Assembly: GCA_016783745.1 (NCBI GenBank)
Contig: JADHVZ010000001.1
Span: forward strand, 9,447-73,446
Direction: 5' to 3'
Length of the DNA stretch: 64,000 nucleotides
Origin: Candidatus Omnitrophota bacterium
Lineage (GTDB): Bacteria > Omnitrophota > Gorgyraeia > JAHIPI01
This document shows, one piece after another, positions 1 to 64,000 of this stretch. The notes under the pieces were generated by a model. That model was not told the origin of the DNA and did no database searches. It was given only the letters and a program-made list of their open reading frames with translations. Within the stretch, counting starts at the first letter, position 1. Each line of letters starts with the position of its first letter. Both the position numbers and the translations under genes were made by a program.

Positions 1-590
1 CCGCTTCTCGACAAACTGAGTCTCTTCTTTTTTTTTCCGCGGCTTAAACTTGCGAGAGTTGATGCCGGGCGCGTATCCGGTGTCTTTTGCCGGCTGGGGC
101 GCTGTCGCGCCCGTCTCATCATAGGTATATTCGGGCAAGGGCCTCGTGGGTTTGTCAAGCGGTGTATCGTGCGTATGGCGAGATTCATCTCCCGATATCG
201 GAGGCGGAGATTCATGCGAAGAGTTGCTAAGCGCGACGGTAAAATATTGCGGGGAGGCACTATCCCTTACCACAATCGTTTTTGTGGCGCTTGAGTATCC
301 GGCCGCGCTGCAGGTTACTGTAATATTACGGTATGCGCCGCCCGGAACGGGGATATCATTTACAAGCGCCTCTCCGGACTGGTTTGTGCCGGCCGCGGAC
401 GAGTATCCTTGTGCGCTCAGCGATACCGAAGCCCCGGCGATACCCTGATTATTGGCCGCGTTTACTACTCTGATGACCACTTTTGCGAGGGTATATTTTA
501 GAGTGGGCGTAAATTCCGTCGCGCGGGCTTCATTCGGAAAGATAAACAAAATCACAAGAATAATAAAAAATAAGAGGGGACGTTTCACCT
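1..590 (-). CDS. Secreted hypothetical protein, 5'-partial at the window edge. Start is GTG at 590-588 preceded by AAGGAG.
   Basis: Reverse-strand translation gives VKRPLLFFIILVILFIFPNEARA..., a signal-peptide-like N-terminus with an RBS 9 nt upstream. The ORF runs off the left edge, so it is absent from the ORF track. Confidence 0.4.
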
Positions 591-642
591 TAACACAACT
601 CCTTTCCGCATAAAGACTTGCGTCAGTCACCTGTGCATCTTT

Positions 643-2475
643 TTAGTCGCCGCTGGGGTGGCCGCCGTCGCCGCTGGGGTGGTATGACGGTGAGCCGGAT
701 CCCGACTGGTTTATGGCGTTGGAGATGGCGCCCGCGGCTTGTCCTATGGCCCGCCAGGTAGCCTCGTTCGCTCTCTGCTGGGCTATCCTTCTGGCCTCTT
801 CCTGGCGGATCTGCTCGGGCGTTGGAATGCTTACAAAGGCGGCCCCGCCGTCGAATGTGGGAATAATGCCGCCCGAATAGAATTGTCCCATCATGGCATG
901 CATCTTATCCTGATAGCGCTCGAGCGCTATCTTCTTTTCTTCAGGTGTCGCCTGCGGGTTATCAAGAACTTCCTTTAATTCGTCCGGGTTGGACCTCTCC
1001 TTCTCACGATGTTCCCGTTCCAGCCCGCGAATCTCAAGCACCAGGTTGAATGCTTCGTGCTCAAGCATCCTGCGTTTATTCCTAATCTTGTTAATCTTAT
1101 CGGTTAGTGCCTTGCGCGCTGCCCTAGTGGCTTTGTCTGTTCCTTTTCCAAGAGCTTTCTTACTTTTTTCCAGGCGCTCTTCTTCAATATAAAGCTCCTC
1201 TACCTGTTTATCTAATTCTATGACTCTGTCGCCCCGTTCATCGTGCTCTCCCTTGCCTTCTTCGCCTGATACTTTTACTTCGCCTTCCGCTTTTGCTTTA
1301 GCCGCTTCCTGACGCGCCTTTTCTTCAGCCTGCCTGCGTGCCTCTTCGTCCCTTTTGCGGGCCCTTCTTTCACGGTCCTTTCGCCTTGCACGATCCTGAG
1401 CCCATTCAGTGATGGCATTGAGGCCTTGAGCGATATTGCTCAAGGCCGTTTCATCGGTCAGCGTGCGCCCCTCTTGCTGATATGCGTTGTCCCCCGTAAG
1501 CACAGGCACAGAATCGATAGCGTAGTCGATATTAACTTCGGGAAGAGGTATTCCGGGAACAGACTCGCCTTCAGGGGCATCAGAGATGCCATATTCTGTC
1601 TCAAGCTCAAGCCACTCTCCGTCAAACATCTCGTTCAGCAGACCAACGGAGCTGTTCAGTAATCCCGCCGCTGTGCTGAGCACATCGGCGGCCGCATCCA
1701 GAGATTCTTCGTTGACGATATACTCGCCGTGCTTGAAACGCCCGCTTACGCCTATGGGCACGTTACGTAAGTATATCTTTGCGGCACTACTTACCGCCTT
1801 GTCAAAGACATAACCCTTTACTTCGCTCTCTAAGTAATTGATGGTGTCATCTATCATCTCTTCGCCGGTCTCATCAAGTATATGCTCATATACCTTTTCG
1901 TTATTACTAAGGCGCCCGGCTAAGATCTGCCTCTTTCTCCGGAGCTCCTTTATACCTTCCTCTGTCTTCATCTTCTCCTTGTCTTTATCATATTTTTCCC
2001 ATGCATCTTCAATGCGCGCGAGCTTATGCCTGGCCATCCTGTCCTCATTGGTAAGCTTCATAAGGTCGCTGTCAATTTTCGCCACTGCTTCACGTTTAGG
2101 CTCAGGGCCCAATGAGTGTCTTTGCAGCTCAAGCTTTTCCTTCTCGTGCGATATCTCTTTTGTCCTCCGCTCCAATTCACCACGCTGAAAGACAGGCCCG
2201 CCGAATTCACCCTTTAATACAGAGTTGTAATAATGGTATCTGAATGCCAGCTCGTCTGTTGAGGCCCTCAGTTCGGCGGCCGCCATATCGTAGTTCACAA
2301 AACGCTCAAAGAGCGTTGCCCCATAAAAAGTTCCGCTGACGGCTGCTCCGGCATAGCCGATGGCGGCTATAAGGGTGACTACCGCATCCGCGTTTGGATT
2401 GCCGAGAAGGACGGTTGAGATAAGGATAAATGATATAATTTTCGATAATCTATTTCTCATGTTTTTAGCGCGCAT
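643..2475 (-). CDS. Membrane-anchored coiled-coil protein, K/E/R-rich, function unknown
   Basis: 610-aa ORF with an N-terminal hydrophobic segment, long charged heptad-like stretches and a Gly/Ser/Pro/His C-terminal tail. No recognisable catalytic motif. Confidence 0.5.
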   Translation of the reverse strand: MRAKNMRNRLSKIISFILISTVLLGNPNADAVVTLIAAIGYAGAAVSGTFYGATLFERFVNYDMAAAELRASTDELAFRYHYYNSVLKGEFGGPVFQRGELERRTKEISHEKEKLELQRHSLGPEPKREAVAKIDSDLMKLTNEDRMARHKLARIEDAWEKYDKDKEKMKTEEGIKELRRKRQILAGRLSNNEKVYEHILDETGEEMIDDTINYLESEVKGYVFDKAVSSAAKIYLRNVPIGVSGRFKHGEYIVNEESLDAAADVLSTAAGLLNSSVGLLNEMFDGEWLELETEYGISDAPEGESVPGIPLPEVNIDYAIDSVPVLTGDNAYQQEGRTLTDETALSNIAQGLNAITEWAQDRARRKDRERRARKRDEEARRQAEEKARQEAAKAKAEGEVKVSGEEGKGEHDERGDRVIELDKQVEELYIEEERLEKSKKALGKGTDKATRAARKALTDKINKIRNKRRMLEHEAFNLVLEIRGLEREHREKERSNPDELKEVLDNPQATPEEKKIALERYQDKMHAMMGQFYSGGIIPTFDGGAAFVSIPTPEQIRQEEARRIAQQRANEATWRAIGQAAGAISNAINQSGSGSPSYHPSGDGGHPSGD

Positions 2476-2959
2476 CTTCCGCCTCTTCTATGGGAACCGG
2501 GAGTGTCTGGACGAAGACGACCTTTTCGCCTTGCAATGCCACTTTAACCTGATCGAAGTAGTCGTACATCGTTACGCCTTCCATCAGGTCGGAATTGATC
2601 TTTCCGCTCGCGGCCGGCTTACCGAGTATCTTTTCCATATCTTTCATCGTCATGCCGTATTTGAACTCTGTCGGCCTGAAGTCCGGCCACTGGAAGTAGT
2701 CCGGGAGCCTTTTTTGCGGCACAAATCGCAAAAACCTGCCGTTTGAGAAGGAAAAGCTTCTCTCGCAGCTAAAATATGTCCAGACCTCAACACGCTTTTC
2801 TGCGTCCATCAAAAGGGCAAAGATATCGGGATAGCCGAAGGCATCTACAAGTTTCTGCTGATCTTTTGACAGGCGGTCTTTTGTAAGGACGCCGCATCCC
2901 AGCACAATAAGCGCTATTACGACGGAAATGCAGATTGTGAAAATCAAAAATTTCTTCAT
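2465..2959 (-). CDS. Putative lipoprotein
   Basis: N-terminus MKKFLIFTICISVVIALIVLGCG has a lipobox-like LGC. It overlaps the downstream gene by 11 nt, so it is probably in the same operon. Confidence 0.45.
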   Translation of the reverse strand: MKKFLIFTICISVVIALIVLGCGVLTKDRLSKDQQKLVDAFGYPDIFALLMDAEKRVEVWTYFSCERSFSFSNGRFLRFVPQKRLPDYFQWPDFRPTEFKYGMTMKDMEKILGKPAASGKINSDLMEGVTMYDYFDQVKVALQGEKVVFVQTLPVPIEEAEDAR

Positions 2960-4161
2960 AAACTATTCTCTAATGTCTCTACGTAATTCATCAGATTGTC
3001 GCAGAGATTGGCGTATGAGGCGGTTCCAAACTCGAAGCGGGCGCGCTTAAGGTCGCTTGAACAGAGCCCCAGCTGTTCTGTCCAGACAGCCTTCTGCTCG
3101 TCTGTCCACTCCTTGTCCGGTGAATAATGGGGGAGGAGGCCGGCCAGCCTGGCATACGCCAAATTGAGAAATAGAAATCCATTTCTATTGCCGGTCCGGC
3201 CCTCTTTCATTTTATTAAGGGTGTTCTCGAACTTTGTCATCATCTCGATCGCTTCTTCGTACTCCCCTGAGACCAGCGCTTCATTTATTCTGTCTATGGT
3301 GACGGCGCATTGGACATCTTTTTTTACGTTTTTCATGAAAGCGGCGGCCCAATAGTCTATCTGCGGCAGGAATCTCTTGACCGATACTTTGTAATCGTTA
3401 TCATTGAGCTTCTGATAGCCCTTCACAAAGTCTATAAGCTCGGGATTTGTAAAGTATTCACGGGCGAGTTTATAATATTCACCGGCGTATGTGAAAGGAT
3501 AACACGCCCTTCTCAGATATGCCATTGCAGTGTAGTTAGTATCGGAGGGTTTTATCGATTTCGTATTTTCTATCGCGCATATGTAGTAGTAGAAGCCCTT
3601 AGATATATATAAAAAACCGTGCGCCTGGCGGTTACCCGGATCGATCATTCTGGATGAAGCGAATATTTGAATGGCCAACTCCAGATATTGCTTTGCTTCT
3701 GTGTAGTTGGCCGTGTTATAGGAAGCGCCGGCTTTGTCAAAATGGGCGACGCCCGAGGAGAAGACCTCCTGCGACCAATCAGCCGGCTGTGACTCTACGG
3801 CCTCTCTTAAGCCTTTAGCTAAATTTTCAAGATTTTCGTAGGCTAATAAAGCCCCCTCTGAGCCTGGATCGAGCTCTATAGCCTTCTGATAATACTCGGC
3901 GGCAGAGCCATATCTCCCCGCCTTCTGATATTCGGCGCCGCGGTCATTATACTCAGCCGCGGTTTCAGGCTCATTTTTACGTCTGGCGACATATTCGGAC
4001 CCGGCATCATCACCCGCGTCATTCCATTCGGCCATGAAGCCCTCAATAGCAGATCCGATAAAATCAAGGTTTAACAAAAGGGTCCATGAGACATATAATA
4101 CGAGGATAATAGATAGGGTTAAGACGATTTTTTTCATATAGATACGCGGCTTGGGCTTCAT
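2956..4161 (-). CDS. Membrane-anchored TPR-like repeat protein
   Basis: N-terminal TM helix followed by repeated A-x-Y / Y-x-x-A motifs (AEYNDRGAEYQKAGRYGSAAEYYQKAIELDP). It is the third gene of a minus-strand operon spanning 643-4161. Confidence 0.45.
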   Translation of the reverse strand: MKPKPRIYMKKIVLTLSIILVLYVSWTLLLNLDFIGSAIEGFMAEWNDAGDDAGSEYVARRKNEPETAAEYNDRGAEYQKAGRYGSAAEYYQKAIELDPGSEGALLAYENLENLAKGLREAVESQPADWSQEVFSSGVAHFDKAGASYNTANYTEAKQYLELAIQIFASSRMIDPGNRQAHGFLYISKGFYYYICAIENTKSIKPSDTNYTAMAYLRRACYPFTYAGEYYKLAREYFTNPELIDFVKGYQKLNDNDYKVSVKRFLPQIDYWAAAFMKNVKKDVQCAVTIDRINEALVSGEYEEAIEMMTKFENTLNKMKEGRTGNRNGFLFLNLAYARLAGLLPHYSPDKEWTDEQKAVWTEQLGLCSSDLKRARFEFGTASYANLCDNLMNYVETLENSL

Positions 4162-4250
4162 TCCCTTCTAATTAAGAAGTGTACCACATATTCCGCTTGC
4201 CGTCCAATTTTTAGGTTGTTTTCTTTGTAAATTAGGGTAAACTTTAAGGT

Positions 4251-5342
4251 ATGAGGGCGCTAAAGATATTACTTAAAACTTTTGCCGCGCTTATAATCGT
4301 CAGCGCGCTTTTCGCGGCCGGCGCGGCGGTGCTGGTAAAAATGCGCTGGAAGCCCACAGTAGAGCGATTCTTGAGCGATGCCCTGGGCGTCGGCATAAAG
4401 TTTGAGGGAGCGGCCTTGAACCCGAAGGAATACGCGCTTACGATACGCGGCCTGAAGATTTTGAGCGGCGGAGAATTTGAAAGAAATACCTTTTACGGCG
4501 AAAGATGCACGCTCATGCTGGATAAGGACCTGTATGATGAAGAGGAGAGGCTGTTCGTAAAAGAGGTGGTTATTGAAGGCGGAGAGCTGAGCCTGGAGAG
4601 GAATGAAAAGGGGAGATGGAATATCGAACGCGCCGAATTGCCGGAGGCTGATTTTGGGCCCGGGGCGGCATACGCGGCGGAATCAGAAGGCGGGGCGCCG
4701 CTTTACACTTTTGTAAAAAGCATAAAAAAGGTCAGCATACGGGACTCCGGCATTCTTTTTAAGGATAAATATGTCCCGGGAGGGCCGTTCGAGATGGCCT
4801 TCTATGATTTCGATTTCAAGCTTGACTCCGAAGAGGAATTTGAATCCGTATACGGCTATATACCGATAAAAGTTGAGGCGGATTTCAACATTGAGAATAG
4901 CCTTAACAGGGACAGTAAGATTAGCGTAAAGGGAAAGATCGCGGCATACCCGGGCAGCGCAGCCATGGACATGACCGTCATTGCCTCTTATGTGGACCTG
5001 ATGCAGTTTCTGCCCTATTTTGAGAGTTATACGCCGTTCTCCTTCAATAGCGGCCTTTTCAGCTCCACGACAGAGCTTTCAATAAGGGACAATATGATAG
5101 ATTGCTCTACGACGATGTTATTTCATAAGCTGAATCTGCTCATAGACAAGGGAATGGAAAACGCGCAGTTTCTGGAGACGAGCGTGAATAACCTGGCCCC
5201 GTATCTTATGTCGCGCGGCGAGATACTTTTCGATTTTGTCGTTAAGGGGCCCGTAGATAACCCTAAAGCGAACGTAGGGCCCAAGGTGAAGTCGGCCATG
5301 ACCGCCCTTTTCATGGATGGGATCGGCAAGGCCTTACAGTAG
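4251..5342 (+). CDS. AsmA-like N-terminal domain membrane protein
   Basis: An N-terminal TM helix followed by TVERFLSDALGVGIKFEGAALNP resembles the AsmA/DUF748 N-terminal region. The size is a short 363 aa. Confidence 0.4.
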   Translation: MRALKILLKTFAALIIVSALFAAGAAVLVKMRWKPTVERFLSDALGVGIKFEGAALNPKEYALTIRGLKILSGGEFERNTFYGERCTLMLDKDLYDEEERLFVKEVVIEGGELSLERNEKGRWNIERAELPEADFGPGAAYAAESEGGAPLYTFVKSIKKVSIRDSGILFKDKYVPGGPFEMAFYDFDFKLDSEEEFESVYGYIPIKVEADFNIENSLNRDSKISVKGKIAAYPGSAAMDMTVIASYVDLMQFLPYFESYTPFSFNSGLFSSTTELSIRDNMIDCSTTMLFHKLNLLIDKGMENAQFLETSVNNLAPYLMSRGEILFDFVVKGPVDNPKANVGPKVKSAMTALFMDGIGKALQ

Positions 5343-5466
5343 TTACAAATACTCTCATAACCGGCTCAAATTGGGACGTTTAACCCGCTCCCGGCACCTT
5401 CCGCATGTGCGGCAGCCTCAGGCACATTCCGCTTGGTTTTATTCTCTATTGTGATATAATCTAAAC

Positions 5467-5577
5467 ATGAAAAAGCTTCTGCACATAATCGCGACGCCGA
5501 GAGGGGAGGAGTCCCGGACGCTCAAGGTCTCCGGGGCATTTCTGGGGCAGTTTAAGAAAAAATATCCGGATAAATAG
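5467..5577 (+). pseudogene. Truncated N-terminal remnant of an FMN-dependent NADH-azoreductase-like gene (36 codons, then stop)
   Basis: MKKLLHIIATPRGEESRTLKVSGAFLGQFKKKYPDK* matches the characteristic AzoR N-terminus (MKKLLhI.sSPRGe.S.sr.L...F). A TATAAT sits at 5453-5458. It is followed by about 470 bp of AT-rich non-coding DNA. Confidence 0.3.
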
Positions 5578-6054
5578 TCAGACGGCAACTTCAATGATTG
5601 TAATAGGTTACAAAAGAAATGCACACACCGTATTTTATTTGTAACCCCATGCGCAACAAATAGGCGCGCAACACGTCTGATTGATTGTTAAAGTTAGAAC
5701 CATTAATGTTATTATGATTTTTTTCATCTTTATTTATGTCTCCATATCGGCATGAATTAAATACAACAATTTTGCTTGCTTCTATTATAACATGATAGAA
5801 TGCTGGATAACATTGCTATTTCTCATTTAATAAAGGCTTATAGTGCAATGTCTGGTTTTATCAGCTTCTTCGGTCAGACAATAGACCTTAAGCTCCTCTT
5901 TTAATATCTACTTTAATCTTGTCAAATATTTCCCCGCGGAGTATAATTTATACACAATACGTTTTAAGCGATAAGTGGAGCCTCCCAAAGTGGACCGTCT
6001 CCATTTACTCAGTGGCAAAATGGGCAAAGATGACCATCCAAGAAAAGGAGCACA

Positions 6055-6540
6055 ATGAAAAAACGCATGAAGACTAAAAGTTCCTCAACCTCTGCGGTTG
6101 CCGATCAGGATATCGTGGGACTTCTTACTGCATTGGTCCAGAAGCTTACCTCTTTCGAAGCGAAGATAGACACAGTCCTCAGCCGGATCCCATCACAACC
6201 TTTTGTGGCACCCCCGCAGCAGCCGACGTCGGTCTCTTCATCCGAGCGGCGCAGGGAACCCAGGACCATGCACAAAGTGATCTGCGCAGATTGTGGCAGG
6301 GGTAGTGAAGTCCCGTTCAAACCGAGTGGCGGCCGTCCGGTCTACTGCAAGGAGTGCTTCACAGCACGCAAGAATAACGGCACCTTCAAGCCGCGAGGGG
6401 ATGGCAGGCCAAAAGAAGGGTCGCCAGTACATGTTAGTCCGCCCGAAAAGCCAGAGGCGGTCAAGCCCGCGAGGCCAGTCAAAAAAGAGAAGCCGGCGAC
6501 AAAGGAGAAAAAGAAAAATAGGCGAAAAAAAAGTAGATAG
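6055..6540 (+). CDS. Lysine-rich C4 zinc-ribbon protein, paralog 1
   Basis: AAGGAG RBS. CxxC-x15-CxxC core VICADCGRGSEVPFKPSGGRPVYCKECF, a basic K/R-rich tail and an N-terminal amphipathic segment. Paralogous to 7330-7821. Confidence 0.6.
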   Translation: MKKRMKTKSSSTSAVADQDIVGLLTALVQKLTSFEAKIDTVLSRIPSQPFVAPPQQPTSVSSSERRREPRTMHKVICADCGRGSEVPFKPSGGRPVYCKECFTARKNNGTFKPRGDGRPKEGSPVHVSPPEKPEAVKPARPVKKEKPATKEKKKNRRKKSR

Positions 6541-6599
6541 TAGACGATCTACGTCGCCTATTGTGACAATACCAGACGCTTTACGTCCCAATCGGGAAA

Positions 6600-7238
6600 G
6601 TGTTACTGGCCCAAGACAGAAAGTGTACCCTTAAAAAAGTGTCGCGTCTAATTTTTGAAAAACATAGACATTCTATATCAAAAAAAGAGATCAGCGCTCT
6701 GCCTATCAAACATTACACCGGCCCTATCCATGTGATAGATTCGGACGAGAAAATGAGAGCGGCCGTGCGGTCTCTCGGCAGAGAGAAGGTCTTAGGTTTT
6801 GATACGGAGACGAGGCCCGCTTTTTATAAGGGCATATCCTATCTGCCGTCCCTGCTCCAGCTTGCTGCCGGCGACGGGGTATACATATTCCAGATAGGGC
6901 GTATCGATTCTCATAAACCGCTTGCCGGTATTCTGGCCGATCATAATGTGGTGAAAGCGGGCATTAGCGTCTCGGAGGATATAAAGAAACTGAAAGATGC
7001 ATTGCCCTTCGAGCCCTCACGTTTCATCGAACTGGCGGGCATGGCGGCCAAGGCCGGAATAAAGAACGCAGGCATACGCGGCCTGGCGGCGCTGCTATTC
7101 GGTTTCAGGATATCCAAATCGACGCAGTGCTCCCGCTGGGATGCGCCGACGCTTGCGCACGCGCAGATAGTTTACGCGGCTACCGACGCATGGATATGCA
7201 GAGAGATATATTTCGCGCTGAAAAAATGGGTCGGGTAA
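6600..7238 (+). CDS. 3'-5' exonuclease domain protein (DEDDy, RNase D / WRN-exo-like)
   Basis: Exo I motif GFDTETRP, central acidic motif and YAATDAW (Y-x3-D exo III), typical of PF01612-type exonucleases. The exact start is uncertain, with alternative starts downstream of 6600. Confidence 0.65.
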   Translation: MLLAQDRKCTLKKVSRLIFEKHRHSISKKEISALPIKHYTGPIHVIDSDEKMRAAVRSLGREKVLGFDTETRPAFYKGISYLPSLLQLAAGDGVYIFQIGRIDSHKPLAGILADHNVVKAGISVSEDIKKLKDALPFEPSRFIELAGMAAKAGIKNAGIRGLAALLFGFRISKSTQCSRWDAPTLAHAQIVYAATDAWICREIYFALKKWVG

Positions 7239-7329
7239 ACGTCTATTTCCACATTTTAGCCACTCGTGATTATATAGGTTGCAAGGGGAGTGTCATTTGT
7301 GATACATTACACTAAAAGAGAGGCCTGAT

Positions 7330-7821
7330 GTGAAGAAGCATTTAAAGCGTAACAGAACACCAGCCGCGCGGAAGGATGAGCCGGGTATAGCCGGCCTCAT
7401 CAATGATATGCAGCAGCAGTTGAACGCCATAGAGAAGAAGCTGGATAACTTGATCAGCCAGTCTTCAAGCAGGCCTTTTGAGAAAAGCTATTCACAGAAG
7501 CCTGCCCGGCACTTCGATCACGTTCCTCGCCATGATAGAGGAAGAGAAGGCAACAGGGACGGCGAAAGGACTCTTACCCGGGTCATTTGCTCGGGCTGTA
7601 ACAAAGAATGCGAGATACCGTTCAAGCCCAGCGGGGACCGTCCGGTATATTGCAAGGAATGCTTTGTAAAGCGAAAGAAATCTAAACCGTTTAACGCAAA
7701 CAGGGATAATAGGTCCGAAGACAGAGATTTTCCCCGTAAATATCATTCCGATAAGCAGCAGGGTAAAAAATGGCAAAAGCCCTTCAAGAAGAAAGAGCCA
7801 TTTTACACGCGTATAAAGTAA
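7330..7821 (+). CDS. Lysine-rich C4 zinc-ribbon protein, paralog 2 (GTG start)
   Basis: VICSGCNKECEIPFKPSGDRPVYCKECF is near-identical to the paralog-1 core. N-terminal GIAGLINDMQQQLNAIEKKLDNLISQSSSRPF parallels DIVGLLTALVQKLTSFEAKIDTVLSRIPSQPF. Candidate TTGCAA-18-TACATT promoter upstream. Confidence 0.6.
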   Translation: MKKHLKRNRTPAARKDEPGIAGLINDMQQQLNAIEKKLDNLISQSSSRPFEKSYSQKPARHFDHVPRHDRGREGNRDGERTLTRVICSGCNKECEIPFKPSGDRPVYCKECFVKRKKSKPFNANRDNRSEDRDFPRKYHSDKQQGKKWQKPFKKKEPFYTRIK

Positions 7822-7952
7822 CACGCTGAAGCATTTGACATAAAATCAGGCGCTTTACATAACTTGTTGCGTAATAAAAAATTATAAATAAATCATTCAT
7901 TCAATATTTTGTCTGTAATCTATTGTAAGTACAATAGTCGCGCAACAGTCTA

Positions 7953-8474
7953 ATGTTACCCAGCCAAGAAATTATGAAGAAAACATTTATAATAGACGGA
8001 TACAACGTAATACATAAAATTCCGGAGCTGTGCGCTAAACTCGAAGAAAGCCTCGAAAGCGCTCGAGATGCTTTGGTAATAGAAATACAAAGTTGGAAAA
8101 GACGGTACGCTGACTCAAAGGCATATATTGTATTCGACGGAAAAAACGAAGACATTTTTGATGATCTGCCTACTCGGATATTAGGAATCGATTGTGTCTT
8201 TACCAGGTCCAAAGAATCCGCTGACGACCGAATAATAAGCATGGTGCGAAACGCGGAAGCCCCATCTCTTATAACTGTTATCTCAGATGACAACCAGGTG
8301 AGGAATGGCTGCAGGATGCAAGGGGCTCAAGTACAATATTCGTCTTTTATCAGCATAAATAAGAAAAAGCCCCACAGGCCGGTTAACCGCATCAACAATA
8401 TTGATAATAACATGCAAGAGCAGGAAATAACCGACTATTACAAGAAACATTTGATCAATAAAGGAATCCTATAG
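7953..8474 (+). CDS. YacP/Rae1-like NYN-domain (PIN-like) predicted ribonuclease
   Basis: FIIDGYNVIHKIPEL... is the conserved YacP-family start. An alternative start lies at MKKTF (7974). AT-rich gene. Confidence 0.6.
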   Translation: MLPSQEIMKKTFIIDGYNVIHKIPELCAKLEESLESARDALVIEIQSWKRRYADSKAYIVFDGKNEDIFDDLPTRILGIDCVFTRSKESADDRIISMVRNAEAPSLITVISDDNQVRNGCRMQGAQVQYSSFISINKKKPHRPVNRINNIDNNMQEQEITDYYKKHLINKGIL

Positions 8475-8665
8475 CAAAATATCGTAGGGTTTCCAGCTCT
8501 CCGCCACTCCCTATTCAATCTCATCGGAATTGTTGTAACCTATATATTCTCCAGCAACATATAACTGCGAAAAGAAACACCTACCGTCAGTTATCATCTG
8601 TCTCAGAATCCCTGTTTTTACCGCTATTGTTGGTAAACTGTTGGTAGAAATAGGAGGTGGTAGTT

Positions 8666-8833
8666 GTGAAAGCGATTATTTACGCCAGATGCAGAACAGA
8701 TGAAAGCAGGCAGGATGTGGAAGTCCAGTTAGGCCAGCTGAGACGAGAGTACGAGCAAGAATTTGAGTACGGTTCCGGGTATAAGGGTGATCAGCCTAAG
8801 CTAAAAGGCTGTATAGGGCAGATAAAAATGGGG
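8666..8833 (+). pseudogene. N-terminal fragment of a serine recombinase (resolvase/invertase); catalytic Ser replaced, then truncated
   Basis: VKAIIYARCRTDESRQDVEVQLGQLRREYEQEFEYGSGYKGDQPKLKG aligns to the resolvase N-terminus (AIGYARVSTDEQ...IFEDKASGKSTDRPGLK), with Arg where the nucleophilic Ser belongs. AGGAGG RBS and GTG start. The reading frame then runs into the convergent TPR gene. Confidence 0.45.
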
Positions 8834-8847
8834 CTATATATAATTTA

Positions 8848-10677
8848 TTATTTTACCCCCAATATTTTCTTTAATTCTTCGAGTAACTTAGGATTAATTT
8901 TACACCCCAGCGCTTTTGCTTGTAGTATATCTCTTAGACTTTTATCATATTCTTTTTTGATATAATAGGCAATCCCTCGGTTGTTATAGGCTAAAGCATG
9001 GTTGGGGTCGATTTCTATTACCTTATTGTAATCTAATAACGCCTGGTTGATGTTGCCTTGTTTTCGATAAAGCAGGCCTCGATTAAGGTAGGCTAAATCA
9101 CAATTGGGGTCGATTTCTATTGTCTTGTTGTAATCTAAGAACGCCTGGTTGATGTTGCCCTTACTTCGATAGGTATTACCTCGATTATAGTAGGCTAAAG
9201 CATAGTTGGGGTCGATTTCTATTCCCTTGTTATAGTCTAAGAGTGCCTGGTCGAGGTTGCCTCGGTCTTGATAAAGCAGGCCTCGATTATAGTAGGCTAA
9301 AGCATAGTTGGGGTCGACTTCTATTGCCTTGCTGTAATCTAAGAATGCCTGGTCGAAGTTGCCTTTCTTTTTATAGGCATTCCCTCTGTTGTTGTATGGT
9401 CTGGCTTTATGGGGAGATTTACAAGTTACATCATTCCATAGAGTAAGCTCATCTTTCCAGACAAAATTTCTATAATAAGTTAATATTGAATAAGAAGTAA
9501 CTATCATAAGTAGAATTATAACCACCTGCTTTAGGGCATTCTTTCCGAAAAGATAATACATGCCACTTACTATAAAAAGGCTATAACCAACGATGGGTAA
9601 ATAAAGCCTGTGTTCAAATATTACATCATCAAGAGGCACAATGCTTGATTCCGGCAATAAAGTTATAAAAAACCAGAAAATACCAAATGACAGTAGTCTA
9701 TATCTAGGGAATATACGGATTGCGCCCATTATAATTGCGGCCAGGATAAATAAACTGCCTAATGTATTTATATCCATTAAGTTCTTAGCTATTGGGTAGT
9801 CATAGTCCAGATTCTGGTTTAACGGCGCAAAAAGAAGCCTTATGTAAGTTAATATAACGCGAAATTGAGTTAAAAAATACGCCCCCCCTTTATTGAGAGG
9901 CTTGTCTATTAACCGCTGTATGCACATAAAGTTTTCAGACCTGGTAGAAAATAATAATAAAGGAATAATTAATATTGTAATCAGGAAATATAAGGCGTAT
10001 TTCCAGTTAGCATATCTTTCTATATTAAAGAAACAAAATTCACATAATAGTACTATTAAAGGTAAGGTCGCCGCGTTTTCCTTAGTAAACATGCTGAGTA
10101 TGCAGAAAACGTAGGAAAAAGCGTAAAAAAAAGGCCATTTTGAGGTAGCTTTATTATCTATCTGTAATAGCCTTGTCTTAATATAGAAACATAGTGAAAA
10201 AAGATAAAAGAATCCTACTAAAGAACTACTCCTTTGCCATATGTAAGTGACAGATTGTGTCTGAACAGGGTGGGTTACGAATATTAAGCCTACAAATAAA
10301 GCTATAGAATCAGCGTATTTAGAAATAGCGTTCTTCTTCATTGTAGGCGTAGAAAGGATAAGTATAGTCAGCCAGAATACTAGAATAGCCGAAGCTAAAT
10401 GGATAGCTGTATTAAAGACATGATAGGAAAATACATTAACTTTGGAGAAATGATAGTTTAAAGCAAAGGTAAGAATAGTGATAAACCTGGCGGGCCAGGC
10501 ATTCCAAATATTTCGCAGATTCCAAATGTCTCTTATGGCAAAATTATTAACTATACCAGATCCGTCATCAAAATGAAATGAGTTAAAAAAAGTATTGGAG
10601 TAGACTATAAACCCGAATAAAAGCAGTATGATGATACTCAGTAATTTATAATTTCGATTAAAAAATCTTGTTAACAT
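8848..10677 (-). CDS. GT-C fold membrane glycosyltransferase (PMT/TMTC-like, DUF1736-type) with C-terminal TPR repeats
   Basis: Multi-TM N-terminal region with FHFDDGSGIVNN in the first loop (the DD/DE motif of GT39-like GT-C enzymes). The C-terminus has more than six TPR units (AYYNRG.LY...G....A..DYNK.IEIDPN). Very AT-rich. Confidence 0.6.
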   Translation of the reverse strand: MLTRFFNRNYKLLSIIILLLFGFIVYSNTFFNSFHFDDGSGIVNNFAIRDIWNLRNIWNAWPARFITILTFALNYHFSKVNVFSYHVFNTAIHLASAILVFWLTILILSTPTMKKNAISKYADSIALFVGLIFVTHPVQTQSVTYIWQRSSSLVGFFYLFSLCFYIKTRLLQIDNKATSKWPFFYAFSYVFCILSMFTKENAATLPLIVLLCEFCFFNIERYANWKYALYFLITILIIPLLLFSTRSENFMCIQRLIDKPLNKGGAYFLTQFRVILTYIRLLFAPLNQNLDYDYPIAKNLMDINTLGSLFILAAIIMGAIRIFPRYRLLSFGIFWFFITLLPESSIVPLDDVIFEHRLYLPIVGYSLFIVSGMYYLFGKNALKQVVIILLMIVTSYSILTYYRNFVWKDELTLWNDVTCKSPHKARPYNNRGNAYKKKGNFDQAFLDYSKAIEVDPNYALAYYNRGLLYQDRGNLDQALLDYNKGIEIDPNYALAYYNRGNTYRSKGNINQAFLDYNKTIEIDPNCDLAYLNRGLLYRKQGNINQALLDYNKVIEIDPNHALAYNNRGIAYYIKKEYDKSLRDILQAKALGCKINPKLLEELKKILGVK

Positions 10678-10788
10678 AATAATCCATTATCAATAGTTAA
10701 AAGCGACAGTTCTATTCTTTTGCGATATTTATATATTATACCAAATTGCGCTTACTGTAAATATTTTTTTATCATTGCATAGCAAAAT

Positions 10789-10860
10789 GGGGACAGACAC
10801 TTTTTACATAATTAGGGACGAAGCCTAATTACTAAAGTGTCTGTCCCTATTTTATCGTAG
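10789..10860. repeat. Nested palindromic element copy 1. The outer stem GGGGACAGACACTTT pairs with AAAGTGTCTGTCCC. The inner stem is AATTAGG with CCTAATT.
   Basis: Read directly. Right flank is ATTTTATCGTAGAG. It lies in the divergent intergenic region between the TPR-GT gene and the beta-CASP gene. Confidence 0.8.
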
Positions 10861-11025
10861 AGTTAGATACTTTCTACTTACTTGAATTTCACCCCTTTCC
10901 ACCTTGCCAAAACCAGCCCGCAGGAGTAAAATAATTACTTGCCACAAACAGATCAGGGTGTTGCAACAGTATCTTGAGCCTAAGGTCTGATATAGCTAAC
11001 CAAAACAAACGGATTTTTCCAATAT

Positions 11026-12318
11026 ATGAAACTAACCATTCATCGCGGGACTCAAGAAATCGGTGGTAGCTGTGTAGAGCTAAACACAGGAAAGTCTCGA
11101 ATACTTATAGATCTCGGAATGCCGCTTGTAAATGATAAAAAAGAGTCTTTTGATTCAAAAACACTTACCAATAAATCTCCGGATGATCTTAAAAAACTAA
11201 AAATCCTTCCTGACATAAAGGGTCTGTATAGAGGTGAAGAAAAAGCCATAGACGGCATTCTTATTTCTCATTCCCATATGGATCATTATGGGTTTCTCAA
11301 GTTTGTGAATCCTGATATACCGATCTATATGAGTGAAGGCGCTAAGATGTTGGTCGAGATATCGGATATTTTTATTCCTCATAAAACGGGGAATCTTAAT
11401 GTAAAGACTATTGATAAAATAAAGAGTTTTGCTATAGGAGAATTTAAGGTCGATTCGTATCTGGCAGATCATTCAGCTTTTGACGCGCGTGCGTTCTTGA
11501 TCGAAGCTGATGGTAAGAGAATATTCTATTCAGGTGATTTCAGGGCCCATGGGAGGAAAAGCGTTCTATTCAAGCGTATGATCTCGCATCCACCGGAAGC
11601 TATTGATGCCCTGCTTATGGAAGGATCAATGATCGGAAGGAGTAATCAGGCCTATAAAGATGAAAATGCCATACAGTCCCGGATCGAAAAGATCTTAAAA
11701 TCCAGCAATAACGTAACTTTCCTGTTTACCTCATCGCAAAATATTGATAGGCTCGTCTCAGCGTACAAGGCATGTATTAAAACCGGACATATCTTCGTAA
11801 TAGACATTTATACAGCTTATATTCTGGACAAGCTTAGAAAAGTATCAAAGGGCATTCCGCAATTCAACTGGCGAAACATCAAGGTAAAGTTTTTGAAAAA
11901 CCAGGCCGACACACTGGCAAAGAAGGTATCAACAAAACTTCTTTATCATTACAATACACAAAAGATAGACATATTCGAGATAAACAGAAAGAAAAACAAG
12001 ATCCTTATGCTTGCGCGTGATAATTCGATTTTTCCCAAGATCATAAAAGGCATAGACGATCCCAGAGGCGCAACAGTCATCTATTCAATGTGGGGAGGCT
12101 ATTTAAACGACAGATTCCGCGACTTCTGCGCAAATAAAGGCCTTACAATCGAACAAGTCCACACAAGCGGCCATGCTACAGTTGAGGATCTGGAAGCATT
12201 TGCGAAGGCCATAAGCCCAAAAACGTTAATACCGATCCATACTTTTGAAGGACAGAAATACCCGGAGATGTTTGAAAACGTTAGAATCTTAAAAGACGGC
12301 GAGCTTTTTGAGATTTAA
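11026..12318 (+). CDS. beta-CASP family metallo-beta-lactamase-fold nuclease (RNase J / CPSF-like core, no KH domain)
   Basis: N-terminal GTQEIGGSCVEL (compare CPSF73 GQEVGRSC), MBL motif HSHMDHYG, ADHSAF...SGDF, and the C-terminal beta-CASP motif-C HTSGHA. Confidence 0.7.
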   Translation: MKLTIHRGTQEIGGSCVELNTGKSRILIDLGMPLVNDKKESFDSKTLTNKSPDDLKKLKILPDIKGLYRGEEKAIDGILISHSHMDHYGFLKFVNPDIPIYMSEGAKMLVEISDIFIPHKTGNLNVKTIDKIKSFAIGEFKVDSYLADHSAFDARAFLIEADGKRIFYSGDFRAHGRKSVLFKRMISHPPEAIDALLMEGSMIGRSNQAYKDENAIQSRIEKILKSSNNVTFLFTSSQNIDRLVSAYKACIKTGHIFVIDIYTAYILDKLRKVSKGIPQFNWRNIKVKFLKNQADTLAKKVSTKLLYHYNTQKIDIFEINRKKNKILMLARDNSIFPKIIKGIDDPRGATVIYSMWGGYLNDRFRDFCANKGLTIEQVHTSGHATVEDLEAFAKAISPKTLIPIHTFEGQKYPEMFENVRILKDGELFEI

Positions 12319-12353
12319 ATGTTAGATACGCGCCATAAATAGGAGGATTTACT

Positions 12354-12755
12354 ATGCAGATAGAAGTGTTTTCTTTGTGTGACGCAGCTACGGTTAACGC
12401 CGGTAAGTTAAATATATTGGGAGCCTTTGATACGATTTGGGCAAGAAAAATACCGATTGTGCATCCCCAATGTTCCGTTGCTCTCAGAATCAGATTTGAT
12501 CGTATTGAAAAGGGCGACCATAGTATATCAGTAAATTTTGTTGATGAAGATGGTAAGCATATTATGCCGGCAGCCAACGGCACTATAAGAATAAATATCC
12601 AGAATGGGCAGCGTTCCGCATCCGCGCATTTAGTCCTGAATATACAGGGCCTTAATCTTAAGAGGTGCGGGGAATATTCAGTGGATCTGGCTATAGATGG
12701 CAGAAGGGATTTATCTTTACCTCTTTATGTGAGAGAACATAAAGAGCGAAAATAA
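12354..12755 (+). CDS. Hypothetical protein (133 aa) between two nuclease genes
   Basis: GGAG RBS and a compact same-strand arrangement. No motif recognised. Confidence 0.4.
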   Translation: MQIEVFSLCDAATVNAGKLNILGAFDTIWARKIPIVHPQCSVALRIRFDRIEKGDHSISVNFVDEDGKHIMPAANGTIRINIQNGQRSASAHLVLNIQGLNLKRCGEYSVDLAIDGRRDLSLPLYVREHKERK

Positions 12756-12812
12756 TCTCATTACACTTAACAGCGTAAAAACTAATAAAGCTTATTTAAG
12801 GAAGATGAGCCG

Positions 12813-13595
12813 ATGAAATTATTGCGGACTATAATTATATTCGATCTTGAGACAACCGGCACATGGGTTGAAAAGGATAAGATCGTTGAGATCGGCATGG
12901 TTAAATTGATGCCGGACGGGACAAGGCAGACTTATGTAAAGCGTGTCAATCCGGGTATGCCGATCCCAAGGAATGTCAGCCGCCTTATTAATATTAACGA
13001 TGATGACGTTAAAGACGCGCCGCCTTTTAAGGATATAGCTAAAGAAGTGACGGAGTTTATAGGCGATTCCGACCTGGGCGGGTTTAATATCCTGAGGTTT
13101 GATCTGCCTATTCTTGAGCGCGAGCTTTATGGTGCCGGCTTTAGCTTTTATTGGCGCGAACGGGACATTTACGATGCTCAAAAGGTTTATCACATACATG
13201 AAAAGAGAGATCTGACAGCCGCTTATAAACTATACTGCGATAAAGAGCTTGAGAATGCTCATTCCGCCCTTGGTGACGCTGAGGCGACAGTTGAGATATT
13301 TGATTCCCAGATCAAAAGGTATGGGGCTCCGGAACAGGGTATAGAGTCTTTGAAAGATTTTGATTACGAGCGCTCCAGCGCATATTTTGATAAAGAGCGT
13401 AAGTTTTTCTGGTGGAACGGGCATCTGTATCCCGTATTCGGAAAGTACGGAAGGAAAAAACATATACAAGATATACTTAAGATAGATCGTCGGTATTTAG
13501 AGTGGATGCTTAGCTCTGATTTTAGTGAAGAAGTTAAAATGATGATTAAAAATGTTCTCAGCGGCAAATTTCCGCAAGCACCCGAGAACTTATAA
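12813..13595 (+). CDS. DnaQ-like DEDDh 3'-5' exonuclease with a C-terminal extension
   Basis: Exo I motif IIFDLETTG, exo II, and exo III HSALGDAEAT (H-x4-D, DEDDh type). About 90 extra C-terminal residues of unknown function. Confidence 0.7.
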   Translation: MKLLRTIIIFDLETTGTWVEKDKIVEIGMVKLMPDGTRQTYVKRVNPGMPIPRNVSRLININDDDVKDAPPFKDIAKEVTEFIGDSDLGGFNILRFDLPILERELYGAGFSFYWRERDIYDAQKVYHIHEKRDLTAAYKLYCDKELENAHSALGDAEATVEIFDSQIKRYGAPEQGIESLKDFDYERSSAYFDKERKFFWWNGHLYPVFGKYGRKKHIQDILKIDRRYLEWMLSSDFSEEVKMMIKNVLSGKFPQAPENL

Positions 13596-13600
13596 TTTTT

Positions 13601-14779
13601 TTATCCCGTATGGTAATCCCAGACGGCTTTTATATCCGAAAGAGGAACCACAGAAAGCTTTTTCCCCAATTTATAATTTGTTTTTCCCGGGTATATAACC
13701 CATAAATGCGCAAGCTCGAGATCTTTTAAAGCTATTTCCATGGATCTCGTTTTTCTCGGGGCATCGGAGTATTTAAATTCTACGCCCCAGTTTTTTCCTT
13801 TATGCTGCCAAAAAAGATCTAGCTCAGCCCCCGCATGCGTTTGCCAAAAGTAAAGTTCCTCATCGCGTTTATTCAGGCTTCTGGCGATACACTCAAGAGC
13901 AAGGCCTTCCCATGAGGCGCCAAGCTTATTATGCGAGAAGAGTTGTTTTTTATTACCTATAGATATGAGAGAGTGAAAAATACCCGAATCTCGTATATAT
14001 ATTTTCGGGCGTTTTATAAGACGCTTTTTTGTATTGGTGTACCATGGTTGCAAAACTCTGAGCATAAAAGTTCCTTCAAGGATATTTATGTATTTTTTTA
14101 CAGTCATGTCTGAGATACCGAAAGAGCGGCCTATTTCCGAGTGATTTACCACCTGCGAATGATAATGGCTTATCATGATCCAGAATTTTCTAAGAGTGCG
14201 GGCAGGTATGAATATTCCCAGTTGCGGAATATCTCTCTCAAGAAAAGTGCTTATGTAATTTTCAAGCCATAAAAAAGATTCATCATATGATTTTGCCAGA
14301 TAAGATCTTGGGAAGCCTCCTCGCAGCCATAATTTTTGCAGGTTCTTTTTTCCTATGTCTGAAAGAGTAAACCCGCCCAGGCGATGATAGGCTATTCTTC
14401 CCGCAAGCGATTCCGAGCTTTGCTGTATTAAATCCTTTGAAGCGCTCCCCAGTATTAGGTATTTCTGTTTTGGGTTTGAATCTACGAGATAGCGGATAAG
14501 CTGGAAGATGTCGGGTGCGCGTTGTATTTCGTCTATTACTATAAGCCCCTTGAGGTCCTCAAGCGCTAGCTGGGGGTTTTCAAGCCCGACCGAATCGCGC
14601 GGGTTTTCAAGGTCAAAATAATACTCGAATCTAATTTGATTGGCGATAACAGTTTTTCCGCATTGCCTGGGTCCCAGGATTGCCGTAACCGGAAAAGAAG
14701 AAGTTAGGTTATTAATATTTTCAGTCTCGGTTTTTCTTTTGATCAGTTTTTTCATGCTATAAGTATACGCTATATTCAT
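13601..14779 (-). CDS. AAA+ ATPase, AAA_14/DUF4143 family
   Basis: Walker A ILGPRQCGKT, Walker B LIVIDEIQ, and a C-terminal DUF4143-like region. Architecture typical of this widespread family. Confidence 0.7.
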   Translation of the reverse strand: MNIAYTYSMKKLIKRKTETENINNLTSSFPVTAILGPRQCGKTVIANQIRFEYYFDLENPRDSVGLENPQLALEDLKGLIVIDEIQRAPDIFQLIRYLVDSNPKQKYLILGSASKDLIQQSSESLAGRIAYHRLGGFTLSDIGKKNLQKLWLRGGFPRSYLAKSYDESFLWLENYISTFLERDIPQLGIFIPARTLRKFWIMISHYHSQVVNHSEIGRSFGISDMTVKKYINILEGTFMLRVLQPWYTNTKKRLIKRPKIYIRDSGIFHSLISIGNKKQLFSHNKLGASWEGLALECIARSLNKRDEELYFWQTHAGAELDLFWQHKGKNWGVEFKYSDAPRKTRSMEIALKDLELAHLWVIYPGKTNYKLGKKLSVVPLSDIKAVWDYHTG

Positions 14780-14837
14780 TGAAAAGTCAAACTATAACCT
14801 TGAGATTTCAAGGCAAAATATAGCCATGTATTTATGT

Positions 14838-14876
14838 AATTAGGCTCCGCCCCTAATTACTAAAGTGTCTGTCCCC
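14838..14876. repeat. Partial copy of the palindromic element (inner AATTAGG/CCTAATT hairpin plus AAAGTGTCTGTCCCC arm only)
   Basis: Read directly. The left outer arm is absent and the loop sequence differs from copy 1. Confidence 0.7.
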
Positions 14877-14994
14877 ATTTTTCCCAAGCATATTTCGCTT
14901 GGGATTTATTGTTATTGGGGGTATAATTTATATAGCTTATTTACAAATAACACACTCCTTGTGAATAAACCGAAATAGGAACATTGGAGTACTT

Positions 14995-15795
14995 ATGCGA
15001 AAAATAGGACTACAAATTTTTATAACTTTAATATTCTTGTTATCCGTAGTCAGTGCCAGGGTTTACTGCGATGAAATAAATCTTAAGAATGGTAATTCTA
15101 TAAAAGGTATTATTATAAAAGAATCCGAAGGATCGTTGACTCTTGAGATCGGGATAGGATCCATTACTGTCTTGAAAGAAGATATGGAGAGCATAAACAG
15201 GACTACAGAAGAAGAAAACGATCTTTTGAGGTCAGAATGGACAAGAAATAAGGCGGATAGGCAAAAGGAGTATCAGCGCATGAAGGAAAATGCATCAGAG
15301 GCTAATGCGCAAGAGATCGATTTAGAAGCGTTAGATGGATCAAGAAAAGACAACGTCGCAAAAAAAGAGAGTGAAAAGGCCTCGTCGGAAAAACCCTGGT
15401 ATGATTTTACAAGCCCTGAATCGACTTTTAATAGTCATATGTATGCTTGCAAAGCCTTGGACTTTGAAAAAAGCGATCTGTGCTATACAAAAGAATTTCA
15501 GAGTTTCACTAAAACTAATAAAGAATATAGATCCCATCGCAATACCGGGCAGCTGCGAAACGCATATGACTATTGGCATAATAAACCCTATAAACTTGAA
15601 ATGCACAGAAACAAGGCCATAATGCGCTTTTCGCCCCCATTTAAAAGGCCGGAACCCTTCTATTTTGTTAAAGAGGCGGATGGCTGGAAAATAGACGGGA
15701 TGTTTTCGTTCAATAATTTAATAATCGAGAATAGCGGTGGCTGGTTTTGGCGTAATTCCAAAATCGACAACGAAAAGGTATGGTTAAGCAAATAG
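14995..15795 (+). CDS. Secreted hypothetical protein
   Basis: Signal peptide MRKIGLQIFITLIFLLSVVSA, 266 aa, no recognised domain. AT-rich. Confidence 0.45.
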   Translation: MRKIGLQIFITLIFLLSVVSARVYCDEINLKNGNSIKGIIIKESEGSLTLEIGIGSITVLKEDMESINRTTEEENDLLRSEWTRNKADRQKEYQRMKENASEANAQEIDLEALDGSRKDNVAKKESEKASSEKPWYDFTSPESTFNSHMYACKALDFEKSDLCYTKEFQSFTKTNKEYRSHRNTGQLRNAYDYWHNKPYKLEMHRNKAIMRFSPPFKRPEPFYFVKEADGWKIDGMFSFNNLIIENSGGWFWRNSKIDNEKVWLSK

Positions 15796-15846
15796 GTCGA
15801 ATATCACTATTCGCGCTTTAGCTGAATAGTCAGTCTGATTTTGGCA

Positions 15847-15879
15847 AAATGGGGCAGCTGTCCCCATTTTATCGTAGAG
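15847..15879. repeat. Reduced copy of the palindromic element (AAAATGGGG-CAGCTG-TCCCCATTTT followed by ATCGTAGAG)
   Basis: It shares both flanks (GCAAAATGGGG and CCCCATTTTATCGTAGAG) with copy 1, but the centre collapses to CAGCTG. Confidence 0.7.
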
Positions 15880-15958
15880 TTTTCGGCTCGTCGCCATCCC
15901 ATTGCCTTGCCAATTCCCCTCATTGCTGGTATACTTGAAGGAAACGAGGAGGCGTTGA

Positions 15959-16204
15959 ATGACAATTGAAATGATACGATCAGCGCTAGGCTGGTGTTCT
16001 ATAATCAATATAGGATTACTCCTGTGGTGGGTTTTTGTTATTACGTTGGCACACGATCGGGTCTATAAATTTCACGGGAAATGGTTTAAGTTGTCGGTAG
16101 AAAAGTTTGACGAGGTCCATTATACGGGCATGGCGTTCTTTAAGATAGCCATATTTCTTTTCAATATTGTCCCATATTTCGCATTACGCATTATTGGTTC
16201 ATAG
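15959..16204 (+). CDS. Small membrane protein
   Basis: 81 aa with two hydrophobic helices. It is the first of four consecutive small TM ORFs. Confidence 0.35.
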   Translation: MTIEMIRSALGWCSIINIGLLLWWVFVITLAHDRVYKFHGKWFKLSVEKFDEVHYTGMAFFKIAIFLFNIVPYFALRIIGS

Positions 16205-16218
16205 GAAAAGGGGGTAAC

Positions 16219-16452
16219 ATGCTGGTGGTATTATCGGTAAGCATTTTTGCGGTATGCCTGGCTGTGGGGTTTTTCCTGCTCTTACGGCCGGAGCTGGTGA
16301 TAGAGATGCAGAGGCGGTTCTATGCATTGATAAACTGGCGGATGGAGCCTATCTCTATGGAGAAGGAGATACGCAATACCAGGATAATGGGCGGTGCCTT
16401 GATCGTTCCGACCTTGGTAGTGATAGTCTTATTTATCGTAGCTAATGTATGA
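16219..16452 (+). CDS. Small membrane protein
   Basis: 77 aa with two TM helices. GGGG RBS-like sequence upstream. Confidence 0.35.
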   Translation: MLVVLSVSIFAVCLAVGFFLLLRPELVIEMQRRFYALINWRMEPISMEKEIRNTRIMGGALIVPTLVVIVLFIVANV

Positions 16453-16708
16453 ATTAGAAGACATGGACACGCAAAAACAACAAGCCCAAAAATGGTATTA
16501 TAAGACATCTGTCCTTGTAATAGCCTTTCTTTGCGTAGGGCCCCTGGCATTGCCGCTGGCGTGGCTCAATCCCACTTACACCAAGCTCAATAAGATAGTG
16601 ATAACTCTTATTATGCTAGTCGTTGCCTACTTTCTTTGGAATATCTGTGAGGATTCATTGAGGGCCATAGGAGATTATTACAAAATGTTCAAGGAATTGA
16701 ATTATTAA
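16445..16708 (+). CDS. Small membrane protein
   Basis: 87 aa with two TM helices. It overlaps the previous ORF by 8 nt. Confidence 0.35.
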   Translation: MYELEDMDTQKQQAQKWYYKTSVLVIAFLCVGPLALPLAWLNPTYTKLNKIVITLIMLVVAYFLWNICEDSLRAIGDYYKMFKELNY

Positions 16709-16772
16709 CGCGCAAAGATTGTCAGGCGCTTTGGTATACCAAGAAAGGATTATGCGCAATAGGTGAGGGAAA

Positions 16773-17039
16773 ATGATGCAGAAAGTAGCGTTTATAGCCG
16801 CAATTGTATTACCTTTGTGGAATATACCGCTTATCCTGAGAGTCATAAGTAGAAGATCCTCGGAAGATATAAGTATATACTGGGTGCTGGGGGTATGGAC
16901 ATGTTTTTTGCTGATGGCTCCGGAGGCCTTCCGATCCCCTGACCCTGTCTGGCGCGCGTTTAATATCATGAATCTTATACTTTTTTCCGCGGTTGTGATC
17001 GTTGTATTGATGTATCGAAAGCCCCAAAGGAGAGATTGA
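16773..17039 (+). CDS. SemiSWEET/PQ-loop-like small transporter (3 TM)
   Basis: LPLWNIPLILRVISRRSSEDISIYWVLG parallels the SemiSWEET PQ-loop signature (LPQIIKIIRTKSTEGIS). 88 aa. Confidence 0.45.
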   Translation: MMQKVAFIAAIVLPLWNIPLILRVISRRSSEDISIYWVLGVWTCFLLMAPEAFRSPDPVWRAFNIMNLILFSAVVIVVLMYRKPQRRD

Positions 17040-17165
17040 GCGATGATCCGTATTGATTATGATAAGTGCTGTTGGAAAGACGGCAAGTGTGTCAGCGGCT
17101 CTTGCGTACCGGCATGTAAATACGGCGCGATAATATCAGAAACATAAGAGGCAATAGGGGGCAGC

Positions 17166-17576
17166 ATGAGATTCGCGGTAAGCGGCCATAAAGAGGAAGC
17201 CTTAAAAGCGAAAATGGCTTTTTTGGGTATCAAAGAAGCGGATATTGAGGAAAAGTTCATACGCTCAGGCGGAAGGGGTGGGCAAAATGTCAACAAGACC
17301 TCCACGTGTGTCTATCTTAAGCACAAGCCTTCAGGGATAGAGGTCAAGTGCCAAAAGGAGCGCTCCCAGGCGTTAAATCGCTTCCTGGCTAGAAGGATCC
17401 TTACCAATAAGATCGAATCACTTATACTGGGTAAAAAGGCGGAAAAACAGAAGAGAATAGAGAAGATAAGGCGCCAGAAGCGAAAACGCTCCAAGAAAGC
17501 CAAAGAGAAGATCCTCAGATATAAAAAGATGCGCTCGGAAAAGAAGAAACTGCGAAGGCCTCCCGACGTAGAATAA
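17166..17576 (+). CDS. arfB: Peptidyl-tRNA hydrolase ArfB (YaeJ-type alternative ribosome-rescue factor)
   Basis: GGQ motif in [16 protein letters not shown] and the characteristic basic C-terminal tail. 136 aa. Confidence 0.75.
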
Positions 17577-17725
17577 GGAGAGAGCGGATGTTGCCAAAAA
17601 TAAAAAAAGCCCACAAACTACATGGACTTTTTATTATAGGTTGTAGGCCTATTTAGCTTTCGCTACTTACTAACCACCTCCTAACCTATAACAAGTATAC
17701 CTGACAGACAAGGCTAATTCAAGTA

Positions 17726-17754
17726 TTGCAATTTCCTAACTTTTACGATATAAT
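17726..17754 (+). promoter_or_regulatory. Sigma-70-like promoter TTGCAA-17-TATAAT upstream of the lipoprotein gene
   Basis: Near-consensus hexamers with a 17-nt spacer, about 40 nt upstream of the 17797 start. Confidence 0.45.
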
Positions 17755-17796
17755 CCCAATTAGACGCGCAATAGAGCGTGTTAGAAGGAGACAAAC

Positions 17797-18147
17797 ATGC
17801 AAAGAATAGTAAAAATGCTTATACCGGTTATCCTGATGAGTTTTTTTGCAGTCGGATGCGGCGGCAGAGTAAGCGAGACCAGGCCCATACCTGAAATAAA
17901 GACAGAGGCCCAGGCGATGTCAGTGAATCAGCTTAAAGCCATAATAGCTAAATATGAACAGGCGATCCAGCTCAAAAAAGCCGAGATCGCCAAATTGACT
18001 GAAAGGATCAAGCAGATCCCAATAGCTGATATGCTTGGAGAAGAGTCAAATAAGATCAAGGTCGATATCAAGAGTATGTCAACTTCCATAAGAGCGCTTA
18101 TGGATAGGCTTAATGTCTATTCACAGGAACTAAGCAAGAAGCTCTAA
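17797..18147 (+). CDS. Lipoprotein with coiled-coil region
   Basis: Signal peptide plus lipobox (FFAVGCGG), then a heptad-rich sequence. Confidence 0.45.
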   Translation: MQRIVKMLIPVILMSFFAVGCGGRVSETRPIPEIKTEAQAMSVNQLKAIIAKYEQAIQLKKAEIAKLTERIKQIPIADMLGEESNKIKVDIKSMSTSIRALMDRLNVYSQELSKKL

Positions 18148-18150
18148 GGC

Positions 18151-19107
18151 TCAATCCGCCAGATATTTCGCCGCGGAAAAAGCAGCAATCGCTCCATCCC
18201 CTACAGCCGTAGCGATCTGCCTTAAGTTTTTTGAGCGGATATCGCCCGCGGCAAATACACCTTCTACATTCGTTCCCATTTCTTCATCAGTAACGATAAA
18301 ACCGTATTTCAATTTTAGTGTATCGCCGAATATCCCGCTATGCGGCTCAATGCCGACAAAAATAAATATCCCGTCTACATCAAGGGTTCTTTCCTCGCCC
18401 TTTACGCTGACCAGGATATGTTTATTGCTTTCATGGCTGAAGTCTATCTTCCGGACTGTAGCATTATGAAGAAATTCTATCTTGGGAACCGCTTTTACTT
18501 TATTCCGGATTAATTTGTCCGCGCGGAATTCTTCCCGCCTGTGGATGAGGAATATTTTCTTCGCAAATTTTGACAAAGTCACCGTCTCTTCGAGAGCCGT
18601 ATTTCCGCCGCCGACAACGGCAATAGTTTTATCTAAATATAGATGGCCGTCGCATGTAGCGCAGTAGGATACACCCTTACTCATATGTTCTTTCTCTCCC
18701 GGAACATCAAGCATGCGGGGTTGGGCGCCTGTACAAATAATAACAGTCCGCGCCCTTATGAGGCCTTTGGGGGTATTCAGCTCTTTTATTTCATCGGCGA
18801 AATTTACGGAAGTCACCTGGCCGTGCAGGATCTTTACATCCATCTTTACAGCCTGGCTTTCCATTTCCCCGGCGAGATGGCTGCCTGATACGGGCTTATC
18901 AAGGCCTGGATAGTTTTCAATGCTGCTGATCGTTGCCATTTGCCCGCCGCATACGACCTTCTTTTCGATCAGCAACGTCTTCAGGCTGTATCTTCCGGCA
19001 TACATAGCGGCGGAAAGTCCGCCGGGACCTCCGCCTATGACAACAACATCAAATACCTGGGAGATGTCCGCATTTGCGCGGCCGCTGCCCAGAGTAAAAT
19101 TAAACAT
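18151..19107 (-). CDS. trxB: Thioredoxin-disulfide reductase
   Basis: FAD motif VVVIGGGPGG, redox-active CATCDG, NAD(P)H motif AVVGGGNTA. Confidence 0.85.
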   Translation of the reverse strand: MFNFTLGSGRANADISQVFDVVVIGGGPGGLSAAMYAGRYSLKTLLIEKKVVCGGQMATISSIENYPGLDKPVSGSHLAGEMESQAVKMDVKILHGQVTSVNFADEIKELNTPKGLIRARTVIICTGAQPRMLDVPGEKEHMSKGVSYCATCDGHLYLDKTIAVVGGGNTALEETVTLSKFAKKIFLIHRREEFRADKLIRNKVKAVPKIEFLHNATVRKIDFSHESNKHILVSVKGEERTLDVDGIFIFVGIEPHSGIFGDTLKLKYGFIVTDEEMGTNVEGVFAAGDIRSKNLRQIATAVGDGAIAAFSAAKYLAD

Positions 19108-19115
19108 GGTGATCC

Positions 19116-19754
19116 TTATCCTGCGGACTCGTTTATTTTTTTGATGATAACAGGAGCCGGAACTGCGCCTAGCTGACTCGATGTTTCATTGATAACAGTA
19201 TGAGGGACTCCGCTTACCTTGTACTTGCTTGCCAGTTGAGGAAATTGCGAGGAATCTATCATGTCCGATCTTACTTTGCCGCTTACCCTCGCCATCTGAT
19301 GAGCTACTATTGTGGCGGCCGGGCAGTGCGGGCAGCCGGGGGAGACAAAGACCTGCAGATGAGCATCTTTTTTAAGGCCCTTCAGGTATTTGTTTTCTTC
19401 ATCGGTAAACTGGGTCTCGCCGGTCGAGACTAAGTGGATGCTTTCGATTAATGACACGAAATCATATCCGGTAGGCATGCCGTATAGGCGTATACCATAA
19501 TCTTCCCGGCCAACGACAGCAGTAGCGGGGACCTTATCGATACCATACTTATCAACCTGTTCCTTATCCGCTTGGATATCAAAGACCTCCACGGAGATCT
19601 TACCGGATAGATCCGCGATCTCTTCCATAAGTTTTTGATTGTCCCCGCAGTGCCGGCAATCGTCTTTTTTAGTGAAGATCACAAGCTTCACATCATCCTT
19701 TAAGTCCCGGAACCTTTCTTTTAGTTGCCCCCTTACTTCTTCGTTTAACAGCAT
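19116..19754 (-). CDS. Two-domain thioredoxin-fold protein disulfide oxidoreductase (PDO/glutaredoxin-like), two CxxC sites
   Basis: CRHC and CPHC motifs sit in two tandem thioredoxin-like halves. It lies immediately downstream of trxB on the same strand. Confidence 0.6.
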   Translation of the reverse strand: MLLNEEVRGQLKERFRDLKDDVKLVIFTKKDDCRHCGDNQKLMEEIADLSGKISVEVFDIQADKEQVDKYGIDKVPATAVVGREDYGIRLYGMPTGYDFVSLIESIHLVSTGETQFTDEENKYLKGLKKDAHLQVFVSPGCPHCPAATIVAHQMARVSGKVRSDMIDSSQFPQLASKYKVSGVPHTVINETSSQLGAVPAPVIIKKINESAG

Positions 19755-19968
19755 TTATCCTCCTTTTATTTCGTAGTGATATATTATACAGCAGAAATGA
19801 TAAAAGTCAACGTTCTATCGACAAAACTTTAAATTTTGTAAAAAAGTCTCTTAAAAAATTTGCATATCCGAAAAAATTCAGGTAATATTGTTACAATCAT
19901 CTTAAATAGCTTGTTTGAGCACCCCACTACGTATTGTGTAGCGGGGTGTATATCATTTAGGAGCGGAT

Positions 19969-20289
19969 ATGGAGAATATCACAGGACGGGCAGAGAGTAT
20001 ATTAGATCTAGTCCAATATCAGGATAGCTCAGTCGTTAGCAGGGAGATCATAAGAAAAGGCACTGGTACTATAACTTTATTCGCATTTGATAAAGGTCAG
20101 GGGTTAAGTGAGCACACCGCGCCTTTTGACGCTATGGTATATATTTTTGACGGTAAAGCCGATGTGATTATATCCGGGACGTCTAATAGTCTAAAAGCAG
20201 GTGACATTATAATAATGCCGGCAAATAAACCGCACGCCCTTAAGGCGGTAGAGCGCTTTAAGATGCTTTTAGTGATGATCAAGTCCTGA
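19969..20289 (+). CDS. Cupin-domain protein
   Basis: Small beta-barrel cupin signature (G...H..P.D..VY...G) in 106 aa. Imperfect palindrome at 19920-19948 just upstream. Confidence 0.5.
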   Translation: MENITGRAESILDLVQYQDSSVVSREIIRKGTGTITLFAFDKGQGLSEHTAPFDAMVYIFDGKADVIISGTSNSLKAGDIIIMPANKPHALKAVERFKMLLVMIKS

Positions 20290-20335
20290 TGGGCGCGTAA
20301 GGCAAACCAATGGCCGGGCATAAAAAATCATAGTA

Positions 20336-21892
20336 ATGAAAAAGAATTTTGTAATAACCATACTTTCACTTATCTTTGTATTTCATCTACTGAACAATGT
20401 TATATACCACAAGATCGACACCCAGCCGTTTTCCTGGGATGAGTCGTGGCACGCGGGTACAAGCCTTTATCACTATAACAACTTTGCCAAAAACATCCAA
20501 CCTGACCTAAAAGAAATATCCCCGCTTATCCACGAAAGATCTACGAAATATCCCCACTTGTTCCATATGTCATCAATACCGTTATACCTCTTGTTCGGCT
20601 TCAGCGAAGATGCTGCGGTTCTGACAAATCTGATATTTCTGGCTATCCTGCTTTTTTTTACATACCTGACAGGAAAAGAACTTTATGACGAAAAAACAGG
20701 GGTCATGGCTTCAGCCATGATCTCCATGTATCCTGTGATGTTCGGTTTGTCCAGGTTTTATCTTATAGATTTTTCGCTTGTGGCTTTTTCCATGGTGTCT
20801 TTTTTCTTTTTGATCAAGTTTAAAAATTCCGCCCGGAAGATCTATCCGGTATTTTTTATCATGGCCTCGATACTGGGGTTATTCACAAAGCAGATCTTCG
20901 GGATATTCATCATTACGCCTTTTCTATTCGTAGCTTTCTATAAAATGTACGGGCAGGTGAGGTACCCGCGAATGAATAAAGCACACCTTATATCCGCGTC
21001 GATCCTCATAACAGCCGCGGCATGCTGGCTGGCCTATGTCTACGTCGATAGATTTGCGGGCAAGTTTTTATTGAACATATTATTTGAACGCGCGTCAATG
21101 GACCAGCTTGTAAAAAATCTGCCAAAGGCATTTTTCAGTATGATCAGAGTCCAGATGTCCTTTGTCTTCTTCGCGTTGTTTTTATGTACACTTATCTTTT
21201 GCCGGAGGATAAAGGAAAAGACTATATTTTTGCTATGGATACTTTTTCCGGTATTTTTCCTTGCGGCCACAGAGACATTATCATCCGGAAGATACTTGAT
21301 GCCCATCCTTCCGGCTTTCGCCATCATATCATCCGCGGGTGTTTTTTCGATCAAAGGCAAAAAGCCGAGAGTGATACTAATAGCGGCGTTGCTCGCCTAT
21401 TCACTGATACAATTTTTCGATGTTTCATATATGAAGGAAAAACATGAGCTGAAAATAAACGAATTGTATCTATATACGAACAAGATGTATATAATAAGAG
21501 AACCGAAGGCTCATGACTGGAAGATAGAGGAGATACTCGATTTTGTGCGCGATCACGCGCGCCGCTCCGGCGAAAAAAAGCGCGTAATTGTGGAAGTAGC
21601 GTGTGTCAAACAAAGGTTCAACGAATATAATTTCGCCTTTGCGGCCTATAAAAACAGGCTATATGATCTGCTCATCTTGAATATGGGCGTCTCGCCATTC
21701 CGGGCGGATTATATAATATTGAATTTAGACCCGAAACAGGAGGGTCCGGGTGATCACACAGCGGTAAAGAGAGTGCTGGAGGCTATAAAGAGTAATCCGG
21801 ACAGGTTTGAACTCTTAAGGACATACAGATTGCCAAATGCTACTGATGCCCAAGTGTATAGGACCATCCGCGCTCAGGTAGAAGATCACTAA
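20336..21892 (+). CDS. GT-C membrane glycosyltransferase (ArnT/PMT-like, GT39/83-type)
   Basis: 518 aa, about 11 predicted TM helices, and an early loop WDESWH with acidic residues in the position of the GT-C DE motif. AT-rich. Confidence 0.55.
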   Translation: MKKNFVITILSLIFVFHLLNNVIYHKIDTQPFSWDESWHAGTSLYHYNNFAKNIQPDLKEISPLIHERSTKYPHLFHMSSIPLYLLFGFSEDAAVLTNLIFLAILLFFTYLTGKELYDEKTGVMASAMISMYPVMFGLSRFYLIDFSLVAFSMVSFFFLIKFKNSARKIYPVFFIMASILGLFTKQIFGIFIITPFLFVAFYKMYGQVRYPRMNKAHLISASILITAAACWLAYVYVDRFAGKFLLNILFERASMDQLVKNLPKAFFSMIRVQMSFVFFALFLCTLIFCRRIKEKTIFLLWILFPVFFLAATETLSSGRYLMPILPAFAIISSAGVFSIKGKKPRVILIAALLAYSLIQFFDVSYMKEKHELKINELYLYTNKMYIIREPKAHDWKIEEILDFVRDHARRSGEKKRVIVEVACVKQRFNEYNFAFAAYKNRLYDLLILNMGVSPFRADYIILNLDPKQEGPGDHTAVKRVLEAIKSNPDRFELLRTYRLPNATDAQVYRTIRAQVEDH

Positions 21893-21925
21893 GAGGGGAC
21901 TAATTATAAGGAGCCGCGAAAAAAA

Positions 21926-22354
21926 ATGATCAGAAGCATCACAAGTGAAGATTTCAAGCCGTTCGGATGTGTAATAGAATATCCGGATAAGGATAAAGAA
22001 GATAAGGATAAGAACCTGTTCTGTGTTACGCTTAAAGAGACGGAAAAAGTGGGCTGGCGCATAGCATACCTTGTTTTAAGAGACAAGGCGATAGACTCCC
22101 TTGAGCAGCATCCACGCTCTTTTGAGAGTTTTGAGCCTGTAAGCGGGAAGGCCCTTCTTTATGTAGCGGCTGAAAAAAATGTTAAGGATATCAGATGCTA
22201 TTATCTGGATAAGCCCGTTATTTTGAATAAGGGCGTATGGCACGGAGTAGTGACAGTCGGCGGTGAGTCTGAGGTCAAAATAACCGAGAATGCCGATGTA
22301 GAATGTGTGTTCTGGCAATTAGAGTCCGGACTCGATTCCAGAGGGTTCAGGTAA
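21926..22354 (+). CDS. Ureidoglycolate lyase (AllA)-like cupin protein
   Basis: FKPFGCVIE, LEQHPRSFESFEPVSGK and GVWHGVV parallel the AllA motifs (F..YG.VIE, LERHPLGTQAFIP, NVWHHPL). Confidence 0.45.
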   Translation: MIRSITSEDFKPFGCVIEYPDKDKEDKDKNLFCVTLKETEKVGWRIAYLVLRDKAIDSLEQHPRSFESFEPVSGKALLYVAAEKNVKDIRCYYLDKPVILNKGVWHGVVTVGGESEVKITENADVECVFWQLESGLDSRGFR

Positions 22355-22431
22355 CGCCAATGGGTCCGGAAGAAATATTTCTTTAGTTTATCTTTTTTTT
22401 AATGTATAATCTAACACAAAGGAGCGGTCAT

Positions 22432-22812
22432 TTGGAACCGAGAGAATTGAAGGGCAAAATACTTTATATCGATGATGAGGTAGAATCCTGCGAGATGATA
22501 ATGAAGTTTCTTGACGCAAGGGACTTCGGGGTCATCGTAAGCTTTACAGGGGAAAGCGGCTATGATATGGTTAAGATGTGGGAGCCTGATCTTATCCTTA
22601 TCGATATAAAGCTTATAGGTATGAGCGGAATAGAGTTTATAGAAAAGATCCAGAAAGAAGGGATAAATACACCCTGCATCGTAATTACGGGATACCCGGA
22701 GAGGATAGCTGAAGTAGAGCTCAAGGAGCTGAATATATTCGGATACTACACAAAACCATACAGCGTGGCTGAACTTTACGGCAAGATAAAAGAGATCTTG
22801 GAGGTGACCTGA
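22432..22812 (+). CDS. Single-domain response regulator (CheY-like receiver). Probable TTG start at 22432 after AAGGAG; the ORF-track ATG at 22402 has no RBS.
   Basis: KILYIDDE (acidic pocket), DLILIDIKL (phospho-acceptor Asp region) and a conserved T/K pair downstream. Confidence 0.65.
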   Translation: MEPRELKGKILYIDDEVESCEMIMKFLDARDFGVIVSFTGESGYDMVKMWEPDLILIDIKLIGMSGIEFIEKIQKEGINTPCIVITGYPERIAEVELKELNIFGYYTKPYSVAELYGKIKEILEVT

Positions 22813-23168
22813 TGGCTGCCTATAGCGGACGTGAAAAGCGAAAACACAGAAGGATCTACAAGATCATCGGCACTAATATAATCCGCCATAATGCGAAAGA
22901 ATATGATCCAAAGCTTGATGAGGAAGTAGGCCTGAATATATCCGCAGGCGGGATTCTTATTGAGTGCGAAAAAAAATTAGAAAGGCAGGACAAGCTAAAG
23001 ATCAAGGTCATGCTCACTTTTGATACAGTGTATAAAATTATTGAGCTTAACACCGAGGTGGTCTGGATCAAAAAATCTTTCCGTAATACTTATTTTATAG
23101 GCTGTAAACTGACAAAACTCTCCCTGAAAGACAGGTTGATCCTCAAGAAATATACCGCTTCATTCTAA
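22812..23168 (+). CDS. PilZ-domain protein (c-di-GMP binding), translationally coupled to the receiver gene
   Basis: RxxxR motif (EKRKHRRIY) and D/NxSxGG motif (NISAGGILI). Its start overlaps the upstream stop. Confidence 0.6.
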   Translation: MAAYSGREKRKHRRIYKIIGTNIIRHNAKEYDPKLDEEVGLNISAGGILIECEKKLERQDKLKIKVMLTFDTVYKIIELNTEVVWIKKSFRNTYFIGCKLTKLSLKDRLILKKYTASF

Positions 23169-23257
23169 TCCTTGACAACCGCCGCAATTTATGTTATAAA
23201 ATTAAGCACTGTATTAGTATCTTTTTAACATATTTTAGCGTTTAATAGGAGGTATAT

Positions 23258-24418
23258 ATGGGGATGTGGGTAGGCCGCGGAAGGAAGGCCCGAAGGTGTT
23301 ACGGATTTGATGAGATATCTCTTGCCCCGGGAAGTTTGACAATAAATCCCAACGAAGTCGATACAACAGTTCAAATAGGAAATAATAAATTAAAGGTCCC
23401 TATATTAGCGGCAGCCATGGACGGTGTGGTAGATGTTAAATTTGCCATCGCTATAGGGAAGATAGGCGGCCTGGCCGTACTGAATCTTGAAGGAGTACAA
23501 ACGCGCTACGATAATCCGGGCGAAGTCCTGGATAAGATAGCAAAGGCAACACCGCAAAAAGCCACAGAACTTGTCCAGTCGATATATTTAAAGCCGATCA
23601 AAGAAAAGCTTATATCTAAAAGAATAGAGCAGATCAAGAAGGCGGGTGTGCCTGCGGCGGTAAGCGCAATACCCCAGAGGGCCGAAAGGTTCGGCAAAAT
23701 AGCTGAGGAAGCCGGCTGTGATATGTTTGTGGTGCAATCAACAGTGACAACGCCAAAGCACCTCGCCAGCGAATACAAGTCGCTTGATTTTAAGAAATTC
23801 TGCAAAAAAATGAAGATCCCGGTATTGATCGGTAATTGCGTTACATACAATACGGCGCTGGAGCTTATGGGCACCGGAGCGAGCGGATTGCTTATAGGCA
23901 TAGGCCCCGGAGCAGCCTGCACTACAAGAGGGGTCCTTGGCATTGGCGTTCCTCAGGTAACCGCTACCTGCGATTGCGCGGCCGCGAGGGATTTCTTCTA
24001 TAAGAGTCGCGGAAAATATATACCCATAATAACCGACGGTGGCATGAGCTCAGGCGGAGATATTTGTAAGGCCATTGCCTGCGGCGCTGACGCCGTGATG
24101 ATAGGCTCCGCATTCGCACGCGCCAATGAAGCGCCCGGCCGTGGTTTCCACTGGGGTATGGCGACACCTCACCCTAACCTTCCGCGCGGTACACGTATTG
24201 AAGTAGGGACGACCGGATCACTCAAGGAAATACTTTTTGGCCCTGCAAAATTAGACAACGGTTCCCAGAATCTAGTCGGTGCGTTGCAGACGTCCATGGG
24301 TAATGTCGGCGCGAAGAGCATTAAAGAAATGCAGCTTACCGAAATAATCATCGCCCCGTCTGTGCAGACAGAGGGGAAGGTGTTCCAGGTCGCCCAGCGC
24401 GTAGGAATGGGGAAATAG
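23258..24418 (+). CDS. IMP dehydrogenase/GMP reductase family protein lacking the CBS pair (GuaB3-like)
   Basis: N-terminal [14 protein letters not shown]-barrel catalytic loop [11 protein letters not shown], and [16 protein letters not shown]. There is no CBS insertion. Confidence 0.65.
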
Positions 24419-24446
24419 TTTTTTAAGTCTTTAGGCCCTTATCCAC

Positions 24447-27400
24447 ATGAAAAGACATTCCGATTTTGTCCATCTGCATACCCACACTCAGTTTAGCCTT
24501 CTCGACGGAGCCTGTCATATATCGCGTCTCTTTCAGCTGGCCGAGAAGGAGCGAATGCCTGCCGTAGCTATCACAGACCACGGCAACATGTTCGGAGCCA
24601 TTGAGTTTTACCGGAAGGCACTCGCCCACGGAATAAAACCCATAATAGGTTCTGAAGTCTACATCTCTCCCGAAAGCCGTTTTGAAAAATCCGCACAGGG
24701 CATCCAGGAAGCATCTTTTCACCTGATACTTTTGGCGAAAGACACAGAAGGTTATAAAAACCTCATGAAGCTGATAACCGCGGGTTACTTGGAGGGATTT
24801 TATTACCGGCCCAGAATAGATAAGGATATTCTAAAGAAGCACCATAAGGGGCTGGTATGCCTTTCCGCGTGCCTCAAAGGCGAAATACCGCATCTGATAA
24901 AGAACGGACAGGTGGAGCAGGCAAAAAATACGGCAGTGTTTTTTAAGGATCTTTTCGGGAAGGATTTTTATCTTGAGATACAGGATAATCTTATTCAGGA
25001 TCAGATAGATGTGAATCGCGTACTGATCGATATGGGTAAGCAGCTGGACATCCCTCTCGTAGCTACTAACGATGTCCATTATTTGAAGAAGGAAGACGCT
25101 TATGCCCATGAGGCCTTGATGGCGCTTCAGACACAGGCTACGCTGGATGATCCCAATCGGATGAGGCTGCAGACGGACGAGTTTTATTTGAAGAACGCAG
25201 AACAGATGAAGCGCAAATTTGGGACAGAATGCCCCGAGGCTATAAAAAATACAATAGCGATAACGGAAAAATGTAATCTTGAGCTTGATTTCAAAAAAAC
25301 CCACCTACCGCATTACAGGCCTCCGGCGGGAAAGACCAGGGAGGGATATTTCAGGGAGCTGGTGGATGAGGGACTGAAAAGGATTTACCCTGAAATAACC
25401 GATGAGATAAGAGACAGGGTCGAGCATGAACTGAAGATCATAGAGAAGAGCGGATTTATCAGCTATTTTCTTATAGCCTGGGATTTTGTACACTATGCCA
25501 AAGGGAAAGGGATACCGGTAGGTCCGGGCCGTGGGAGCGCGGCGGGAAGCGTGGTGAGTTACGCTTTAGGTATAACGGACATCGATCCGCTTAAATATGA
25601 TCTGCTCTTTGAAAGATTCCTGAATCCCGAGAGGATCAGCATGCCTGATATCGACATAGATTTTTGCTATGAGAGAAGAAGTGAAGTCATAGATTACGTT
25701 GTTCAAAAATACAGTAAGGATAATGTAGCGCAGATAATAACCTTCGGAACGCTAATGGCAAAGGGAGTCATCCGCGATGTAGGAAGGGTGATGAGTATGT
25801 CCTATAGCGAGGTAGACAGGATCGCCAAGATGGTCCCTAATGATCTGAATATGACTCTACAGCAAGCGCTCAAGTCCTCTCCGGAGCTAAAAAACCTTTA
25901 CGAGACCGACCAGCGTGTTACGCAGCTTATCGACACTTCAATGGTGTTAGAGGGGTTAAGCCGTCACGCATCCACTCACGCCGCCGGCGTAGTTATATGC
26001 GAAAAGCCTCTTACCGAATATATTCCGCTTATCAAAATGGGGGACGGCCAGATAACCACCGGTTATCCCATGGCTTCGCTTGAGAAGATAGGCCTTCTTA
26101 AGATGGATTTTCTGGGCCTGAGGACTCTTACGGTTATAAGCGAGACGCTAAAAATCATAAAAAAGACAATAGGAGTAGAGTTTGAGATCGACAAGATCCC
26201 GACGGACGATGAAAAAACGTTCCGGTTACTTTCCAACGCTGAATCAGTAGGCGTATTCCAGGTGGAAAGCTCCGGAATGCGTGACCTTCTAAAAAAATTT
26301 AAGCCTGAAAAATTTGAAGACCTGATAGCTATTCTGGCCCTCTTCAGGCCGGGCCCCATGGGAAGTGGTATGCTTGACGACTTTATCACAAGAAAACAAG
26401 GTAAAGTGAAGATACAATATGACCATGAGAGCTTAGAGCCTATATTGAAGGAGACATACGGCATCATCGTATTTCAGGAGCAGGTCATGAGGATAGCTTC
26501 CACCCTGGCCGGATTCTCACTCGCCCAAGCCGATTCGTTAAGGCGCGCGATGAGTAAAAAGACTCCGGAGGTCATGGTAGAGGCCAGAAAGCATTTTATT
26601 GAAGGTTGCCTGAAAAAAGATATCAGCAGAAGGATAGCGGATAAGGTCTTCAGTTTTATCGAATATTTCGCGGGTTATGGATTCAATAAATGTGTGGCCG
26701 GGTCTACGGAAATAATAAATGCGGATACAGGTGAGTATGTAAAGGTAGAAGAATTATTCACTAAAAAAGACATTATAAATACATTTAGTTGTCACGAAAA
26801 GACTTTAAAGATCATTCCTCAAAGGATGAAAGACATTGTCTGTAATGGCATCAAAAAAATATACCGTTTAAAAACACGCACCGGAAAGGAAATCGTAGTA
26901 ACGAATAACCATCCTTTTTTGACAGTCTCAGGCTGGAAAGAATTAAAAGACCTTAAGGACGGTGACATGATCGCTACTCCGAGAAAAATACCTCTATCTC
27001 CGGAATATGGCATGGAAGAATATAAGATCATATCTTTAGCCAAATTGCTGTCGGAGGGGAACCTATGCCATACCAGCGGCCTTTATTTCTATAGTAATAG
27101 CAGAGAAGAGGTGGATGAATTCACGGCAAATATCGAGCGCTTTGAAAAGACAAGGGCAAGGGCATATCAGAGGGACGATAAATATGAGGTATATGTCGGC
27201 ACGGGACAAGATACAAAATTCTTTAAAAATCAGGTTCCCTGGAATAAAAGGCCTTCAGGCCAGACCGCTACCGTCCAAAGCCGATTTTCAAGGTGCGGCG
27301 CCAGGATCTGGATAGAGGAATTGGGATTAAGCAATAAGAAGGCCTATGAGAAATTCATCCCGCAAGAAGTTTACTCTCTTTCTACGGAAAAGCTCGCATT

Positions 27401-29303
27401 ATTTTTTGGTAAGTTATGGTCAGGGGACGGATTTATTTTCGGCAAAAGTAATTCTATTCCATACTATGCTACGTCCTCAAAAAGGATGGCTAAAGATGTG
27501 CAAAACCTGTTATTGAGACTGGATATAATATCCTCTGTCACGAAGAAGGAATTTAAATATAAGTATAAAGGAATAACGCAAAAGAGGTATGGTTATACGG
27601 TTTATTTGTTAGGACGTGAGTCTGTAGAGAGATTTTCAGAGAAGATCTGTCAGCATGTCACAGGAAAAGCTGACCAAATATCCCGTCTAAGGGATTATTA
27701 TGCTCACCTTCCCAGAGACAAAGAGTCAAAGGATATAATTCCCCAGGAGATAAAAAATATTATTCGTAAAGAAAAGGAAAGGGTAGGAAAGGGCTGGAGA
27801 GAGATCGAAAGAGAGAGCGGTGTCTGCACAAAAGAGCTTTGCGGACGGCTAAGGCCGCATAAAAAAGGATTTAAGCGGAGCACCGTAAATAGACTAGCTT
27901 CCTACTTTGATTCCGGCGAACTTTTTAAATATGCGGCCTCTGACATTTATTGGGACCCGATAGTATCAATAGAATATGTCGGCATGGAGAATACATATGA
28001 TATTGAGATGGAGCAGACGCATAATTTTATTGCTGACGGAATAATAGTCCATAATTCACATAGCGCCGCGTACGCGATGATCTCATACAGGACCGCGTAT
28101 CTTAAAGCGAATTATCCCGTGGAGTTTATGACGGCGCTTCTGACCTCTGAAAAAGATAATACAGATAAGATCGCTCAATATATAGAAGAAGCAAACAGGA
28201 TGGGCATAAAGATACTTCCGCCTGATGTAAACGAAAGTTATTCAAGATTCACAATTATAAAGGATAAATCAGAAGAAAACAAATACGGGCAGTCGATAAG
28301 GTTCGGTTTATCCGCGGTGAAAAATGTGGGACACGGCGCTATTGATTCCATCATCGAAGCTAGAGAAAGTGAAGGTAAATTCAGCTCTCTTTACCAGTTT
28401 TGCGAACATGTCAATTCAAGGCTGGTTAATAGAAAGGTCATAGAGAGCCTGATAAAGTGCGGGGCATTCGATTCTACGGGTTTATTCCGGTCGCAGCTTA
28501 TGGCGATACTTGACAGGGCAATGGAAGTGGCCGGCGGGATCCAGAAGGACAGGATAGGCGGCCAGTTATCGTTTTTTGATACTTTTGAGGCAAGCGGTGA
28601 TTTTAAGAAAAGCTTTCAGGAGATACCCGACATCAAAGAGTGGCCGGAAAATCAGCTTCTTACTTTTGAAAAGACACTGCTGGGTTTTTATATAACAAAG
28701 CACCCTCTTACAAGCTTTGAGAAGATCTTAAGATTGTACGGATCCACCAGTATCATGGGCTTGAGCAACTTTAAAGACGGCGCCATCATCCATATGGGCG
28801 GTATCTTGAATAAGGTAAAGCTTACTACTACCAAGAAAACCGGTGAACGCATGGCTATAGCTCAACTTGAAGACTTAAGCGGTATGGTGGAAGTGCTGGT
28901 GTTCCCGAAAGCGTATAATAATATCGGTAGATTCTTTAAAGCCGACACAATGATCTTTTTAAAAGCCAGAGTCAGCTTAAGAGAGGAAGAGCCTAAGCTT
29001 ATAGCTGAAGACGCGTTTCCTCTTGAAGAAGTACAGGAGAAGATGACCAAATCCATTGGAATAAGCATAATTACCAGCGGATTGGATAAAAAGACGCTGG
29101 ATTCTCTTAAGTTTATTCTATCCAACCACAAAGGGAATATTCCCGCATACATATATTTTAATACCCCCGAAAAGAAGAGGGTCATGATGGCCCTAAGCCG
29201 CGACTATAGCATTAAGCCATCAACCGAGCTTATAGATGAACTGGAGGAGATCCTTGGCGAAGGTTCAGTTTCGGTAAAGGCTTCCCACTCCAACGGCAGA
29301 TAA
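24447..29303 (+). CDS. dnaE: DNA polymerase III alpha subunit DnaE, carrying an in-frame intein
   Basis: PHP motif HLHTHTQFSLLDGA, palm/fingers motifs, and the conserved FAGYGFNK|SHSAAYA block. In this gene that block is interrupted by 455 aa between FNK and SHSAAY. Confidence 0.9.
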   Translation: MKRHSDFVHLHTHTQFSLLDGACHISRLFQLAEKERMPAVAITDHGNMFGAIEFYRKALAHGIKPIIGSEVYISPESRFEKSAQGIQEASFHLILLAKDTEGYKNLMKLITAGYLEGFYYRPRIDKDILKKHHKGLVCLSACLKGEIPHLIKNGQVEQAKNTAVFFKDLFGKDFYLEIQDNLIQDQIDVNRVLIDMGKQLDIPLVATNDVHYLKKEDAYAHEALMALQTQATLDDPNRMRLQTDEFYLKNAEQMKRKFGTECPEAIKNTIAITEKCNLELDFKKTHLPHYRPPAGKTREGYFRELVDEGLKRIYPEITDEIRDRVEHELKIIEKSGFISYFLIAWDFVHYAKGKGIPVGPGRGSAAGSVVSYALGITDIDPLKYDLLFERFLNPERISMPDIDIDFCYERRSEVIDYVVQKYSKDNVAQIITFGTLMAKGVIRDVGRVMSMSYSEVDRIAKMVPNDLNMTLQQALKSSPELKNLYETDQRVTQLIDTSMVLEGLSRHASTHAAGVVICEKPLTEYIPLIKMGDGQITTGYPMASLEKIGLLKMDFLGLRTLTVISETLKIIKKTIGVEFEIDKIPTDDEKTFRLLSNAESVGVFQVESSGMRDLLKKFKPEKFEDLIAILALFRPGPMGSGMLDDFITRKQGKVKIQYDHESLEPILKETYGIIVFQEQVMRIASTLAGFSLAQADSLRRAMSKKTPEVMVEARKHFIEGCLKKDISRRIADKVFSFIEYFAGYGFNKCVAGSTEIINADTGEYVKVEELFTKKDIINTFSCHEKTLKIIPQRMKDIVCNGIKKIYRLKTRTGKEIVVTNNHPFLTVSGWKELKDLKDGDMIATPRKIPLSPEYGMEEYKIISLAKLLSEGNLCHTSGLYFYSNSREEVDEFTANIERFEKTRARAYQRDDKYEVYVGTGQDTKFFKNQVPWNKRPSGQTATVQSRFSRCGARIWIEELGLSNKKAYEKFIPQEVYSLSTEKLALFFGKLWSGDGFIFGKSNSIPYYATSSKRMAKDVQNLLLRLDIISSVTKKEFKYKYKGITQKRYGYTVYLLGRESVERFSEKICQHVTGKADQISRLRDYYAHLPRDKESKDIIPQEIKNIIRKEKERVGKGWREIERESGVCTKELCGRLRPHKKGFKRSTVNRLASYFDSGELFKYAASDIYWDPIVSIEYVGMENTYDIEMEQTHNFIADGIIVHNSHSAAYAMISYRTAYLKANYPVEFMTALLTSEKDNTDKIAQYIEEANRMGIKILPPDVNESYSRFTIIKDKSEENKYGQSIRFGLSAVKNVGHGAIDSIIEARESEGKFSSLYQFCEHVNSRLVNRKVIESLIKCGAFDSTGLFRSQLMAILDRAMEVAGGIQKDRIGGQLSFFDTFEASGDFKKSFQEIPDIKEWPENQLLTFEKTLLGFYITKHPLTSFEKILRLYGSTSIMGLSNFKDGAIIHMGGILNKVKLTTTKKTGERMAIAQLEDLSGMVEVLVFPKAYNNIGRFFKADTMIFLKARVSLREEEPKLIAEDAFPLEEVQEKMTKSIGISIITSGLDKKTLDSLKFILSNHKGNIPAYIYFNTPEKKRVMMALSRDYSIKPSTELIDELEEILGEGSVSVKASHSNGR
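26691..28055 (+). mobile_element. Class-1 intein (455 aa) with a LAGLIDADG homing-endonuclease domain, inserted in DnaE between FNK and SHSAAY
   Basis: Block A CVAGSTEII (Cys1), block B VVTNNHPFLT (TxxH), the C-terminal IIVHN and +1 Ser. Two LAGLIDADG-like motifs (LAKLLSEGNL and LALFFGKLWSGDGFI). The insert is more AT-rich than the flanking dnaE sequence. Confidence 0.8.
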
Positions 29304-29333
29304 CCAACCAGCCCCGTTTTCCGTGAGTTGATA

Positions 29334-29362
29334 TTGACAAACCTAATCTATTGTGGTATAAT
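29334..29362 (+). promoter_or_regulatory. Consensus sigma-70 promoter TTGACA-17-TGgTATAAT (extended -10)
   Basis: Exact TTGACA and TATAAT hexamers with a 17-nt spacer and a TGn element. The downstream ATG at 29374 is only 12 nt past the -10, which implies a leaderless or near-leaderless mRNA. Confidence 0.55.
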
Positions 29363-29373
29363 AACTTACAACT

Positions 29374-29916
29374 ATGATAGACAAGGACCTGGAATACAAA
29401 ATCAAGAAGATAAAGGTATTCATGGAATTATGGGTGAAGTTCCATGATATGTACAAAAACGCGCTGAGCCATGAGACCATCACGCCTGAGGAGGAGAAGA
29501 ACTTTCTTGAAACCAAGTCTCTGATCACGAGAAAATACCAGGCGCTTATAGATTATCTCGGGATCGACAGGCCCTATGATGATAAAACATTTGACGTGAT
29601 ATCGCAACTTCTTTCGCTGAAAAGTGTTGTAGCTATATCTGACCTGAGCCTTCATAAAATAGAGTACGACTGGCATAATTCTTATGTTCTTTTAAATAAA
29701 CTGCTGGGAGAACTCGATGCCCGGCAGGAGTCTTTGCGCAAGATCAGCAAGTTTGGCCTATTTATTAGAGAGCTTACCTCAAATCCGATAGCCAATTTAA
29801 TTATCGCGATAGTCTTGATAATAGCCCTATATATGTTGGTGACTTATGGAGAGCAAGCGTTAAAGCCTAAAGAAGATATAGAGAGCAAGATAGAGTTCAG
29901 ACAGCAGGGTAAATAA
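29374..29916 (+). CDS. Hypothetical protein with C-terminal TM helix
   Basis: 180 aa, no recognised motif, hydrophobic segment near the C-terminus. Confidence 0.4.
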   Translation: MIDKDLEYKIKKIKVFMELWVKFHDMYKNALSHETITPEEEKNFLETKSLITRKYQALIDYLGIDRPYDDKTFDVISQLLSLKSVVAISDLSLHKIEYDWHNSYVLLNKLLGELDARQESLRKISKFGLFIRELTSNPIANLIIAIVLIIALYMLVTYGEQALKPKEDIESKIEFRQQGK

Positions 29917-29929
29917 GAAGGAGGTTGCG

Positions 29930-30202
29930 ATGACCAAAAAGGACATAGTGATAAAGATAGCCGATGAGACAGGGGTTAAACAAATAGATGTCAAAAAGGT
30001 GGTCCAGAAGACACTTGACTATATAGTTGAAAGCTTAGCCCGCGGCGAGACAGTGGAGCTGCGTAATTTTGGAATATTTAAGACTAAGTCCAGGAAGGGG
30101 AGGATAGGCAGGAATCCCAGAACAGGGGAATCAGTGCCTATACCCGAGAAGAAGGTGGTGACCTTCAAGCCTGGCCTGGTCATGAAAGCCAGAGTCAAGT
30201 AA
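29930..30202 (+). CDS. hup: DNA-binding protein HU
   Basis: 90 aa with the HU/IHF signature (FGIFKTKSRKGRIGRNPRTGESVPIPEKKVVTFKPG). AGGAGG RBS. Confidence 0.85.
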   Translation: MTKKDIVIKIADETGVKQIDVKKVVQKTLDYIVESLARGETVELRNFGIFKTKSRKGRIGRNPRTGESVPIPEKKVVTFKPGLVMKARVK

Positions 30203-30214
30203 GATATTGTAGTA

Positions 30215-30332
30215 GAAAAGGGGACAGACACTTTTTAAGCGTTGTAAAAGGGGACAGACACTTTTTTGAGGCTACGTACAAAGCTTCAAAAAAGTGTCTG
30301 TCCCTATGCTAAAAAGTGTCTGTCCCCTTTTT
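30215..30332. repeat. Double-nested copy of the palindromic element: two forward AAAAGGGGACAGACACTTTTT arms and two reverse AAAAGTGTCTGTCCC arms
   Basis: Read directly. The outer pair (30218-30232 with 30313-30327) and inner pair (30248-30262 with 30290-30304) sit immediately after the HU stop with flanking A/T runs, consistent with a bidirectional terminator-like structure. Confidence 0.8.
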
Positions 30333-30416
30333 TGTCCGCTTTTTTGTTGACTTTTAGGGTGCCTATGATATTATAATGAGGTATTAATAACATATATGCA
30401 TAAATTTTGAGGTAAA

Positions 30417-31673
30417 ATGAATATACATTCTATAAAAGGGATGCGTGATATACTGCCGGCTGAAACACGCCTGTGGCAGTTTATCGAAAGCGCGGCGCGG
30501 GATATATTCGAAAAATTCGGATACAGAGAAATAAGGACCCCTATCCTGGAAGAAACGTCTCTTTTTCAAAAAGGAATAGGGGAGGGTACTGATATAGTGA
30601 ACAAGGAGATGTACACCTTTGTCGATAGAGGCAAGCGTTCACTTACCATGAGGCCTGAGGGGACAGCCCCTATTGCCAGGTCTTACTTAGAAAATAACCT
30701 CGCGCAGGATGGTTTTGTAAGTCTGTATTATATGGGGCCGATGTTCCGGAGCGAAAGGCCCCAAAAAGGAAGAAGCAGGCAATTTCACCAGATAGGTATC
30801 GAGGCAATCGGATCTTCCAGCCCGTATGTTGATACATCAGCTATCCAGATGATGGTCTACCTCTTTAGAAGGCTTAATCTAAAAGATTTCAAAATAAAAT
30901 TGTGCAGTTTAGGCTGCGCTGATGATAAGCAGAAGCTGGCGGCTGAACTGCGCAAGTATCTTTCGCCGGAAAAGAACAGGCTGTGTGATGATTGCAAAGT
31001 ACGGCTTGAGAAGAATATATTAAGGACCTTAGATTGCAAGGTCGACTCATGTAGAGCGCTCTTAAGAAATTCGCCGAAGGCCAGGGATTTCCTCTGTAAT
31101 TCCTGCAGAAGCCATTATAGTACGGTAAAGAAGATGCTTGGTGAGATGGGCACAGGCTATGTCGAAGACGTCAATATGGTCAGAGGCCTTGATTATTACA
31201 CCAATACGGTTTTCGAGGTCACTCATCCGGGGCTTGGAGCTCAAGACGCTATAGCGGCGGGAGGCCGGTACGACGATCTGATAAAGGATTTCGGAGGAAA
31301 GGCCGCCGGCGCGTTTGGTTTTGCTATTGGAGTGGAAAGATTATTAATGGCGATATCGGCTGAAGGTAATCTGGTAGTGCCGGATAACAAGACAGATGTG
31401 TATATCGCGACAACGAGTGAAAACGTCCGCCTTGAGGCCCTTAAAGCCTCTACCATGTTGATAGAAGAGGGGATCTGCTGCGAAATGAACTTTGAAGAAA
31501 GATCCCTGAAGTCACAGATGAGGCAGGCCGGCAAGAAAAACGTCTTATTTACCGTCATATTCGGAGATGAAGAGCTTAAACGCAATGAAGTAGTGCTGCG
31601 CGATATGAGGACCGGCGAGCAGGCAAATATAAAACTTGACGAACTAGCTCAAAAAATAAAGGGAGGAATCTGA
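30417..31673 (+). CDS. hisS: Histidyl-tRNA synthetase
   Basis: Class II motifs (MYTFVDRGKRSLTMRPEGT, FRSERPQKGRSRQFHQIG, GGRYDDL) and a C-terminal anticodon-binding domain. Confidence 0.9.
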   Translation: MNIHSIKGMRDILPAETRLWQFIESAARDIFEKFGYREIRTPILEETSLFQKGIGEGTDIVNKEMYTFVDRGKRSLTMRPEGTAPIARSYLENNLAQDGFVSLYYMGPMFRSERPQKGRSRQFHQIGIEAIGSSSPYVDTSAIQMMVYLFRRLNLKDFKIKLCSLGCADDKQKLAAELRKYLSPEKNRLCDDCKVRLEKNILRTLDCKVDSCRALLRNSPKARDFLCNSCRSHYSTVKKMLGEMGTGYVEDVNMVRGLDYYTNTVFEVTHPGLGAQDAIAAGGRYDDLIKDFGGKAAGAFGFAIGVERLLMAISAEGNLVVPDNKTDVYIATTSENVRLEALKASTMLIEEGICCEMNFEERSLKSQMRQAGKKNVLFTVIFGDEELKRNEVVLRDMRTGEQANIKLDELAQKIKGGI

Positions 31674-31678
31674 ACTTT

Positions 31679-33442
31679 ATGTTTAGACGGACACATAACT
31701 GTGGTGAGCTGACTGACAAAGATATAGGAAAAAATGTTTCCCTTGCCGGATGGGTGAATACCTGGCGGGACCACGGCGGCGTTGTTTTTATAGACCTGAG
31801 GGATAGAGAAGGCCTTACACAGATAGTATTTAATCCTGATAAAGACAAGAAGCTTCACTCCGAATCAAGGAAGTTGCGCACGGAATACGTGATATCAGTG
31901 AAGGGAAAGGTGGGAGCGAGGCCGGAAGGTACGGTAAACGCGAAGTTAAAAACGGGAAAGATCGAGATAGCGGTTGAAGAACTCGAAGTGCTAAATACCG
32001 CTAATCCGCCGCCGTTTGAGATAGCCGATGTAACTAAAATATCAGAAGAGGTAAAATTAAGCTATAGATACATAGATCTCAGGCGTCCGGCCATGCAAAA
32101 GAACCTGCGCATCAGACACAACACCGCGAAGGCGATAAGGGATTTTTTAAGCGACAGAGGCTTCCTGGAAGTTGAAACGCCGATTTTAACGAAGAGTACG
32201 CCTGAAGGCGCGCGGGATTATCTTGTGCCAAGCAGGGTAAATCCCGGCAAATTCTACGCGCTTCCCCAGTCCCCGCAGCTTTTCAAGCAGATACTCATGG
32301 TATCCGGATGCGAAAAGTATTTCCAGATAGCCAAGTGTTTCAGGGATGAAGACCTCAGAGCGGACCGTCAGCCTGAGTTCACCCAGCTTGATATGGAGAT
32401 GTCTTTTATTGATGAAGATGATATCTATAAGGTGTGTGAAGCTCTCATGAAAGATGTTTTTAAAAAGGCGGCAGGCGCTGAAATAGTGACACCGTTTCCC
32501 AGGCTGAAATACGATGAAGCTATGTCAAGATTTGGCAGCGATAAGCCCGATACCCGCTTCGGCATGGAGATCTCTGACGTAAAAGATATTTTTAAAGGCA
32601 CAGGCTTCAATGTATTTAAAACCGCTGTTGAGGGCGGAGGCAGTATATTGGGTATAAACGCAAAAGACATGGCAAAGGTATCGAGAAAAGATATAGATGA
32701 CCTTACCGCATATGCAAGAGAGTGCGGGGCAAAAGGCCTGGCTTATATCAAGTTTACGGATAAGGGTGCCGAATCGCCGATACTGAAGTTTTTCGATAAA
32801 CAAGTTGTCGAGGCACTGCAAAAGAGGCTAAATTGCGAAAAGGGTGACCTGGCGCTTATGGTGGCTGATACCGACCTGAAGTTGGCCCGGGAAGTCATGG
32901 GTTCTATGAGACTGCATGTCGCCAGGATATCAAATGTCAAGAAAAGTGACGGTTTTAATTTCCTATGGATCGTGGACTTTCCGCTATTTAAATATAACGC
33001 TGAGGAAAAACGCTGGGAAAGCGAGCACCATCCGTTCACCTCATGCAAGAATGAGGACATTGCATATCTTGAAAGTGATCACCAGAAGGCGCGAGCTAAA
33101 GCCTATGACCTGGTAGTCAACGGCGTAGAGCTGGGAAGCGGCTCCATAAGGATACACAACCAGGATATGCAGCAGAAGATATTCAAGATCATCGGTATTG
33201 CCAAAGAAGAAGCCGAGAAAAGATTCGGATTTTTACTGAAAGCCCTCTCATATGGGGCGCCTCCTCACGGAGGAGTGGCTTTCGGGCTGGACAGGTGGCT
33301 TACTCTGTTTACCGGAAGCGCCACCATAAGAGACGTTATTCCTTTTCCCAAGACTCAGAAAGCGATCTGTCCTATGACAGACGCTCCTTCAATCGCGGAC
33401 GAAAGACAGTTAAAGGAACTGAACATAAAAGTTATTAAGTAG
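31679..33442 (+). CDS. aspS: Aspartyl-tRNA synthetase
   Basis: N-terminal OB fold (GWVNTWRDHGGVVFIDLRD), class II motifs FRDEDLRADRQPEFTQLD and GSGSIRIH, and a GAD insertion domain. Confidence 0.9.
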   Translation: MFRRTHNCGELTDKDIGKNVSLAGWVNTWRDHGGVVFIDLRDREGLTQIVFNPDKDKKLHSESRKLRTEYVISVKGKVGARPEGTVNAKLKTGKIEIAVEELEVLNTANPPPFEIADVTKISEEVKLSYRYIDLRRPAMQKNLRIRHNTAKAIRDFLSDRGFLEVETPILTKSTPEGARDYLVPSRVNPGKFYALPQSPQLFKQILMVSGCEKYFQIAKCFRDEDLRADRQPEFTQLDMEMSFIDEDDIYKVCEALMKDVFKKAAGAEIVTPFPRLKYDEAMSRFGSDKPDTRFGMEISDVKDIFKGTGFNVFKTAVEGGGSILGINAKDMAKVSRKDIDDLTAYARECGAKGLAYIKFTDKGAESPILKFFDKQVVEALQKRLNCEKGDLALMVADTDLKLAREVMGSMRLHVARISNVKKSDGFNFLWIVDFPLFKYNAEEKRWESEHHPFTSCKNEDIAYLESDHQKARAKAYDLVVNGVELGSGSIRIHNQDMQQKIFKIIGIAKEEAEKRFGFLLKALSYGAPPHGGVAFGLDRWLTLFTGSATIRDVIPFPKTQKAICPMTDAPSIADERQLKELNIKVIK

Positions 33443-33451
33443 AGGGGGAGC

Positions 33452-35107
33452 ATGAAAAAAATATTTATATTTTTTATGATCGTGTCTTTATATTTTACTT
33501 TAGCCTATGCCCAGGAGGCGACACCTTCAAAAATCGAAGGGGTGACGCTATTTTCGGATCAGGCGTTGGTAAAGAGAGAAGCTACGGCTAAGGTCAGCGA
33601 AGGTGTGAATGAGATATTAATAGAGCTGGAGGCTTTCGACGTGGACAGGGACTCTGTTTCCGCTAAGGTCTTCGGAGGGGGAGAGCTCTTTAGCGTTCAG
33701 TTCAAAGACATATATCTTGAAGATGAACCGCAAGAGGAGATCAAGGCTCTTATAGATAAGATAAAAAAACTGGAAGACGATAAAAAGGCGCTTGTGAACC
33801 AGCAGGGCGTATTGGCTAAAAAAGAAAAGTTCCTGGATTCTCTGATAGATTTTTCCAAAGTGCAGGTGCCGCGGGAGATCAAGACAAACTTTCCGAGCAC
33901 CGAGGACCTGGAGCAGACTCTCTTGTTTCTGGATAAGAGCCAGAATGAGATAAACTCAGGATATGAGACGCTGGATCCCAAGATAGAAGATCTGAATAAG
34001 GAAATAAACGCGCTGGCCAGGGAATTGCAATCGCTGAAGGGATATAGTAAAAAATCGAAGAATCAGATCGAAATAGTATTCAATTCCGAAAAAGAACAGG
34101 AAGTGGGGATTGAAGCGGGCTATCTTGTGTACGGTGCCTCATGGAACCCGCTTTATAAAGTGAATGTCCCGCTTGACCTTAAAGAGGTGAACCTTACGAT
34201 GTTCTCGAAGATGGTGCAGAAGACCGGCGAGGACTGGGATGACATCAAATTAGCCGTATCGAACGTCATCCCCTTAAAAGGTGTAGGCGTGCCTGATCTG
34301 AATAGCTGGTATCTGGATATTGCGCGGAGGAGGTGGCTTGAGAGGAAGGAAAGTTTTGGCGCTATGCCTGTGCGGGAAGTAGCTATAACGAAGACGAGTC
34401 TTGATGGGGATGCGGGAGAAAAGGTTGATAATAAAACGGAGCAGGAAGCGGGATTTGCGCAGGCCCAGAAAAAGGAATTGCCGCTTTCATTCGAATATGA
34501 GCTGCCGCAGGCACTCTCTATCGAGTCAAAAGATAAAGAGACGATCCTGCCTCTCTTTTCAAGGGAGATCGAGGGCGAATTCTTTCATTATGTAGTACCG
34601 CAAGTCAATCCTTTGACTTTTTTAGTATGCAAAGCTTCTTCGGATAAGGAGCTCTTGAGCGGTTATCTGAACGTATATTTCGGAGGGCGCTTTGTGGGCA
34701 AGACCTATCTGGGTGAGAAGAAGCCCGGCGAAGATTTTAATATAAATCTTGGCGCGGACAGGGGAGTCAAGGTGAAAAGGGAGAAGATAAAAGATAAAGT
34801 CCAGGAGACCTTCTTCGGAAAGATAGAGAGGAAGACGATCGTGAGGGAGATGTCTTTCAAGATGACCATCGAAAATCTAAAGGAAGAGCAGGTGAAGATA
34901 AAGGTCCTGGACAGTATACCGGTCTCAAAAACAGATAAGATCGTTGTGAAGGATGTGAAGATCACGCCCGGCCCTAATGAGAAGGATTATGAGGATGAGG
35001 AAGGCGTCATGCTTTGGGAATTCGATATCAAGCCCAAGGAGAAGAAAGAGATCGAGATAGAATTTGTTGTGACTTATCCAAAGGATCTGCCGGTATTCGG
35101 TATGTAA
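33452..35107 (+). CDS. Secreted DUF4140/DUF4139-type protein (MuiA-like)
   Basis: Signal peptide, an N-terminal beta-rich segment (TAKVSEGVNEILIELEAFDVDRDSVSAKV), central coiled coil, and C-terminal YLVYGASWNPLYKVNVP resembling DUF4139. Confidence 0.45.
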   Translation: MKKIFIFFMIVSLYFTLAYAQEATPSKIEGVTLFSDQALVKREATAKVSEGVNEILIELEAFDVDRDSVSAKVFGGGELFSVQFKDIYLEDEPQEEIKALIDKIKKLEDDKKALVNQQGVLAKKEKFLDSLIDFSKVQVPREIKTNFPSTEDLEQTLLFLDKSQNEINSGYETLDPKIEDLNKEINALARELQSLKGYSKKSKNQIEIVFNSEKEQEVGIEAGYLVYGASWNPLYKVNVPLDLKEVNLTMFSKMVQKTGEDWDDIKLAVSNVIPLKGVGVPDLNSWYLDIARRRWLERKESFGAMPVREVAITKTSLDGDAGEKVDNKTEQEAGFAQAQKKELPLSFEYELPQALSIESKDKETILPLFSREIEGEFFHYVVPQVNPLTFLVCKASSDKELLSGYLNVYFGGRFVGKTYLGEKKPGEDFNINLGADRGVKVKREKIKDKVQETFFGKIERKTIVREMSFKMTIENLKEEQVKIKVLDSIPVSKTDKIVVKDVKITPGPNEKDYEDEEGVMLWEFDIKPKEKKEIEIEFVVTYPKDLPVFGM

Positions 35108-35129
35108 TGTAAACGAGGAGGTATGGAGC

Positions 35130-35948
35130 ATGAAAAAAGCGATTTGGATGATCATGTGTTTGTTCGTAGTCTTAAATATTTCCGGATGTATGAAGACCTA
35201 CACCTACCAGGTGGAGCGGCAGGATCAAGATCTTGTAGGTAATAGAGGTATTGTAAAGGGCGAAGTGCCCGCGCCTGAGACAGGCATAAAAAAGAGCAGG
35301 ACTATAGGAGGGGTGGATGTAGAGCTGCCGCCTTCAAAAGAATATAAAGAGCGCAAAAGCAACATAGATGACGGGCAGGTAAAGAGCCGGCAGGGGACTT
35401 CCCCCAAAAAAAGGCCTGTCGTCATCAAGGAAACAGTATCGGAAGGATTTGAGGAAGACAAGGAAGATGATCCCCTTGTTCAATTAGAAAAGCCTAAAAC
35501 AAGATCTGCGGAATCTGTTGACCAGCAGTGGGTGAAAAAATCTAAAGTCAGAGAAGATGCCGCATTGATCAAGGTAGTGGAAAAAGAAGAAGCAAAAGAA
35601 ACAGTAAAAGAAGCAGCGAAAGAAGCAGCGAAAGAAGCAGCGAAAGAAGCAGTAAAAAAAGCAGTAAAAGAAACAGCGAAAGAAGCGAAAAATGTAAATG
35701 AAGTGGAAGAAGAAATGTCACGCGCGGTTATATACACCATCCAGGAAGGCGATACACTCGGGAAAATAGCTAAGAAATTTTTAGGGGAAGCTTCCAGATG
35801 GCAGGATGTGTACGAGGCAAATAAAAATGTCATCGAAGCGCCCGGAAAGATATTCCCGGGTCAGGTCATAGTCATCCCTCAGAATTCAACAATGGCAGCA
35901 GTCGAAGCGGAAGAGGCGGCGGAAGCGCCTGATGAGTCATACAAATAA
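35130..35948 (+). CDS. Lipoprotein with AAKEA-type repeats and C-terminal LysM domain
   Basis: Lipobox (NISGC), AAKEAAKEAAKEAVKKAVKE repeats, and LysM signature YTIQEGDTLGKIAKKF...WQDVYEANKNVI..P..I.PGQVIVIP. Confidence 0.6.
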   Translation: MKKAIWMIMCLFVVLNISGCMKTYTYQVERQDQDLVGNRGIVKGEVPAPETGIKKSRTIGGVDVELPPSKEYKERKSNIDDGQVKSRQGTSPKKRPVVIKETVSEGFEEDKEDDPLVQLEKPKTRSAESVDQQWVKKSKVREDAALIKVVEKEEAKETVKEAAKEAAKEAAKEAVKKAVKETAKEAKNVNEVEEEMSRAVIYTIQEGDTLGKIAKKFLGEASRWQDVYEANKNVIEAPGKIFPGQVIVIPQNSTMAAVEAEEAAEAPDESYK

Positions 35949-36912
35949 CAGAGTATATATGTCAAAAAAGGAATTAAGATTAAAATCCGCCGACGAAGCT
36001 AAACTACTGTGCGGCCCCCACGATGAGAATCTCAGGCTTATAGAAAAAGAGTTAGGCGTTTCTATCTTTGGCAGAGGTCACGACGTCACCATAGAAGGAT
36101 CGAAGGAGAAGGTAGGAGACGCCCTGAAGCTTGTCGAAGAACTTCTTTTGACTATTCGTAAGGGCGGTCAGATAAAAAAGCATGAAGTCTTATATGCAGC
36201 CAGGTCTATCAAAGGCCATGTTACAGATGATGTTCATAGCATATATCTGGATAAAATAGAGGTCTCCTCAAAAAGATTGTTTGTAACGCCCAAAAGTAAG
36301 GGGCAAAAAGGATACATTGATGCCATAAGGCATAGCGATATTGTATTCGGCGTGGGGCCGGCCGGCACCGGCAAAACCTATCTTGCCATGGCTATGGCGG
36401 TAAATGCGTTAAAAAAACAGCTTGTCTCAAGGATTATTTTAGCAAGGCCCGCAGTCGAAGCCGGAGAGAGCCTTGGATATCTTCCCGGGGATCTGTACGA
36501 GAAAGTCTCACCGTATTTGAGGCCGCTTTATGACGCGCTTTACGATATGGTGGAAGTTAGTAAAATACAGGATTATATTAACAGGGGGATCATAGAGGTA
36601 GTGCCTCTGGCTTATATGCGCGGCCGTACGCTCAATAACGCGTTCATAATACTTGACGAGGCGCAAAATTCGACTCCGGAACAGATGAAGATGTTTCTTA
36701 CGCGGCTTGGCTTTGATTCAAAGACCGTAATAACAGGTGATATCACTCAAAGCGACCTACCAAGCCACAAAGAGTCAGGGCTTAAGCAGGTAATAAGTAT
36801 CTTGAAAGACATAAAAGGGATCGAATTTGTATTTTTATCAGGTGAAGACGTTGTAAGGCATGAACTTGTGCAGGATATAATAAAGGCATATGAAAAAATC
36901 GCAAAGGAATAA
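35932..36912 (+). CDS. phoH: PhoH-like ATPase (YbeZ) with N-terminal KH-like region. An alternative start at 35958 avoids overlap with the upstream gene.
   Basis: Walker A GPAGTGKTYLAMA and Walker B ILDEAQN, the canonical PhoH core. Confidence 0.8.
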   Translation: MSHTNNRVYMSKKELRLKSADEAKLLCGPHDENLRLIEKELGVSIFGRGHDVTIEGSKEKVGDALKLVEELLLTIRKGGQIKKHEVLYAARSIKGHVTDDVHSIYLDKIEVSSKRLFVTPKSKGQKGYIDAIRHSDIVFGVGPAGTGKTYLAMAMAVNALKKQLVSRIILARPAVEAGESLGYLPGDLYEKVSPYLRPLYDALYDMVEVSKIQDYINRGIIEVVPLAYMRGRTLNNAFIILDEAQNSTPEQMKMFLTRLGFDSKTVITGDITQSDLPSHKESGLKQVISILKDIKGIEFVFLSGEDVVRHELVQDIIKAYEKIAKE

Positions 36913-36918
36913 GGTGAA

Positions 36919-39123
36919 ATGACGGATTTGATCAAGAATGTAAAATCAGGCCTTAATAAATTCTCATCTTCATATTTCGCGAAGATCATGGTACTGGTAG
37001 TTCTATTTCTGCTTCTGGCGGTTTTGATCTTTACGGGCACCCGCTCGTATAAGGCGGAGCTTAACGAAGGCGATATATCGTTAAACGATATCTTCGCGCC
37101 TTATGATTTTACCTACCCCAGCGAGATAGATGAAGCGAAGACAGGGGCGCTGCGGGAAGGCGCCCTGAAGGATTTCCTGCCGGTCTATGACCTCAAGATA
37201 AACTACTGGGAAGGCAGGCGAAAATTATTAACACAATTCAGCAATGAGATAGCTAAAGTGAATGAGCTGAAAGATGTTGAAGACACATGGCTTGTAGAGA
37301 AGCTCAAAAAAGATACCGCTATAAATATGGATAGCACTTTATTATTGCCGTTTTTACAGGAAGACGCGGCCCTTATCGAAACAACGAGCTTAAACGCGCT
37401 CAATATCCTGTCTTCTAAAATGATCACTACTTCTGAGACCATTGAAGAGCTGCAGAATGGCGGAAAAGAAGAAATAATAGTACGCGATAAGCAGTTGAAC
37501 GTCGAAGCCAGGATACCGCGGTCTGATCTATATACAACACTCAAGCTTGAGTCATCCATCGATGGAGTGCTTATAGACCAGGGAGTCAAAAAAATAGAAC
37601 TTCGCGAGGCCTTTAAGGGGCTATTACTCAACGTACTTACTTTCAATCTTGTCTATAACCAGGCAGAGACCGAATCAAGGCGAAAGGCTATACTTGACAG
37701 CGTGATCCCTGTTTTTAAGCAGGTGCCCGTAAAGGAAAACGAACTTATAATAGGTAAAGGCCAGAAGGCTGCGAGGACGCACCTTAGACAACTTGAGCGG
37801 ATCGCGAAAAAAGATACCGGACGCGCCAAGATCACGTATCTCGGTGGAATAATCATACTTTTAGCAGTTTTCGTAATAATGATGCCTGTTTATTTGAATA
37901 CGTACAGGAAAAAAATATTTAACGAGATCAGCAATCTCTATCTGATAAGCATCATTGTCTTTCTGACGGTGTTTATGGCAAAGGTCATCACCGTATCGCC
38001 GCTTCCGAGTTATTTTATCCCTATCGCCGCGGCAACAATGCTTACGACCATTCTTCTTGACGCGGGTGTGTCTTTTATGCTTTCAATAATGTTGAGCGTA
38101 TTCGCGGGTGTCATAGCCGGTAACAAATTTGATGTGATGGCAGTCTTACTGATGGGCAGCATGGCGGGAGTATATTTAATAAGAGGGGTAAGGCACCGCT
38201 CCCAAATATTAAAGGCGGGCCTTTTTGTGGGGTTCTTGAAATTTGTGATAATATGCGGCATAGGGCTACTTAATGAATTGAAGCCCGAAGTCTTTTTGAA
38301 AGAAGGATGTCTAGGTATAGCAAGCGGTATAGTGGCCTCCGGCATTACGATGTTTATGCTGCCTATTTTTGAATATATATTTAAGATATCAACGGATGTG
38401 ACGCTGCTTGAGCTATCGGACTTAAATCATCCGCTTCTGAAGAAGATGGTACTCAGCGCGCCCGGCACCTATCATCACAGTCTTGTGGTCGGTAATCTGG
38501 CTGAAGCGGCGAGTGATGTGGTAAAAGCCAATTCTCTGCTCGCGAGAGTGGGGGCTTATTACCATGATATCGGCAAGATCGAAAAGGCCGAGTATTTTAG
38601 TGAGAATGAAGCAAGCCATATAAGTACTCACCAGAAGCTTACGCCGTCTATGAGCGCACTTATTATACAAAGCCATGTAAAGGACGGGTTAGAGCTTGCC
38701 AGGAAGCACAGCCTGAATAAGACTATCAGAGATTTTATCGCCCAGCACCACGGCACAAGCCTGATCTATTATTTTTATCAGCGCGCCCTTGAGAAGATAG
38801 GCGATGAGAATACTCTGAAGGAAGAAGCCTTCAGGTATCCCGGACCTAAGCCGCAGACAAAAGAGACCGCAATAGTACTTTTAGCGGACGCAGTCGAGGC
38901 GTCAAGCCGCACTCTCAATGATCCGACGCCGTCAAGGATCAAGGGGCTGGTCCAGAAAATAATCAATAATAAGTTCATAGATAATCAGCTTGACGAATGC
39001 GAACTTACTTTAAAGGACCTGAATAAGATAGCGACGGCTTTTGTAAGGGTACTTACGGGTATATTCCACACAAGGGTGGAATATCCCGGTGAGAATAAGA
39101 ATAAGGGCAAAAAGAAAAAGTAA
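36919..39123 (+). CDS. 7TM receptor with intracellular HD hydrolase domain (PgpH/YqfF-like, c-di-AMP phosphodiesterase family)
   Basis: N-terminal extracellular region, 7 TM helices, and C-terminal HD/HDIG motifs (HHSLVVGNLAE..., YYHDIGK, AQHHGT). It sits between phoH and ybeY, as in Bacillus yqfF. Confidence 0.7.
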   Translation: MTDLIKNVKSGLNKFSSSYFAKIMVLVVLFLLLAVLIFTGTRSYKAELNEGDISLNDIFAPYDFTYPSEIDEAKTGALREGALKDFLPVYDLKINYWEGRRKLLTQFSNEIAKVNELKDVEDTWLVEKLKKDTAINMDSTLLLPFLQEDAALIETTSLNALNILSSKMITTSETIEELQNGGKEEIIVRDKQLNVEARIPRSDLYTTLKLESSIDGVLIDQGVKKIELREAFKGLLLNVLTFNLVYNQAETESRRKAILDSVIPVFKQVPVKENELIIGKGQKAARTHLRQLERIAKKDTGRAKITYLGGIIILLAVFVIMMPVYLNTYRKKIFNEISNLYLISIIVFLTVFMAKVITVSPLPSYFIPIAAATMLTTILLDAGVSFMLSIMLSVFAGVIAGNKFDVMAVLLMGSMAGVYLIRGVRHRSQILKAGLFVGFLKFVIICGIGLLNELKPEVFLKEGCLGIASGIVASGITMFMLPIFEYIFKISTDVTLLELSDLNHPLLKKMVLSAPGTYHHSLVVGNLAEAASDVVKANSLLARVGAYYHDIGKIEKAEYFSENEASHISTHQKLTPSMSALIIQSHVKDGLELARKHSLNKTIRDFIAQHHGTSLIYYFYQRALEKIGDENTLKEEAFRYPGPKPQTKETAIVLLADAVEASSRTLNDPTPSRIKGLVQKIINNKFIDNQLDECELTLKDLNKIATAFVRVLTGIFHTRVEYPGENKNKGKKKK

Positions 39124-39572
39124 TGATCTCTCTGAGCGCGGCTAACATCTCGCGATGTTACTTTTTAAACAGCAGTAAGCTAGAAAGGGTAGTAAGGTTT
39201 ACTCTTAAGTCCCTAGGGATAAAAGACGCGAGTTTATCCATTATTTTTGTAAGCGACAGCCGGATAAAACGGCTTAATAACCTCTACCGCGGTTCTGACA
39301 GGCCTACCGACGTACTGGCGTTTTCAATGCGGGAAGGTAAGCGTCTTTTGGGGAAGCGGCCGGTCATGGGCGATATCGTTATATCCGTTGACCGGGCCAG
39401 AAAGCAGGCGAAAAGATTCGAATCCACCTTTAAAAGAGAAATATATCTTTACATAATTCACGGGATCCTTCATCTTGCCGGATATAATGATGAAAGGCCC
39501 GGAGATAAAAGAGTGATGCGCCGGAAAGAGGATGAGATATTAAATAGATTATGCCGAAAAATAAACTTGTAG
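39123..39572 (+). CDS. ybeY: Endoribonuclease YbeY
   Basis: HGILHLAGYNDE zinc-binding H-x-x-x-H...H motif. 149 aa. Confidence 0.8.
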   Translation: MISLSAANISRCYFLNSSKLERVVRFTLKSLGIKDASLSIIFVSDSRIKRLNNLYRGSDRPTDVLAFSMREGKRLLGKRPVMGDIVISVDRARKQAKRFESTFKREIYLYIIHGILHLAGYNDERPGDKRVMRRKEDEILNRLCRKINL

Positions 39573-40249
39573 ATTCTTTTAATTACGCCATAGAAGGCCT
39601 CCTTTATGTTTTAAGAACTCAGAGAAACATGCGCGTTCATTTTCTTTTCTCCGTATTCATAATACTTCTCGGGATCTATATGGATCTGAAAGCGCTTGAG
39701 ATCATAGCGCTGGTTATGATCATCACCTTTGTGCTGTGCGCTGAAATATTCAACACGGCTATCGAATATACGATAGACCTTATAAGTGAGACAAAGAGCC
39801 CGCTCGCGCGCATTGTAAAGGATATAGGCGCGGGTGCCGTACTTTTATCGACTATCAGCGCGGTAATAGTGGGGTACATAATATTTTCCCGGCACCTGAA
39901 TATTCCATTCGAAAGCGGCGTGTTAAAGATCGCGCAATCACCGTGGCATATGACTTTTATAGCTTTAATAGTGGTCTTAAGCCTTGTGATCGCGGGAAAG
40001 GTGATGTTGCATAGCGGTACACCCTTCAGGGGAGGCATGCCAAGCGGGCACGCGGCCATGGCATTTTCTTTATGGACCGCCATACTTTTTTTAACGTCAA
40101 ACGACGTAGTTGTGATACTGGCTTTTATACTGGCATTTTTTGTAGCGCGAAGCAGAATAGTAAACGCGATACACAATTTTTGGGAGGCATTGAGCGGCGC
40201 GATCATCGGTACACTTACAACGACGCTGATATTTCAGGTATTAAAGTAG
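39551..40249 (+). CDS. Fusion of DgkA-type (diacylglycerol/undecaprenol) kinase with a C-terminal PAP2-like phosphatase domain
   Basis: Residues 1-117 align to DgkA (EIFNTAIEYTIDLIS...ARIVKDIGAGAVLLSTISAVIVGYIIFSRH). The C-terminal ~110 aa carry PAP2 motifs PSGHAAMAF and SRIVNAIHNFWE. Confidence 0.55.
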   Translation: MPKNKLVDSFNYAIEGLLYVLRTQRNMRVHFLFSVFIILLGIYMDLKALEIIALVMIITFVLCAEIFNTAIEYTIDLISETKSPLARIVKDIGAGAVLLSTISAVIVGYIIFSRHLNIPFESGVLKIAQSPWHMTFIALIVVLSLVIAGKVMLHSGTPFRGGMPSGHAAMAFSLWTAILFLTSNDVVVILAFILAFFVARSRIVNAIHNFWEALSGAIIGTLTTTLIFQVLK

Positions 40250-40271
40250 CGTTTTTAAAGGGAGAATAAAC

Positions 40272-40901
40272 ATGATAGCCAAGTTGAGAGATAATTTTTT
40301 AGCCGGGATAGTGGTAATACTGCCTATAGCCATAACACTGTGGCTATTCACCTTGATCTATGATGCCGTAAACATCAAGATCCTCCTCCCACTTACAAAA
40401 TTCTTCAAGCCTCACATTGCTAGTGTATATGCGGAGTACGGTGTCCGGAGCGTCATATTTTTACTGTTGATAGCTTTAGTGGTCCTCATAGGATTCGCGA
40501 CGAGGATAATTTTCATACGAAAGTTATTTTCAATCGGAGAAAGATTATTTTTCAAGATACCGATGATAGGCAAGGCCTATGTCACCATAAGGCAGATGAG
40601 CAGGGCGTTTCTCGGTGACCGCAAGGGTATTTTTAAGTCCGCGGTGCTTGTGGAATATCCCAGAAAAGGGGTTTACTCGATAGGCCTCCTAACCTCCGAG
40701 ACTAAAGGCGAGATCCAGAAGAAGATCGATAAAAAGCTGGTGAATATATTTATTCCGACTACTCCTAATCCGACAAGCGGAATATTGCTGATGGTGCCGG
40801 AAGATGAACTTGTCAATCTTGATATGAGCGTGGAAGAGGCTATGAAGCTGATAGTTTCCGGCGGCATGGTGGCGCCCGGAGACCTGATGGAGAACAGGTA
40901 G
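40272..40901 (+). CDS. DUF502-family membrane protein
   Basis: N-terminus MIAKLRDNFLAGIVVILPIAITLWLF is typical of DUF502. Confidence 0.5.
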   Translation: MIAKLRDNFLAGIVVILPIAITLWLFTLIYDAVNIKILLPLTKFFKPHIASVYAEYGVRSVIFLLLIALVVLIGFATRIIFIRKLFSIGERLFFKIPMIGKAYVTIRQMSRAFLGDRKGIFKSAVLVEYPRKGVYSIGLLTSETKGEIQKKIDKKLVNIFIPTTPNPTSGILLMVPEDELVNLDMSVEEAMKLIVSGGMVAPGDLMENR

Positions 40902-41668
40902 TGGCCATACACAAGACAGACGCCATAGTACTTAGAAAACAGGACATCCGCGAAACAAGCCTTGCTGTGGTTTTTTACACCCGTGATTTTGGGAAAATAC
41001 GCGGGCTGATAAAAGGCGCCAGGGGCCCGAGGGGCTATCTGGGGTACCAGGTACAGTTGTTCACGCTGAATAAAGTTGTTTTTTACGATTCAAGAAAATC
41101 CGGCGTACACACAATCTCTTATTGCGATCTTTCTAATTTTTTTGAGCATATACGAACCGATATTGTTAAAACCGGTTACGCCTGTTACTTTGTGGAGCTG
41201 GTGGACGCACTTACCGCGGAGAAGGACAAGAACGAGGATATCTTCGAGCTTTTAATAAATAGCCTCCGGCTCCTTGAGAGCGGGGCGAGCCCGAAGAGGA
41301 TCTCGAGGATGCTTGAGATAAAGCTTCTGAAATTTTCCGGGATCATGCCGAGGCTTGAAAGCTGTGCTGTTTGCGGAGATAAGATAAGCGTCAAGGACGC
41401 CTCTTTTGGTAGATCAAGGTTTAGCTGCAGGCTAGGGGGGTTGACCTGTGAGCAATGCTCAAAGGAAAGAGGTATCTCCCGCAAGATAATGCCCGGTACG
41501 GCTAATTTTATCGAACATGTGGAAAGGGCGCCTTACGAAAAGCTTAGCAGGATAAAGGCCTCCAGGGACGTGGGTGAGGAACTGGAAGAGGTAATGAAAG
41601 AGGTCCTGGAGTACCAGCTGGATACGAAGATCAAGTCGCTCGAGTTTCTGGAGAAGATAGAAAAATAG
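40901..41668 (+). CDS. recO: DNA repair protein RecO
   Basis: N-terminal OB-fold region (AIVLRKQDIRETSLAVVFYT..GKIRGLIKGARG) and C-terminal Cys4 zinc site (CAVCGDK...CEQC). Confidence 0.7.
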   Translation: MAIHKTDAIVLRKQDIRETSLAVVFYTRDFGKIRGLIKGARGPRGYLGYQVQLFTLNKVVFYDSRKSGVHTISYCDLSNFFEHIRTDIVKTGYACYFVELVDALTAEKDKNEDIFELLINSLRLLESGASPKRISRMLEIKLLKFSGIMPRLESCAVCGDKISVKDASFGRSRFSCRLGGLTCEQCSKERGISRKIMPGTANFIEHVERAPYEKLSRIKASRDVGEELEEVMKEVLEYQLDTKIKSLEFLEKIEK

Positions 41669-41782
41669 GTAGTAGGGTGTAGGTAGTAGGTAGTAGGGAA
41701 AAATCCCTTGATATAAAAAAGATTATATGCTAATATATCAAAATATTTTACATAAAACCCATTTTTCTTATAAGGAACTTTT

Positions 41783-43084
41783 ATGGAACAAGATCTAATG
41801 CAGAAGATCGTATCGCTTTGTAAGCGGCGCGGTTTTATTTTTCAATCAAGCGAGATCTATGGCGGGCTTGCCAGTACGTGGGATTACGGCCCGCTCGGCG
41901 CTGAATTAAAAAAGAACCTGAAAGAAGCATGGTGGAGCTCCAACGTCTATGATCGCGGCGACATAGAAGGGCTGGATGCGTCTATACTTATGCATCCGGC
42001 AACATGGAAGGCGTCGGGACACGTTGCGGGTTTTACTGATACGCTTGTAGATTGCAGGAAATGCAAGAAAAGATACAAGGCGGAGAATACTGACGGCAAA
42101 AAATGTCCGGAATGCGGAGGAGAGCTTACCGAGGCCCGCCAGTTCAATCTGATGTTAAAAACTCACCTGGGATCTGTTGAAAATGAAAGCAATCTTATAT
42201 ATATGCGGCCTGAGACAGCGCAGGGCATATTTGTAAATTTTCAGAATGTGGCTACCGCTATGCGCCGCAAGATACCTTTTGGCATAGCTCAGATAGGCAA
42301 GGCCTTCAGAAATGAGATAACTACCGGGAATTTTACATTTCGCTCCCGTGAATTCGAGCAAATGGAGATCGAGTATTTTGTTAAACCGGGCACGGAGGAT
42401 GAGTGGTATAAGAAGTGGATAGATGAAAGGTTCAACTGGTATATAAAATTCGGGATAAAGAAAGAAAATCTCAGGAAAAGAGAACATGCCAAGGATGAGG
42501 TGGCCCATTACGCTAAGGCCTGCACTGATATAGAATACCAGTTTCCGTTCGGCTGGTCAGAACTTGAAGGCATAGCCAACAGGACTGATTTTGACCTGAA
42601 GCAGCATATGGAGTTGAGTTCTAAAGATATGCAGTATTTTGACGATGAGGCAAAAGAGAGATATGTGCCCTATGTGATAGAACCTTCAGGCGGCATTGAC
42701 CGCTCCATTCTGGCGTTTCTTGTGGACTCTTACAGAGAGGAGCAGGTAAGGGGGGAGAAACGTGTTTCGCTGAGTATCCACAGTAGTCTTGCGCCCATCA
42801 AGGCGGCGGTTCTACCGCTACTGAAGAAAAAGCCTGAGATCACAAAGTTGGCGAAAGAGATCACTGCGGATCTCAGAGGCTCTATCAAGGTGGTGTATGA
42901 TGACACTGCCTCGATAGGCAGGCTATATAGGCGGCAGGATGAGATCGGCACGCCTTTCTGCATCACAGTTGACGTTGACACATTGACCGATAAAAAGGTC
43001 ACTGTGCGCGACAGAGATACGATGCGGCAGGAAAGAATAGAGATAACGAATTTAAAAGAATATTTATCCCGCAAGTTAACGTGA
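41783..43084 (+). CDS. glyQS: Glycyl-tRNA synthetase (alpha2, single-chain type)
   Basis: N-terminus [26 protein letters not shown], class II motifs, and a C-terminal anticodon-binding domain. Confidence 0.85.
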
Positions 43085-43094
43085 AAGGAGCGGC

Positions 43095-45866
43095 ATGGAG
43101 ATTAAGGTGGCTACAAAAAAGGGAAAGACTAATACTGTAAAGGGAAGTAAAAACGTATATAGTTTTGGGAAAGGCAAGGCGCAGGGCAGCGCTCAGATGA
43201 AGAACCTTCTCGGTGGAAAAGGGGCTAATCTTGCGGAGATGACAAATCTCGGCATACCTGTTCCGGCGGGATTTACCATATCCACGGATGTCTGCACCTA
43301 TTACTATGGCAATAACAACAACTATCCCAAGACGTTGGAAGGCGAAGTAGAAAAGGCGCTTCAGCACGTGGAAAGCATAATGGGCGCCAAGTTTGGGGAT
43401 AAGGACAACCCTCTTTTAGTTTCCGTAAGATCCGGCGCGAGAGTCTCCATGCCGGGCATGATGGACACAGTACTAAACCTGGGCCTCAATGATACTACTG
43501 TGCAGGGGCTCATAAAGCAGACTAATAATGAGCGCTTCGCTTACGACGCTTACAGAAGGTTTGTACAGATGTACGGCGACGTTGTCCTGGGGCTTAAGCC
43601 GCAGAACAAAGACGAGCATGATCCTTTTGAAGTTCTCATGGATAAAATAAAAGAAGAAAAGGGTATAAAACTTGATGTGGATCTCACGGCAGAGGACCTT
43701 AAGAAGCTGGTATCGCTTTTTAAGAAAGAGATCAAGTTAAAGACCGGTAATGATTTCCCGGAAGATGCTATGCAGCAGTTGTGGGGCGCGATAGGGGCCG
43801 TCTTCGGTTCATGGAATAACGAGCGGGCCATCGCGTACCGTCAGATCAATAACATCCCGGGCGCATGGGGAACAGCCGTAAACGTACAATCTATGGTATT
43901 TGGAAATATGGGAGAAAACAGCGGAACAGGCGTCGCGTTTACAAGAGACCCTTCGACCGGAGAGAAGAAATTCTACGGTGAATATCTGCTTGACGCTCAA
44001 GGTGAGGACGTTGTGGCCGGTACAAGGACGCCTCAGCCGATAGAAAAATTAGAAAATGATATGAAGGGCCCGTACGAGAAGCTCTTAAAGATATGCAAAA
44101 AACTTGAAGACCATTACAAAGATATGCAGGATATGGAATTCACCATACAAAAAGGCAAGCTGTGGATGCTGCAAACGCGGACAGGGAAAAGGACAGGCAT
44201 GGCAGCCATAAAGATAGCCGTTGATATGGTGAACGAAGGGTTCATCTCTGAAGATGTTGCTCTCTCCAGGGTAGACCCCGAGCAGTTGAACCAGCTCCTG
44301 AGGCCTATCTTTGATCTGGCGGAGAAGAAAAACGCCATAAAAGAAGGCAGACTTCTCGCAAAAGGCCTCAACGCCGGTCCCGGAGCCGCTTGCGGCAAAG
44401 TGGTGTTTAACGCTGTAGACGCCGAGGAATGGGCAGGCCGCGGTGAAAACGTGATCCTGACAAGGATAGAGACCAGCCCGGAAGACATAAAAGGCATGAA
44501 TGCGGCAGTCGGCATCTTAACACAGCGCGGCGGCATGACGTCTCATGCCGCTCTCGTAGCAAGGCAAATGGGTAAGGTCTGCGTCGCGGGATGCGGCGCG
44601 TTAGATATAGATTATGTCGGCCGGAAGATGACCGTAAAGGACAAAGAGATCAAGGAGGGCGACTATATATCCATCGACGGAAGCACAGGAGAAGTTATAC
44701 AGGGTGAAGTCCAGACAAAGCCGTCAGAGGTATTGCAGGTATTGTTTGAAAAAAGCCTTGATCCTGACAAGTCAGAGACATATCAGCTTTTTGACAAGCT
44801 GATGAAATGGGCTGACAAAAGGCGAAAACTCGGCGTAAGAACAAATGCTGACCAGCCTGATCAGGCGGCTAAAGCTATAGCTTTTGGGGCCGAAGGTATC
44901 GGGCTCTGCAGAACTGAGCATATGTTTTTCGGTGAGAATAAAATAAGCGCCATGAGGGAGATGATCCTGGCTGATGATGAGAGCGGCAGAAGAAAAGCGC
45001 TGGAAAAACTTCTTCCTATGCAAAAGGAAGACTTTGTCGGGATATTCAAGGTGATGAACGGATTCCCCGTAACGATAAGGACGCTGGATCCGCCATTACA
45101 CGAATTCCTGCCTCACGGCGAAAAAGAGATAGATAGGCTGGCGTCAATAATGAACGTCAGCACGGAAAAGCTTCATTCAAAGATCAGCAGTCTGAAGGAG
45201 ATGAATCCGATGCTGGGTCACAGGGGCTGCCGGCTTGGGATAGTATATCCGGAGATAACAGAGATGCAGGCAAAGGCCATATTCGAGGCGGCTTGTGAAG
45301 TGAGTAAGGCGGGCATTGATGTAAAGACGGAGATCATGATACCGCTTGTCAGTCATGTCAACGAACTTAGATCTCAGGCGACTCTGGTGAGGAATGTGGC
45401 CGAAGAAGTCATAAGCAAAAATAAGGCGAAGGTCGATTATCTGATAGGGACGATGATAGAACTGCCGCGCGCCTGTATTACAGCTGATGAAATAGCGGAA
45501 GTCGCCGAGTTCTTTTCATTCGGGACGAATGACCTTACGCAGACTACATATGGCTTCTCAAGGGATGACGCGGCCAATTTTCTGGTCCACTACTACGATA
45601 AGGACATACTAAAAGACGATCCTTTCCAGACTATCGACCAGTCCGGAGTGGGAGAGCTTGTCAAGATGGGAGTCAATAAGGGCCGCAGCGTGCGGAAGGG
45701 GCTAAAAATAGGCATATGCGGTGAACACGGCGGAGAGCCGCGCTCAGTGGAATTCTGCCATCGTATAGGGCTGAACTATGTCAGCTGTTCTCCTTTCCGC
45801 GTGCCCATAGCGCGATTGGCAGCTGCCCAGGCAGCGCTTAAAGATAAGAAGAAAACAAAAAAGTGA
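43095..45866 (+). CDS. ppdK: Pyruvate, phosphate dikinase
   Basis: N-terminal ATP-grasp ([10 protein letters not shown]), phosphohistidine domain ([15 protein letters not shown]), and C-terminal PEP-utilising TIM barrel ([22 protein letters not shown]). Confidence 0.9.
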
Positions 45867-45872
45867 GCATAA

Positions 45873-46697
45873 ATGGATGCGATAAAACTGTATCTTAAAG
45901 ACATAAAAAATATCCCGCTTCTTACCGCTAAAGAAGAGTTGGAATTAGCAAATAAGATCAAGAAGGGCAGCAAGGCTGCGAGGGCGAAGATGATCCGCTC
46001 AAACCTTCGTCTCGTGATCAATATTGCCAAGCGTTACAGCTATCTGGGTGTTCCCATGATGGACCTCATCGAGGAAGGTAATCTGGGGCTCATGAAGGCG
46101 GTAGAGAAGTATAACCCGAAACGCGGATATAGGTTTTCGACGTATGCTGCCTGGTGGATACGGCAGTATATCACCCGTGCCATCGCGAATCAGGGGAAAA
46201 CTATCCGCGTACCTGTATATATGGTGGAAACCGCCATGCGCTTTAAAAAGGTATCGGAACAGCTTCTAATGGAACTTAAAAGAAAAGCCTCGCTAAGGGA
46301 AGTAGCCAAAAGGATGAGACTGTCCATGAAGAAGATGAGGCAGCTCAATAAGATGGCGGCAAAGATATCATCGCTGAACGCGCCTATAGGCAGTGAGGGG
46401 ACAGCCGAGTTTATGGATCTTATAGAGGATGAGAATGTATCTACCTCCGCTGATGAGCTCATGGAGTTTTTCAAGAAAGAGCATGTAGAGGAATTGCTTG
46501 AGCGTATGTCGCCGCGGGAGAAGAAGATACTAACGCTTCGTTTTGGGCTGAAGGACGGCATTCCCCGCACTTTAGGCTCTACTGCTAAACGTTTTGGGAT
46601 AACAAGAGAGCGTGTGCGCCAGATCGAGAACGCGGCCATGAGAAAACTTAGAGAATATTTGAAACAGCAGGGAATAATGTCGGCTAAGGAGGAGTAG
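45873..46697 (+). CDS. RNA polymerase sigma-70 family factor (short, 274 aa, regions 2-4)
   Basis: Region 2 (RYSYLGVPMMDLIEEGNLGLMKAVEKYNP...FSTYAAWWIRQYI), region 3, and region 4 HTH (TLGSTAKRFGITRERVRQIENAAMRKL). Confidence 0.75.
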   Translation: MDAIKLYLKDIKNIPLLTAKEELELANKIKKGSKAARAKMIRSNLRLVINIAKRYSYLGVPMMDLIEEGNLGLMKAVEKYNPKRGYRFSTYAAWWIRQYITRAIANQGKTIRVPVYMVETAMRFKKVSEQLLMELKRKASLREVAKRMRLSMKKMRQLNKMAAKISSLNAPIGSEGTAEFMDLIEDENVSTSADELMEFFKKEHVEELLERMSPREKKILTLRFGLKDGIPRTLGSTAKRFGITRERVRQIENAAMRKLREYLKQQGIMSAKEE

Positions 46698-46703
46698 GCG
46701 AGC

Positions 46704-47219
46704 ATGGAAGACCTGAAAAAAATCATACGCGATGTACCCGATTTTCCTAAAGCAGGGATAATTTTTAAAGATATCACGCCGCTTTTACAGGATCAAGGCT
46801 TTTTTAAAAAAGCCGTGGACAGTATTTGCGGGCAGTACAAGGATAAAAAGATAGATGCGGTTGTGAGCATTGAATCAAGAGGTTTCATTTTTGGTTCCGC
46901 TATTGCTTATAAGCTTGGAGCGGGACTTGTGCCTGTCCGGAAGAAGGGAAAGCTTCCCTATAAAACATATTCCGCTACTTATGATCTTGAATACGGGCAG
47001 GATACACTTGAGATACATCAGGACGCGGTGAGTAAAGGTACCCGGGTTTTGATAGTGGATGACCTTCTGGCCACAGGCGGCACGCTTGGCGCGACCATCG
47101 ATCTTGTGAAAAAGATGGGCGCGGACATAGCGGGCATTGCTTTTTTAATAGAATTGACTTTTTTGAAAGGAAGAGAGAAGCACAAGGATCAAGAGATCTT
47201 TTCTTTGATAAAATATTAA
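46704..47219 (+). CDS. apt: Adenine phosphoribosyltransferase
   Basis: PRPP-binding loop VLIVDDLLATGGT and N-terminal DFPKAGIIFKDITPLL. Confidence 0.85.
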   Translation: MEDLKKIIRDVPDFPKAGIIFKDITPLLQDQGFFKKAVDSICGQYKDKKIDAVVSIESRGFIFGSAIAYKLGAGLVPVRKKGKLPYKTYSATYDLEYGQDTLEIHQDAVSKGTRVLIVDDLLATGGTLGATIDLVKKMGADIAGIAFLIELTFLKGREKHKDQEIFSLIKY

Positions 47220-47314
47220 AGATAGATGCGCCTGCCCGCCTGCGCTATTGTGTAAGTGTTTCTTACGAAGTAAGCTTCGGCGGACACGGCTTCTCATAGA
47301 AGAGTTTCATAGAT

Positions 47315-47393
47315 GCGCCTGTAGCTCATCAGGATAGAGCGGAAGTTTCCTAAACTTCGTCAGCAGGGGGTTCGAGTCCCTCCAGGCGCACCA
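47315..47393 (+). tRNA. tRNA-Arg (anticodon CCT), CCA-encoded, with an atypically long (7-nt) variable loop
   Basis: Hand-folded: acceptor GCGCCTG with CAGGCGC, D stem GCTC with GAGC, anticodon stem GAAGT with ACTTC, loop TTCCTAA (U33, A37), T arm GGGGG-TTCGAGT-CCCTC, discriminator A plus CCA. Confidence 0.65.
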
Positions 47394-47483
47394 CTATAGC
47401 GGTCGGGCTCCGGGGCCAAAAAGTGAGGAATGGGCTTTTTGCCCCTTCGTCCTGCAGCAATGGAATAAGCGGGCAGGACTAGC

Positions 47484-47593
47484 GACCGAGCGCGAAATGC
47501 GCGAGGAAGTGCAGTGTTCAACTGAACGCTGCCGACCGAGCGCGAAATGCGCGAGGAAGTGCAGTGTTCAACTGAACGCTGCCGACCGAGCGC
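47484..47593. repeat. 50-bp tandem direct repeat x2.2 (GACCGAGCGCGAAATGCGCGAGGAAGTGCAGTGTTCAACTGAACGCTGCC)
   Basis: Two exact 50-bp units plus a 10-bp third start. Together with the 47596-47632 palindrome they lie inside 26-bp direct repeats at 47403-47428 and 47663-47689. Confidence 0.8.
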
Positions 47594-47721
47594 TTTTAAA
47601 GAGAAAACTTTTTAGAAAAGTTTTCTCTTTAAGGATCTCTTTCAAAATTCAGCTATGCCGAGTCAAGGCACACTACGACGTTCGGGCTCCGGGGCTAAAA
47701 AGTGAGGGATTATAATTTATT

Positions 47722-48375
47722 ATGATAGATCTGCATACTCATACCATACTTAGTGACGGGGAGCTCCTGCCGAGCGAGCTTGCCAGGAGAGCCGAGGTCA
47801 AAGGCTACCGCGCCATCGGCATCACTGACCACTGCGACTGGTCGAATATAGATTTTGTGGTACCGCATATAGCGAAGGCCGCGGCCAGCCTGAACCGGCA
47901 CTGGAAAATAAAAGTTATCCCCGGAGTCGAACTTACCCATGCCCCTATTGAAGAAATTGAATCACTTACCAGGTTTGCCAGGGAAAACGGCGCCAAGATA
48001 GTAGTAGCTCACGGAGAGACTCTAAGTGAACCCGTCATAAAAGGAACAAATAGGAGAGCCATAGAGTGCGGAGTCAACATACTGGCGCACCCGGGAAATA
48101 TCTCTGAAGAGGATGCCCGGCTCGCTAAAGAAAAAGGTGTCATGCTTGAGATCACGGCACGCAAGAGCCATAACGCGACCAATAAGCATGTAGCGGATAT
48201 TGCGCGTAAAACAGGCGCCAAATTAGTATTTAATACGGATGCTCATAAAGCAGAGAATATTATAACCAAGGATAACGCCATAGAAGTCATGAGCAGCGCC
48301 GGACTGTCAAAAGAAGAGATGGAAAAAGTTTTTCAAAACTCAGAAAACTTTATTGCTTCACTTTTAATTTCTTAA
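47722..48375 (+). CDS. PHP-domain phosphoesterase (histidinol-phosphatase/YcdX-like)
   Basis: N-terminal IDLHTHTILSDG and ITDHCD metal-binding motifs. Confidence 0.6.
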   Translation: MIDLHTHTILSDGELLPSELARRAEVKGYRAIGITDHCDWSNIDFVVPHIAKAAASLNRHWKIKVIPGVELTHAPIEEIESLTRFARENGAKIVVAHGETLSEPVIKGTNRRAIECGVNILAHPGNISEEDARLAKEKGVMLEITARKSHNATNKHVADIARKTGAKLVFNTDAHKAENIITKDNAIEVMSSAGLSKEEMEKVFQNSENFIASLLIS

Positions 48376-48707
48376 CAGAATAGATTTTTTGTTATATTAA
48401 TAGTATTATATAGTTGTGATTTTTTTTGTTCTGAGACCTTGACAAAAGTGAGCTTTGTGGTATACTCTTTACCAAAGTGAAGGTATCTTTTAGTTACGCC
48501 TATACCACGGTAGGTAGCTTTAATCCGGCAAGAAAGGGGGTGAAATCCTTAAGGCTCAAGTTACCTATTAAAGCGTGATATAGATATAGATGTAGACAAA
48601 TTCGGGTCAAGTAACACGCATCTAAGGAATTCATCACAGGCCTGAATTCGAATGATATATTTTAAAATAAATTTAACGTATTAAATCGTAACATGAGGAG
48701 GTATAGT

Positions 48708-50195
48708 ATGAAGTTATTAAGGGGGCTATTTGTATTAGCTCTTGCAATAGCATTCACCATACCTGCACTCGCTGAAACGCAAAGCATCAAGCTAAGCGGC
48801 GATGTTATCGTCAGGCACATTATGCGTGACGATTATGACTTCAATAAGCATGATGATGATGTAGCTGACACAGACGCAAGCTATTTCATGCATAACGCCG
48901 AGATCCAGCTGGATGCCGATCTTACAGACAATGTTTCAGCGACTATCAGGGTGATGAATCAGACAGATTGGAACGTAAGCTATATTACAGAAGGAGCCAA
49001 TACCCACACAGACTATGATCCGCATGCCGTAGTCGGCGCCGGCGGCCTTGACGGCCCGCAGGATAACTACGGTGAGTTCGATGTCATAGTCGACCTCGCG
49101 TATGTGACTTTAAAGGAATTCTTTTTCACTCCTTTGACAGTCAGGATCGGTAAGCAGGATATATGGTTTGGTAAGGGTTTCATCATCGGCGGATTATTCG
49201 ATGACCCGAACGGCCAGATATCAGGTGATGAATGGTCAACCAATAATTCTTTCAAAGCCATAAGAGCGACTTGGGATTATGAGCCTTGGACAATTGACGG
49301 TGTGTTCGCGATGATAGAGGAAAACGAAGTCCAGGCAGATGACGACCAGCAGCTCTACGGTGTAAACGTTGGTATTGACCTGTCAGAATATAAAAATGCG
49401 GAAGTAGAAATGTACTACTGGTACATGATAGACGATGAAATACCGAACTTCATCACCAGCAAGGAAGACCGCATCCACGTCCTTGGTACGCGAGGCAGCT
49501 TTGATCCTCACGAAGACATCACTCTCTTTGGTGAACTCGCGTTACAGGGTGGCACGTACATAGCAAACGCAGTGCAGCCTGAGCCCAAGAAGAGAAATGC
49601 ATGGGCTTGTGATCTTGGCGCTGACCTCAGACTCTGGGAAGATGATTATGCCTGGAGGCCTGTATTCGGAGCCGAGTATATATTCTATTCCGGTAATAAT
49701 GAGCATAACACGACATTAGCCGGTGAGGACTTTAAGGGTTGGAACAGAATGTTCCGCGGAAAGTTAGACAGCGCGATCCACGATCATTATAACGTGTTCT
49801 ATACCGCTGGAATGCCCACAACGGAGAGAGCTGATACAAACCTGCATCAGTTTATCCTGAAGTGGGGTCTTCAGCCAATGGATAACCTTTCGGTTGACGG
49901 GAGATATATACATTTCCGTCTGCATGAAAACGCATGGGGGCCTTCAAACGCTGCCGGTACGATGGGCTATGGCGTACAGGAGAAAGGTGTCGGAAACGAA
50001 GTCGACATAGAGTGGACGTATGAATATACAGAAGACGTCACATTCGGTCTCTTAAGCGCGTGGTTCTGGTCCGGAGATTACTACTGGACTCCTGAAGATA
50101 CAGACAGCACAGCGGCTGTAGTTGCCGGAGCGAACTCTGGTAGTTCAAAGAGCGTTGCAAGAGAAGTTGTTGCTACTTGCAAAGTCTCGTTCTAG
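48708..50195 (+). CDS. Secreted putative outer-membrane beta-barrel protein (start at MKLLRG after GGAGG; the ORF track begins at 48693)
   Basis: Signal peptide (LAIAFTIPALA), an alternating hydrophobic pattern, an aromatic-rich sequence, and a terminal ...CKVSF with C-terminal Phe typical of OM beta-barrels. Confidence 0.45.
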   Translation: MKLLRGLFVLALAIAFTIPALAETQSIKLSGDVIVRHIMRDDYDFNKHDDDVADTDASYFMHNAEIQLDADLTDNVSATIRVMNQTDWNVSYITEGANTHTDYDPHAVVGAGGLDGPQDNYGEFDVIVDLAYVTLKEFFFTPLTVRIGKQDIWFGKGFIIGGLFDDPNGQISGDEWSTNNSFKAIRATWDYEPWTIDGVFAMIEENEVQADDDQQLYGVNVGIDLSEYKNAEVEMYYWYMIDDEIPNFITSKEDRIHVLGTRGSFDPHEDITLFGELALQGGTYIANAVQPEPKKRNAWACDLGADLRLWEDDYAWRPVFGAEYIFYSGNNEHNTTLAGEDFKGWNRMFRGKLDSAIHDHYNVFYTAGMPTTERADTNLHQFILKWGLQPMDNLSVDGRYIHFRLHENAWGPSNAAGTMGYGVQEKGVGNEVDIEWTYEYTEDVTFGLLSAWFWSGDYYWTPEDTDSTAAVVAGANSGSSKSVAREVVATCKVSF

Positions 50196-50213
50196 TTTAG
50201 TTTGATCTGAACG

Positions 50214-50260
50214 CAAAAAAGCCCGGCATTTCTAACGAAGTGCCGGGTTTTTTTGTTTTT
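50214..50260 (+). terminator. Rho-independent terminator (GCCCGGCA ... TGCCGGGC stem with T-run)
   Basis: AAAAAAGCCCGGCATTTCTAACGAAGTGCCGGGTTTTTTTGTTTTT sits directly after the OMP stop, with an A-run upstream and a T-run downstream. Confidence 0.75.
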
Positions 50261-50261
50261 C

Positions 50262-50290
50262 TTGACAACCATTTAGTAATTATGTATACT
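50262..50290 (+). promoter_or_regulatory. Sigma-70-like promoter TTGACA-17-TATACT
   Basis: Exact -35 hexamer and a near-consensus -10, about 40 nt upstream of the 50330 start. Confidence 0.45.
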
Positions 50291-50329
50291 TTACTAAAAT
50301 AAATCGATCAATAAAACCGGAGGTGAGGC

Positions 50330-50647
50330 ATGGCGGAGGATAAAGTAGTACAGGAAGGCAAGATATTCGCGGTAATCGGATACCTTGGTATCTTATGCCT
50401 TATACCTTTATTATTCAAGAAGGAGAACAAATTCGCCCTGTTCCACGGCAAACAAGGGCTGGTTATCTTTATAGGTGAGGTAGCCCTGGGCATTATAAGC
50501 GTAGTGCCGTTCCTGGGCTGGCTGGTGGGATTTTTCGGTGTTTTGATCTTCGGCATCCTTTCGCTAGTAGGTATTGTGCAGGTTTTAATGGGCAATTACT
50601 GGAGAGTGCCTTTAGTCGCTGATTTAGCCGATAAGTTTAATATATAG
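50330..50647 (+). CDS. DUF4870-like small membrane protein
   Basis: KFALFHGKQGL followed by two or three TM helices resembles the DUF4870 family. Confidence 0.45.
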   Translation: MAEDKVVQEGKIFAVIGYLGILCLIPLLFKKENKFALFHGKQGLVIFIGEVALGIISVVPFLGWLVGFFGVLIFGILSLVGIVQVLMGNYWRVPLVADLADKFNI

Positions 50648-50663
50648 TTTTGAGTATCTAACA

Positions 50664-50708
50664 ATAGGGGACAGACACTTTTAGACATAAAAGTGTCTGT
50701 CCCCTATT
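50664..50708. repeat. Simple hairpin copy of the palindromic element (AATAGGGGACAGACACTTTTAGACATAAAAGTGTCTGTCCCCTATT)
   Basis: Read directly: 19-bp perfect arms with a 7-nt loop, between the DUF4870 gene and the radical SAM gene. Confidence 0.8.
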
Positions 50709-50710
50709 CC

Positions 50711-51643
50711 ATGAAAATGAAAAAATCCAAAATAGACATTTACAAATCGATGAAGTTCTGTACTATTTGCCCCAGGAAGTGCGGGGTGGATAGGACTGCG
50801 GGTAAAAGCGGATTTTGTAAGGCCGGCAGCAAAATAGAGGTCTACTCTGCCGATCTCCATTTTGGGGAAGAGCCGCCGATCTCCGGCACCAATGGTTCCG
50901 GGGCCATCTTTTTTAATCACTGTAACCTGTCCTGCGCGTATTGCCAGAATTATAGATTCAGTCAATTGAAGGATGGTAAAGAGTTCGAAATAAGCTCATT
51001 TGTCGATCTGATGCTATCCCTTGAGAAGAAGGGAGCGCATAACATCAATCTCGTTACACCTACGCATTACGCTGTCCAGATCGCAAATGCCGTGATCGAG
51101 GCAAGACGTAACGGCCTGAAAGTGCCTATTGTATATAATTCAAGCGGCTATGAGAAGGTAGATGCCCTTAAGATGCTTGATGGGCTGGTTGATATATATT
51201 TAGTTGATATGCGCTATGCTGATGACGGACATGCGATGAAATACTCTTCCTGCGGTAACTACGTTGAATCAAATGAACAAGCCGTAAAGGAAATGTACAG
51301 GCAGGTCGGCACGCTAAAGCTATCCGGATCCGGCATAGCTGAGAAGGGCATAATAATAAGGCATCTTATATTGCCGAATGATATCAGCGGTTCCGAAAAG
51401 ATCTTCAGATTCATAGCGAATCAAGTCGATACCAACACCTATATATCACTCATGAGCCAATACTATCCTGCCAACAGGGCATCCACACACAGAGAGCTTA
51501 AGCGCGGCATAAATAAATCGGAATACGATAATGCAGTGCGCCTCCTATATAAGTATAACCTTAATCAAGGCTGGGTGCAGGAGTTCACGGGAGGCTTTGT
51601 TGATTCAGGCTTTGCAGGCACCAATATTGAACCCGATCTCTAA
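50711..51643 (+). CDS. Radical SAM enzyme, PflX/YjjW-like (pyruvate formate-lyase-activating-enzyme-related). Start placed after the hairpin.
   Basis: N-terminal CTICPRKCGVDRTAGKSGFCKAG, the radical SAM CNLSCAYCQN (CxxxCxxC), and a glycine-rich SAM-binding segment. The ORF-track start at 50693 would lie inside the hairpin. Confidence 0.65.
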   Translation: MKMKKSKIDIYKSMKFCTICPRKCGVDRTAGKSGFCKAGSKIEVYSADLHFGEEPPISGTNGSGAIFFNHCNLSCAYCQNYRFSQLKDGKEFEISSFVDLMLSLEKKGAHNINLVTPTHYAVQIANAVIEARRNGLKVPIVYNSSGYEKVDALKMLDGLVDIYLVDMRYADDGHAMKYSSCGNYVESNEQAVKEMYRQVGTLKLSGSGIAEKGIIIRHLILPNDISGSEKIFRFIANQVDTNTYISLMSQYYPANRASTHRELKRGINKSEYDNAVRLLYKYNLNQGWVQEFTGGFVDSGFAGTNIEPDL

Positions 51644-51669
51644 TCCCTTACGTATAAAATAAAATCCCA

Positions 51670-51878
51670 AATTCGCGCGAAGCACGAATTTGTCCTGAGA
51701 ATACGACAAAGAGGAGTATTCGAAGGGCCACAATTCGCGCGAAGCACGAATTTGTCCTGAGAATACGACAAAGAGGAGTATTCGAAGGGCCACAATTCGC
51801 GCGAAGCACGAATTTGTCCTGAGAATACGACAAAGAGGAGTATTCGAAGGGCCACAAATTTTTGCACGCTCGAATTTG
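51670..51878. repeat. 62-bp tandem repeat x3.3, each unit containing two short hairpins, degenerate last unit
   Basis: Units begin at about 51670, 51732 and 51794 and are identical. The fourth unit is diverged (CACAAATTTTTGCACGCTCGAATTTG). Each unit contains AATTCG..CGAATT and GAATAC..GTATTC inverted repeats. Confidence 0.85.
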
Positions 51879-52008
51879 ACTTTTTTTAAAATTGCAGGTA
51901 TACTTCATATTACCTTGTCATATCTTGTATTAATATATATAAAATATAACAATTCGTAGAAAACTATACTTGATTTATTTGAATCTTTGATAATATGGAG
52001 GTATAACG

Positions 52009-52212
52009 GTGAAGAATAGTGTGATGACTGTCCGCGAAGTTGCCAGGTACCTCAGGATGAAGCCGGTCACTATATATAAACATGCCCAGGAGGGCAAGTT
52101 GCCGGCTTTTAAGGTAGGTTCGTCATGGCGCTTCAAGAAAAAGACCATAGACGGATGGATCGCCGGACAGGAAAAGGAAGAACTCGAGAAATTGGATCTC
52201 GCGGTAAAATAA
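52009..52212 (+). CDS. Excisionase-family (Xis/AlpA-like, MerR-superfamily) HTH DNA-binding protein
   Basis: VREVARYLRMKPVTIYKHAQEGKLPAFKVGSSWRFKKKTIDGWI matches the excisionase-family DNA-binding domain signature (TIGR01764-like). Confidence 0.6.
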   Translation: MKNSVMTVREVARYLRMKPVTIYKHAQEGKLPAFKVGSSWRFKKKTIDGWIAGQEKEELEKLDLAVK

Positions 52213-52263
52213 TGCTGAGCTAAACAACTGCTCAGCTTTTTTACTTTCATACAAAGGTTTAAC

Positions 52264-53511
52264 ATGAGTAAACGTATAGTTATAACCGGGATAGGTGTAC
52301 TAGCCCCGAACGGAATAGGTAAGGATGAATTCTGGAACGCGTTGGAGCAGGCGAGATCCGGAATAAAGCCGGTTACATTATTCGATACATCCACTACAAG
52401 GTCAAAACTGGCCGGGGAGATATCAGATTTTGATCCTGTTCAGATCCTGGGAAAGAAAGGCCTGCGTACTCAGGATAGGAGTACAAAGCTGGTCAATTCC
52501 GCCGCGAAACTCGCGCTGGACGATGCCGGATTCGAATATCCGATACCTGAAGATGAAGCGGCTAAATTTGGCGTGGCCCTGGGCTCCACGATGGGAAGCG
52601 TATGGTCAATAAGTGAATTTGACAAAGTAGCGCTTCGTGAAGGACCGGGGGCGGTAAATCCGGCGCTGTTTTCCAATACAGTCATGAATTCTCCGGCAAG
52701 CCAGATCTCGATCAGATTTAACATAAAGGGCTTTAACGCGACCATCTCCACAGGTTTTACTTCCAGTGCAGACGCGATAAGCTACGCTTATAATCTTATG
52801 AGATTCTACGACTATAAAGTTGTTTTAGCGGGCGGAGTTGAGGAGCTATGTGAACAAACATTTAAGGGATTTCATAAAATAGGCCATTTAGCCGGTTCAA
52901 GAGGATCCAAACCGGAATTGAATTGCCCTTTTGACAAGAGGCGAAACGGTATTGTTGTTGGTGAAGGTTCTGCTATTTTTATTTTGGAGGATCTGGAACA
53001 TGCCCGATCAAGAGGAGCCAGAATATATGCTGAAATTTTAGGCTATGGTACATCTTTTGACGTGAAAAGCAGGAATATATATAACCCTAAAGCGGAGGGC
53101 GCGGCGGAAGCTATTAAATTTGCTTTAGAGGACTCAAAGACAAAACCGGAAGACATTGACTACATATCCGCAAGCGCGAATTCCACACTAGATTGCGATG
53201 TTATGGAGACAAGGGCCGTAAAAAAAGCGTGCGGCGAGCATGCGAAAGAGATACCGATAAGCAGCATTAAGAGTATGATAGGAGAGACTTTTTCGGCATC
53301 AGGCGCTATGAATGTTGCCGCAAGCCTTGGTGTATTTGAAAAACACTTTTTACCGCCGACGATAAATTATGAGAAGCCAGACAAGCGCTGTGACCTGGAT
53401 TTTGTGCCCAATAAGGCGCGAAGGAAAAATATTAATATAGCACTTGTTAATGCGTTTAGCCCTACGGGAAATAATACAACTTTAGTATTAGCAAGAAGCA
53501 AGGAGAATTAA
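52264..53511 (+). CDS. Ketosynthase-fold protein lacking the Cys-His-His catalytic triad (chain-length-factor / KS-beta-like)
   Basis: Thiolase/KAS fold throughout, but the active-site TACATG position reads STGFTSS, HGTGT reads SANSTL, and GHS/GHT reads GET. Confidence 0.7.
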   Translation: MSKRIVITGIGVLAPNGIGKDEFWNALEQARSGIKPVTLFDTSTTRSKLAGEISDFDPVQILGKKGLRTQDRSTKLVNSAAKLALDDAGFEYPIPEDEAAKFGVALGSTMGSVWSISEFDKVALREGPGAVNPALFSNTVMNSPASQISIRFNIKGFNATISTGFTSSADAISYAYNLMRFYDYKVVLAGGVEELCEQTFKGFHKIGHLAGSRGSKPELNCPFDKRRNGIVVGEGSAIFILEDLEHARSRGARIYAEILGYGTSFDVKSRNIYNPKAEGAAEAIKFALEDSKTKPEDIDYISASANSTLDCDVMETRAVKKACGEHAKEIPISSIKSMIGETFSASGAMNVAASLGVFEKHFLPPTINYEKPDKRCDLDFVPNKARRKNINIALVNAFSPTGNNTTLVLARSKEN

Positions 53512-53512
53512 T

Positions 53513-54256
53513 ATGCTGTTAAAAGATAAGGTAGCGATAATAAGCGGCGGATCAAGGGGCATAGGCAGGGCCGTGGCGCTGGAACTGGCAAATGAGGGAG
53601 CCGATATAGCTTTCAATTATCTAAAGAGCGAAGACAGGGCTCTTGAAGTTAAGAAGGAAATAGAATCAAAGGGAAGAAAAGCGCTTATCTTTAAGTCTGA
53701 CGTGAAGAACTTAGCTCAAATGAAGAATATGGTGAACGAGACGAAAGAGAAATTTGGTAGACTGGATATTATTGTGAACAACGCGGGGATATTACGGGAT
53801 AAAGCATTAATGCTGATGGGGGTAGAGGACTGGGAGGATGTTATTTCAACCAATTTATCCGGCGCTTTTAACCTTATAAAAGCCGCAATAGTCACGTTAA
53901 TGAAGGAAAAACAGGGTAATATCATTAATATAACATCAGTAGCCGGAATAAAAGGCATGCCGAGACAGGTAAATTATTCTGCCAGTAAAGCGGGACTGGT
54001 GGGCATGACCAAGGCTTTAGCTAAGGAAGTTGCCTCGTATAATATAAGGGTGAATGCCATAGCGCCGGGTTATATAGATACCGACATGGTAGGCGGATTG
54101 AAGGAAAACCATAAAACAGAGTTAATGAAAAGGATCCCCTTAAATAGATTTGGGACCCCTGATGAGGTAGCAAAGGTAGTGACTTTTTTAGCATCAGAAC
54201 GATCTAAATATATAACAGGGCAAGTAATATCAATTGATGGCGGATTGGCCATATAA
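53513..54256 (+). CDS. fabG: 3-oxoacyl-ACP reductase (FabG-type SDR ketoreductase)
   Basis: Cofactor motif GGSRGIGRA, NNAG, and catalytic S...YSASKAG (YxxxK). Confidence 0.8.
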   Translation: MLLKDKVAIISGGSRGIGRAVALELANEGADIAFNYLKSEDRALEVKKEIESKGRKALIFKSDVKNLAQMKNMVNETKEKFGRLDIIVNNAGILRDKALMLMGVEDWEDVISTNLSGAFNLIKAAIVTLMKEKQGNIINITSVAGIKGMPRQVNYSASKAGLVGMTKALAKEVASYNIRVNAIAPGYIDTDMVGGLKENHKTELMKRIPLNRFGTPDEVAKVVTFLASERSKYITGQVISIDGGLAI

Positions 54257-54269
54257 ACGGAGGTATAGT

Positions 54270-54521
54270 ATGCCTGAAATCTACTCCGAAACTTTAGAAA
54301 AAGATCTGCGGGCTATAGTTGCCGATATTGTCGAGATCGACGAGGGGAATATTACATCTGAGGCTAACTTCGTGGAAGATCTGGGGATGGATTCTATGAT
54401 GGCCCTGGAGATCCTGGCTACTGTGGAGAAAAAGTATAAGCTTAAGATCCCCGAAGAAAATCTTACAAAGATGACAAGCTTAAAGCAAGTAGTCGAGCTT
54501 GTTAACGGTTTGTTAAAATAA
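54270..54521 (+). CDS. Acyl carrier protein (start at MPEIY after GGAGG; the ORF track starts at 54234, overlapping fabG)
   Basis: Phosphopantetheine attachment motif DLGMDSMMALEI (the DSL/DSM Ser). Confidence 0.75.
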   Translation: MPEIYSETLEKDLRAIVADIVEIDEGNITSEANFVEDLGMDSMMALEILATVEKKYKLKIPEENLTKMTSLKQVVELVNGLLK

Positions 54522-54535
54522 AAAGTTAAAATATT

Positions 54536-55756
54536 ATGAATAAGCGTGTAGTAATAACCGGATTGGGAGTTATATCATCGATTGGAATCGGCAAAGAGGA
54601 TTTCTGGAATAATCTTATTGCCGGGAAATCCGGCATAAGCGATGTGACGACTTTCGATACCTCTAAATATGATAACCACAAAGGCGGCGAAGTAAAAGAT
54701 TTTAATCCATCAGATTTTATTTCTCGTAAGCATATAGCTGAGATGGGAAGGGCATCACAATTTGCAGTTGCAGCTTCGCAATTAGCACTTGATGATGCCA
54801 AGATGCACACCTTAGAAGCAAAAAAGGCTCGAGCCGGGGTGATAGTTGGCACAACCATGGCAGATGCTCAGGCCATAGAACAAATAGACAAGTATTGGAT
54901 TGATAAAAGTGAAGATGAAGTATGGGCAACAAATATTGTTAAATATCCAAGCAATGTTATAGCCGATAATGTAGGATACTATTTGGGGACACAGGGACCA
55001 AATTATGTGCTTCCTAATGCTTGTGCTGCAGGTAATTATTCTATAGGTTATTCTTTTGATCTTATAAGAGCTGGAAAGACTACCATTATGCTGGCTGGTG
55101 GTTCTGAGCAATTTTCAAGAATTACTTTTACTGGATTTAGCCGTCTATTTGCGATGTCTCCTGATCGGTGTCAACCCTTTGACAAGAATCGAAAGGGCAT
55201 GATTGTAGGCGAGGGAGCTGGCATATTGGTTTTAGAGGAATTAGAGCATGCAAAGAGAAGGGGTGCTACAATGCATGCCGAAGTACTGGGATACGGGTTA
55301 AGCTGCGATGCCCACCATATGACTGCGCCAAGTGTAAAAGGCATAACTTCGGTTTTGGAAAATGCTATGAAATTTTCAGATATAAGAAAAAATGATGTTG
55401 AATTTATCTGTACACATGGTACTGGGACTCCCGCCAATGATAGGGCTGAATGCCATGCCATGAAAAATGTTTTTGGAGAAAAATTCAAAGAGATTCCTGT
55501 AAATTCAATAAAGTCTATGCTTGGCCATACCATGGGAGCAGCAAGTGCGATAGAGTCAATAAGTACAATTTTGGCAATAAAAAATGGTATCATTCCACCA
55601 ACGATAAATTATGAGATATCCGATCCTGAGTGTGAGTCAGTCGACTGCGTAGCAAATGAAGCTCGTGTGAAAAAAATAAAAATAGCGCTAAATAATGCTT
55701 TAGCTTTCGGCGGCAATAACGCATGCATAGTTTTTAAAAAAATACAAAATTTATAA
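54536..55756 (+). CDS. Beta-ketoacyl-ACP synthase (active KS, FabF/KS-alpha-like)
   Basis: Catalytic Cys in PNACAAGN, His in THGTGTPANDRAE, and Lys/His in NSIKSMLGHTMGAAS. Confidence 0.8.
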   Translation: MNKRVVITGLGVISSIGIGKEDFWNNLIAGKSGISDVTTFDTSKYDNHKGGEVKDFNPSDFISRKHIAEMGRASQFAVAASQLALDDAKMHTLEAKKARAGVIVGTTMADAQAIEQIDKYWIDKSEDEVWATNIVKYPSNVIADNVGYYLGTQGPNYVLPNACAAGNYSIGYSFDLIRAGKTTIMLAGGSEQFSRITFTGFSRLFAMSPDRCQPFDKNRKGMIVGEGAGILVLEELEHAKRRGATMHAEVLGYGLSCDAHHMTAPSVKGITSVLENAMKFSDIRKNDVEFICTHGTGTPANDRAECHAMKNVFGEKFKEIPVNSIKSMLGHTMGAASAIESISTILAIKNGIIPPTINYEISDPECESVDCVANEARVKKIKIALNNALAFGGNNACIVFKKIQNL

Positions 55757-55757
55757 A

Positions 55758-56879
55758 ATGCCTAAATTTGCTTTTATAGCCCATCCCATAACGACAGAAC
55801 ATCTATATGAAATTTACAGCGGTTTTGCTGGTAAAATACTATCTTTTTTCCCGAAAAATATGCTTAAAGAATTATTGCTTAGACTTCCGCCTGTTAGTTT
55901 TGGAGTATGTAAAAATGTAAAATCATCAGAAGGAAAAACTATAGAAGGAGAAGGATTCCTTTTTCTTTTATTGCCAGAGCAGATAGCGATGCTCGACGAG
56001 AAATTTGTTCTAGACAAGATAGCCGCCACTATTAAAAAAGCCAAAGAGTCAGGTGCGCAGATTGCCGCGCTGGGCGGTTTCGCATCGGTAGTTGGTAATG
56101 AAGGAGAGAAGTTAGCCAAGCAAGTTAATGGTATAGCGATTACAAGCGGTAACACATGTACAGCAGCCTTGACTATACAAGGCATTCTTAAAGCAGCTTT
56201 AATTTTAGATGTGAAAATAGAAAATACTCATATGACAGTTATAGGAGCAACAGGTGATATAGGTAGTATTTGCTCAAAGATTTTTGCCAAAAAAGTAAAA
56301 AAATTAAATATAGTAGCAAGAAGGCAGGATCGATTATCCAATTTTGCTAACGCATTAAGAAGGAGTGGAAGCGCAGAAGTAGAGCTATTTAAACGTACAT
56401 CCGATGCCATAAAAGGCGTTGATATTATTCTGAGCACGACTAGTTCATTGACAACTTTGATCGAACCAGAATATTTAAAACCTGGAGCAATTGTTTGCGA
56501 TGTTTCTTTGCCTGCAAATATTCCCAAGGAAATAGTAAATATAAGGAAGGATATATTGGTATTTGAGGGTGGCCTGGCGAAATTGCCTTATTCAAAGGAG
56601 ATCAAAGGCAAAAATTGGAACAGATTACTGCCTGGTGATAGGACGTATGGTTGCTTGGCAGAGGCAATGCTTTTGTCGTTTGAGAATAGACTGGAGAACT
56701 ATTCGATTGCAAGGGGAAATATAACTGAAGAAAATATACAAGAAATATGTGGCTTATTAAAAAAACATTCTTTTGAAGTATCCGATTTTTTCTGTGGGTA
56801 TAAGTTTTTCACAGAAAAGGACTTGGAAGAGATAAAGAAATGTAAAGTGAAGGGAAATAATTATGCAGGGGTCCTTTAA
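55758..56879 (+). CDS. Acyl-ACP reductase (AAR) homolog, the fatty-aldehyde-forming long-chain acyl-[ACP] reductase family
   Basis: Collinear matches to cyanobacterial AAR from memory: FAFIAHP (FGLIGHL), AALGGFASVVG (SALGGFTSII), TSGNTCTA (TTGNTHTA), VIGATGDIGS (VVGATGDIGS), ARRQDRL (ARNQERL), and the catalytic-Cys region YGCLAEAMLLSFE (FACFAEAMLLEFE). Confidence 0.6.
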   Translation: MPKFAFIAHPITTEHLYEIYSGFAGKILSFFPKNMLKELLLRLPPVSFGVCKNVKSSEGKTIEGEGFLFLLLPEQIAMLDEKFVLDKIAATIKKAKESGAQIAALGGFASVVGNEGEKLAKQVNGIAITSGNTCTAALTIQGILKAALILDVKIENTHMTVIGATGDIGSICSKIFAKKVKKLNIVARRQDRLSNFANALRRSGSAEVELFKRTSDAIKGVDIILSTTSSLTTLIEPEYLKPGAIVCDVSLPANIPKEIVNIRKDILVFEGGLAKLPYSKEIKGKNWNRLLPGDRTYGCLAEAMLLSFENRLENYSIARGNITEENIQEICGLLKKHSFEVSDFFCGYKFFTEKDLEEIKKCKVKGNNYAGVL

Positions 56880-59004
56880 TCCATTTTTCATTCCATCCTT
56901 TATTGCATCGCTATTACTACTTTTTTTGGGAGTGTTTGTTTATTCGAGGAATAAAAAATCGTTAGTTAATGTTTTATTCTCGTTAGAATGTTTCGTGTCT
57001 TTTATATGGCAGTTTTGCTATGCTATGATGTATTTATTTTCCAATGATGAACAGCTAGCAGCATTTTGGATGAAAATAGGTTATGTGGGCGTAATCTACA
57101 TTTCAGTTTTTTATTACCATTTTATTATAGAATTTTTTGAAAGAAAGAAGGAAAGGATCATTGTCTATATTTCATACGGCATTGCTACCGTATTTGTTTT
57201 TTTTCATCTTACAACCAATTTGTTTACAAACGGAGTAATAAAATATTTTTGGGGGTACTATCCACGAGCATCTGTCATACATCCGTTTTTTTTGGTGTTT
57301 TTTATAGGTCTAATATGTTTAATCATAACTCATTCATTTATGGGGTTCTTGAATAGAGAGAAACTTTTTCACGATAGGAGAAAAGAGCAGGTCAAATATC
57401 TTTTTTGGGCATATTTTTTGTACGCACCAGCTTGTGTCGACTATATAGCAAATTATAATATTACGTTCTATCCGTTTGGCTACGTATTTTCAACAGCGTT
57501 TCTTGGTATTATCGCTTATGCTATTGTCAAACATCAACTTATGAATATTGAAGTCATTATACGCCGCGCGGTCGTGTTTACAGGATTATTTGCCGCGGCA
57601 TACGGAGTATTTGCTTTCTTTACATCACTGACTCAAGATGTGTTTCAGAATATTACCGGTGGAAATAGATGGGCGGTGTTTGTTCCTTCTATATTGCTAA
57701 TTGTGTTGGCATTGCGGCCACTGGAGAATTTTTTGGTCAGGATAACAGACAGGTTCCTATTTCAGAAAAAATATGATTATAGAGAATTACTACGCGCTCT
57801 TTCGCACGAAGTCATAACTATTATGGATCTCAACAAACTTACGAAGAGGATCGTTGATGATCTCGTAAATATAATGAGGGTTGAGAGCTGCGCTATCATG
57901 TTGTATGACAAGAATAAAGATGTTTATGATATTATTGCGGCCAGGGGGATAAAGGGCGGAAGTATATCATTCTCAAGGGATAACCAGACCATCACATTTC
58001 TTAAGACAGCTCATTTACCTATCAAGAAAAATGAGCACATTGACAAGATGGGTGAGAAGGGAACTATAAAGGAGGACATGAAGAAACTTGGCGCTGAATT
58101 TATCTTGCCTCTTATAGTGCATGATGAGCTCTTAGGCCTCATCAGCCTGGGCATGAAAAAGTCAGGAGAGGAATACAACCAGGACGATATTGCTATATTG
58201 GAATCTCTGACAGGGACAGCGTCGATCGCTATTAGTAACGCTCAGTATGTTGTCAATACTATGGAGCTTGAAGCGGAGGCGGCGCAAAGAGAGAAGATGG
58301 CCGTTGTCGGTACTCTGGCGGCAGGAATAAATCATGAGATATGTAATCCTTTAGGAATAGCGAGGGGGCAGTGCGAAGTCTACATATTAAATCAGAGAGA
58401 AGGGCTGTATGTCAATAAGCCCAAGGATGAGCAGATCGCCGAAGCCATGAAAGTCATGGAAAAAGTATTGCGTGAAACTGACAGGGCAACCGCGATCACT
58501 AAGAAGCTTTCAAGCTTTGCCAAACCGTCTAAAGGTGAGATATCGGAAAATGTTAAAATAGAGGAAGAGCTGGAAGAGGTCATAGCTTTGGTGGATCACG
58601 AGCTTAAACTGGGAAAGATAGATCTGAACTTGAATGTCCCGGATGATCTACCTCCTATAAGGTGTGACCGTAAACAATTACAGCAAGTATTATTTAACAT
58701 CATAAGAAACGCGGGCCAGGCCATAGGCGGCAAAGGAACGATTACTGTAGACATCAAGACCATTGAAGATAAGATCAGAATTCACATAAAGGACACAGGT
58801 CACGGTATATCTAAGGATAAGCTATCCGAGATCTTCAATCCATTCTATACTACTAAAGACCCGGGCAAGGGTACCGGCCTCGGGCTTTTTATAGTGCGTC
58901 AGCTTGTGGAAAGGAATAAGGGCAGGATCATAGTAGGCAGTGAAGTCGGAAAAGGCACCACATTTACATTGGAATTTCCGGCTACAGAGAGGGTGAAGTT
59001 ATGA
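56863..59004 (+). CDS. Membrane sensor histidine kinase (N-terminal 7TM sensor, GAF, HisKA, HATPase)
   Basis: Seven hydrophobic helices in the first ~230 aa, a GAF-like middle, H-box AAGINHEICNPLG, and N/G boxes (DTGHGISKD, GKGTGLGLFIV). It overlaps the AAR gene end by 17 nt. Confidence 0.75.
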   Translation: MQGSFNPFFIPSFIASLLLLFLGVFVYSRNKKSLVNVLFSLECFVSFIWQFCYAMMYLFSNDEQLAAFWMKIGYVGVIYISVFYYHFIIEFFERKKERIIVYISYGIATVFVFFHLTTNLFTNGVIKYFWGYYPRASVIHPFFLVFFIGLICLIITHSFMGFLNREKLFHDRRKEQVKYLFWAYFLYAPACVDYIANYNITFYPFGYVFSTAFLGIIAYAIVKHQLMNIEVIIRRAVVFTGLFAAAYGVFAFFTSLTQDVFQNITGGNRWAVFVPSILLIVLALRPLENFLVRITDRFLFQKKYDYRELLRALSHEVITIMDLNKLTKRIVDDLVNIMRVESCAIMLYDKNKDVYDIIAARGIKGGSISFSRDNQTITFLKTAHLPIKKNEHIDKMGEKGTIKEDMKKLGAEFILPLIVHDELLGLISLGMKKSGEEYNQDDIAILESLTGTASIAISNAQYVVNTMELEAEAAQREKMAVVGTLAAGINHEICNPLGIARGQCEVYILNQREGLYVNKPKDEQIAEAMKVMEKVLRETDRATAITKKLSSFAKPSKGEISENVKIEEELEEVIALVDHELKLGKIDLNLNVPDDLPPIRCDRKQLQQVLFNIIRNAGQAIGGKGTITVDIKTIEDKIRIHIKDTGHGISKDKLSEIFNPFYTTKDPGKGTGLGLFIVRQLVERNKGRIIVGSEVGKGTTFTLEFPATERVKL

Positions 59005-59375
59005 AGAGGCCGAAGATATTGACTATAGACGATGAGATGGGTTTTGTTGATATGATAAAAAACTATTTTTCTCTGCGCGGATATGACGTATTCACAGCTC
59101 TGAGAGGCGCTGCCGGATTGTATATCATCGAACAGGAAAAGCCTGATGTGGTTTTAATCGATTTCAAGATGCCGGAAATAGACGGGGATCAGATCTTCCG
59201 GCAGATGAAGAAGATCCACCCTGAAGGAAAGGCTATTATGATAACCGCGTTCAGGGATGAGGGGGGGACTGAAAAGAGATTATTAAATATGGGGGTTTAC
59301 GCTTATTTTGAAAAACCGATCACATCCATGAAGGATCTTGAGGCAACGATAAAAAATGCGGTTACACAAAAATAG
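59001..59375 (+). CDS. Stand-alone receiver-domain response regulator
   Basis: ILTIDDE, VVLIDFKMP (Asp phospho-acceptor) and IMITAF. No output domain. Start overlaps the kinase stop. Confidence 0.7.
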   Translation: MKRPKILTIDDEMGFVDMIKNYFSLRGYDVFTALRGAAGLYIIEQEKPDVVLIDFKMPEIDGDQIFRQMKKIHPEGKAIMITAFRDEGGTEKRLLNMGVYAYFEKPITSMKDLEATIKNAVTQK

Positions 59376-59380
59376 AGGCG

Positions 59381-59767
59381 GTGATTAAAATGATCAAAGT
59401 TTTAGTGGTAGATGATGAGCAGGAGATATGTAATTTTGTAAGGGATTTTTTCAAGGAAAGAGGCATTGAGGTCATAACCGCCTTAAACGGGGAAGAAGCT
59501 CTTGAGATGATAAAGAACGAGGAAGAGCTTACAGTGCTTCTTGATATCAGGATGCCTAAAATGGGCGGTATGGAGGCGTTACGCCGCATAAAAAAAGAAA
59601 AACCGCGCTTCAAGGTGATCATGGTCACATGCATCGATGACATTGAGAAGATGGAAGAGGCTAAGAGATGCGGCGCCGAGGCTTACTTAACAAAACCTTT
59701 AGTCCTTAAAGAGCTGCTTAAAGTTGTCATGAATAATGTGCCGGGTAATGACAAGAGCGGAAAATGA
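59381..59767 (+). CDS. Stand-alone receiver-domain response regulator
   Basis: VLVVDDE, VLLDIRMPKMGG and IMVT. No output domain. Confidence 0.7.
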   Translation: MIKMIKVLVVDDEQEICNFVRDFFKERGIEVITALNGEEALEMIKNEEELTVLLDIRMPKMGGMEALRRIKKEKPRFKVIMVTCIDDIEKMEEAKRCGAEAYLTKPLVLKELLKVVMNNVPGNDKSGK

Positions 59768-61101
59768 AGAAGGATAAGAAAAATAAAAATAATTGGAAAG
59801 AAATACAGAATCAGCTTATCAAAAAATGCCTGGATGTCAAGCCGCATTTTACGCCTTCCGGCCGCTTGAAGACCACAGATAAGCTCAATTACAGGGAGGT
59901 GATCGAGAAGGCGTCGCGAAGCATGATCCGCTTTAAGAAACCTACGCGCCTTATACGCATGATAGTGCGCATAATAGCTGAGCAGGTAAGGGTTCTTCAT
60001 ACAGGGGTCTTATTATATAGAGAAAAGAATAATTCCTATGTCCTTATAGACAGCAAAGGTGAGGAAGGGAAGAGGCTTCCCATCGGATATGTAAGACTAC
60101 CTTTAGATAGTCCGCTGATAACCGCATTTATGGAAAAAAAGTCATTTTTGATAGACTCACACGGCGCGCTTCTTCTCGAAAAGATAACGAAAACGCTTAA
60201 TGACGCGGATTTATTGAAAAAACAGATGGGGATGGAGCACAAGATCAAGAGATTAAAGTCTGAAATGGATATATTACGTTCTGAAGTCTGTATCCCGGCA
60301 TACTACAAAAGAAAGTTACTTGGAATATTAATTCTGGGGCCGAAGCTTTCCGGAGAAAAATATAATGATGATGAGATAGGCTTTTTCGCTACTTTAGCGA
60401 ATGACGTGGCGATGGCGATCACGAATTCCCAGCTTATAACAAGCCTTCAATCAAAAGTAAAAGAGATAGGTGTCCTTTATGAAAAGGAAAGACGGCTTTT
60501 TATCCACACCTCAATAGCCCTGGCCGCCGCAATCGACGCGAGAGACCCGTATACTCACGGTCATACGTCGCGTGTTACCCACTATTCTCTTAAAATAGCG
60601 GATGAGCTAAAGCAGGCTCCTGAAATAATGGATTATGAGAATTTCAGGGAGACGCTTCACATAGCGTCTCTTCTGCATGATATCGGTAAAATAGGGGTGC
60701 GGGACAATATACTGAATAAAGCCGATGCGCTTACCGGCGAGGAATACATAGAAGTCAAAAAGCACGCGGACATCGGCGCTGCCATATTAAGCCCGATAAA
60801 AGAACTGGGCGGTATCATAGAGATTGTCAGGGCCCATCATGAAAGATTTGACGGCACCGGATATCCTGGCGGCTTAGAGGCGGATGAGATCCCGTTTCCT
60901 TCGCGGATAATCTCCGTAGCGGATGTTTTTGACACGGTAACCACAGACCGTCCTTATAGAAAGAAAATACCGGACGCGGATGCCGTAAAAGAAATCGAGA
61001 AAAATTCAGGAACACAGTTTGATCCGCTGGTCGTACAGGCATTTGTCGATGCGTACAATAGGGGGAAGGAATTTTTAAACCCGACTTATTCCGGCTACTG
61101 A
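59764..61101 (+). CDS. GAF plus HD-GYP domain protein (putative c-di-GMP phosphodiesterase)
   Basis: HD motif LHDIGKIGV and HHERFDGTGYPGG (the GYP signature). The N-terminal half is GAF-like. Confidence 0.75.
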   Translation: MKKDKKNKNNWKEIQNQLIKKCLDVKPHFTPSGRLKTTDKLNYREVIEKASRSMIRFKKPTRLIRMIVRIIAEQVRVLHTGVLLYREKNNSYVLIDSKGEEGKRLPIGYVRLPLDSPLITAFMEKKSFLIDSHGALLLEKITKTLNDADLLKKQMGMEHKIKRLKSEMDILRSEVCIPAYYKRKLLGILILGPKLSGEKYNDDEIGFFATLANDVAMAITNSQLITSLQSKVKEIGVLYEKERRLFIHTSIALAAAIDARDPYTHGHTSRVTHYSLKIADELKQAPEIMDYENFRETLHIASLLHDIGKIGVRDNILNKADALTGEEYIEVKKHADIGAAILSPIKELGGIIEIVRAHHERFDGTGYPGGLEADEIPFPSRIISVADVFDTVTTDRPYRKKIPDADAVKEIEKNSGTQFDPLVVQAFVDAYNRGKEFLNPTYSGY

Positions 61102-61188
61102 CAATAATTAAAGATTGACTTAACCCGGCATTGGATGTATATTTATCGTAAAATCATCCTATTATAATAAAATACGGAGGAGATAATA

Positions 61189-61344
61189 ATGAATTTATTA
61201 TACAAAAGATCGTTAGCGGTTGTTTTTTTGATGATCATGCTGCTTCAGCTTTCCGGCTGCGGAGAGACCCTTCGGGGCGTAGGCAAGGATTGGGGCAGAG
61301 TAGGCAAAGGCGTTAAAACAATATTTGTCAGAGATAGCGAATAG
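61189..61344 (+). CDS. Entericidin-like small lipoprotein (51 aa; below the ORF-track length cutoff)
   Basis: GGAGG RBS 8 nt upstream. MNLLYKRSLAVVFLMIMLLQLSGCGETLRGVGKDWGRVGKGVKTIF matches the EcnA/EcnB pattern (lipobox C, then G.G.D....G). Confidence 0.45.
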   Translation: MNLLYKRSLAVVFLMIMLLQLSGCGETLRGVGKDWGRVGKGVKTIFVRDSE

Positions 61345-61369
61345 ACTTTTACTGTCGAAGAGGTGCTAG

Positions 61370-62152
61370 TTGTCAATACATCCCACCGCAGTAATAGATC
61401 CCGGAGCAGAGATAGCCAGCGACGTGGAAGTGGGGCCCTACACAGTTATCGAAGATAACGTAAAGATAGGACCGCGTGTCAAGATCTGGGCTAATGCCTA
61501 CATATGCAGATATACTGAGATAGGCGAAGACACCCAGGTACATATGGGCGCTGTTATAGGGCACTTGCCGCAGGATATTTCATTTAAAGATAAGAAAAGC
61601 GGGCTCCTCATAGGAAAGCGGAATGTGATCCGTGAATATTCGACCATCCACAGAGGTACGCATGAGGCCACTACTACACTGATCGGTGACGATAATTTTT
61701 TCATGGCGTTTGCTCACATTGGCCATAATTGTGTTCTGGGCAATAATATTGTGATGGTAAACGGCGCTACGCTGGGCGGGTATGTTCATGTGGGTGATAA
61801 AGCGTTTTTGTCCGCGTATGCTGTTGTGCAGCAATTTACCAGAATAGGAGGGCTTTGCATAATAGCGGCTAACTCGCGGGTCACTAAGGATGTACCGCCG
61901 TATATGCTGGCAAAAGGGGAGGATTGCAAAATATACGGCCTGAATGTCGTCGGACTAAGAAGGTCTGATTTCTCGCAGGAGACGCGGAATAAGATAAAGA
62001 AGGCGCATAAGATCCTCTATCTTTCCGGTTATAGATTAACCCAGGCGATAGAGGAAATTGAGAAAGCGGGCCTCGGTGAAGAGGTCCGGATTTTAATAGA
62101 TTTTCTGAAAGGTGATTCAAAAAGGGGTATTACGGCTAATATAAAAAGGTAA
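61370..62152 (+). CDS. lpxA: UDP-N-acetylglucosamine O-acyltransferase
   Basis: IHPTAVIDPGAEIASDVEVGPYTVIEDNVKIG hexapeptide repeats and C-terminal helical domain. Probable TTG start. Confidence 0.75.
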   Translation: MSIHPTAVIDPGAEIASDVEVGPYTVIEDNVKIGPRVKIWANAYICRYTEIGEDTQVHMGAVIGHLPQDISFKDKKSGLLIGKRNVIREYSTIHRGTHEATTTLIGDDNFFMAFAHIGHNCVLGNNIVMVNGATLGGYVHVGDKAFLSAYAVVQQFTRIGGLCIIAANSRVTKDVPPYMLAKGEDCKIYGLNVVGLRRSDFSQETRNKIKKAHKILYLSGYRLTQAIEEIEKAGLGEEVRILIDFLKGDSKRGITANIKR

Positions 62153-62737
62153 TTATTTTATTTCCAGCACAGCGTCATCAAAAAGCACTTTTCCTCTGGC
62201 CTTCTTTCCCCCTAATACTACAAAACTAAGTACAGCTTTCCTGGTTTGCCCGGGAATGATCCCCCTCGCGGTCAACTTAGTCCATTCTGTAGGCCGCGTG
62301 ATGCTGCTCGATTTTGTTTTTCTGATCTCAGCTTCGCTCTCATCCAGGAATTTAACTTCTATAAAGACTTTGGCGCCGTTTCCGAGCGCAACATCTGTTT
62401 TTCTATTCATTACCCAGCCGCTTGCTATAAACGTGCCGGTGGAGGTAATATCAATAGTCTGACTATAACCGCCCCACCTCTCGCCGGTCCCGTAGAATAT
62501 CTTACCTACAGCTTTATCGCCTGAATGCGCCAGCTCTACCGGCGTCGGAAATCCGGCTATGCCGTTATTTGGGTTTTCATCGCCGCTGCCGCTCCAGTCA
62601 GACCATTCCTCCGGCGGAAACTTACCCTGCTCGAAGCCTGGATTTTTTAGAAGGTTTGCCGCGTAACTGTTGTGGCCCAGAAGTAAGCACAGGCCGAGTA
62701 TGCCTATGACCAGGAAGAAGTTATTTTTCATTGTCAT
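62153..62737 (-). CDS. Secreted protein with CBM4/9-like carbohydrate-binding signature
   Basis: Signal peptide, then NLLKNPGFEQG...W, which is typical of the start of CBM_4_9 modules. Confidence 0.4.
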   Translation of the reverse strand: MTMKNNFFLVIGILGLCLLLGHNSYAANLLKNPGFEQGKFPPEEWSDWSGSGDENPNNGIAGFPTPVELAHSGDKAVGKIFYGTGERWGGYSQTIDITSTGTFIASGWVMNRKTDVALGNGAKVFIEVKFLDESEAEIRKTKSSSITRPTEWTKLTARGIIPGQTRKAVLSFVVLGGKKARGKVLFDDAVLEIK

Positions 62738-62887
62738 CTCCTTATTTCATATTTCATTAGTCTGATTTTGGTATATATTATATCATATAAATTTCATATT
62801 ACTGTTATTTCTCTTGAAAAAAACTCATTTACAGTATATATTATACTATGCTTTAATAGATGATATAAGTGACCCGAATGGAGATAT

Positions 62888-63553
62888 ATGAGGGACAAGG
62901 TGTTGCGTGATGATTTTACCTCTGAAGAGCCATGGCGCGTATTCAGGATAATGGGTGAATTTGTAGAGGGTTTTGAGGCTCTGTCTAAGATAGGGCCGGC
63001 TATATCCATATTTGGCTCGGCAAGGACAAAGAGGGGAACAAAATATTATAAGCTAACCGAAAAAATAGCTCAGCTTCTGGTGAAGGAGGGCTATACAATA
63101 ATAACAGGTGCCGGTCCGGGCATAATGGAGGCTGCTAATAAGGGCGCCAAAAAAGCAAAGGGCGGATCTATTGGGTTGAACATTGTAGTCCCGGAGATCC
63201 AGGAGCCCAATCCTTACATTAAGACGCTGATCGATTTCAGATACTTTTTCTGCAGGAAAGTGATGTTTGACAAATATAGTGATGCGTTTGTGGTCCTTCC
63301 GGGAGGGTTTGGTACTATGGATGAACTGTTCGAGGCGCTTACTTTAGTCCAGACCGAAAGGGTAAAGCCATTCCCTATTATTGTAGTGGGCACTGAATAC
63401 TGGAACGGTCTTTTAGAATGGCTTAAAAAGGCCATGTTAGCCAGCGGATGTATATCGAAACTCGACCTGAAGATATTTCATGTGGTCGATAAGCCGGAAG
63501 AGATCTCCGGGATATTGAAAAAATTTTACAAGAAGAAAAAAACCAGGAGGTAG
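62888..63553 (+). CDS. LOG-family protein (cytokinin riboside 5'-monophosphate phosphoribohydrolase-like, TIGR00730)
   Basis: Motifs SIFGSARTK, GAGPGIMEA and PGGFGTMDELFEALTLVQT (the PGGxGTxxE motif). Confidence 0.75.
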   Translation: MRDKVLRDDFTSEEPWRVFRIMGEFVEGFEALSKIGPAISIFGSARTKRGTKYYKLTEKIAQLLVKEGYTIITGAGPGIMEAANKGAKKAKGGSIGLNIVVPEIQEPNPYIKTLIDFRYFFCRKVMFDKYSDAFVVLPGGFGTMDELFEALTLVQTERVKPFPIIVVGTEYWNGLLEWLKKAMLASGCISKLDLKIFHVVDKPEEISGILKKFYKKKKTRR

Positions 63554-63555
63554 GT

Positions 63556-63930
63556 ATGGCTAAAAAGAACACTATCACGCAGGAAGATGTCAAAAAGCTT
63601 TTTGAAAGCACTAAGAAGAAGCTGCAGGAGCTCGGCAAGGAGACCGGTGTATGGCTAAAGAAGGGCGAAGTGGAGCTTTCGCGCATATCAAAGATCGGAA
63701 GGCTCGAGCTCGATATAATAAACCTTAATATGAAAAGAGAAAAATTATTCAAGGAAATCGGAAAAAGAGTGGTAGAGCAGAATATTGGCGAGAAGATAGA
63801 AGATACAGCTATCAAGAGTATGTCAGGAAAAGCCATAACTGCCGTAAATGACACCAATAAGAAAAAACGCGAAATTAGCAGGATCAAAAAGACGCTTTTG
63901 AAGGGCAACAAAAAGAAAAACAAAAATTAA
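63556..63930 (+). CDS. Lysine-rich coiled-coil hypothetical protein
   Basis: 124 aa with a highly charged heptad pattern. Start overlaps the LOG stop region. Confidence 0.35.
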   Translation: MAKKNTITQEDVKKLFESTKKKLQELGKETGVWLKKGEVELSRISKIGRLELDIINLNMKREKLFKEIGKRVVEQNIGEKIEDTAIKSMSGKAITAVNDTNKKKREISRIKKTLLKGNKKKNKN

Positions 63931-64000
63931 AAAATGCTGAAAAAATTATTTATTTTCATATTGATATGCGCGGTACTGGTCACAACCGGCCTGTTTTGCG

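Follow-up and report, generated by a model that had tools for sequence, protein, structure and literature searches.

The single dnaE gene of an uncultured Candidatus Omnitrophota bacterium very probably carries a class-1 intein with a nested LAGLIDADG homing endonuclease, working by the mechanism set out below. We analysed a stretch of 64,000 nucleotides (the window), and the insert in its dnaE gene was confirmed from the sequence as a genuine, intact intein with a homing endonuclease, whose activities are indicated by its residues and by selection. A public Ca. Omnitrophica MAG protein, annotated as DnaE only, has the same sequence as the window DnaE ORF, and our reading corrects the public annotation of the 1618-aa precursor as 'DNA polymerase III subunit alpha'.

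The dnaE ORF (24447..29303, forward strand; 1618 aa; TAA stop codon at 29301-29303) was searched for a frameshift, which the first-pass annotation had named as a possible refutation of an intein, and neither a frameshift nor an internal stop was found in the window sequence. The insert of 455 aa (nt 26691-28055, forward strand; aa 749-1203 of DnaE) is in frame, with the junctions ...EYFAGYGFNK / CVAGST...GIIVHN / SHSAAYAM..., which agrees exactly with the coordinates and the FNK/SHSAAY boundary first given for it. By E. coli alpha numbering, the insertion point lies between K758 and S759 and splits an invariant motif of the catalytic domain, which is contiguous in all intein-free orthologues and reads GFN[KR]SH in 84 intein-free Omnitrophota alleles. 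When the junction was aligned with intein-free DnaE, as that annotation had suggested, spliced DnaE was colinear with the orthologues and gap-free at the junction (e.g., P0035, EYFAGYGFNKSHSAAYAMISYR). The gene order IMPDH-like, dnaE, 180-aa ORF, HU, hisS, aspS is kept in relatives with and without the intein. The parts of the gene are as follows.

24447..26690, forward strand: dnaE N-extein (aa 1-748: PHP, palm/NTPase, fingers; end ...FAGYGFNK), from Pfam PHP, DNA_pol3_alpha and DNA_pol3_finger, NCBIfam DnaE equivalogs and colinearity with intein-free orthologues
26691..28055, forward strand: complete intein, 455 aa (Cys1...His454-Asn455), from Pfam, TIGRFAM, structure matches and the AF2 model
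28056..29303, forward strand: dnaE C-extein (Ser+1, SHSAAYAM...; HhH, OB fold, C-terminal domain) and stop codon, from Pfam HHH_6, tRNA_anti-codon and DNA_pol_IIIA_C

Examined as a class-1 intein, the insert contained every canonical splicing block proposed for it (Cys1, TxxH, HN and Ser at +1). The nucleophile Cys1 of block A (26691-26693) is invariant in the alignments, and the C-extein +1 nucleophile is the Ser encoded at 28056-28058. In an 11-sequence intein alignment, H74 of block B (T71-N-N-H74), D437 and H444 of block F, H454-N455 of block G, and also N445 and F446 were invariant, and T71 was at least 90% conserved. The Pfam and TIGRFAM intein models, the HMM comparison that had been recommended as a check, were scored against their curated cut-offs, and the insert passes (Pfam Intein_splicing, 7e-29; TIGR01445, 8e-12, intein aa 1-78, above cut-off; TIGR01443, 6e-9).

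26691..26990, forward strand: N-terminal splicing (HINT) subdomain, intein aa 1-100, from TIGR01445 and Ssp DnaB mini-intein residues 8-108
26901-26912, forward strand: block B T71-N-N-H74, from conservation in the alignment
27921..28055, forward strand: C-terminal splicing subdomain, aa 411-455, with block F (NTYDIEMEQTHNFI, D437/H444) and block G (IIVHN), from TIGR01443 and Ssp DnaB mini-intein residues 115-159

Since dnaE is essential and the catalytic residues are intact, we infer autocatalytic splicing. If the standard class-1 pathway applies, the 1618-aa precursor would be translated first, and Cys1, helped by T71/H74 of block B, would perform an N-S acyl shift. Ser+1 would then attack the thioester (transesterification), and cyclisation of Asn455, helped by H454 and by D437/H444 of block F, would release the intein. 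A final O-N shift would yield the active polymerase of 1163 aa, in which the invariant FAGYGFNKSHSAAY block is whole again. The first-pass annotation had itself named a lineage-specific DnaE insertion as a refuting alternative. There is next to no probability that the insert is such an unexcised insertion, or an unexcised bacterial intein-like (BIL/Hint) domain, as nothing in favour of this was found and four observations oppose it: the canonical blocks A, B, F and G with the Ser nucleophile at +1, the TIGRFAM N- and C-terminal splicing models that pass their cut-offs, the interruption of a motif contiguous in all intein-free orthologues, and the presence of orthologous inteins at the identical site in many phyla.

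The two LAGLIDADG motifs noticed at first reading were located at intein aa 113-124 and 236-248, supporting a full-length class-1 intein with a double-motif endonuclease.

26991..27650, forward strand: homing-endonuclease domain, about intein aa 101-320, from model secondary structure, fold matches and dN/dS
27027..27062, forward strand: LAGLIDADG motif 1 IISLAKLLSEGN, intein aa 113-124, putative catalytic Glu122; helix 110-122 in the model
27396..27434, forward strand: LAGLIDADG motif 2 ALFFGKLWSGDGF, intein aa 236-248, putative catalytic Asp246; helix 232-246 in the model
27651..27920, forward strand: helical region behind the endonuclease core, intein aa 321-410, from model helices

Both motifs end with an acidic residue followed by Gly (LAKLLSE122-G and KLWSGD246-G). 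E122/G123 and G245-D246-G247 were at least 95% conserved among 45 DnaE inteins at the same site, with D246 and G247 invariant both there and in the 11-sequence alignment, whereas DnaB-type relatives have Asp where the window intein has Glu122. Pfam LAGLIDADG_3 matched intein aa 234-319 (2e-13); a Pfam HEPN_Apea match overlapping the endonuclease was disregarded, being under its cut-off (E 0.001). The region behind the endonuclease (aa 321-410) matched no Pfam model above threshold, is predicted by the AF2 model to form helices at 327-339, 352-365, 369-376, 396-406 and 409-415, has D348, P351 and R396 conserved in the 11-sequence alignment, and presumably provides accessory DNA binding. Codon substitutions point to strong purifying selection on the endonuclease domain, with dN of 0.13-0.37 and dS saturated. 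As dS was undefined or >1.7 in all comparisons with the window, the dN/dS values there are bounds, not estimates; finite values came from the pair L001-L002 only, in which dN/dS was 0.047 for the endonuclease domain versus 0.043 for the exteins.

With the 11-sequence alignment as input, AF2 gave an intein model with pLDDT 85.3 and pTM 0.87; AlphaFold on the intein alone as a single sequence reached pLDDT 33.6 and was not used. The model predicts a HINT fold; over about 100 residues it fits DnaB and RecA mini-inteins with an rmsd of 1.0-1.6 A, and it can be superposed on full-length inteins as well. It further predicts two alpha/beta LAGLIDADG half-domains with centrally packed helices, one comprising H110-122, E131-135, H138-148, E155-161 and E164-170, and the other H232-246, E258-261, H264-277, E281-292 and E295-306 (H, helix; E, strand). 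Foldseek matched the endonuclease domain to PI-PfuI, PI-SceI, I-Tsp061I and I-DmoI. The top structural matches of the whole model were the full-length endonuclease inteins 7qss, 1dq3, 2cw7 and 1vde, and the archaeal and yeast inteins TliVMA (7qss), PI-PfuI (1dq3), PI-TkoII (2cw7) and PI-SceI (1vde/1lws) have the same layout of HINT and pseudo-symmetric two-fold LAGLIDADG domains (E 8.5e-21 to 2e-10; TM up to 0.65-0.68). However, their identity to the window intein is 10-17%, and their hosts, sites and accessory DNA-binding regions differ.

Among solved structures, the best sequence matches were the DnaB inteins (Ssp/Npu; PDB 1mi8, 6frg, 4o1r), with E 1.8e-26 for the Ssp DnaB mini-intein and about 38% identity over the splicing domain, and homology also reached solved RecA mini-inteins. 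DnaB inteins and the window intein have in common the block F/G signature ...HNF[IV]A[ND]xIIVHN/S, and full-length DnaB inteins, at about 30% identity, can be aligned to the whole query (100%) and share its endonuclease and helical regions. They differ in host and in site (DLRESG/C...HN/SIEQD), and the solved DnaB structures are engineered minis that, unlike the window intein, have no endonuclease. A DnaB-like intein with Cys1/Ser+1 and native FNK/SHS exteins is a possible candidate for protein-engineering screens.

The cyanobacterial split DnaE inteins, inserted before Cys-Phe-Asn (PMC3585056), have the same host protein and motif. Their site, aligned with GFN of GYGFNK, is 4 residues upstream of the window's, in keeping with the earlier remark that the two lie a few residues apart. 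In contrast to the one continuous ORF and Ser+1 of the window intein, they consist of two genes (dnaE-n, dnaE-c), have no endonuclease and use Cys+1. Similarity to split Ssp/Npu DnaE was marginal and confined to the last ~30 residues (E 0.07-0.7), compared with 1e-26 for DnaB, indicating that proximity of sites is not relatedness. By sequence comparison, the window intein and the split DnaE intein are unrelated, and the two belong to different families at different insertion alleles.

The same point is occupied elsewhere. Novikova et al. 2016 (PMC4760082) count 116 PolIII-alpha inteins and place insertion points a-d and g inside a span of 75 residues, a hot spot in the fingers domain; the non-split DnaE inteins at the GFNK/SH site in this hot spot have the host, the exact insertion point and the Cys1...HN/Ser+1 pattern of the window intein. 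Omnitrophota is absent from the phyla given there for PolIII-alpha inteins, and our finding would extend DnaE inteins to a phylum missing from that 2016 list. Of the 150 best cluster representatives, about 60 have a related intein at the GFNK/SH site, and the top ones (P0152-P0175 and others) read ...YGFNK/C...HN/SH.... All of the window intein's closest relatives sit at GFNK/SH (full-length identity 40-50%). Among the first 120 GTDB species matches, at least 74 were verified as GFNK/SH inteins from many phyla, including Planctomycetota, Chloroflexota, Deinococcota (with a Thermaceae MAG), Rokubacteria, Patescibacteria, Rhodothermales, Proteobacteria, Actinomycetota and others; 27 of the 120 pattern matches were rejected, as they are not inteins but DnaE in which Cys replaces the Ser (FNKCHSAPYAL). 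Of the two DnaE inteins in Thermus thermophilus, one may sit at this site, too. The site proves to be among the most commonly occupied in Pol III alpha, and the window intein is an ordinary member of a same-site DnaE family found in many bacterial phyla. As Pol III alpha inteins are well documented and this site is very often occupied, the finding carries little weight for general biology.

The word-indexed protein search with the intein as query returned DnaB-type relatives at about 30% identity and fragments, and missed the close Omnitrophota homologues, which came from the extein search and from an exhaustive search of representatives. In the extein search, 114 of the best 120 DnaE matches were intein-free. 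The best 80 matches of a metagenome scan were all contiguous, without intein, a result that gives no carriage frequency.

The insert had been described as more AT-rich than its host gene, in a way consistent with recent acquisition. Its GC and GC3 are indeed lower than those of the exteins (40.0% vs 45.1% and 41.8% vs 51.8%, respectively), but it is no outlier within the range of the window's genes, 17% of which have GC3 at or under the intein value. Since the lowered GC is common to all six Omnitrophota alleles and lies within gene-to-gene variation, composition was ruled out as a mark of recent transfer. In the tree, the inteins of the window, P0033 and P0034 form one group (99.5% bootstrap), and so do the exteins; with only 67-70% identity among the three inteins and saturated dS, this grouping indicates that the intein is older than the split of these lineages. 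To judge from this co-divergence, the intein of the window lineage is old, vertically inherited and shared with P0033 and P0034, and a recent acquisition is not supported for this lineage. No intein-free relative of the window allele comes closer than 82.5% identity, and no direct sign of current mobility was found for the window copy.

In the wider Omnitrophota, the six intein-containing and many intein-free orthologues in conserved synteny form a natural record of intein gain or loss that is unusually clean. In an extein tree of 37 tips, intein-containing alleles occur in 4 separate places. The six inteins are monophyletic (100%), and the pairing of P0092 and P0115 expected from the exteins receives 8% bootstrap; both trees are NJ only, with deep intein branches poorly resolved. 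The intein:extein dN ratio is 2.6 for the window and L001 versus about 1.0 for the window and L006. The record includes a nearly identical pair that differs by the intein, P0041 (intein-free) and P0045 (intein-containing), with 98.0% aa and 96.6% nt identity and a synonymous tract peaking at the junction: a 20-nt stretch with the insertion point at its middle holds 8 synonymous changes (binomial P ~1e-7), the densest cluster in the whole gene (maximum elsewhere, 5), and 28 differences fall within 200 nt on either side (7% vs 2.9% elsewhere, P 2e-5). This co-conversion-like tract belongs to a relative (L005/L209), not to the window's own allele, and could just as well have arisen when an intein was lost through recombination with a diverged intein-free allele. 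In addition, the synonymous haplotype AAT-AAR/TCN-CAT was present in 6/6 intein-containing versus 9/84 intein-free Omnitrophota alleles, an association that covers at most 4 independent lineages and may in part reflect shared ancestry. These gene comparisons indicate that the family is patchy in Omnitrophota and that in at least one other lineage it has recently moved or been lost by recombination.

If homing operates, the free intein or the precursor would cut an intein-free dnaE site-specifically at the GGATTCAATAAA/TCACAT... junction, and repair from the intein-containing allele would copy the intein together with flanking synonymous sites. The candidate site is divided by the insert.

26679..26690, forward strand: inferred homing site, left half GGATTCAATAAA, from the haplotype and the clustered differences in the near-identical pair
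28056-28067, forward strand: inferred homing site, right half TCACATAGCGCC, on the same basis; the true recognition site may differ in extent

Homing competence of the window intein is indirectly supported by the family evidence of purifying selection, patchy distribution among close relatives, a co-conversion-like tract and a junction haplotype, and with E122/D246 present, the suggestion that it is possibly still homing-competent seems reasonable. We consider it unlikely that the intein splices while its endonuclease has lost activity on all natural targets, as a fixed vertical passenger late in the homing cycle. Such a state would suit the age of the window intein, with its topology congruent with P0033/P0034 and saturated dS, the lack of a close intein-free sister and the 16 mini-inteins (<=240 aa) among the 74 verified GTDB inteins, which indicate that endonuclease loss does occur at the GFNK/SH site. 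However, decay after fixation predicts relaxed constraint, deletions or stops, whereas both catalytic acidic residues and their flanking Gly are intact and conserved, the endonuclease, with dN/dS of about 0.05 across the clade, is at least as constrained as the splicing domain, and intein-free alleles with a matching target are present in related Omnitrophota.

Another reading is that the intein was co-opted as a conditional-splicing switch (e.g., redox or metal via Cys1 or other cysteines), gating the active polymerase and kept for that rather than for homing, which we regard as highly improbable. The whole element has been retained for long under purifying selection in an essential replisome gene and carries eight cysteines (C1, C34, C51, C126, C202, C320, C379 and C384), conditional splicing has a precedent in mycobacterial DnaB inteins (PMC6195587, PMC7360933), and functional clustering of inteins in replisome proteins is argued for by Novikova et al. 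(PMC4760082). Nevertheless, the sequence holds no specific regulatory indication, no cysteine besides C1 is invariant or at least 90% conserved in the 11-sequence alignment, which includes DnaB-type inteins, the best DnaE matches are mostly intein-free (114/120), and the junction DNA signals are those predicted by selfish homing. Even the broader proposal of a co-opted switch (redox, metal, temperature) for the sole replicative polymerase or, more mildly, of active homing in natural Omnitrophota populations has only a slim chance of being right. Omnitrophota are small-celled and often host-associated. If homing is active, the near-identical genomes with and without the intein (GCA_043800065.1, GCA_018896195.1) would let the homing cycle and co-conversion be measured in the wild.

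Returning to the class-1 homing intein, the DNA at the junction reads GGCTTCAACAAG/AGTCACTCA in L209, GGATTCAATAAA/TCGCACAGC in L003 and GGATTCAATAAA/TCACATAGC in the spliced window gene. Two single-codon marks were rejected. The His+2 codon, CAT in intein-containing and CAC in intein-free alleles (CAT in 6/6 vs 0/3), was dropped when CAT was found in 56/80 further intein-free alleles, and TCN at Ser+1 is not a general requirement for the intein, with TCN 47 versus AGY 27 across phyla. In Omnitrophota, only the joint three-site haplotype sets the intein-containing alleles apart.

The dnaE gene is a single unbroken open reading frame (ORF) at 24447-29303 (+) of the window, encoding 1618 aa without a frameshift or stop, so the hidden frameshift that the first-pass annotation had allowed for is excluded. 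Its translation is identical end to end to the public protein P0032, which comes from a Candidatus Omnitrophica MAG and whose sole annotation is 'DNA polymerase III subunit alpha'. The insert has the length and the position, between FNK and SHSAAY, that had been claimed for it:

nt 26691-28055 (+), aa 749-1203 of the ORF: intein insert, 455 aa, with flanks ...EYFAGYGFNK and SHSAAYAMISY...

Without the insert, the remaining 1163 aa aligned colinearly with dozens of DnaE proteins from Omnitrophota that lack the intein, leaving no gap where the insert had been, and alignment placed the insertion site between K758 and S759 of E. coli Pol III alpha. The gene order is response regulator, PilZ-domain protein, IMPDH/FMN-dehydrogenase-like 386-aa protein, dnaE, 180-aa ORF (no Pfam match), hisS and aspS; the neighbourhood genes at 22402-23168 (+), 23258-24418 (+) and 29374-29916 (+) are kept in related Omnitrophota contigs, with the intein present or absent. 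The sole RNA gene detected in the 64 kb was tRNA-Arg(CCT) at 47315-47393 (+), whose 3ʹ limit was 47393 by ARAGORN and 47390 by Rfam.

The insert matched Pfam Intein_splicing (7e-29, 101 bits against a cut-off of 35.8) and LAGLIDADG_3 (2e-13), and both the N-terminal and C-terminal TIGRFAM splicing-region models scored above their cut-offs. The top matches with solved structures were the Synechocystis and Nostoc DnaB mini-inteins (E 1.8e-26), covering intein residues 2-103 and 410-454. The canonical splicing residues formed a complete set, Cys1, T71-N-N-H74 (block B), D437 and H444 (block F), H454-N455 (block G) and Ser+1, the first residue of the C-extein; in an 11-sequence alignment including DnaB-type relatives, C1, H74, D437, H444, H454 and N455 were invariant and T71 was at least 90% conserved. 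Blocks A, B, F and G were thus all found, which excludes the other refuting condition named at first pass. The two LAGLIDADG motifs were found as well, IISLAKLLSE122-G-N and ALFFGKLWSGD246-G-F, whose E-G and G-D-G positions showed at least 95% conservation across 45 inteins that share this DnaE site. The structure predicted from an alignment (pLDDT 85.3, pTM 0.87), used instead of a single-sequence model (pLDDT 33.6), had as its best Foldseek match TliVMA (7qss, E 8.5e-21, TM 0.65/0.68), followed by PI-PfuI (1dq3), PI-TkoII (2cw7) and PI-SceI (1vde/1lws), all full-length endonuclease-containing inteins, and the middle domain was matched by the free-standing LAGLIDADG enzymes I-Tsp061I and I-DmoI. 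The family models, solved relatives, residues and predicted fold therefore give the following architecture, and an insertion without intein nature is hardly credible:

about aa 1-100 of the intein: N-terminal HINT splicing region
about aa 101-320: two-lobed LAGLIDADG endonuclease
aa 321-410: helical region
aa 411-455: C-terminal HINT splicing region

In the standard class-1 pathway, splicing would begin with an N-S shift at Cys1, proceed through transesterification onto Ser+1 and cyclisation of Asn455, and end with an O-N shift that would restore the fingers-domain block FAGYGFNKSHSAAY. Because dnaE lies in conserved chromosomal synteny and the interrupted motif is invariant, we infer that the DnaE precursor must be spliced efficiently. 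That the intein is a domesticated switch, with conditional splicing, is quite improbable.

All cyanobacterial split DnaE inteins are directly followed by Cys-Phe-Asn (PMC3585056), which aligns with the G-F-N of GYGFNK in the window. This puts the split site 4 residues upstream of the window's, bearing out the description 'a few residues away'. The kinship that this description implied was not borne out: similarity to split DnaE inteins was marginal (E 0.07-0.7, over the last ~30 residues), whereas DnaB inteins reached 1e-26, and the window intein, unlike the split one, is in one piece, includes an endonuclease and has Ser as its +1 residue. Judged by sequence, the two belong to different families.

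Searched exhaustively with the intein, 1.84 billion cluster representatives gave 8829 matches (E <= 0.001), the top-ranked being nearly all DnaE with a 420-460-aa intein at ...YGFNK|C...HN|SH...; about 60 of the best 150 had this DnaE site, and most of the remainder were inteins at two sites in DnaB. A GTDB scan, one genome per species, with a degenerate DNA pattern for F-[AG]-x-Y-G-F-N-K-C matched at least 120 loci, every listed one in dnaE. Among the 120 matches listed, 27 were rejected as Ser-to-Cys substitutions (FNKCHSAPYAL), the others start an intein, and for at least 74 inteins both junctions were confirmed; 48 of these were 400 aa or longer, 16 were minis of at most 240 aa and 10 lay in between. 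Hosts among the matches listed were Planctomycetota, Chloroflexota, Deinococcota (including a Thermaceae MAG), Rokubacteria, Patescibacteria, Rhodothermales, Bacteroidota, Alpha-, Beta- and Gammaproteobacteria, Desulfobulbales, Actinomycetota, Armatimonadota, Gemmatimonadota and Firmicutes. This broad occupancy agrees with the survey of Novikova et al. (PMC4760082), which counts 116 PolIII-alpha inteins and describes a hot spot of insertion, with points a-d and g, inside 75 residues of the fingers domain; Omnitrophota are absent from the phyla that it lists, and a full-text literature search for 'Omnitrophica' with 'intein' returned nothing relevant. The window intein belongs to a well-known, very widespread kind, to which it adds a new member in a new phylum.

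Several variants were seen around this site. Intein-free GFNK-C-H[SA]APYAL DnaE (L011, L015, L019, L027, L028 and about 22 other GTDB loci among the matches listed; many in Alphaproteobacteria, Spirochaetes and Symbiobacteriaceae) have Cys for the usual Ser at the residue that is the +1 nucleophile in intein-containing alleles. The P0022 intein carries an HNH-like Cys/His-rich insert in place of LAGLIDADG, and mini-inteins of 145-230 aa occur at L031, L040, L049, L062 and other loci; evidently, the site is used by several endonuclease types, or the endonuclease was lost repeatedly. A contig in an archaeal MAG labelled Nitrosotalea sp. (L021, DATIWG010000012.1) has a bacterial dnaE with a 421-aa intein at this site (CLTADTRV...GIAVHN|SHAACYGV), very similar to those of Rokubacteria, and is probably a binning contaminant. 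Related full-length inteins lie at the homologous position (...YGFPE|C...HN|SHA[AS]SFAL) of a DnaE paralogue (P0193, P0202, P0242, P0268 and P0295), which is probably of the error-prone DnaE2/ImuC type; if so, one intein family occupies the equivalent site of both polymerase paralogues.

The intein was more AT-rich than its host gene, as noted at first pass (GC 40.0% against 45.1%, GC3 41.8% against 51.8%). Its GC3 lay below that of its own exteins, the flanking DnaE portions, in all six intein-containing Omnitrophota alleles (the window, L001, L002, L005, L006 and L007), as in L001 (0.451, exteins 0.641) and L002 (0.534, exteins 0.721), and this offset persists in the six although residence is long and dS saturated. 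GC3 was equal to or below that of the intein in 17% of window genes; three genes at 54536-56876 (+) and 8851-10677 (-) deviate more than the intein (GC3 0.30, 0.30 and 0.37, where the window averages 0.48) and may be laterally acquired. The inteins of the window and its relatives P0033 and P0034 form a clade (99.5% support), as do their exteins, with identities of 67-78% for inteins and 85-90% for exteins and dS above 1.7 or undefined. Their common ancestor therefore already carried the intein, and the first-pass annotation, right on identity and site, was wrong to suggest recent acquisition for this copy.

Its other suggestion, homing competence, is plausible. The endonuclease would be expected to cleave intein-free dnaE near GGATTCAATAAA|TCACAT, and repair off the intein-containing copy would then copy in the intein and its flanks. 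In the endonuclease domain, dN was 0.13-0.37 with dS saturated, and in L001-L002, the one pair with finite estimates, dN/dS was 0.047 for this domain, compared with 0.043 in the exteins and 0.133 in the splicing domain. Such low values are not what a decaying endonuclease would show, and we consider it unlikely, though still a reading to be reckoned with, that the window's own copy is an endonuclease-dead passenger that is still spliced. The distribution is patchy: the intein was present in 6 of the best 120 DnaE matches, and the six exteins fell in 4 separate places of a 37-tip NJ tree, while the six inteins were monophyletic (100%). P0092 and P0115 were clade-mates in the extein tree, yet their inteins paired in 8% of bootstraps, and the intein:extein dN ratio fell from 2.6 (window-L001) to about 1.0 (window-L006), which suggests that the intein spread laterally among lineages of Omnitrophota.

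The strongest mobility signal comes from a pair of relatives and not from the window. The exteins of the intein-free P0041 (L209, GCA_018896195.1, gene 1001-4474) and the intein-containing P0045 (L005, GCA_043800065.1, gene 1001-5842) were 98.0% identical in amino acids and 96.6% in nucleotides, with common synteny. Over the 3471-nt gene, differences were densest at the insertion point, with 8 synonymous changes in the 20 nt centred on it (GGC TTC AAC AAG|AGT CAC TCA against GGA TTC AAT AAA|TCC CAT TCG; binomial P about 1e-7), and any other 20-nt stretch had at most 5. Divergence was elevated for ~150-200 nt on either side: the +/-200 nt around the insertion point held 28 differences (7%), compared with 2.9% in the rest of the gene (P 2e-5). 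A haplotype of synonymous sites, AAT-AAR|TCN-CAT, occurred in all six intein-containing Omnitrophota alleles, against 9 of 84 intein-free ones; two simpler ideas, each resting on a single site, were tested and dropped. Protein splicing cannot account for the tract and the haplotype, which are DNA-level features; co-conversion during homing would predict them, as would recombinational loss or target-site preference. This clean natural pair adds slightly to the value of the find.

Follow-up and report, generated by a model that had tools for sequence, protein, structure and literature searches.

Small structured repeats of bacterial genomes include the REP/BIME sequences of enterobacteria, ERIC, the Correia/NEMIS elements of Neisseria and the pneumococcal BOX and RUP repeats. 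These families are scattered between protein-coding genes and take the form of simple palindromes or carry terminal inverted repeats. Structured RNA derived from sequence 3' of a tRNA gene is also known, the E. coli 3'ETS-leuZ being a single-locus sponge RNA. The Omnitrophota, in which the element described here occurs, are uncultivated, ultra-small and possibly host-dependent bacteria. In the archaeon Methanopyrus kandleri, a palindromic motif of 18 nt lies ~10 bp downstream of about half of the tRNA genes (PMC5217627). We analysed a 64,000-nt stretch of a Candidatus Omnitrophota genome (the window) and found that the spacer behind its tRNA-Arg(CCT) gene holds one complete and one 5'-only member of a structured repeat family that has multiple copies and is confined to a clade of the Omnitrophota. 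This folded element of ~105 bases, which trails tRNA and tmRNA genes, is apparently undescribed, and full-text literature searches returned no description of it.

The tRNA-Arg(CCT)-PHP spacer

The genes at the locus all lie on the + strand, in the order PPDK, sigma-70, apt, tRNA-Arg(CCT), a gap of 328 nt, PHP and an alginate-export protein; the window's PHP protein is 100% identical to a 'Candidatus Omnitrophica bacterium' protein at NCBI. The original prediction, made from the sequence by itself, had placed a small non-coding element in the gap between tRNA and PHP, which our analysis bears out, and every repeat, tandem, palindrome, mini-hairpin and duplication that it had listed was present on re-check. 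The locus contains the following features:

46704-47219, + strand: apt gene
47222-47234 and 47309-47321, + strand: 13-nt direct repeat ATAGATGCGCCTG
47315-47393, + strand: tRNA-Arg(CCT) with encoded CCA (ARAGORN; Rfam RF00005, 54.7 bits)
47432-47444, + strand: GGGCTTTTTGCCC hairpin
47483-47593, + strand: tandem repeat of a 50-nt unit, 2.2 copies at 100% identity (TRF and repeat finding)
47596-47612 and 47616-47632, + strand: perfect palindrome with 17-nt arms
47722-48375, + strand: gene for a PHP-domain protein (Pfam PF02811), the syntenic downstream neighbour, outside the element

The first base of the element, 47394, is the base right after the 3' end of the tRNA. From the 10th base past the tRNA onward, the sequence TCGGGCTCCGGGGCCAAAAAGTGAGG occupies 47403-47428, and it recurs at 47682-47707 with 1 mismatch, a recurrence for which 100 shuffles gave 0 matches. 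This second copy had been predicted, mismatch included, but at 47663-47689, which is ~19 nt too low; its reported distance of 260 bp becomes, when measured, 279 nt from start to start with 253 nt between the copies. The repeat can be extended to 40 nt at 85% identity (47392-47431 and 47671-47710). The ATAGATGCGCCTG repeat is a duplication of the tRNA leader and the first 7 nt of the tRNA; it lies upstream of the tRNA as a feature separate from the element, and is shared with the closest relative (L012), where it measures 21 nt with 1 mismatch.

The sequence of this locus is identical in an independent ENA assembly (L006). Other assemblies of the same population (Logan contigs) break off within the tandem repeat or the palindrome, where an N gap also interrupts one scaffold; for this reason the count of 50-nt tandem copies is to be read as a lower bound.

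A repeat family at the base after CCA

Members of the family were sought by exact-pattern scans of genome and metagenome collections and then with a covariance model built from seven copies. These searches found 16 copies or fragments in Omnitrophota contigs; an extra pattern match in a Salinibacteraceae coding region was a chance match, and viral contigs gave 0 matches for the 5' motif and for the P4/tail motif. Twelve of the 16 begin at the first base past the CCA that a tRNA or tmRNA gene encodes, and their carriers are tRNA-Arg(CCT) in three cases (the window, L015 and L032), Arg(ACG), Ala(CGC), Val(GAC), Gly(TCC), Thr(TGT), Met(CAT), a tRNA split by a group I intron (93 bits in Rfam) and tmRNA. 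In two others (L023 and L029) the start is preceded by a perfect 20-21-nt duplication of a tRNA-Ala 3' end, located 145-160 nt downstream of the gene itself, so that 14 copies in all lie directly 3' of CCA (12 genes and 2 duplicated tRNA 3' ends). The remaining two are a copy that follows the string GCGACCAA (L021) and the 5'-only copy of the window. All copies are on the strand of the tRNA.

Several genomes carry more than one copy. In contig L026, three consecutive tRNAs have one copy each; contig MHFL01000058 (L024) has two, and the MAGs JAFGFD01 (L020 and L022) and JAUWWU01 (L023 and L032) have copies on two contigs apiece. Many tRNAs on the same contigs lack the element, which is thus not essential for tRNA maturation. 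Behind the tRNA-Met of L026, the 3' hairpin and tail modules stand with no core before them, which makes the trailers mosaic. Copies behind different tRNAs of the same genome or metagenome are 89-97% identical, versus 72-84% for copies at the orthologous Arg(CCT) locus of different genomes, and contigs often end inside the element. The identity pattern, the contig ends and the mosaic trailers are the marks of a repeat family that has spread or been homogenised within genomes.

The order apt - tRNA-Arg(CCT) - PHP is kept in six relatives, and the spacer between tRNA and PHP is highly variable. The comparison of relatives that the original prediction had proposed showed the segment itself to be variable, absent from the closest relative and present at three other loci:

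L012, closest relative, PHP 81% identical: element absent, 22 nt from tRNA to PHP ATG
L030, PHP 77% identical: an unrelated 280-nt block, palindromic and tandem, in the spacer
L013, L017 and L033, PHP 71-73% identical: other sequences in the spacer
L015, PHP 71% identical: the window's element present
L032, PHP 74% identical: the window's element present
L031, PHP 74% identical: the window's element present, the contig beginning inside it

In L015 and L032, the sequence after the tRNA opens with the same 26-mer, continues with homologues of the mini-hairpin and closes with a homologous AU-rich palindrome.

The direct repeats of the window flank a segment that is missing from L012, and had been read as the scar or att-like remnant of a small element that used the tRNA locus. 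On this account a ~260-bp element, or the remnant of a larger island integrated at the tRNA, would have left them as attL and attR or as a target duplication. Integration-type events do occur at these tRNAs, since L023 and L029 have true tRNA 3'-end duplications with 145-160-nt inserts at tRNA-Ala. The window repeats are something else, namely the 5' ends of two family copies, one complete and one 5'-only: the same sequence forms the 5' end of the family at >10 other tRNA loci that lack a second repeat, the left repeat runs on into a complete element, and the two repeats differ at a covarying site. In addition, the repeat includes only the last 2 nt of CCA, and its extension into the 3' half of the tRNA, as a decayed tRNA 3' end (CGAGTC..AGGCACA) within 47633-47672, is not significant, 438 of 2000 shuffles scoring equally high. 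No integrase lies between the repeats, where the sole ORF (47497-47715, 72 aa) has no Pfam match. Of three signs of an att scar, absence of the segment from syntenic L012 was found, while neither tRNA 3' content in the repeat nor an integrase remnant was, and we consider an integration scar very improbable.

The original prediction had also allowed for a structured leader RNA of the PHP gene, and the element does lie directly upstream of PHP on the same strand, its 5'-only copy providing a GUGAGG 14 nt before the ATG. Elsewhere in the family, however, what follows the element is an unrelated gene (Memo/AMMECR1 in L023) or another tRNA gene (L026), and PHP orthologues in L012, L013, L017, L030 and L033 do without it. 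Nor did the element match any riboswitch in Rfam. On this distribution we reject a cis-regulatory leader or riboswitch for PHP as scarcely credible.

A conserved three-way junction

The copies share one architecture, in the order CU linker, a three-way junction of ~104 nt, a U-run, then P4, which is an AU-rich hairpin, and finally a tail rich in pyrimidines that ends in TTCCAAAA. Helix P1 (11 bp) closes the junction. P2 begins with 2 bp and a 3x3 internal loop of pyrimidines, continues with 4 bp, a C bulge that is conserved and a further 7 bp, and its loop of 8-11 nt (8 nt in the tmRNA-linked copy) begins URWGG. P3 has 5 bp and a hypervariable loop of 16-18 nt, and the junction strand is 8 nt long and CUNGCG-like. 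In every complete copy P1 is followed by U4-5, and in some copies P4 is duplicated with an extra hairpin. The copies in the window have the following parts:

47394-47497, + strand: full element core, three-way junction (covariance model 104 bits, E = 2e-24; MFE fold; covariation)
47394-47395, + strand: CU linker
47396-47406, + strand: P1, 5' strand
47407-47450, + strand: P2, with pairs 47407/47450 and 47408/47449 and stems 47412-47415 with 47442-47445 and 47417-47423 with 47435-47441
47416, + strand: C bulge of P2
47424-47434, + strand: P2 loop, UGAGGAAUGGG
47451-47455 with 47473-47477, + strand: P3, variable loop 47456-47472
47478-47485, + strand: junction strand
47486-47493, + strand: P1, 3' strand, first copy
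47483-47593, + strand: tandem insertion, 100 nt between the P1 3' strand and P4, 2.2 copies of the 50-nt unit
47596-47632, + strand: P4, AU-rich hairpin with 17-bp arms and a 3-nt loop, the conserved 3' hairpin of the family
47633-47672, + strand: pyrimidine-rich tail (GGATCTCTTTCAAAA; family counterpart TGTTCCTTTTCCAAAA) and spacer (alignment)
47673-47710, + strand: second copy, a 5'-only fragment with linker, P1 5' strand, P2 5' strand and part of the P2 loop (CTACGACGTTCGGGCTCCGGGGCTAAAAAGTGAGGGAT)

The features that had been listed from the sequence thereby find their places in the fold: the first 26-nt repeat corresponds to the 5' strands of P1 and P2 in the complete copy, the GGGC-TTTTT-GCCC mini-hairpin to the 3' strand of P2, and the palindrome to P4. 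P4 has the consensus TTTAAAGGGAAAC...GTTTCCCTTTAA, and its homologues in L015, L021, L023, L025, L026 and L024 show compensatory changes.

Each 50-nt unit of the tandem insertion consists of the 11-nt P1 3' strand CGACCGAGCGC (at 47483, 47533 and 47583) and a 39-nt segment, and the third CGACCGAGCGC (47583-47593) alone is followed by the U-run, completing P1 (47586-47596). The insertion is not present in any of the 10 other copies that extend to this point, and is thus recent and strain-specific. BLAST against the loci compared returned no homologue of the 39-nt segment; its resemblance to GC-rich inserts of L029, L023, L026 and L017 was not significant (best result 83 of 1000 shuffles). The second copy retains only the first ~38 nt of the element, being cut in the P2 loop and ending 11 nt before the PHP ATG, and its GUGAGG, 14 nt before that ATG, may serve PHP as a ribosome-binding site. 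A parallel 5'-only fragment in L029 is fused directly to the start of an ORF. At a covarying position, copy 1 has C, with a G partner, and copy 2 has T; the second copy therefore derives from a different variant and is no fresh duplicate of the first. A small ORF in the P2/P3 region (peptide MGFLPLRPAAME, then a stop) was dismissed, as neither its frame nor its start codon is conserved in L015, L021 and L023.

The original prediction's view of the region as a structured nucleic acid is upheld by covariation and by folding. Across only 9 distinct copies, for two divergent ones of which the helices were delimited by hand in a way that leans towards the structure, 98.1% of the cells were paired. 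In the same set, with its two hand-delimited members, 12 of 29 pairs change on both sides, a number reached by 0 of 500 shuffles and compared with 1-2 pairs in slid controls. Columns 14/57, for instance, hold G-C, G.U, U-A or C-G depending on the copy. Even the near-identical copies have one compensated pair (GGGGCU...ACCCC vs GGGGCC...GCCCC), and the Thr- and tmRNA-linked copies, 57-70% identical to the rest, are compensated throughout. Eight copies folded independently take the same branched shape. RNAalifold, applied to the first 8 near-identical copies, proposed a GGGC-GCCC pairing instead of P1 and P3; we set this aside, as the Thr and tmRNA copies place pairs 14/57 and 15/56 in P2 and a perfectly stacked three-way junction explains the rest of that pairing.

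The strand that folds can be addressed from the same alignment, in which the cells include 5 G.U against 1 C.A; together with the fixed orientation this mildly favours the tRNA strand. Folding energy is about equal for forward and reverse strands and makes no choice between them. The conserved fold might also be that of single-stranded DNA in place of RNA, two states that covariation cannot separate.

We compared the element with known RNAs. The Rfam scan that the original prediction had suggested yielded only the tRNA: in Rfam 15, the window at the gathering threshold gave the tRNA only, and 47200-47760 at E<=10 gave nothing on the core. A scan of L026, with its three copies, at E<=1 recovered tRNAs, the group I intron and noise only, and permissive scans gave chance miRNA-like matches to the palindrome. 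No covariance model of the Rfam 15 families, hatchet, twister, pistol and 6S included, matched the element. SRP RNA, tmRNA, hammerhead and HDV-like RNAs were rejected, having neither a motif match by eye nor an Rfam match.

A fold of this kind could belong to a family of trans-acting small RNA genes that use tRNA promoters, with tRNA 3' processing freeing a stable RNA whose functional site would be the P3 loop or the purine-rich P2 loop (URWGG). Unpaired positions are indeed strongly conserved (the CU linker, the C bulge, the UYC internal loops, the GG of the P2 loop and the junction CUNGCG), the compact junction is followed by a 3' hairpin of its own, and the P3 loop is genome-specific on a conserved scaffold. 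However, no partner protein or target is known, and the multi-copy, 5'-only and mosaic versions (L029, copy 2 of the window and the L026 tRNA-Met trailer) are untypical of a dedicated small RNA gene. The P3 loop is also uncorrelated with the adjacent tRNA. A guide-like role for this loop, specifying the neighbouring tRNA, was rejected because identical loops stand behind three different tRNAs in one metagenome. A dedicated small RNA gene family therefore seems to us improbable.

Proposed trailer function, possible mobility and known systems

From position, orientation and fold we infer, tentatively and at a little short of an even chance, that the element is a co-transcribed tRNA 3' trailer, which would act in termination or processing and would have been spread or homogenised among tRNA loci. 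The tRNA transcript would carry the element, of which 9 complete distinct copies define the structure, at its 3' end. The junction, closed by P1 beside the U-run, might together with P4 cause the transcript to end or pause, while a rigid structure 2 nt past CCA could set where the 3' end is cut or protected. One would expect such a layout in a module with these two tasks. Copies would have passed between tRNA loci by recombination among trailers. In the window, a newer copy may have been placed beside one already present, whose first ~38 nt are all that is left in front of PHP.

The evidence on termination points both ways. A consensus terminator scan flags P4 of the window as terminator-like, but the same scan does not flag P4 of L026. 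P4 is AU-rich and lacks a good U-tract, whereas the ordinary terminators of this genome have GC-rich stems and long T-runs, and the P1 'hairpin' that precedes U4-5 is branched. The gap of only 22 nt between tRNA and PHP ATG in L012 suggests that tRNA and PHP are co-transcribed, in which case a strong terminator inserted there would require a new PHP promoter; a scan of the window locus found none.

Instead of a functional trailer, the element could be selfish, a non-autonomous mobile element that inserts in one orientation just 3' of a tRNA-like gene CCA with an enzyme encoded elsewhere (e.g. an integrase, or a single-strand transposase of the IS200/IS605 type, which recognises hairpins on one strand). 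Its fold would then be a recombination substrate, as single-stranded DNA, or an RNA intermediate. Such an origin would account for the patchy presence at the orthologous locus, for near-identical copies at different tRNAs of one genome with contig breaks at the element, and for full and partial copies in tandem in the window. The tRNA-Arg(CCT)-PHP spacer is a hot spot, L030, L013 and L017 having other small repeat-rich inserts there, and the covariation fits folded single-stranded DNA as well as RNA. The left junction is a constant CCA|CU with fixed orientation and no target duplication, which is the pattern of IS200/IS605-derived elements. Against this, no transposase, integrase or reverse transcriptase was found by Pfam among the 28 ORFs of the window or beside any copy, and CCA is far too short a target to account for an exclusive association with tRNA and tmRNA. 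The deep compensated subfamilies (the Thr and tmRNA copies, 57-70% identical) look like long-term vertical maintenance, the viral contigs scanned held 0 copies, and no pair of filled and empty sites with exact element boundaries was recovered. We regard a selfish element, the chief rival to the trailer, as somewhat unlikely.

A bolder reading, which we think rather unlikely, is a new class of genetic element or RNA devoted to the CCA end of tRNA-like genes, in one of two forms. Either a mobile element would recognise the tRNA or tmRNA 3' end and insert at CCA+1 through folded single-stranded DNA or an RNA intermediate, or a trailer RNA would itself make or guide the 3' end of the tRNA, for instance by cleaving itself at its 5' edge or by nuclease recruitment. 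An element so conserved and so heavily paired at the CCA end of many tRNA genes and of the tmRNA gene would be either a way of forming tRNA 3' ends peculiar to this lineage or a mobile element whose tRNA-end target is unusually precise, and demonstration of CCA-end targeting or of a role in 3'-end formation would clearly raise its interest. In practical terms, short-read assemblies break at tRNA loci that carry the element, and it can be misread as the att sites of integrated elements, as happened here.

Whether it is a co-transcribed trailer, as we favour, or a mobile sequence, the element can be set beside several described systems. With REP/BIME, ERIC, Correia/NEMIS and BOX/RUP it shares short length (100-200 nt) and a non-coding, multi-copy, extragenic, strongly structured and modular nature; it is likewise co-oriented and probably co-transcribed with neighbouring genes, and more similar within than between genomes. 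Unlike those repeats, it sits in a single orientation at the base after the CCA of tRNAs and tmRNA and has as its core a three-way junction in which many pairs are compensated; we saw no target duplication, terminal inverted repeats or associated RAYT or transposase. Like MITEs, it occurs as multiple dispersed copies per genome. It lacks a target-site duplication, the left flank always being ...CCA and the right flanks being unrelated, with no repeat of CCA; the 11-bp arms of P1 form an inverted repeat, but the 3' one lies within the element, with a conserved hairpin and tail of 40-110 nt beyond it.

The IS200/IS605-derived elements (PATEs) are similar in being orientation-specific, in lying directly 3' of a short constant sequence (here CCA) without target duplication and in having structure on one strand. 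They differ from the Omnitrophota element, which lacks the typical pair of subterminal hairpins and whose target would need to comprise more than CCA; no Y1 transposase (TnpA) or TnpB was found among the 28 ORFs of the window. Elements of tyrosine integrases also have tRNA and tmRNA 3' ends as their address, and exact tRNA 3'-end duplications lie near the copies in L023 and L029. The Omnitrophota element, by contrast, is 105-215 nt long, has neither an integrase nor overlap with the tRNA, and occurs as one sequence behind at least 8 tRNA species, too many for a single att core to match. The M. kandleri motif and 3'ETS-leuZ offer the parallel of a conserved structure found at a set distance behind many tRNA genes in a single organism, with a suggested role in 3' maturation; what sets the Omnitrophota element apart from both is a three-way junction of ~105 nt repeated behind many tRNAs.

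Modular tRNA trailers

The tRNA-Met(CAT) trailer of L026, a contig with copies of the trailer element behind three consecutive tRNAs, holds only the 3' modules of that element (a hairpin, half of P4 and the TTCCTTTTTCAAAA tail), and these are preceded by an unrelated 5' hairpin.

L026 ~10589-10440, minus strand: tRNA-Met(CAT) trailer

As this trailer combines the element's 3' modules with an unrelated 5' hairpin, it shows that the trailers are mosaics built from separable modules.

Repeats flanking tRNA-Arg(CCT)

The leader of tRNA-Arg(CCT) and the tRNA's initial 7 nt occur a second time, 60-87 nt further upstream, in the window as well as in L012, the closest relative. Since the two share it, the duplication is old and retained. 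An inverted repeat also brackets the tRNA, with one arm, CCTGCCCGC, upstream and the other, GCGGGCAGG, within the P3 region of the trailer element; it could be a chance match, or its arms could pair as a long-range stem of the precursor.

Window 47222-47234 and 47309-47321: leader duplication, 13 nt
L012 2845-2865 and 2886-2906: leader duplication, 21 nt, 1 mismatch
Window 47231-47250 versus 47458-47477: inverted repeat, 20 nt, 75% complementary

Other repeats and genes

A second repeat family of the window, the intergenic palindrome GGGGACAGACACTTTT...AAAAGTGTCTGTCCCC, includes two nested copies at 30216-30331. With its intergenic sites and the T-run that often lies 3' of it, the family looks REP-like or terminator-like. 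A similar-looking GGGGACGTGCCAC block occurs in the tRNA-Arg-PHP spacer of another relative, L030. In several Omnitrophota contigs, tRNA-gene flanks are crowded with degenerate 7-8-nt tandem motifs (GCTTATG, CTATGGA, CGGTTAA and similar). About 35 kb upstream of tRNA-Arg, the window carries a cluster of RNA/DNA nuclease-type genes, with 3'-5' exonuclease, YacP-like NYN, beta-lactamase-fold/RMMBL hydrolase and RNase T-like exonuclease domains; no tie between this cluster and the trailer element was found.

Window 10789-10847, 14862-14876, 30216-30331, 50666-50705: palindrome family
L013 2760-2800; L015 2615-2710; L020 6900-7080; L022 3400-3500: degenerate tandem motifs
Window 6600-7238, 7953-8474, 11026-12318, 12813-13595: nuclease-type genes

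Interrupted and duplicated tRNA genes

One L026 tRNA, for which ARAGORN made no call, is split by a group I intron at 2042-1817 on the minus strand, which matches Rfam RF00028 with 93 bits. The tRNA's 5' half, GGTGAGGTGCCAGAGCGGTCAAATGG, is duplicated ~630 nt upstream, and between the duplicates sits a 248-aa ORF with no Pfam match. At two other loci, L023 and L029, tRNA-Ala(CGC) is followed by an insert of 145-160 nt, homologous between the two, and then by an exact 20-21-nt copy of the tRNA's 3' end. The last 8 nt of a tRNA-Pro in L021 (CCCGACCA) recur ~115 nt downstream.

L026 2699-1760, minus strand: intron-split tRNA and upstream duplicated 5' half
L023 3281-3459; L029 1012-1176; L021 1729-1835: tRNA 3'-end duplications

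The signature of these 3'-end duplications is separate from the trailer element and resembles that of integration at tRNA 3' ends.

Follow-up and report, generated by a model that had tools for sequence, protein, structure and literature searches.

A chromosomal operon of Candidatus Omnitrophota with a probable acyl-ACP line of gated chain length, reductive release of aldehyde and a link to c-di-GMP signalling

The region 52009-61101 of the 64-kb stretch of DNA analysed here (the window) represents a chromosomal operon characteristic of Candidatus Omnitrophota, and not a mobile secondary-metabolite island. Its genes most likely specify an acyl-ACP line gated for chain length, with reductive release of the chain as an aldehyde and coupled to c-di-GMP signalling. 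Taken as a whole, we regard a specialised type II fatty acid synthase line with aldehyde release, embedded in a sensor-linked operon, as the best explanation of the locus, with a probability of about one half. The ORF listing of the window confirmed six co-directional genes on the + strand between 52009 and 56879, encoding an HTH_17 protein, a dead ketosynthase (KS), a FabG, an acyl carrier protein (ACP), an active KS and an AAR-family reductase, with gaps of 1, 13, 14 and 1 nt, in order, from the dead KS gene to the AAR-like gene. The operon extends past the reductase to 61101 with genes for a kinase, two receiver proteins and a GAF-HD-GYP protein, the last of the tightly packed run. The features are the following.

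51670..51857, no strand: 62-bp tandem repeat, 3.0 perfect copies, intergenic, 5' of the HTH gene (TRF)
51876..51904, +: sigma-70-like promoter match TTGACT-17-TATACT, 5' of the HTH gene (10/12 positions)
52009..52212, +: HTH_17/excisionase-family DNA-binding protein, 67 aa (PF12728, TIGR01764)
52214..52242, +: terminator-like hairpin between the HTH and dead KS genes (fold, relatives)
52264..53511, +: catalytically dead ketosynthase, amxFabFmut type (PF00109, PF02801, triad Phe/Ser/Glu)
53513..54256, +: FabG-type 3-oxoacyl-ACP reductase (TIGR01830)
54270..54521, +: dedicated acyl carrier protein, amxACP-like (PF00550, DSM motif)
54536..55756, +: active ketosynthase, amxFabF2 type (triad Cys163/His294/His331)
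55758..56879, +: AAR/PigE-N-family NAD(P)H-dependent thioester reductase, predicted acyl-ACP to aldehyde (NCBIfam, fold)
56863..59004, +: sensor histidine kinase with 7TM, GAF, HisKA and HATPase (Pfam)
59001..59375, +: single-domain response regulator, REC only (PF00072)
59390..59767, +: second single-domain response regulator (PF00072; alternative GTG start 59381)
59764..61101, +: GAF-HD-GYP protein, predicted c-di-GMP phosphodiesterase (PF13487, PF01966, GAF)

Ketosynthase pair, carrier protein and ketoreductase

Both ketosynthases contain PF00109 and PF02801 (Pfam), and MAFFT alignment bore out the proposal of a preliminary description that one is active and the other dead, since the triad C163/H294/H331 of the active protein is replaced by Phe, Ser and Glu in the 52264 protein. 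The active KS passes the FabF subfamily model NF005589 (418 vs a cutoff of 387) and fails TIGR03150 (NCBIfam). The best PDB match of the dead KS is 9s5h_C (380 bits, against 276 for the best canonical FabF) and that of the active KS is 9s5h_B (482 bits, the next being 327), the margin of the anammox match over any canonical FabF or PKS ketosynthase being ~100-150 bits for both. Identity reaches 48.9% between the dead KS and Brocadia amxFabFmut and 53.3% between the active KS and amxFabF2, against 33-38% for each protein and the opposite anammox partner, and in a neighbour-joining tree amxFabFmut falls with the dead KS proteins and amxFabF2 with the KS proteins of the clusters. Together with the ACP, both ketosynthases are specific relatives of amxFabF2, amxFabFmut and amxACP of the anammox "Cluster I", a kinship that had not been noticed earlier.

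The anammox heterodimer has been solved (PDB 9S5H/9S5I), and amxFabF2 and amxFabFmut together decarboxylate malonyl-ACP (10.64898/2026.05.19.726425). The structure of these closest homologues supports the idea, already advanced, of a KS/chain-length-factor-like heterodimer, in which the 54536 protein would pair with the 52264 protein and, by the same analogy, might prime itself by decarboxylation of malonyl-ACP. In the dead amxFabFmut subunit Phe135 and Val139 affect chain-length preference, favouring C6-C8 (10.64898/2026.05.19.726425). The corresponding tunnel Phe and Val are invariant in 120/120 Omnitrophota homologues, the Cys site is occupied by Phe in 120/120 of the dead-KS homologues examined, and across 120 clusters the dead KS retains 68-83% identity. 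The tunnel of the dead subunit may thus limit chain length, a suggestion that draws on a crosslinking assay of a 49%-identical homologue.

The FabG-like ketoreductase and the dedicated ACP of the preliminary description were likewise recovered. The former scores 313.5 bits with TIGR01830 (FabG; cutoff 297.75, NCBIfam) and its translation shows the GGSRGIG and YSASK motifs; the latter contains PF00550 (PP-binding) with a DSM phosphopantetheine-attachment motif. The ACP frame may start at 54234 or 54270, and gene callers choose the ATG at 54270, giving 83 aa. The protein lies under the AcpP equivalog cutoff (57.5 vs 70.45, NCBIfam) and its best PDB matches are 7qv0_D (66 bits), from the amxFabZ-amxACP complex 7QV0, followed by 7auf_A and 9s5i_E, canonical ACPs scoring 44-49 bits. 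Chains would be elongated while held on this amxACP-type carrier (54270), each beta-keto group being reduced by the FabG enzyme (53513).

Release of the chain and completion of the cycle

The 55758 product had been called an AAR homolog, and HMM matches, a catalytic Cys and a GATGDIGS motif place it as a true member of the AAR family. It matches the PigE N-terminal region (positions 1-356; 176 bits, E 1e-51; NCBIfam) and the AAR model TIGR04058 (125 bits, E 5e-36, under the equivalog cutoff of 449.7), with PDB sequence matches to 4ppm and 6jzq. The AlphaFold2 model (mean pLDDT 87) finds its best fold match in cyanobacterial AAR 6jzq (TM-score 0.77-0.84). Both Cys299 and the nucleotide motif G163-S170 are invariant in 20 homologues, Cys299 aligning with the AAR Cys mutated by the depositors of PDB 6jzz, 'AAR-C294S'. 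On this family and fold evidence the probable role of the enzyme is to set the chain free as a fatty aldehyde, the acyl group being taken onto the conserved Cys and reduced with NAD(P)H. Some other thioester could be its substrate, since the score is far below the AAR cutoff and identity to AAR is only 26%. In one related locus the ACP gene lies directly 5' of the reductase gene.

A role other than release, for instance as an unconventional enoyl-ACP reductase supplying the absent ER step or an amino-acid/shikimate-type dehydrogenase, would be in keeping with the generic Rossmann families that are all Pfam returns, with database names such as 'shikimate dehydrogenase' and 'predicted amino acid dehydrogenase', and with the finding that none of the clusters having KS, KR and dehydratase contains a recognisable enoyl reductase. 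We consider it very unlikely, given that over its full length the protein matches AAR and the PigE N-terminal domain in both HMM and fold comparisons, whereas shikimate and amino-acid dehydrogenases align poorly to the model (TM-score 0.3-0.4), that the Cys suited to covalent catalysis is invariant, and that the known family members, AAR, PigE-N and the more distant GluTR, all form aldehydes by reducing activated acyl esters. Family resemblance to AAR is likewise all that would suggest a cyanobacterial-type hydrocarbon pathway, in which AAR and an aldehyde-deformylating oxygenase (ADO) yield alkanes; at this locus that route is effectively refuted, as 55758 fails the AAR equivalog cutoff and no ADO-like gene was found in the window annotation or in the conserved neighbour families of 80 related loci.

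The absence of ADO, dehydratase and enoyl reductase from the locus, as originally remarked, holds for the whole window: tblastn detected no dehydratase, enoyl reductase, PlsC-like or CrtI-like gene in the 64 kb, and these four types are also absent from the Pfam annotation of its called genes. Because the window copy carries neither gene, dehydration and enoyl reduction are presumably supplied in trans; for the same reason, beta-hydroxy or poly-hydroxy chains could be the true end point of the chemistry here. No enzyme converting the aldehyde further is present in the cluster within the window. The GMC or SDR oxidoreductases, PlsC-type acyltransferase and lipid-binding SRPBCC domain of relatives suggest that the end product is an alcohol or is bound in a lipid.

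Conservation, upstream elements and genomic context

We compared 80 related loci, nearly all from Omnitrophota. The five lipid genes are co-conserved in relatives and the gene set is common to the phylum; the set is thus maintained as had been supposed, but its order varies. The 27 short-reductase loci share the same genes in variable order, with optional amxFabZ-like dehydratase (best PDB match 7qv0_A), CrtI-like and nitroreductase-like genes, and other additions include flavin oxidoreductases, GMC or SDR oxidoreductases, an SRPBCC fusion (53 loci) and a PlsC-like acyltransferase gene directly 5' of the reductase (37 loci). In L089 the order is ackA-rpmF-plsX-fabH-fabD-HTH-deadKS-KR-ACP-KS-reductase-GMC oxidoreductase; plsX, fabH and fabD lie within 10 kb in seven more loci, among them L012, and fabH and fabD are near another. 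Two loci contain a second, more canonical fabG-acpP-fabF set, and in the complete genome represented by L012 the cluster has no active KS nearby. The location of relatives' genes within or next to the housekeeping fab/pls operon, together with dehydratase and flavoenzymes, had escaped the preliminary description. A gene set conserved phylum-wide, with some copies inside the rpmF-plsX-fabH-fabD operon, suggests a branch of primary lipid metabolism, and we read the locus as such rather than as a secondary-metabolite island.

The opposite view, which the preliminary description had favoured, is that the cluster is horizontally mobile and self-contained, a minimal type II PKS-like set making a chain-length-defined beta-hydroxy or polyketide-like chain that leaves as an aldehyde, a secondary metabolite. 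The lack of dehydratase and enoyl reductase in the window agrees with it, as do the 'ladderane' biosynthetic gene clusters that antiSMASH assigns to similar Omnitrophota regions and the Ca. Omnitrophica KS-CLF pairs listed in a type II PKS catalogue. A line making fatty acyl chains, with its missing steps supplied in trans, is nevertheless more likely, because relatives' copies adjoin the fab/pls operon and carry dehydratase and flavoenzymes; moreover, KR and KS pass the NCBI FabG and FabF-subfamily cutoffs, cyclases are missing, and the CLF-like dead KS is without the Gln typical of aromatic PKS.

Mobility had been suspected from base composition, the tandem repeat and the excisionase-type HTH gene. 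GC content is 40.9% for 52009-56879 vs 44.0% for the window; the AT-richness holds for the active KS (39.6%, GC3 30.7%) and AAR-like (36.8%, GC3 30.2%) genes, to which the drop is confined, and not for the HTH, dead KS, KR and ACP genes (42-48%). The lower GC3 of the two may hint that they were replaced recently within the phylum. Core genes (DnaE, aminoacyl-tRNA synthetases, RecO, PPDK, a sigma-70 factor) make up the flanks, and the Pfam annotations obtained for the window contain no integrase. The 62-bp repeat was confirmed (100% matches in TRF; 3 exact matches vs 0 expected), each unit folding into two hairpins (-21.3 kcal/mol for one unit), and has no Rfam match. Its copy number is uncertain, as three other assemblies of this genome are broken or gapped within the repeat, and L007, the closest syntenic relative, has only ~160 nt between the rSAM and HTH genes. 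Further perfect tandem repeats able to form hairpins are present at other places in the window and in three more Omnitrophota loci. The HTH protein (PF12728, 58.6 bits) does match the excisionase domain model TIGR01764 (52.4 bits vs a cutoff of 28.8), but a homologue lies 5' of the module in 39/75 informative loci as a conserved first gene, and the protein is likely a transcriptional regulator of the module. With the phylum-wide gene set, these features make a mobile PKS-like cluster improbable.

The promoter match at 51876-51904 is weak evidence, since such sites are not more numerous in the region than expected from shuffled sequence. The hairpin at 52214-52242 has a 7-bp GC-rich stem, a 9-nt loop and a T6 run (-13 kcal/mol, z = -2.75), and recurs at the same place with a different sequence in L007 and six other loci, with a T-run after most. 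The biosynthetic genes sit 3' of the putative HTH_17 regulator gene, which would have its own terminator hairpin.

The signalling half and comparison with known systems

Beyond the reductase, the continuation of the operon into a kinase, two response regulators and an HD-GYP gene had gone unremarked. The kinase start overlaps the reductase gene by 17 nt and the first receiver gene overlaps the kinase stop by 4 nt, a close packing that suggests co-transcription and translational coupling. The kinase combines HisKA_7TM, GAF_2 and HATPase_c (Pfam), with ~7-8 hydrophobic segments in residues 8-295, and is thus multi-pass and lacks a large periplasmic domain. In 46/57 informative loci a kinase homologue follows the reductase within 3 kb; the distance from the reductase stop to the kinase start is below 300 nt in 34/69, and the kinase keeps its place 3' of the lipid genes regardless of how these are ordered. 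The first REC-only gene is also kept downstream of the kinase in relatives, and a GAF-HD-GYP gene occupies the same position in 19 related loci. The HD-GYP protein here matches PF13487 HD_5 (124 bits), PF01966 and GAF. The kinase outputs in the window are REC-only proteins and this HD-GYP protein, with no DNA-binding regulator among them. Such packing links lipid synthesis to a sensor embedded in the membrane and to the turnover of c-di-GMP, and this link might run in either direction.

One direction would make the locus a signal synthase with its receptor, a short- or medium-chain fatty aldehyde or alcohol, diffusible or carried in the membrane, being perceived by the 7TM kinase and relayed through the receivers to the HD-GYP phosphodiesterase. 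The steady position of the kinase, its multi-pass sensor and the nature of the outputs are consistent with this, as are tunnel residues matching a homologue that prefers C6-C8, shorter than membrane lipids, the FadL/TodX outer-membrane channels for hydrophobic molecules that recur in the neighbourhood of the loci, and a Chloroflexota reductase homologue that precedes a REC-GGDEF protein. No homology to any known autoinducer synthase is present, however; the fab/pls operon context and PlsC neighbours fit bulk lipid synthesis better, the conservation of the dead KS is that expected of a housekeeping component, and a kinase co-transcribed with lipid genes could equally sense the state of the membrane. 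We hold the signal proposal to be unlikely, though more probable than the other alternatives to the specialised fatty acid synthase line.

The DSF/Rpf system consists of RpfF, RpfC and the HD-GYP regulator RpfG, and CqsA/CqsS likewise pairs a signal synthase with its receptor. If the product were a signal, the architecture described here would resemble one or the other. On the biosynthetic side, the KS pair, ACP and ketoreductase are related to the ladderane enzymes of anammox bacteria.

A packed gene run among core genes

All six open reading frames that the preliminary description had placed at 52009-56879 were found there on the forward strand, and from the dead ketosynthase (KS) gene on they are separated by only 1, 13, 14 and 1 nt. 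The domain assignments agreed with those proposed. Pfam and NCBIfam models returned two full-length ketosynthases, a FabG above its equivalog cutoff and a PP-binding acyl carrier protein (ACP), and the leading helix-turn-helix (HTH) protein matched both HTH_17 (PF12728) and the excisionase model TIGR01764 (52.4 bits against a cutoff of 28.8). The packed run extends past 56879: the gene of a kinase with 7TM-GAF-HisKA-HATPase architecture begins 17 nt ahead of the reductase stop codon, and two REC-only proteins and a GAF-HD-GYP protein follow, with 4-nt overlaps, as far as 61101. Exact copies of window proteins are present on metagenome contigs, and the dead KS has been deposited as a Candidatus Omnitrophica MAG protein.

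Genes of the run
52009-52212 (+), excisionase-type HTH protein
52264-53511 (+), dead KS
53513-54256 (+), ketoreductase (KR), FabG
54270-54521 (+), ACP
54536-55756 (+), active KS
55758-56879 (+), reductase
56863-59004 (+), 7TM-GAF kinase
59001-59375 (+), REC protein
59390-59767 (+), REC protein
59764-61101 (+), GAF-HD-GYP protein

The locus had been read as a mobile or island-borne module, a reading that we reject because the flanks consist of core genes, the HTH gene is a recurrent leader of the module, and the module is conserved across related loci. Upstream lie genes for DnaE (with an intein), HisRS, AspRS, PhoH, YbeY and RecO, together with a class II aminoacyl-tRNA synthetase, PPDK and a sigma-70 factor; LpxA and DNA polymerase X are found downstream. 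With such flanks, and with integrase and transposase families absent from the Pfam annotations obtained for the window, an island bearing an excisionase was likewise discarded. An Rfam scan of 50000-64000 returned nothing but sub-threshold chance matches.

Several features of the surroundings deserve mention in their own right. The DNA polymerase III alpha subunit (24447-29303, + strand, 1618 aa) is interrupted by an intein whose homing-endonuclease domain is of LAGLIDADG type (Pfam Intein_splicing, LAGLIDADG_3). In-frame coding repeats occur at 8987-9365 (102-bp period), inside the gene of a TPR protein (8848-10677, - strand) for which look-up returned no record, and at 35582-35686 (36-bp period), inside an ORF without Pfam match (35130-35948). 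The LpxA-type acyltransferase (61370-62152, + strand), of a type that uses 3-hydroxyacyl-ACP, starts 270 nt 3' of the HD-GYP gene with its own promoter-like site at 61115-61143, and this adjacency is absent in the relative L009 (L plus a number denotes a locus or assembly used for comparison). Directly 5' of the 62-bp repeat and the HTH gene, a small activase/AmmeMemoRadiSam-like radical SAM protein is encoded (50693-51643, + strand), syntenic in L007 with 70% identity and otherwise no conserved neighbour.

Directly 3' of the HTH gene we found a 7-bp GC-rich hairpin followed by a T6 run (52214-52242). A hairpin of unrelated sequence, usually with a T-run, occupies the equivalent place in seven of the eight related loci examined, so that the order of small regulator gene, terminator and biosynthetic genes is conserved. 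The 62-bp repeat itself was found as described, in 3.0 perfect copies at 51670-51857, and three independent assemblies break or gap within it. Its interpretation as an iteron finds no support, since there is no replication gene with it and the repeat is missing in L007, the closest syntenic relative, in which about 160 nt lie between the radical SAM and HTH genes. A second perfect intergenic repeat (47483-47593; 50 bp, 2.2 copies, 100% identity, GC-rich palindromic core) sits between a phosphoribosyltransferase gene and a PHP-domain gene, and assembly L086 has a gap exactly at this repeat, as it has at the 62-bp one. Hairpin-forming tandem repeats of 42-44 bp, with a consensus around AAGCCAGAGGGCAGTGGTGCGGCTTCC..., also occur in three other Omnitrophota loci, one of the arrays lying directly 3' of an HTH_17 gene. 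Such hairpin repeats may represent a repeat class of the phylum, and their occurrence elsewhere in the window and in L042, L045 and L049 leaves the 62-bp repeat unsupported as an iteron or island marker.

Hairpin repeat arrays in Omnitrophota loci (imperfect arrays, 88% and 95% matches)
L042, 587-671, perfect
L042, 1342-1473
L045, 208-319, perfect
L049, 7184-7271

Composition along the operon is uneven. GC3 is about 30% (30-31%) in the active KS and reductase genes against 42-60% in those for the HTH protein, dead KS, KR and ACP; the latter four proteins are 80-87% identical between L007 and the window, while the reductase is only 53% identical and lies at a different position. Both the active KS and the reductase gene are thereby set apart, resembling L007 much less than the rest of the cluster does. 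The low GC3 and the low similarity to L007 together suggest that the biosynthetic block received its 3' portion by replacement from a different Omnitrophota lineage, which would make this a mosaic operon within the phylum.

The ketosynthase pair, its carrier and the reductase

The distinction between a dead and an active ketosynthase held in a MAFFT alignment, in which the 54536 protein carries Cys163, His294 and His331, and Phe, Ser and Glu stand in place of Cys/His/His in the 52264 protein. Both subunits have their closest structurally characterised relatives in anammox bacteria, whose 'Cluster I' encodes an active KS (amxFabF2), a dead KS (amxFabFmut), a carrier (amxACP) and a dehydratase (amxFabZ). 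Against the PDB, the active KS scored 482 bits to 9s5h_B, the next match being Iga11 with 327 bits; the dead KS scored 380 bits to 9s5h_C and 276 bits to the best canonical FabF. The three top matches of the ACP (7qv0_D, 7auf_A and 9s5i_E) are all amxACP entries, 7QV0 being the amxFabZ-amxACP complex. The active KS is 53.3% identical to amxFabF2 and the dead KS 48.9% identical to amxFabFmut, with 33-38% for the cross pairs. In a neighbour-joining tree (midpoint-rooted, without bootstrap) every dead KS grouped with amxFabFmut and every cluster KS with amxFabF2, the more canonical FabF-like proteins of the same loci falling outside both anammox-type clades. Among curated models, FabG passes its score (313.5 against 297.75), the active KS reaches the FabF subfamily NF005589 (418 against 387) and falls short of TIGR03150 (429 against 494), and the ACP stays below the AcpP cutoff (57.5 against 70.45).

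Conservation of the dead subunit is strict. The best 120 homologues, 68-83% identical to the window protein and, where named, labelled Omnitrophica or Omnitrophota, all have Phe in place of the Cys; a small residue stands for the first His, and Glu or Asp for the second. All 120, like the window protein, also keep Phe and Val at the tunnel positions that correspond to Phe135 and Val139 of Brocadia fulgida. An amxFabF2-clade KS accompanies the dead KS in 14 of the 15 loci with enough flank.

A May 2026 preprint from the Barends group reports crystal structures of the B. fulgida amxFabF2/amxFabFmut heterodimer, free and with substrate-loaded ACP (10.64898/2026.05.19.726425). PDB entries 9S5H and 9S5I are taken to be these structures; a search for 9S5H as literature text gave nothing relevant, and the codes are absent from all texts searched. 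According to the same work, the pair is a heterodimer resembling a KS and its chain-length factor (CLF), malonyl-ACP is decarboxylated only with both subunits, C6-C8 probes react faster than C16, Phe135 and Val139 of amxFabFmut influence chain-length preference, and amxFabFmut is described as the first chain-length factor of a fatty-acid pathway (10.64898/2026.05.19.726425). Another dead paralogue from Kuenenia, Kuste2805, likewise has Phe at position 163 (Rattray et al., 2009).

The relationship of the 55758 protein to cyanobacterial acyl-ACP reductase (AAR) was corroborated by a TIGR04058 match of 125 bits (E 5e-36). Among curated models it matches PigE best, over the N-terminal 356 profile positions (176 bits, E 1e-51), followed by TIGR04058, whose equivalog score it misses (124.8 bits against a cutoff of 449.7). 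PDB sequence matches to PigE (4ppm) and AAR (6jzq) run over nearly the full length. The motif GATGDIGS aligns with the AAR nucleotide motif, and Cys299 with a Cys of AAR that the depositors of PDB 6jzz, titled 'AAR-C294S', had mutated; neither Cys299 nor the glycine-rich motif varies among 20 reductase homologues (46-63% identity). An AlphaFold2 model (mean pLDDT 87.4) found AAR 6jzq as its top structural match (TM-score 0.77-0.84, 26% identity), then the NAD(H)-binding 'TAD' domain of the carmabin pathway, while shikimate and amino-acid dehydrogenases matched through the Rossmann domain only (TM-score 0.3-0.4). Model and alignment taken together, the AAR fold, the nucleotide-binding motif and the position of the catalytic Cys are all present. 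Given these profile, sequence and fold matches and a score below the TIGR04058 cutoff, the protein is, by sequence and modelled fold, a member of a wider AAR/PigE-N thioester-reductase family and not an AAR equivalog. For the PigE N-terminal domain, reduction of a thioester to an aldehyde has been proposed with in vitro support (PMC8341465). The cyanobacterial alkane pathway was rejected for this locus, as the reductase lies below the equivalog score and aldehyde-deformylating oxygenase (ADO) is absent both from the window annotation and from the conserved neighbour families of related loci.

Recurrence across the phylum and proposed role

Relatives were sought by scanning one genome per species with the reductase alignment, and 80 of the 117 confirmed loci were kept. 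Nearly all of these bear the label Omnitrophota, some 'uncultured Planctomycetia' or 'Planctomycetales' and two Chloroflexota; two others have odd labels that we suspect to reflect binning or labelling problems. The five-gene set recurs in related loci, and gene-by-gene comparison revealed three recurring layouts.

Recurring layouts around the reductase gene (RR, response regulator)
(a) short reductase, 27 loci, two gene orders
Order 1: HTH, dead KS, reductase, KR, ACP, (amxFabZ-like), KS, (nitroreductase-like), (CrtI-like flavoprotein), kinase, RR, RR, HD-GYP
Order 2, as in the window: dead KS, KR, ACP, (FabZ), KS, (flavoprotein), reductase, kinase
(b) fab operon
L089: ackA-rpmF-plsX-fabH-fabD-HTH-deadKS-KR-ACP-KS-reductase-GMC oxidoreductase
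L073: plsX-fabH-fabD-FabZ-like-KS-reductase-kinase-RR-HD-GYP
L020, L025, L078, L085: gene content and order unchanged, some neighbours separated by gaps or an extra gene
(c) long reductase, 53 loci: HTH, (divergent paralogue), PlsC-type acyltransferase (37 loci), SRPBCC-reductase fusion, (GMC oxidoreductase or SDR with fatty-acyl-reductase-type domain), kinase, RR

The rpmF-plsX-fabH-fabD operon thus includes the module in L089 and partly in L020, L025, L073, L078 and L085, and not in the window. Searches of the 64-kb window found no dehydratase, CrtI-like, nitroreductase, PlsC or SRPBCC domain. The FabZ-like protein of L023 matches amxFabZ (7qv0_A) best, with 129 bits against 99 bits for canonical FabZ, and both L023 and L024 carry anammox-type as well as more canonical fatty acid synthase (FAS) genes. 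In the complete genome behind L012 the cluster is present without an adjacent active KS, and in L088 an ACP gene lies directly 5' of the reductase homologue with no KS present. FadL/TodX outer-membrane channels are encoded near several layout (c) loci. Across all layouts, an HTH_17 gene precedes the module in 39 of 75 loci, and a same-family kinase is encoded no more than 3 kb 3' of the reductase in 46 of the 57 loci with enough sequence. Lipoyl-ligase, lipoyl-domain, TCA-cycle and helicase neighbours of some loci were judged to be lineage synteny outside the module.

Some relatives have peculiarities of their own. The reductase of L088 (63% identical) belongs to a module of HTH, REC protein, ACP, reductase and kinase, directly 5' of which a CBASS anti-phage system is found (60-3500; patatin effector, SMODS/DncV-like cyclase, E2-CBASS). 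In L056 (region 5601-13299), from a Thermoflexales MAG (Chloroflexota), the homologue lies amid DUF4388, a small GTPase of Ras/MglA type, an alpha/beta hydrolase, a V4R protein and a hexapeptide transferase. Next to it come a REC-GGDEF protein and a periplasmic binding protein 3' of the homologue; c-di-GMP signalling is adjacent there and FAS genes are absent. A divergent reductase paralogue (about 24-30% identity, no Pfam match at E 0.001) is encoded 5' of the PlsC and SRPBCC-reductase pair in L027, L029, L031 (7860-8903), L033, L039, L040, L044, L076 and L082.

Building on the observed gene content, dead and active sites, family and fold assignments, homology to anammox proteins, conservation and contexts, a route can be proposed in which every statement on the function of the Omnitrophota proteins is a prediction. 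As with their characterised homologues, the active and dead KS would form a heterodimer that decarboxylates malonyl-ACP for self-priming and extends chains on its dedicated carrier. The dead subunit would gate chain length, possibly at a short or medium value given the conserved Phe and Val, and FabG would reduce each beta-keto group. Following the chemistry of its family, the reductase would accept the acyl chain on Cys299 and release an aldehyde with NAD(P)H. Dehydration and enoyl reduction, assigned to in-cluster genes in relatives, would occur in trans here. The aldehyde could then be turned into an alcohol or a lipid-bound form by enzymes such as the GMC, SDR and PlsC neighbours of relatives, which are missing at the window locus. 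The preliminary description, which envisaged a chain-length-defined aldehyde from a possibly island-borne minimal cluster, is confirmed in its observations and only partly supported in its interpretation.

In view of its fab/pls contexts and of how strongly the dead KS is conserved, the module is best read as a branch of primary lipid metabolism. Since the kinase, response regulator and HD-GYP genes hold a constant 3' position, we infer that lipid genes and sensor are functionally tied, and the main rival explanation goes further in taking the product itself as the ligand of the kinase. In DSF/Rpf and CqsA/CqsS-type loci, genes for a fatty-acid-derived product stand beside a multi-pass histidine kinase with HD-GYP output. 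The present loci would be architecturally analogous, with a multi-pass membrane histidine kinase and HD-GYP adjoining genes for a fatty-acid-derived product; they differ in that the synthases are unrelated in sequence and the HD-GYP protein has a GAF instead of a receiver domain. In its full form, the rival states that a fatty aldehyde or alcohol of defined length from the anammox-type KS/CLF/ACP line, self-made or exchanged between cells, would bind the co-transcribed 7TM kinase and control c-di-GMP via HD-GYP, with the corollary that the 'ladderane-specific' anammox Cluster I would have derived from this wider PVC lipid module by addition of a B12-radical-SAM enzyme. Taken jointly we consider this unlikely; if true, it would represent a lipid-signal synthase-receptor system of a previously unknown kind.

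Omnitrophota is a phylum of mostly ultra-small uncultured PVC bacteria. Under the primary-lipid reading, the pair of active and dead KS with its carrier and, in relatives, a dehydratase appears to belong to the standard, strongly conserved lipid metabolism of a further PVC phylum. The KS/CLF fatty-acid machinery called 'anammox-specific' is then broadened to a whole phylum, and the AAR family is extended beyond cyanobacteria into fab operons. The conserved tie between an AAR-family lipid-releasing reductase and a 7TM sensor kinase with c-di-GMP outputs could explain a coupling of envelope lipids and behaviour in host-associated nanobacteria. For the Omnitrophota, the value of these data would lie in a well-defined hypothesis. 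In the earlier literature on the phylum we found only bulk antiSMASH 'ladderane' calls in MAGs, given as 'of unknown function' (PMC9902471), and a CLF catalogue listing KS-CLF pairs from Ca. Omnitrophica (PMC10132072); literature searches returned no account of AAR homologues from Omnitrophota, of their fusion forms or of a link to a kinase.

Comparison with known systems

The reductase resembles cyanobacterial AAR (TIGR04058; PDB 6JZQ/6JZU) in fold (TM-score 0.77-0.84) and in having the nucleotide motif and the catalytic Cys at the same position, and the neighbouring ACP and KS genes imply that its substrate would likewise be an ACP-bound acyl chain. Unlike AAR, it is only 26% identical, has no ADO partner and belongs to a non-cyanobacterial host; most homologues in the phylum moreover have an N-terminal SRPBCC domain, and their genes stand beside kinases. 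The PigE N-terminal domain of the prodigiosin MAP branch (PMC8341465) is the best-scoring curated model (176 bits, positions 1-356), and its proposed chemistry also leads from thioester to aldehyde. In contrast to PigE, the window reductase is a stand-alone protein with neither a fused PLP aminotransferase nor an aminotransferase nearby, which argues against channelling of the aldehyde to an amine.

With type II polyketide synthases (PKS), such as the actinorhodin KS/CLF and the ishigamide Iga11/Iga12 pairs, the locus shares an active KS with an inactive paralogue shaping the acyl tunnel, Iga11 (6kxd) being the second-best PDB match of the active KS. It departs from them in that the Cys site of the CLF is taken by Phe instead of Gln, KR and KS fit models of FAS type, and the context is one of fatty-acid and phospholipid genes. 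Cyclase and aromatase families were not found in the operon and, together with the Phe of the CLF, this led us to reject an aromatic type II PKS.

In the myxobacterial ether-lipid enzyme ElbD, a single protein unites domains for acyl activation, a carrier, a reductase and a PlsC-type acyltransferase. A functional analogy may be drawn with the PlsC/SRPBCC-reductase loci, where an acyl chain bound to a carrier would likewise occur together with a thioester reductase and an acyltransferase of the PlsC family. The Omnitrophota reductase is, however, of AAR type and not the SDR-type terminal reductase of ElbD, the functions reside on separate proteins, an ether-forming enzyme was not identified, and the window lacks a PlsC gene. 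ElbD homologues have been reported in 93 of 267 Omnitrophota MAGs.

The closest comparison is with anammox Cluster I (KustE3603-3608), which comprises amxACP, amxFabZ, amxFabF2, amxFabFmut, a PDH homologue and a B12-radical-SAM enzyme. The active and dead KS are reciprocal best relatives of their anammox counterparts (53% and 49% identity), both dead subunits have an acidic residue for the second His and keep the tunnel Phe and Val, the window ACP is nearest to amxACP, and related Omnitrophota loci contain an amxFabZ-like dehydratase and a CrtI/amine-oxidase-family flavoprotein. On the other hand, Phe occupies the Cys site here, as against Val or Thr in the anammox dead KS, FabZ and PDH are absent from the 64-kb window, and the cluster has no B12-radical-SAM gene. 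No cobalamin-dependent radical SAM was found in the operon and no radical SAM family among the conserved neighbours, and the protein at 50693-51643 matches core and activase-type models only, with no B12 domain. We therefore rejected a ladderane cluster, on account of the missing B12-radical-SAM gene and of the lack of FabZ and PDH in the window. The Omnitrophota cluster also has FabG and an AAR-family reductase, unlisted in published Cluster I descriptions, is joined to a histidine-kinase module, and is spread across a different PVC phylum, in places within a housekeeping fab operon. Cluster I proteins have been described as exclusive to ladderane producers; their occurrence across another PVC phylum, partly in a fab operon, indicates that individual 'anammox-specific' proteins are not. 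The Omnitrophota loci can thereby serve for comparison when what is ladderane-specific in Cluster I, probably its radical SAM chemistry, is to be told apart from a shared chain-building core. By analogy, the locus would work like this core coupled to a reductive release of the AAR/PigE type.
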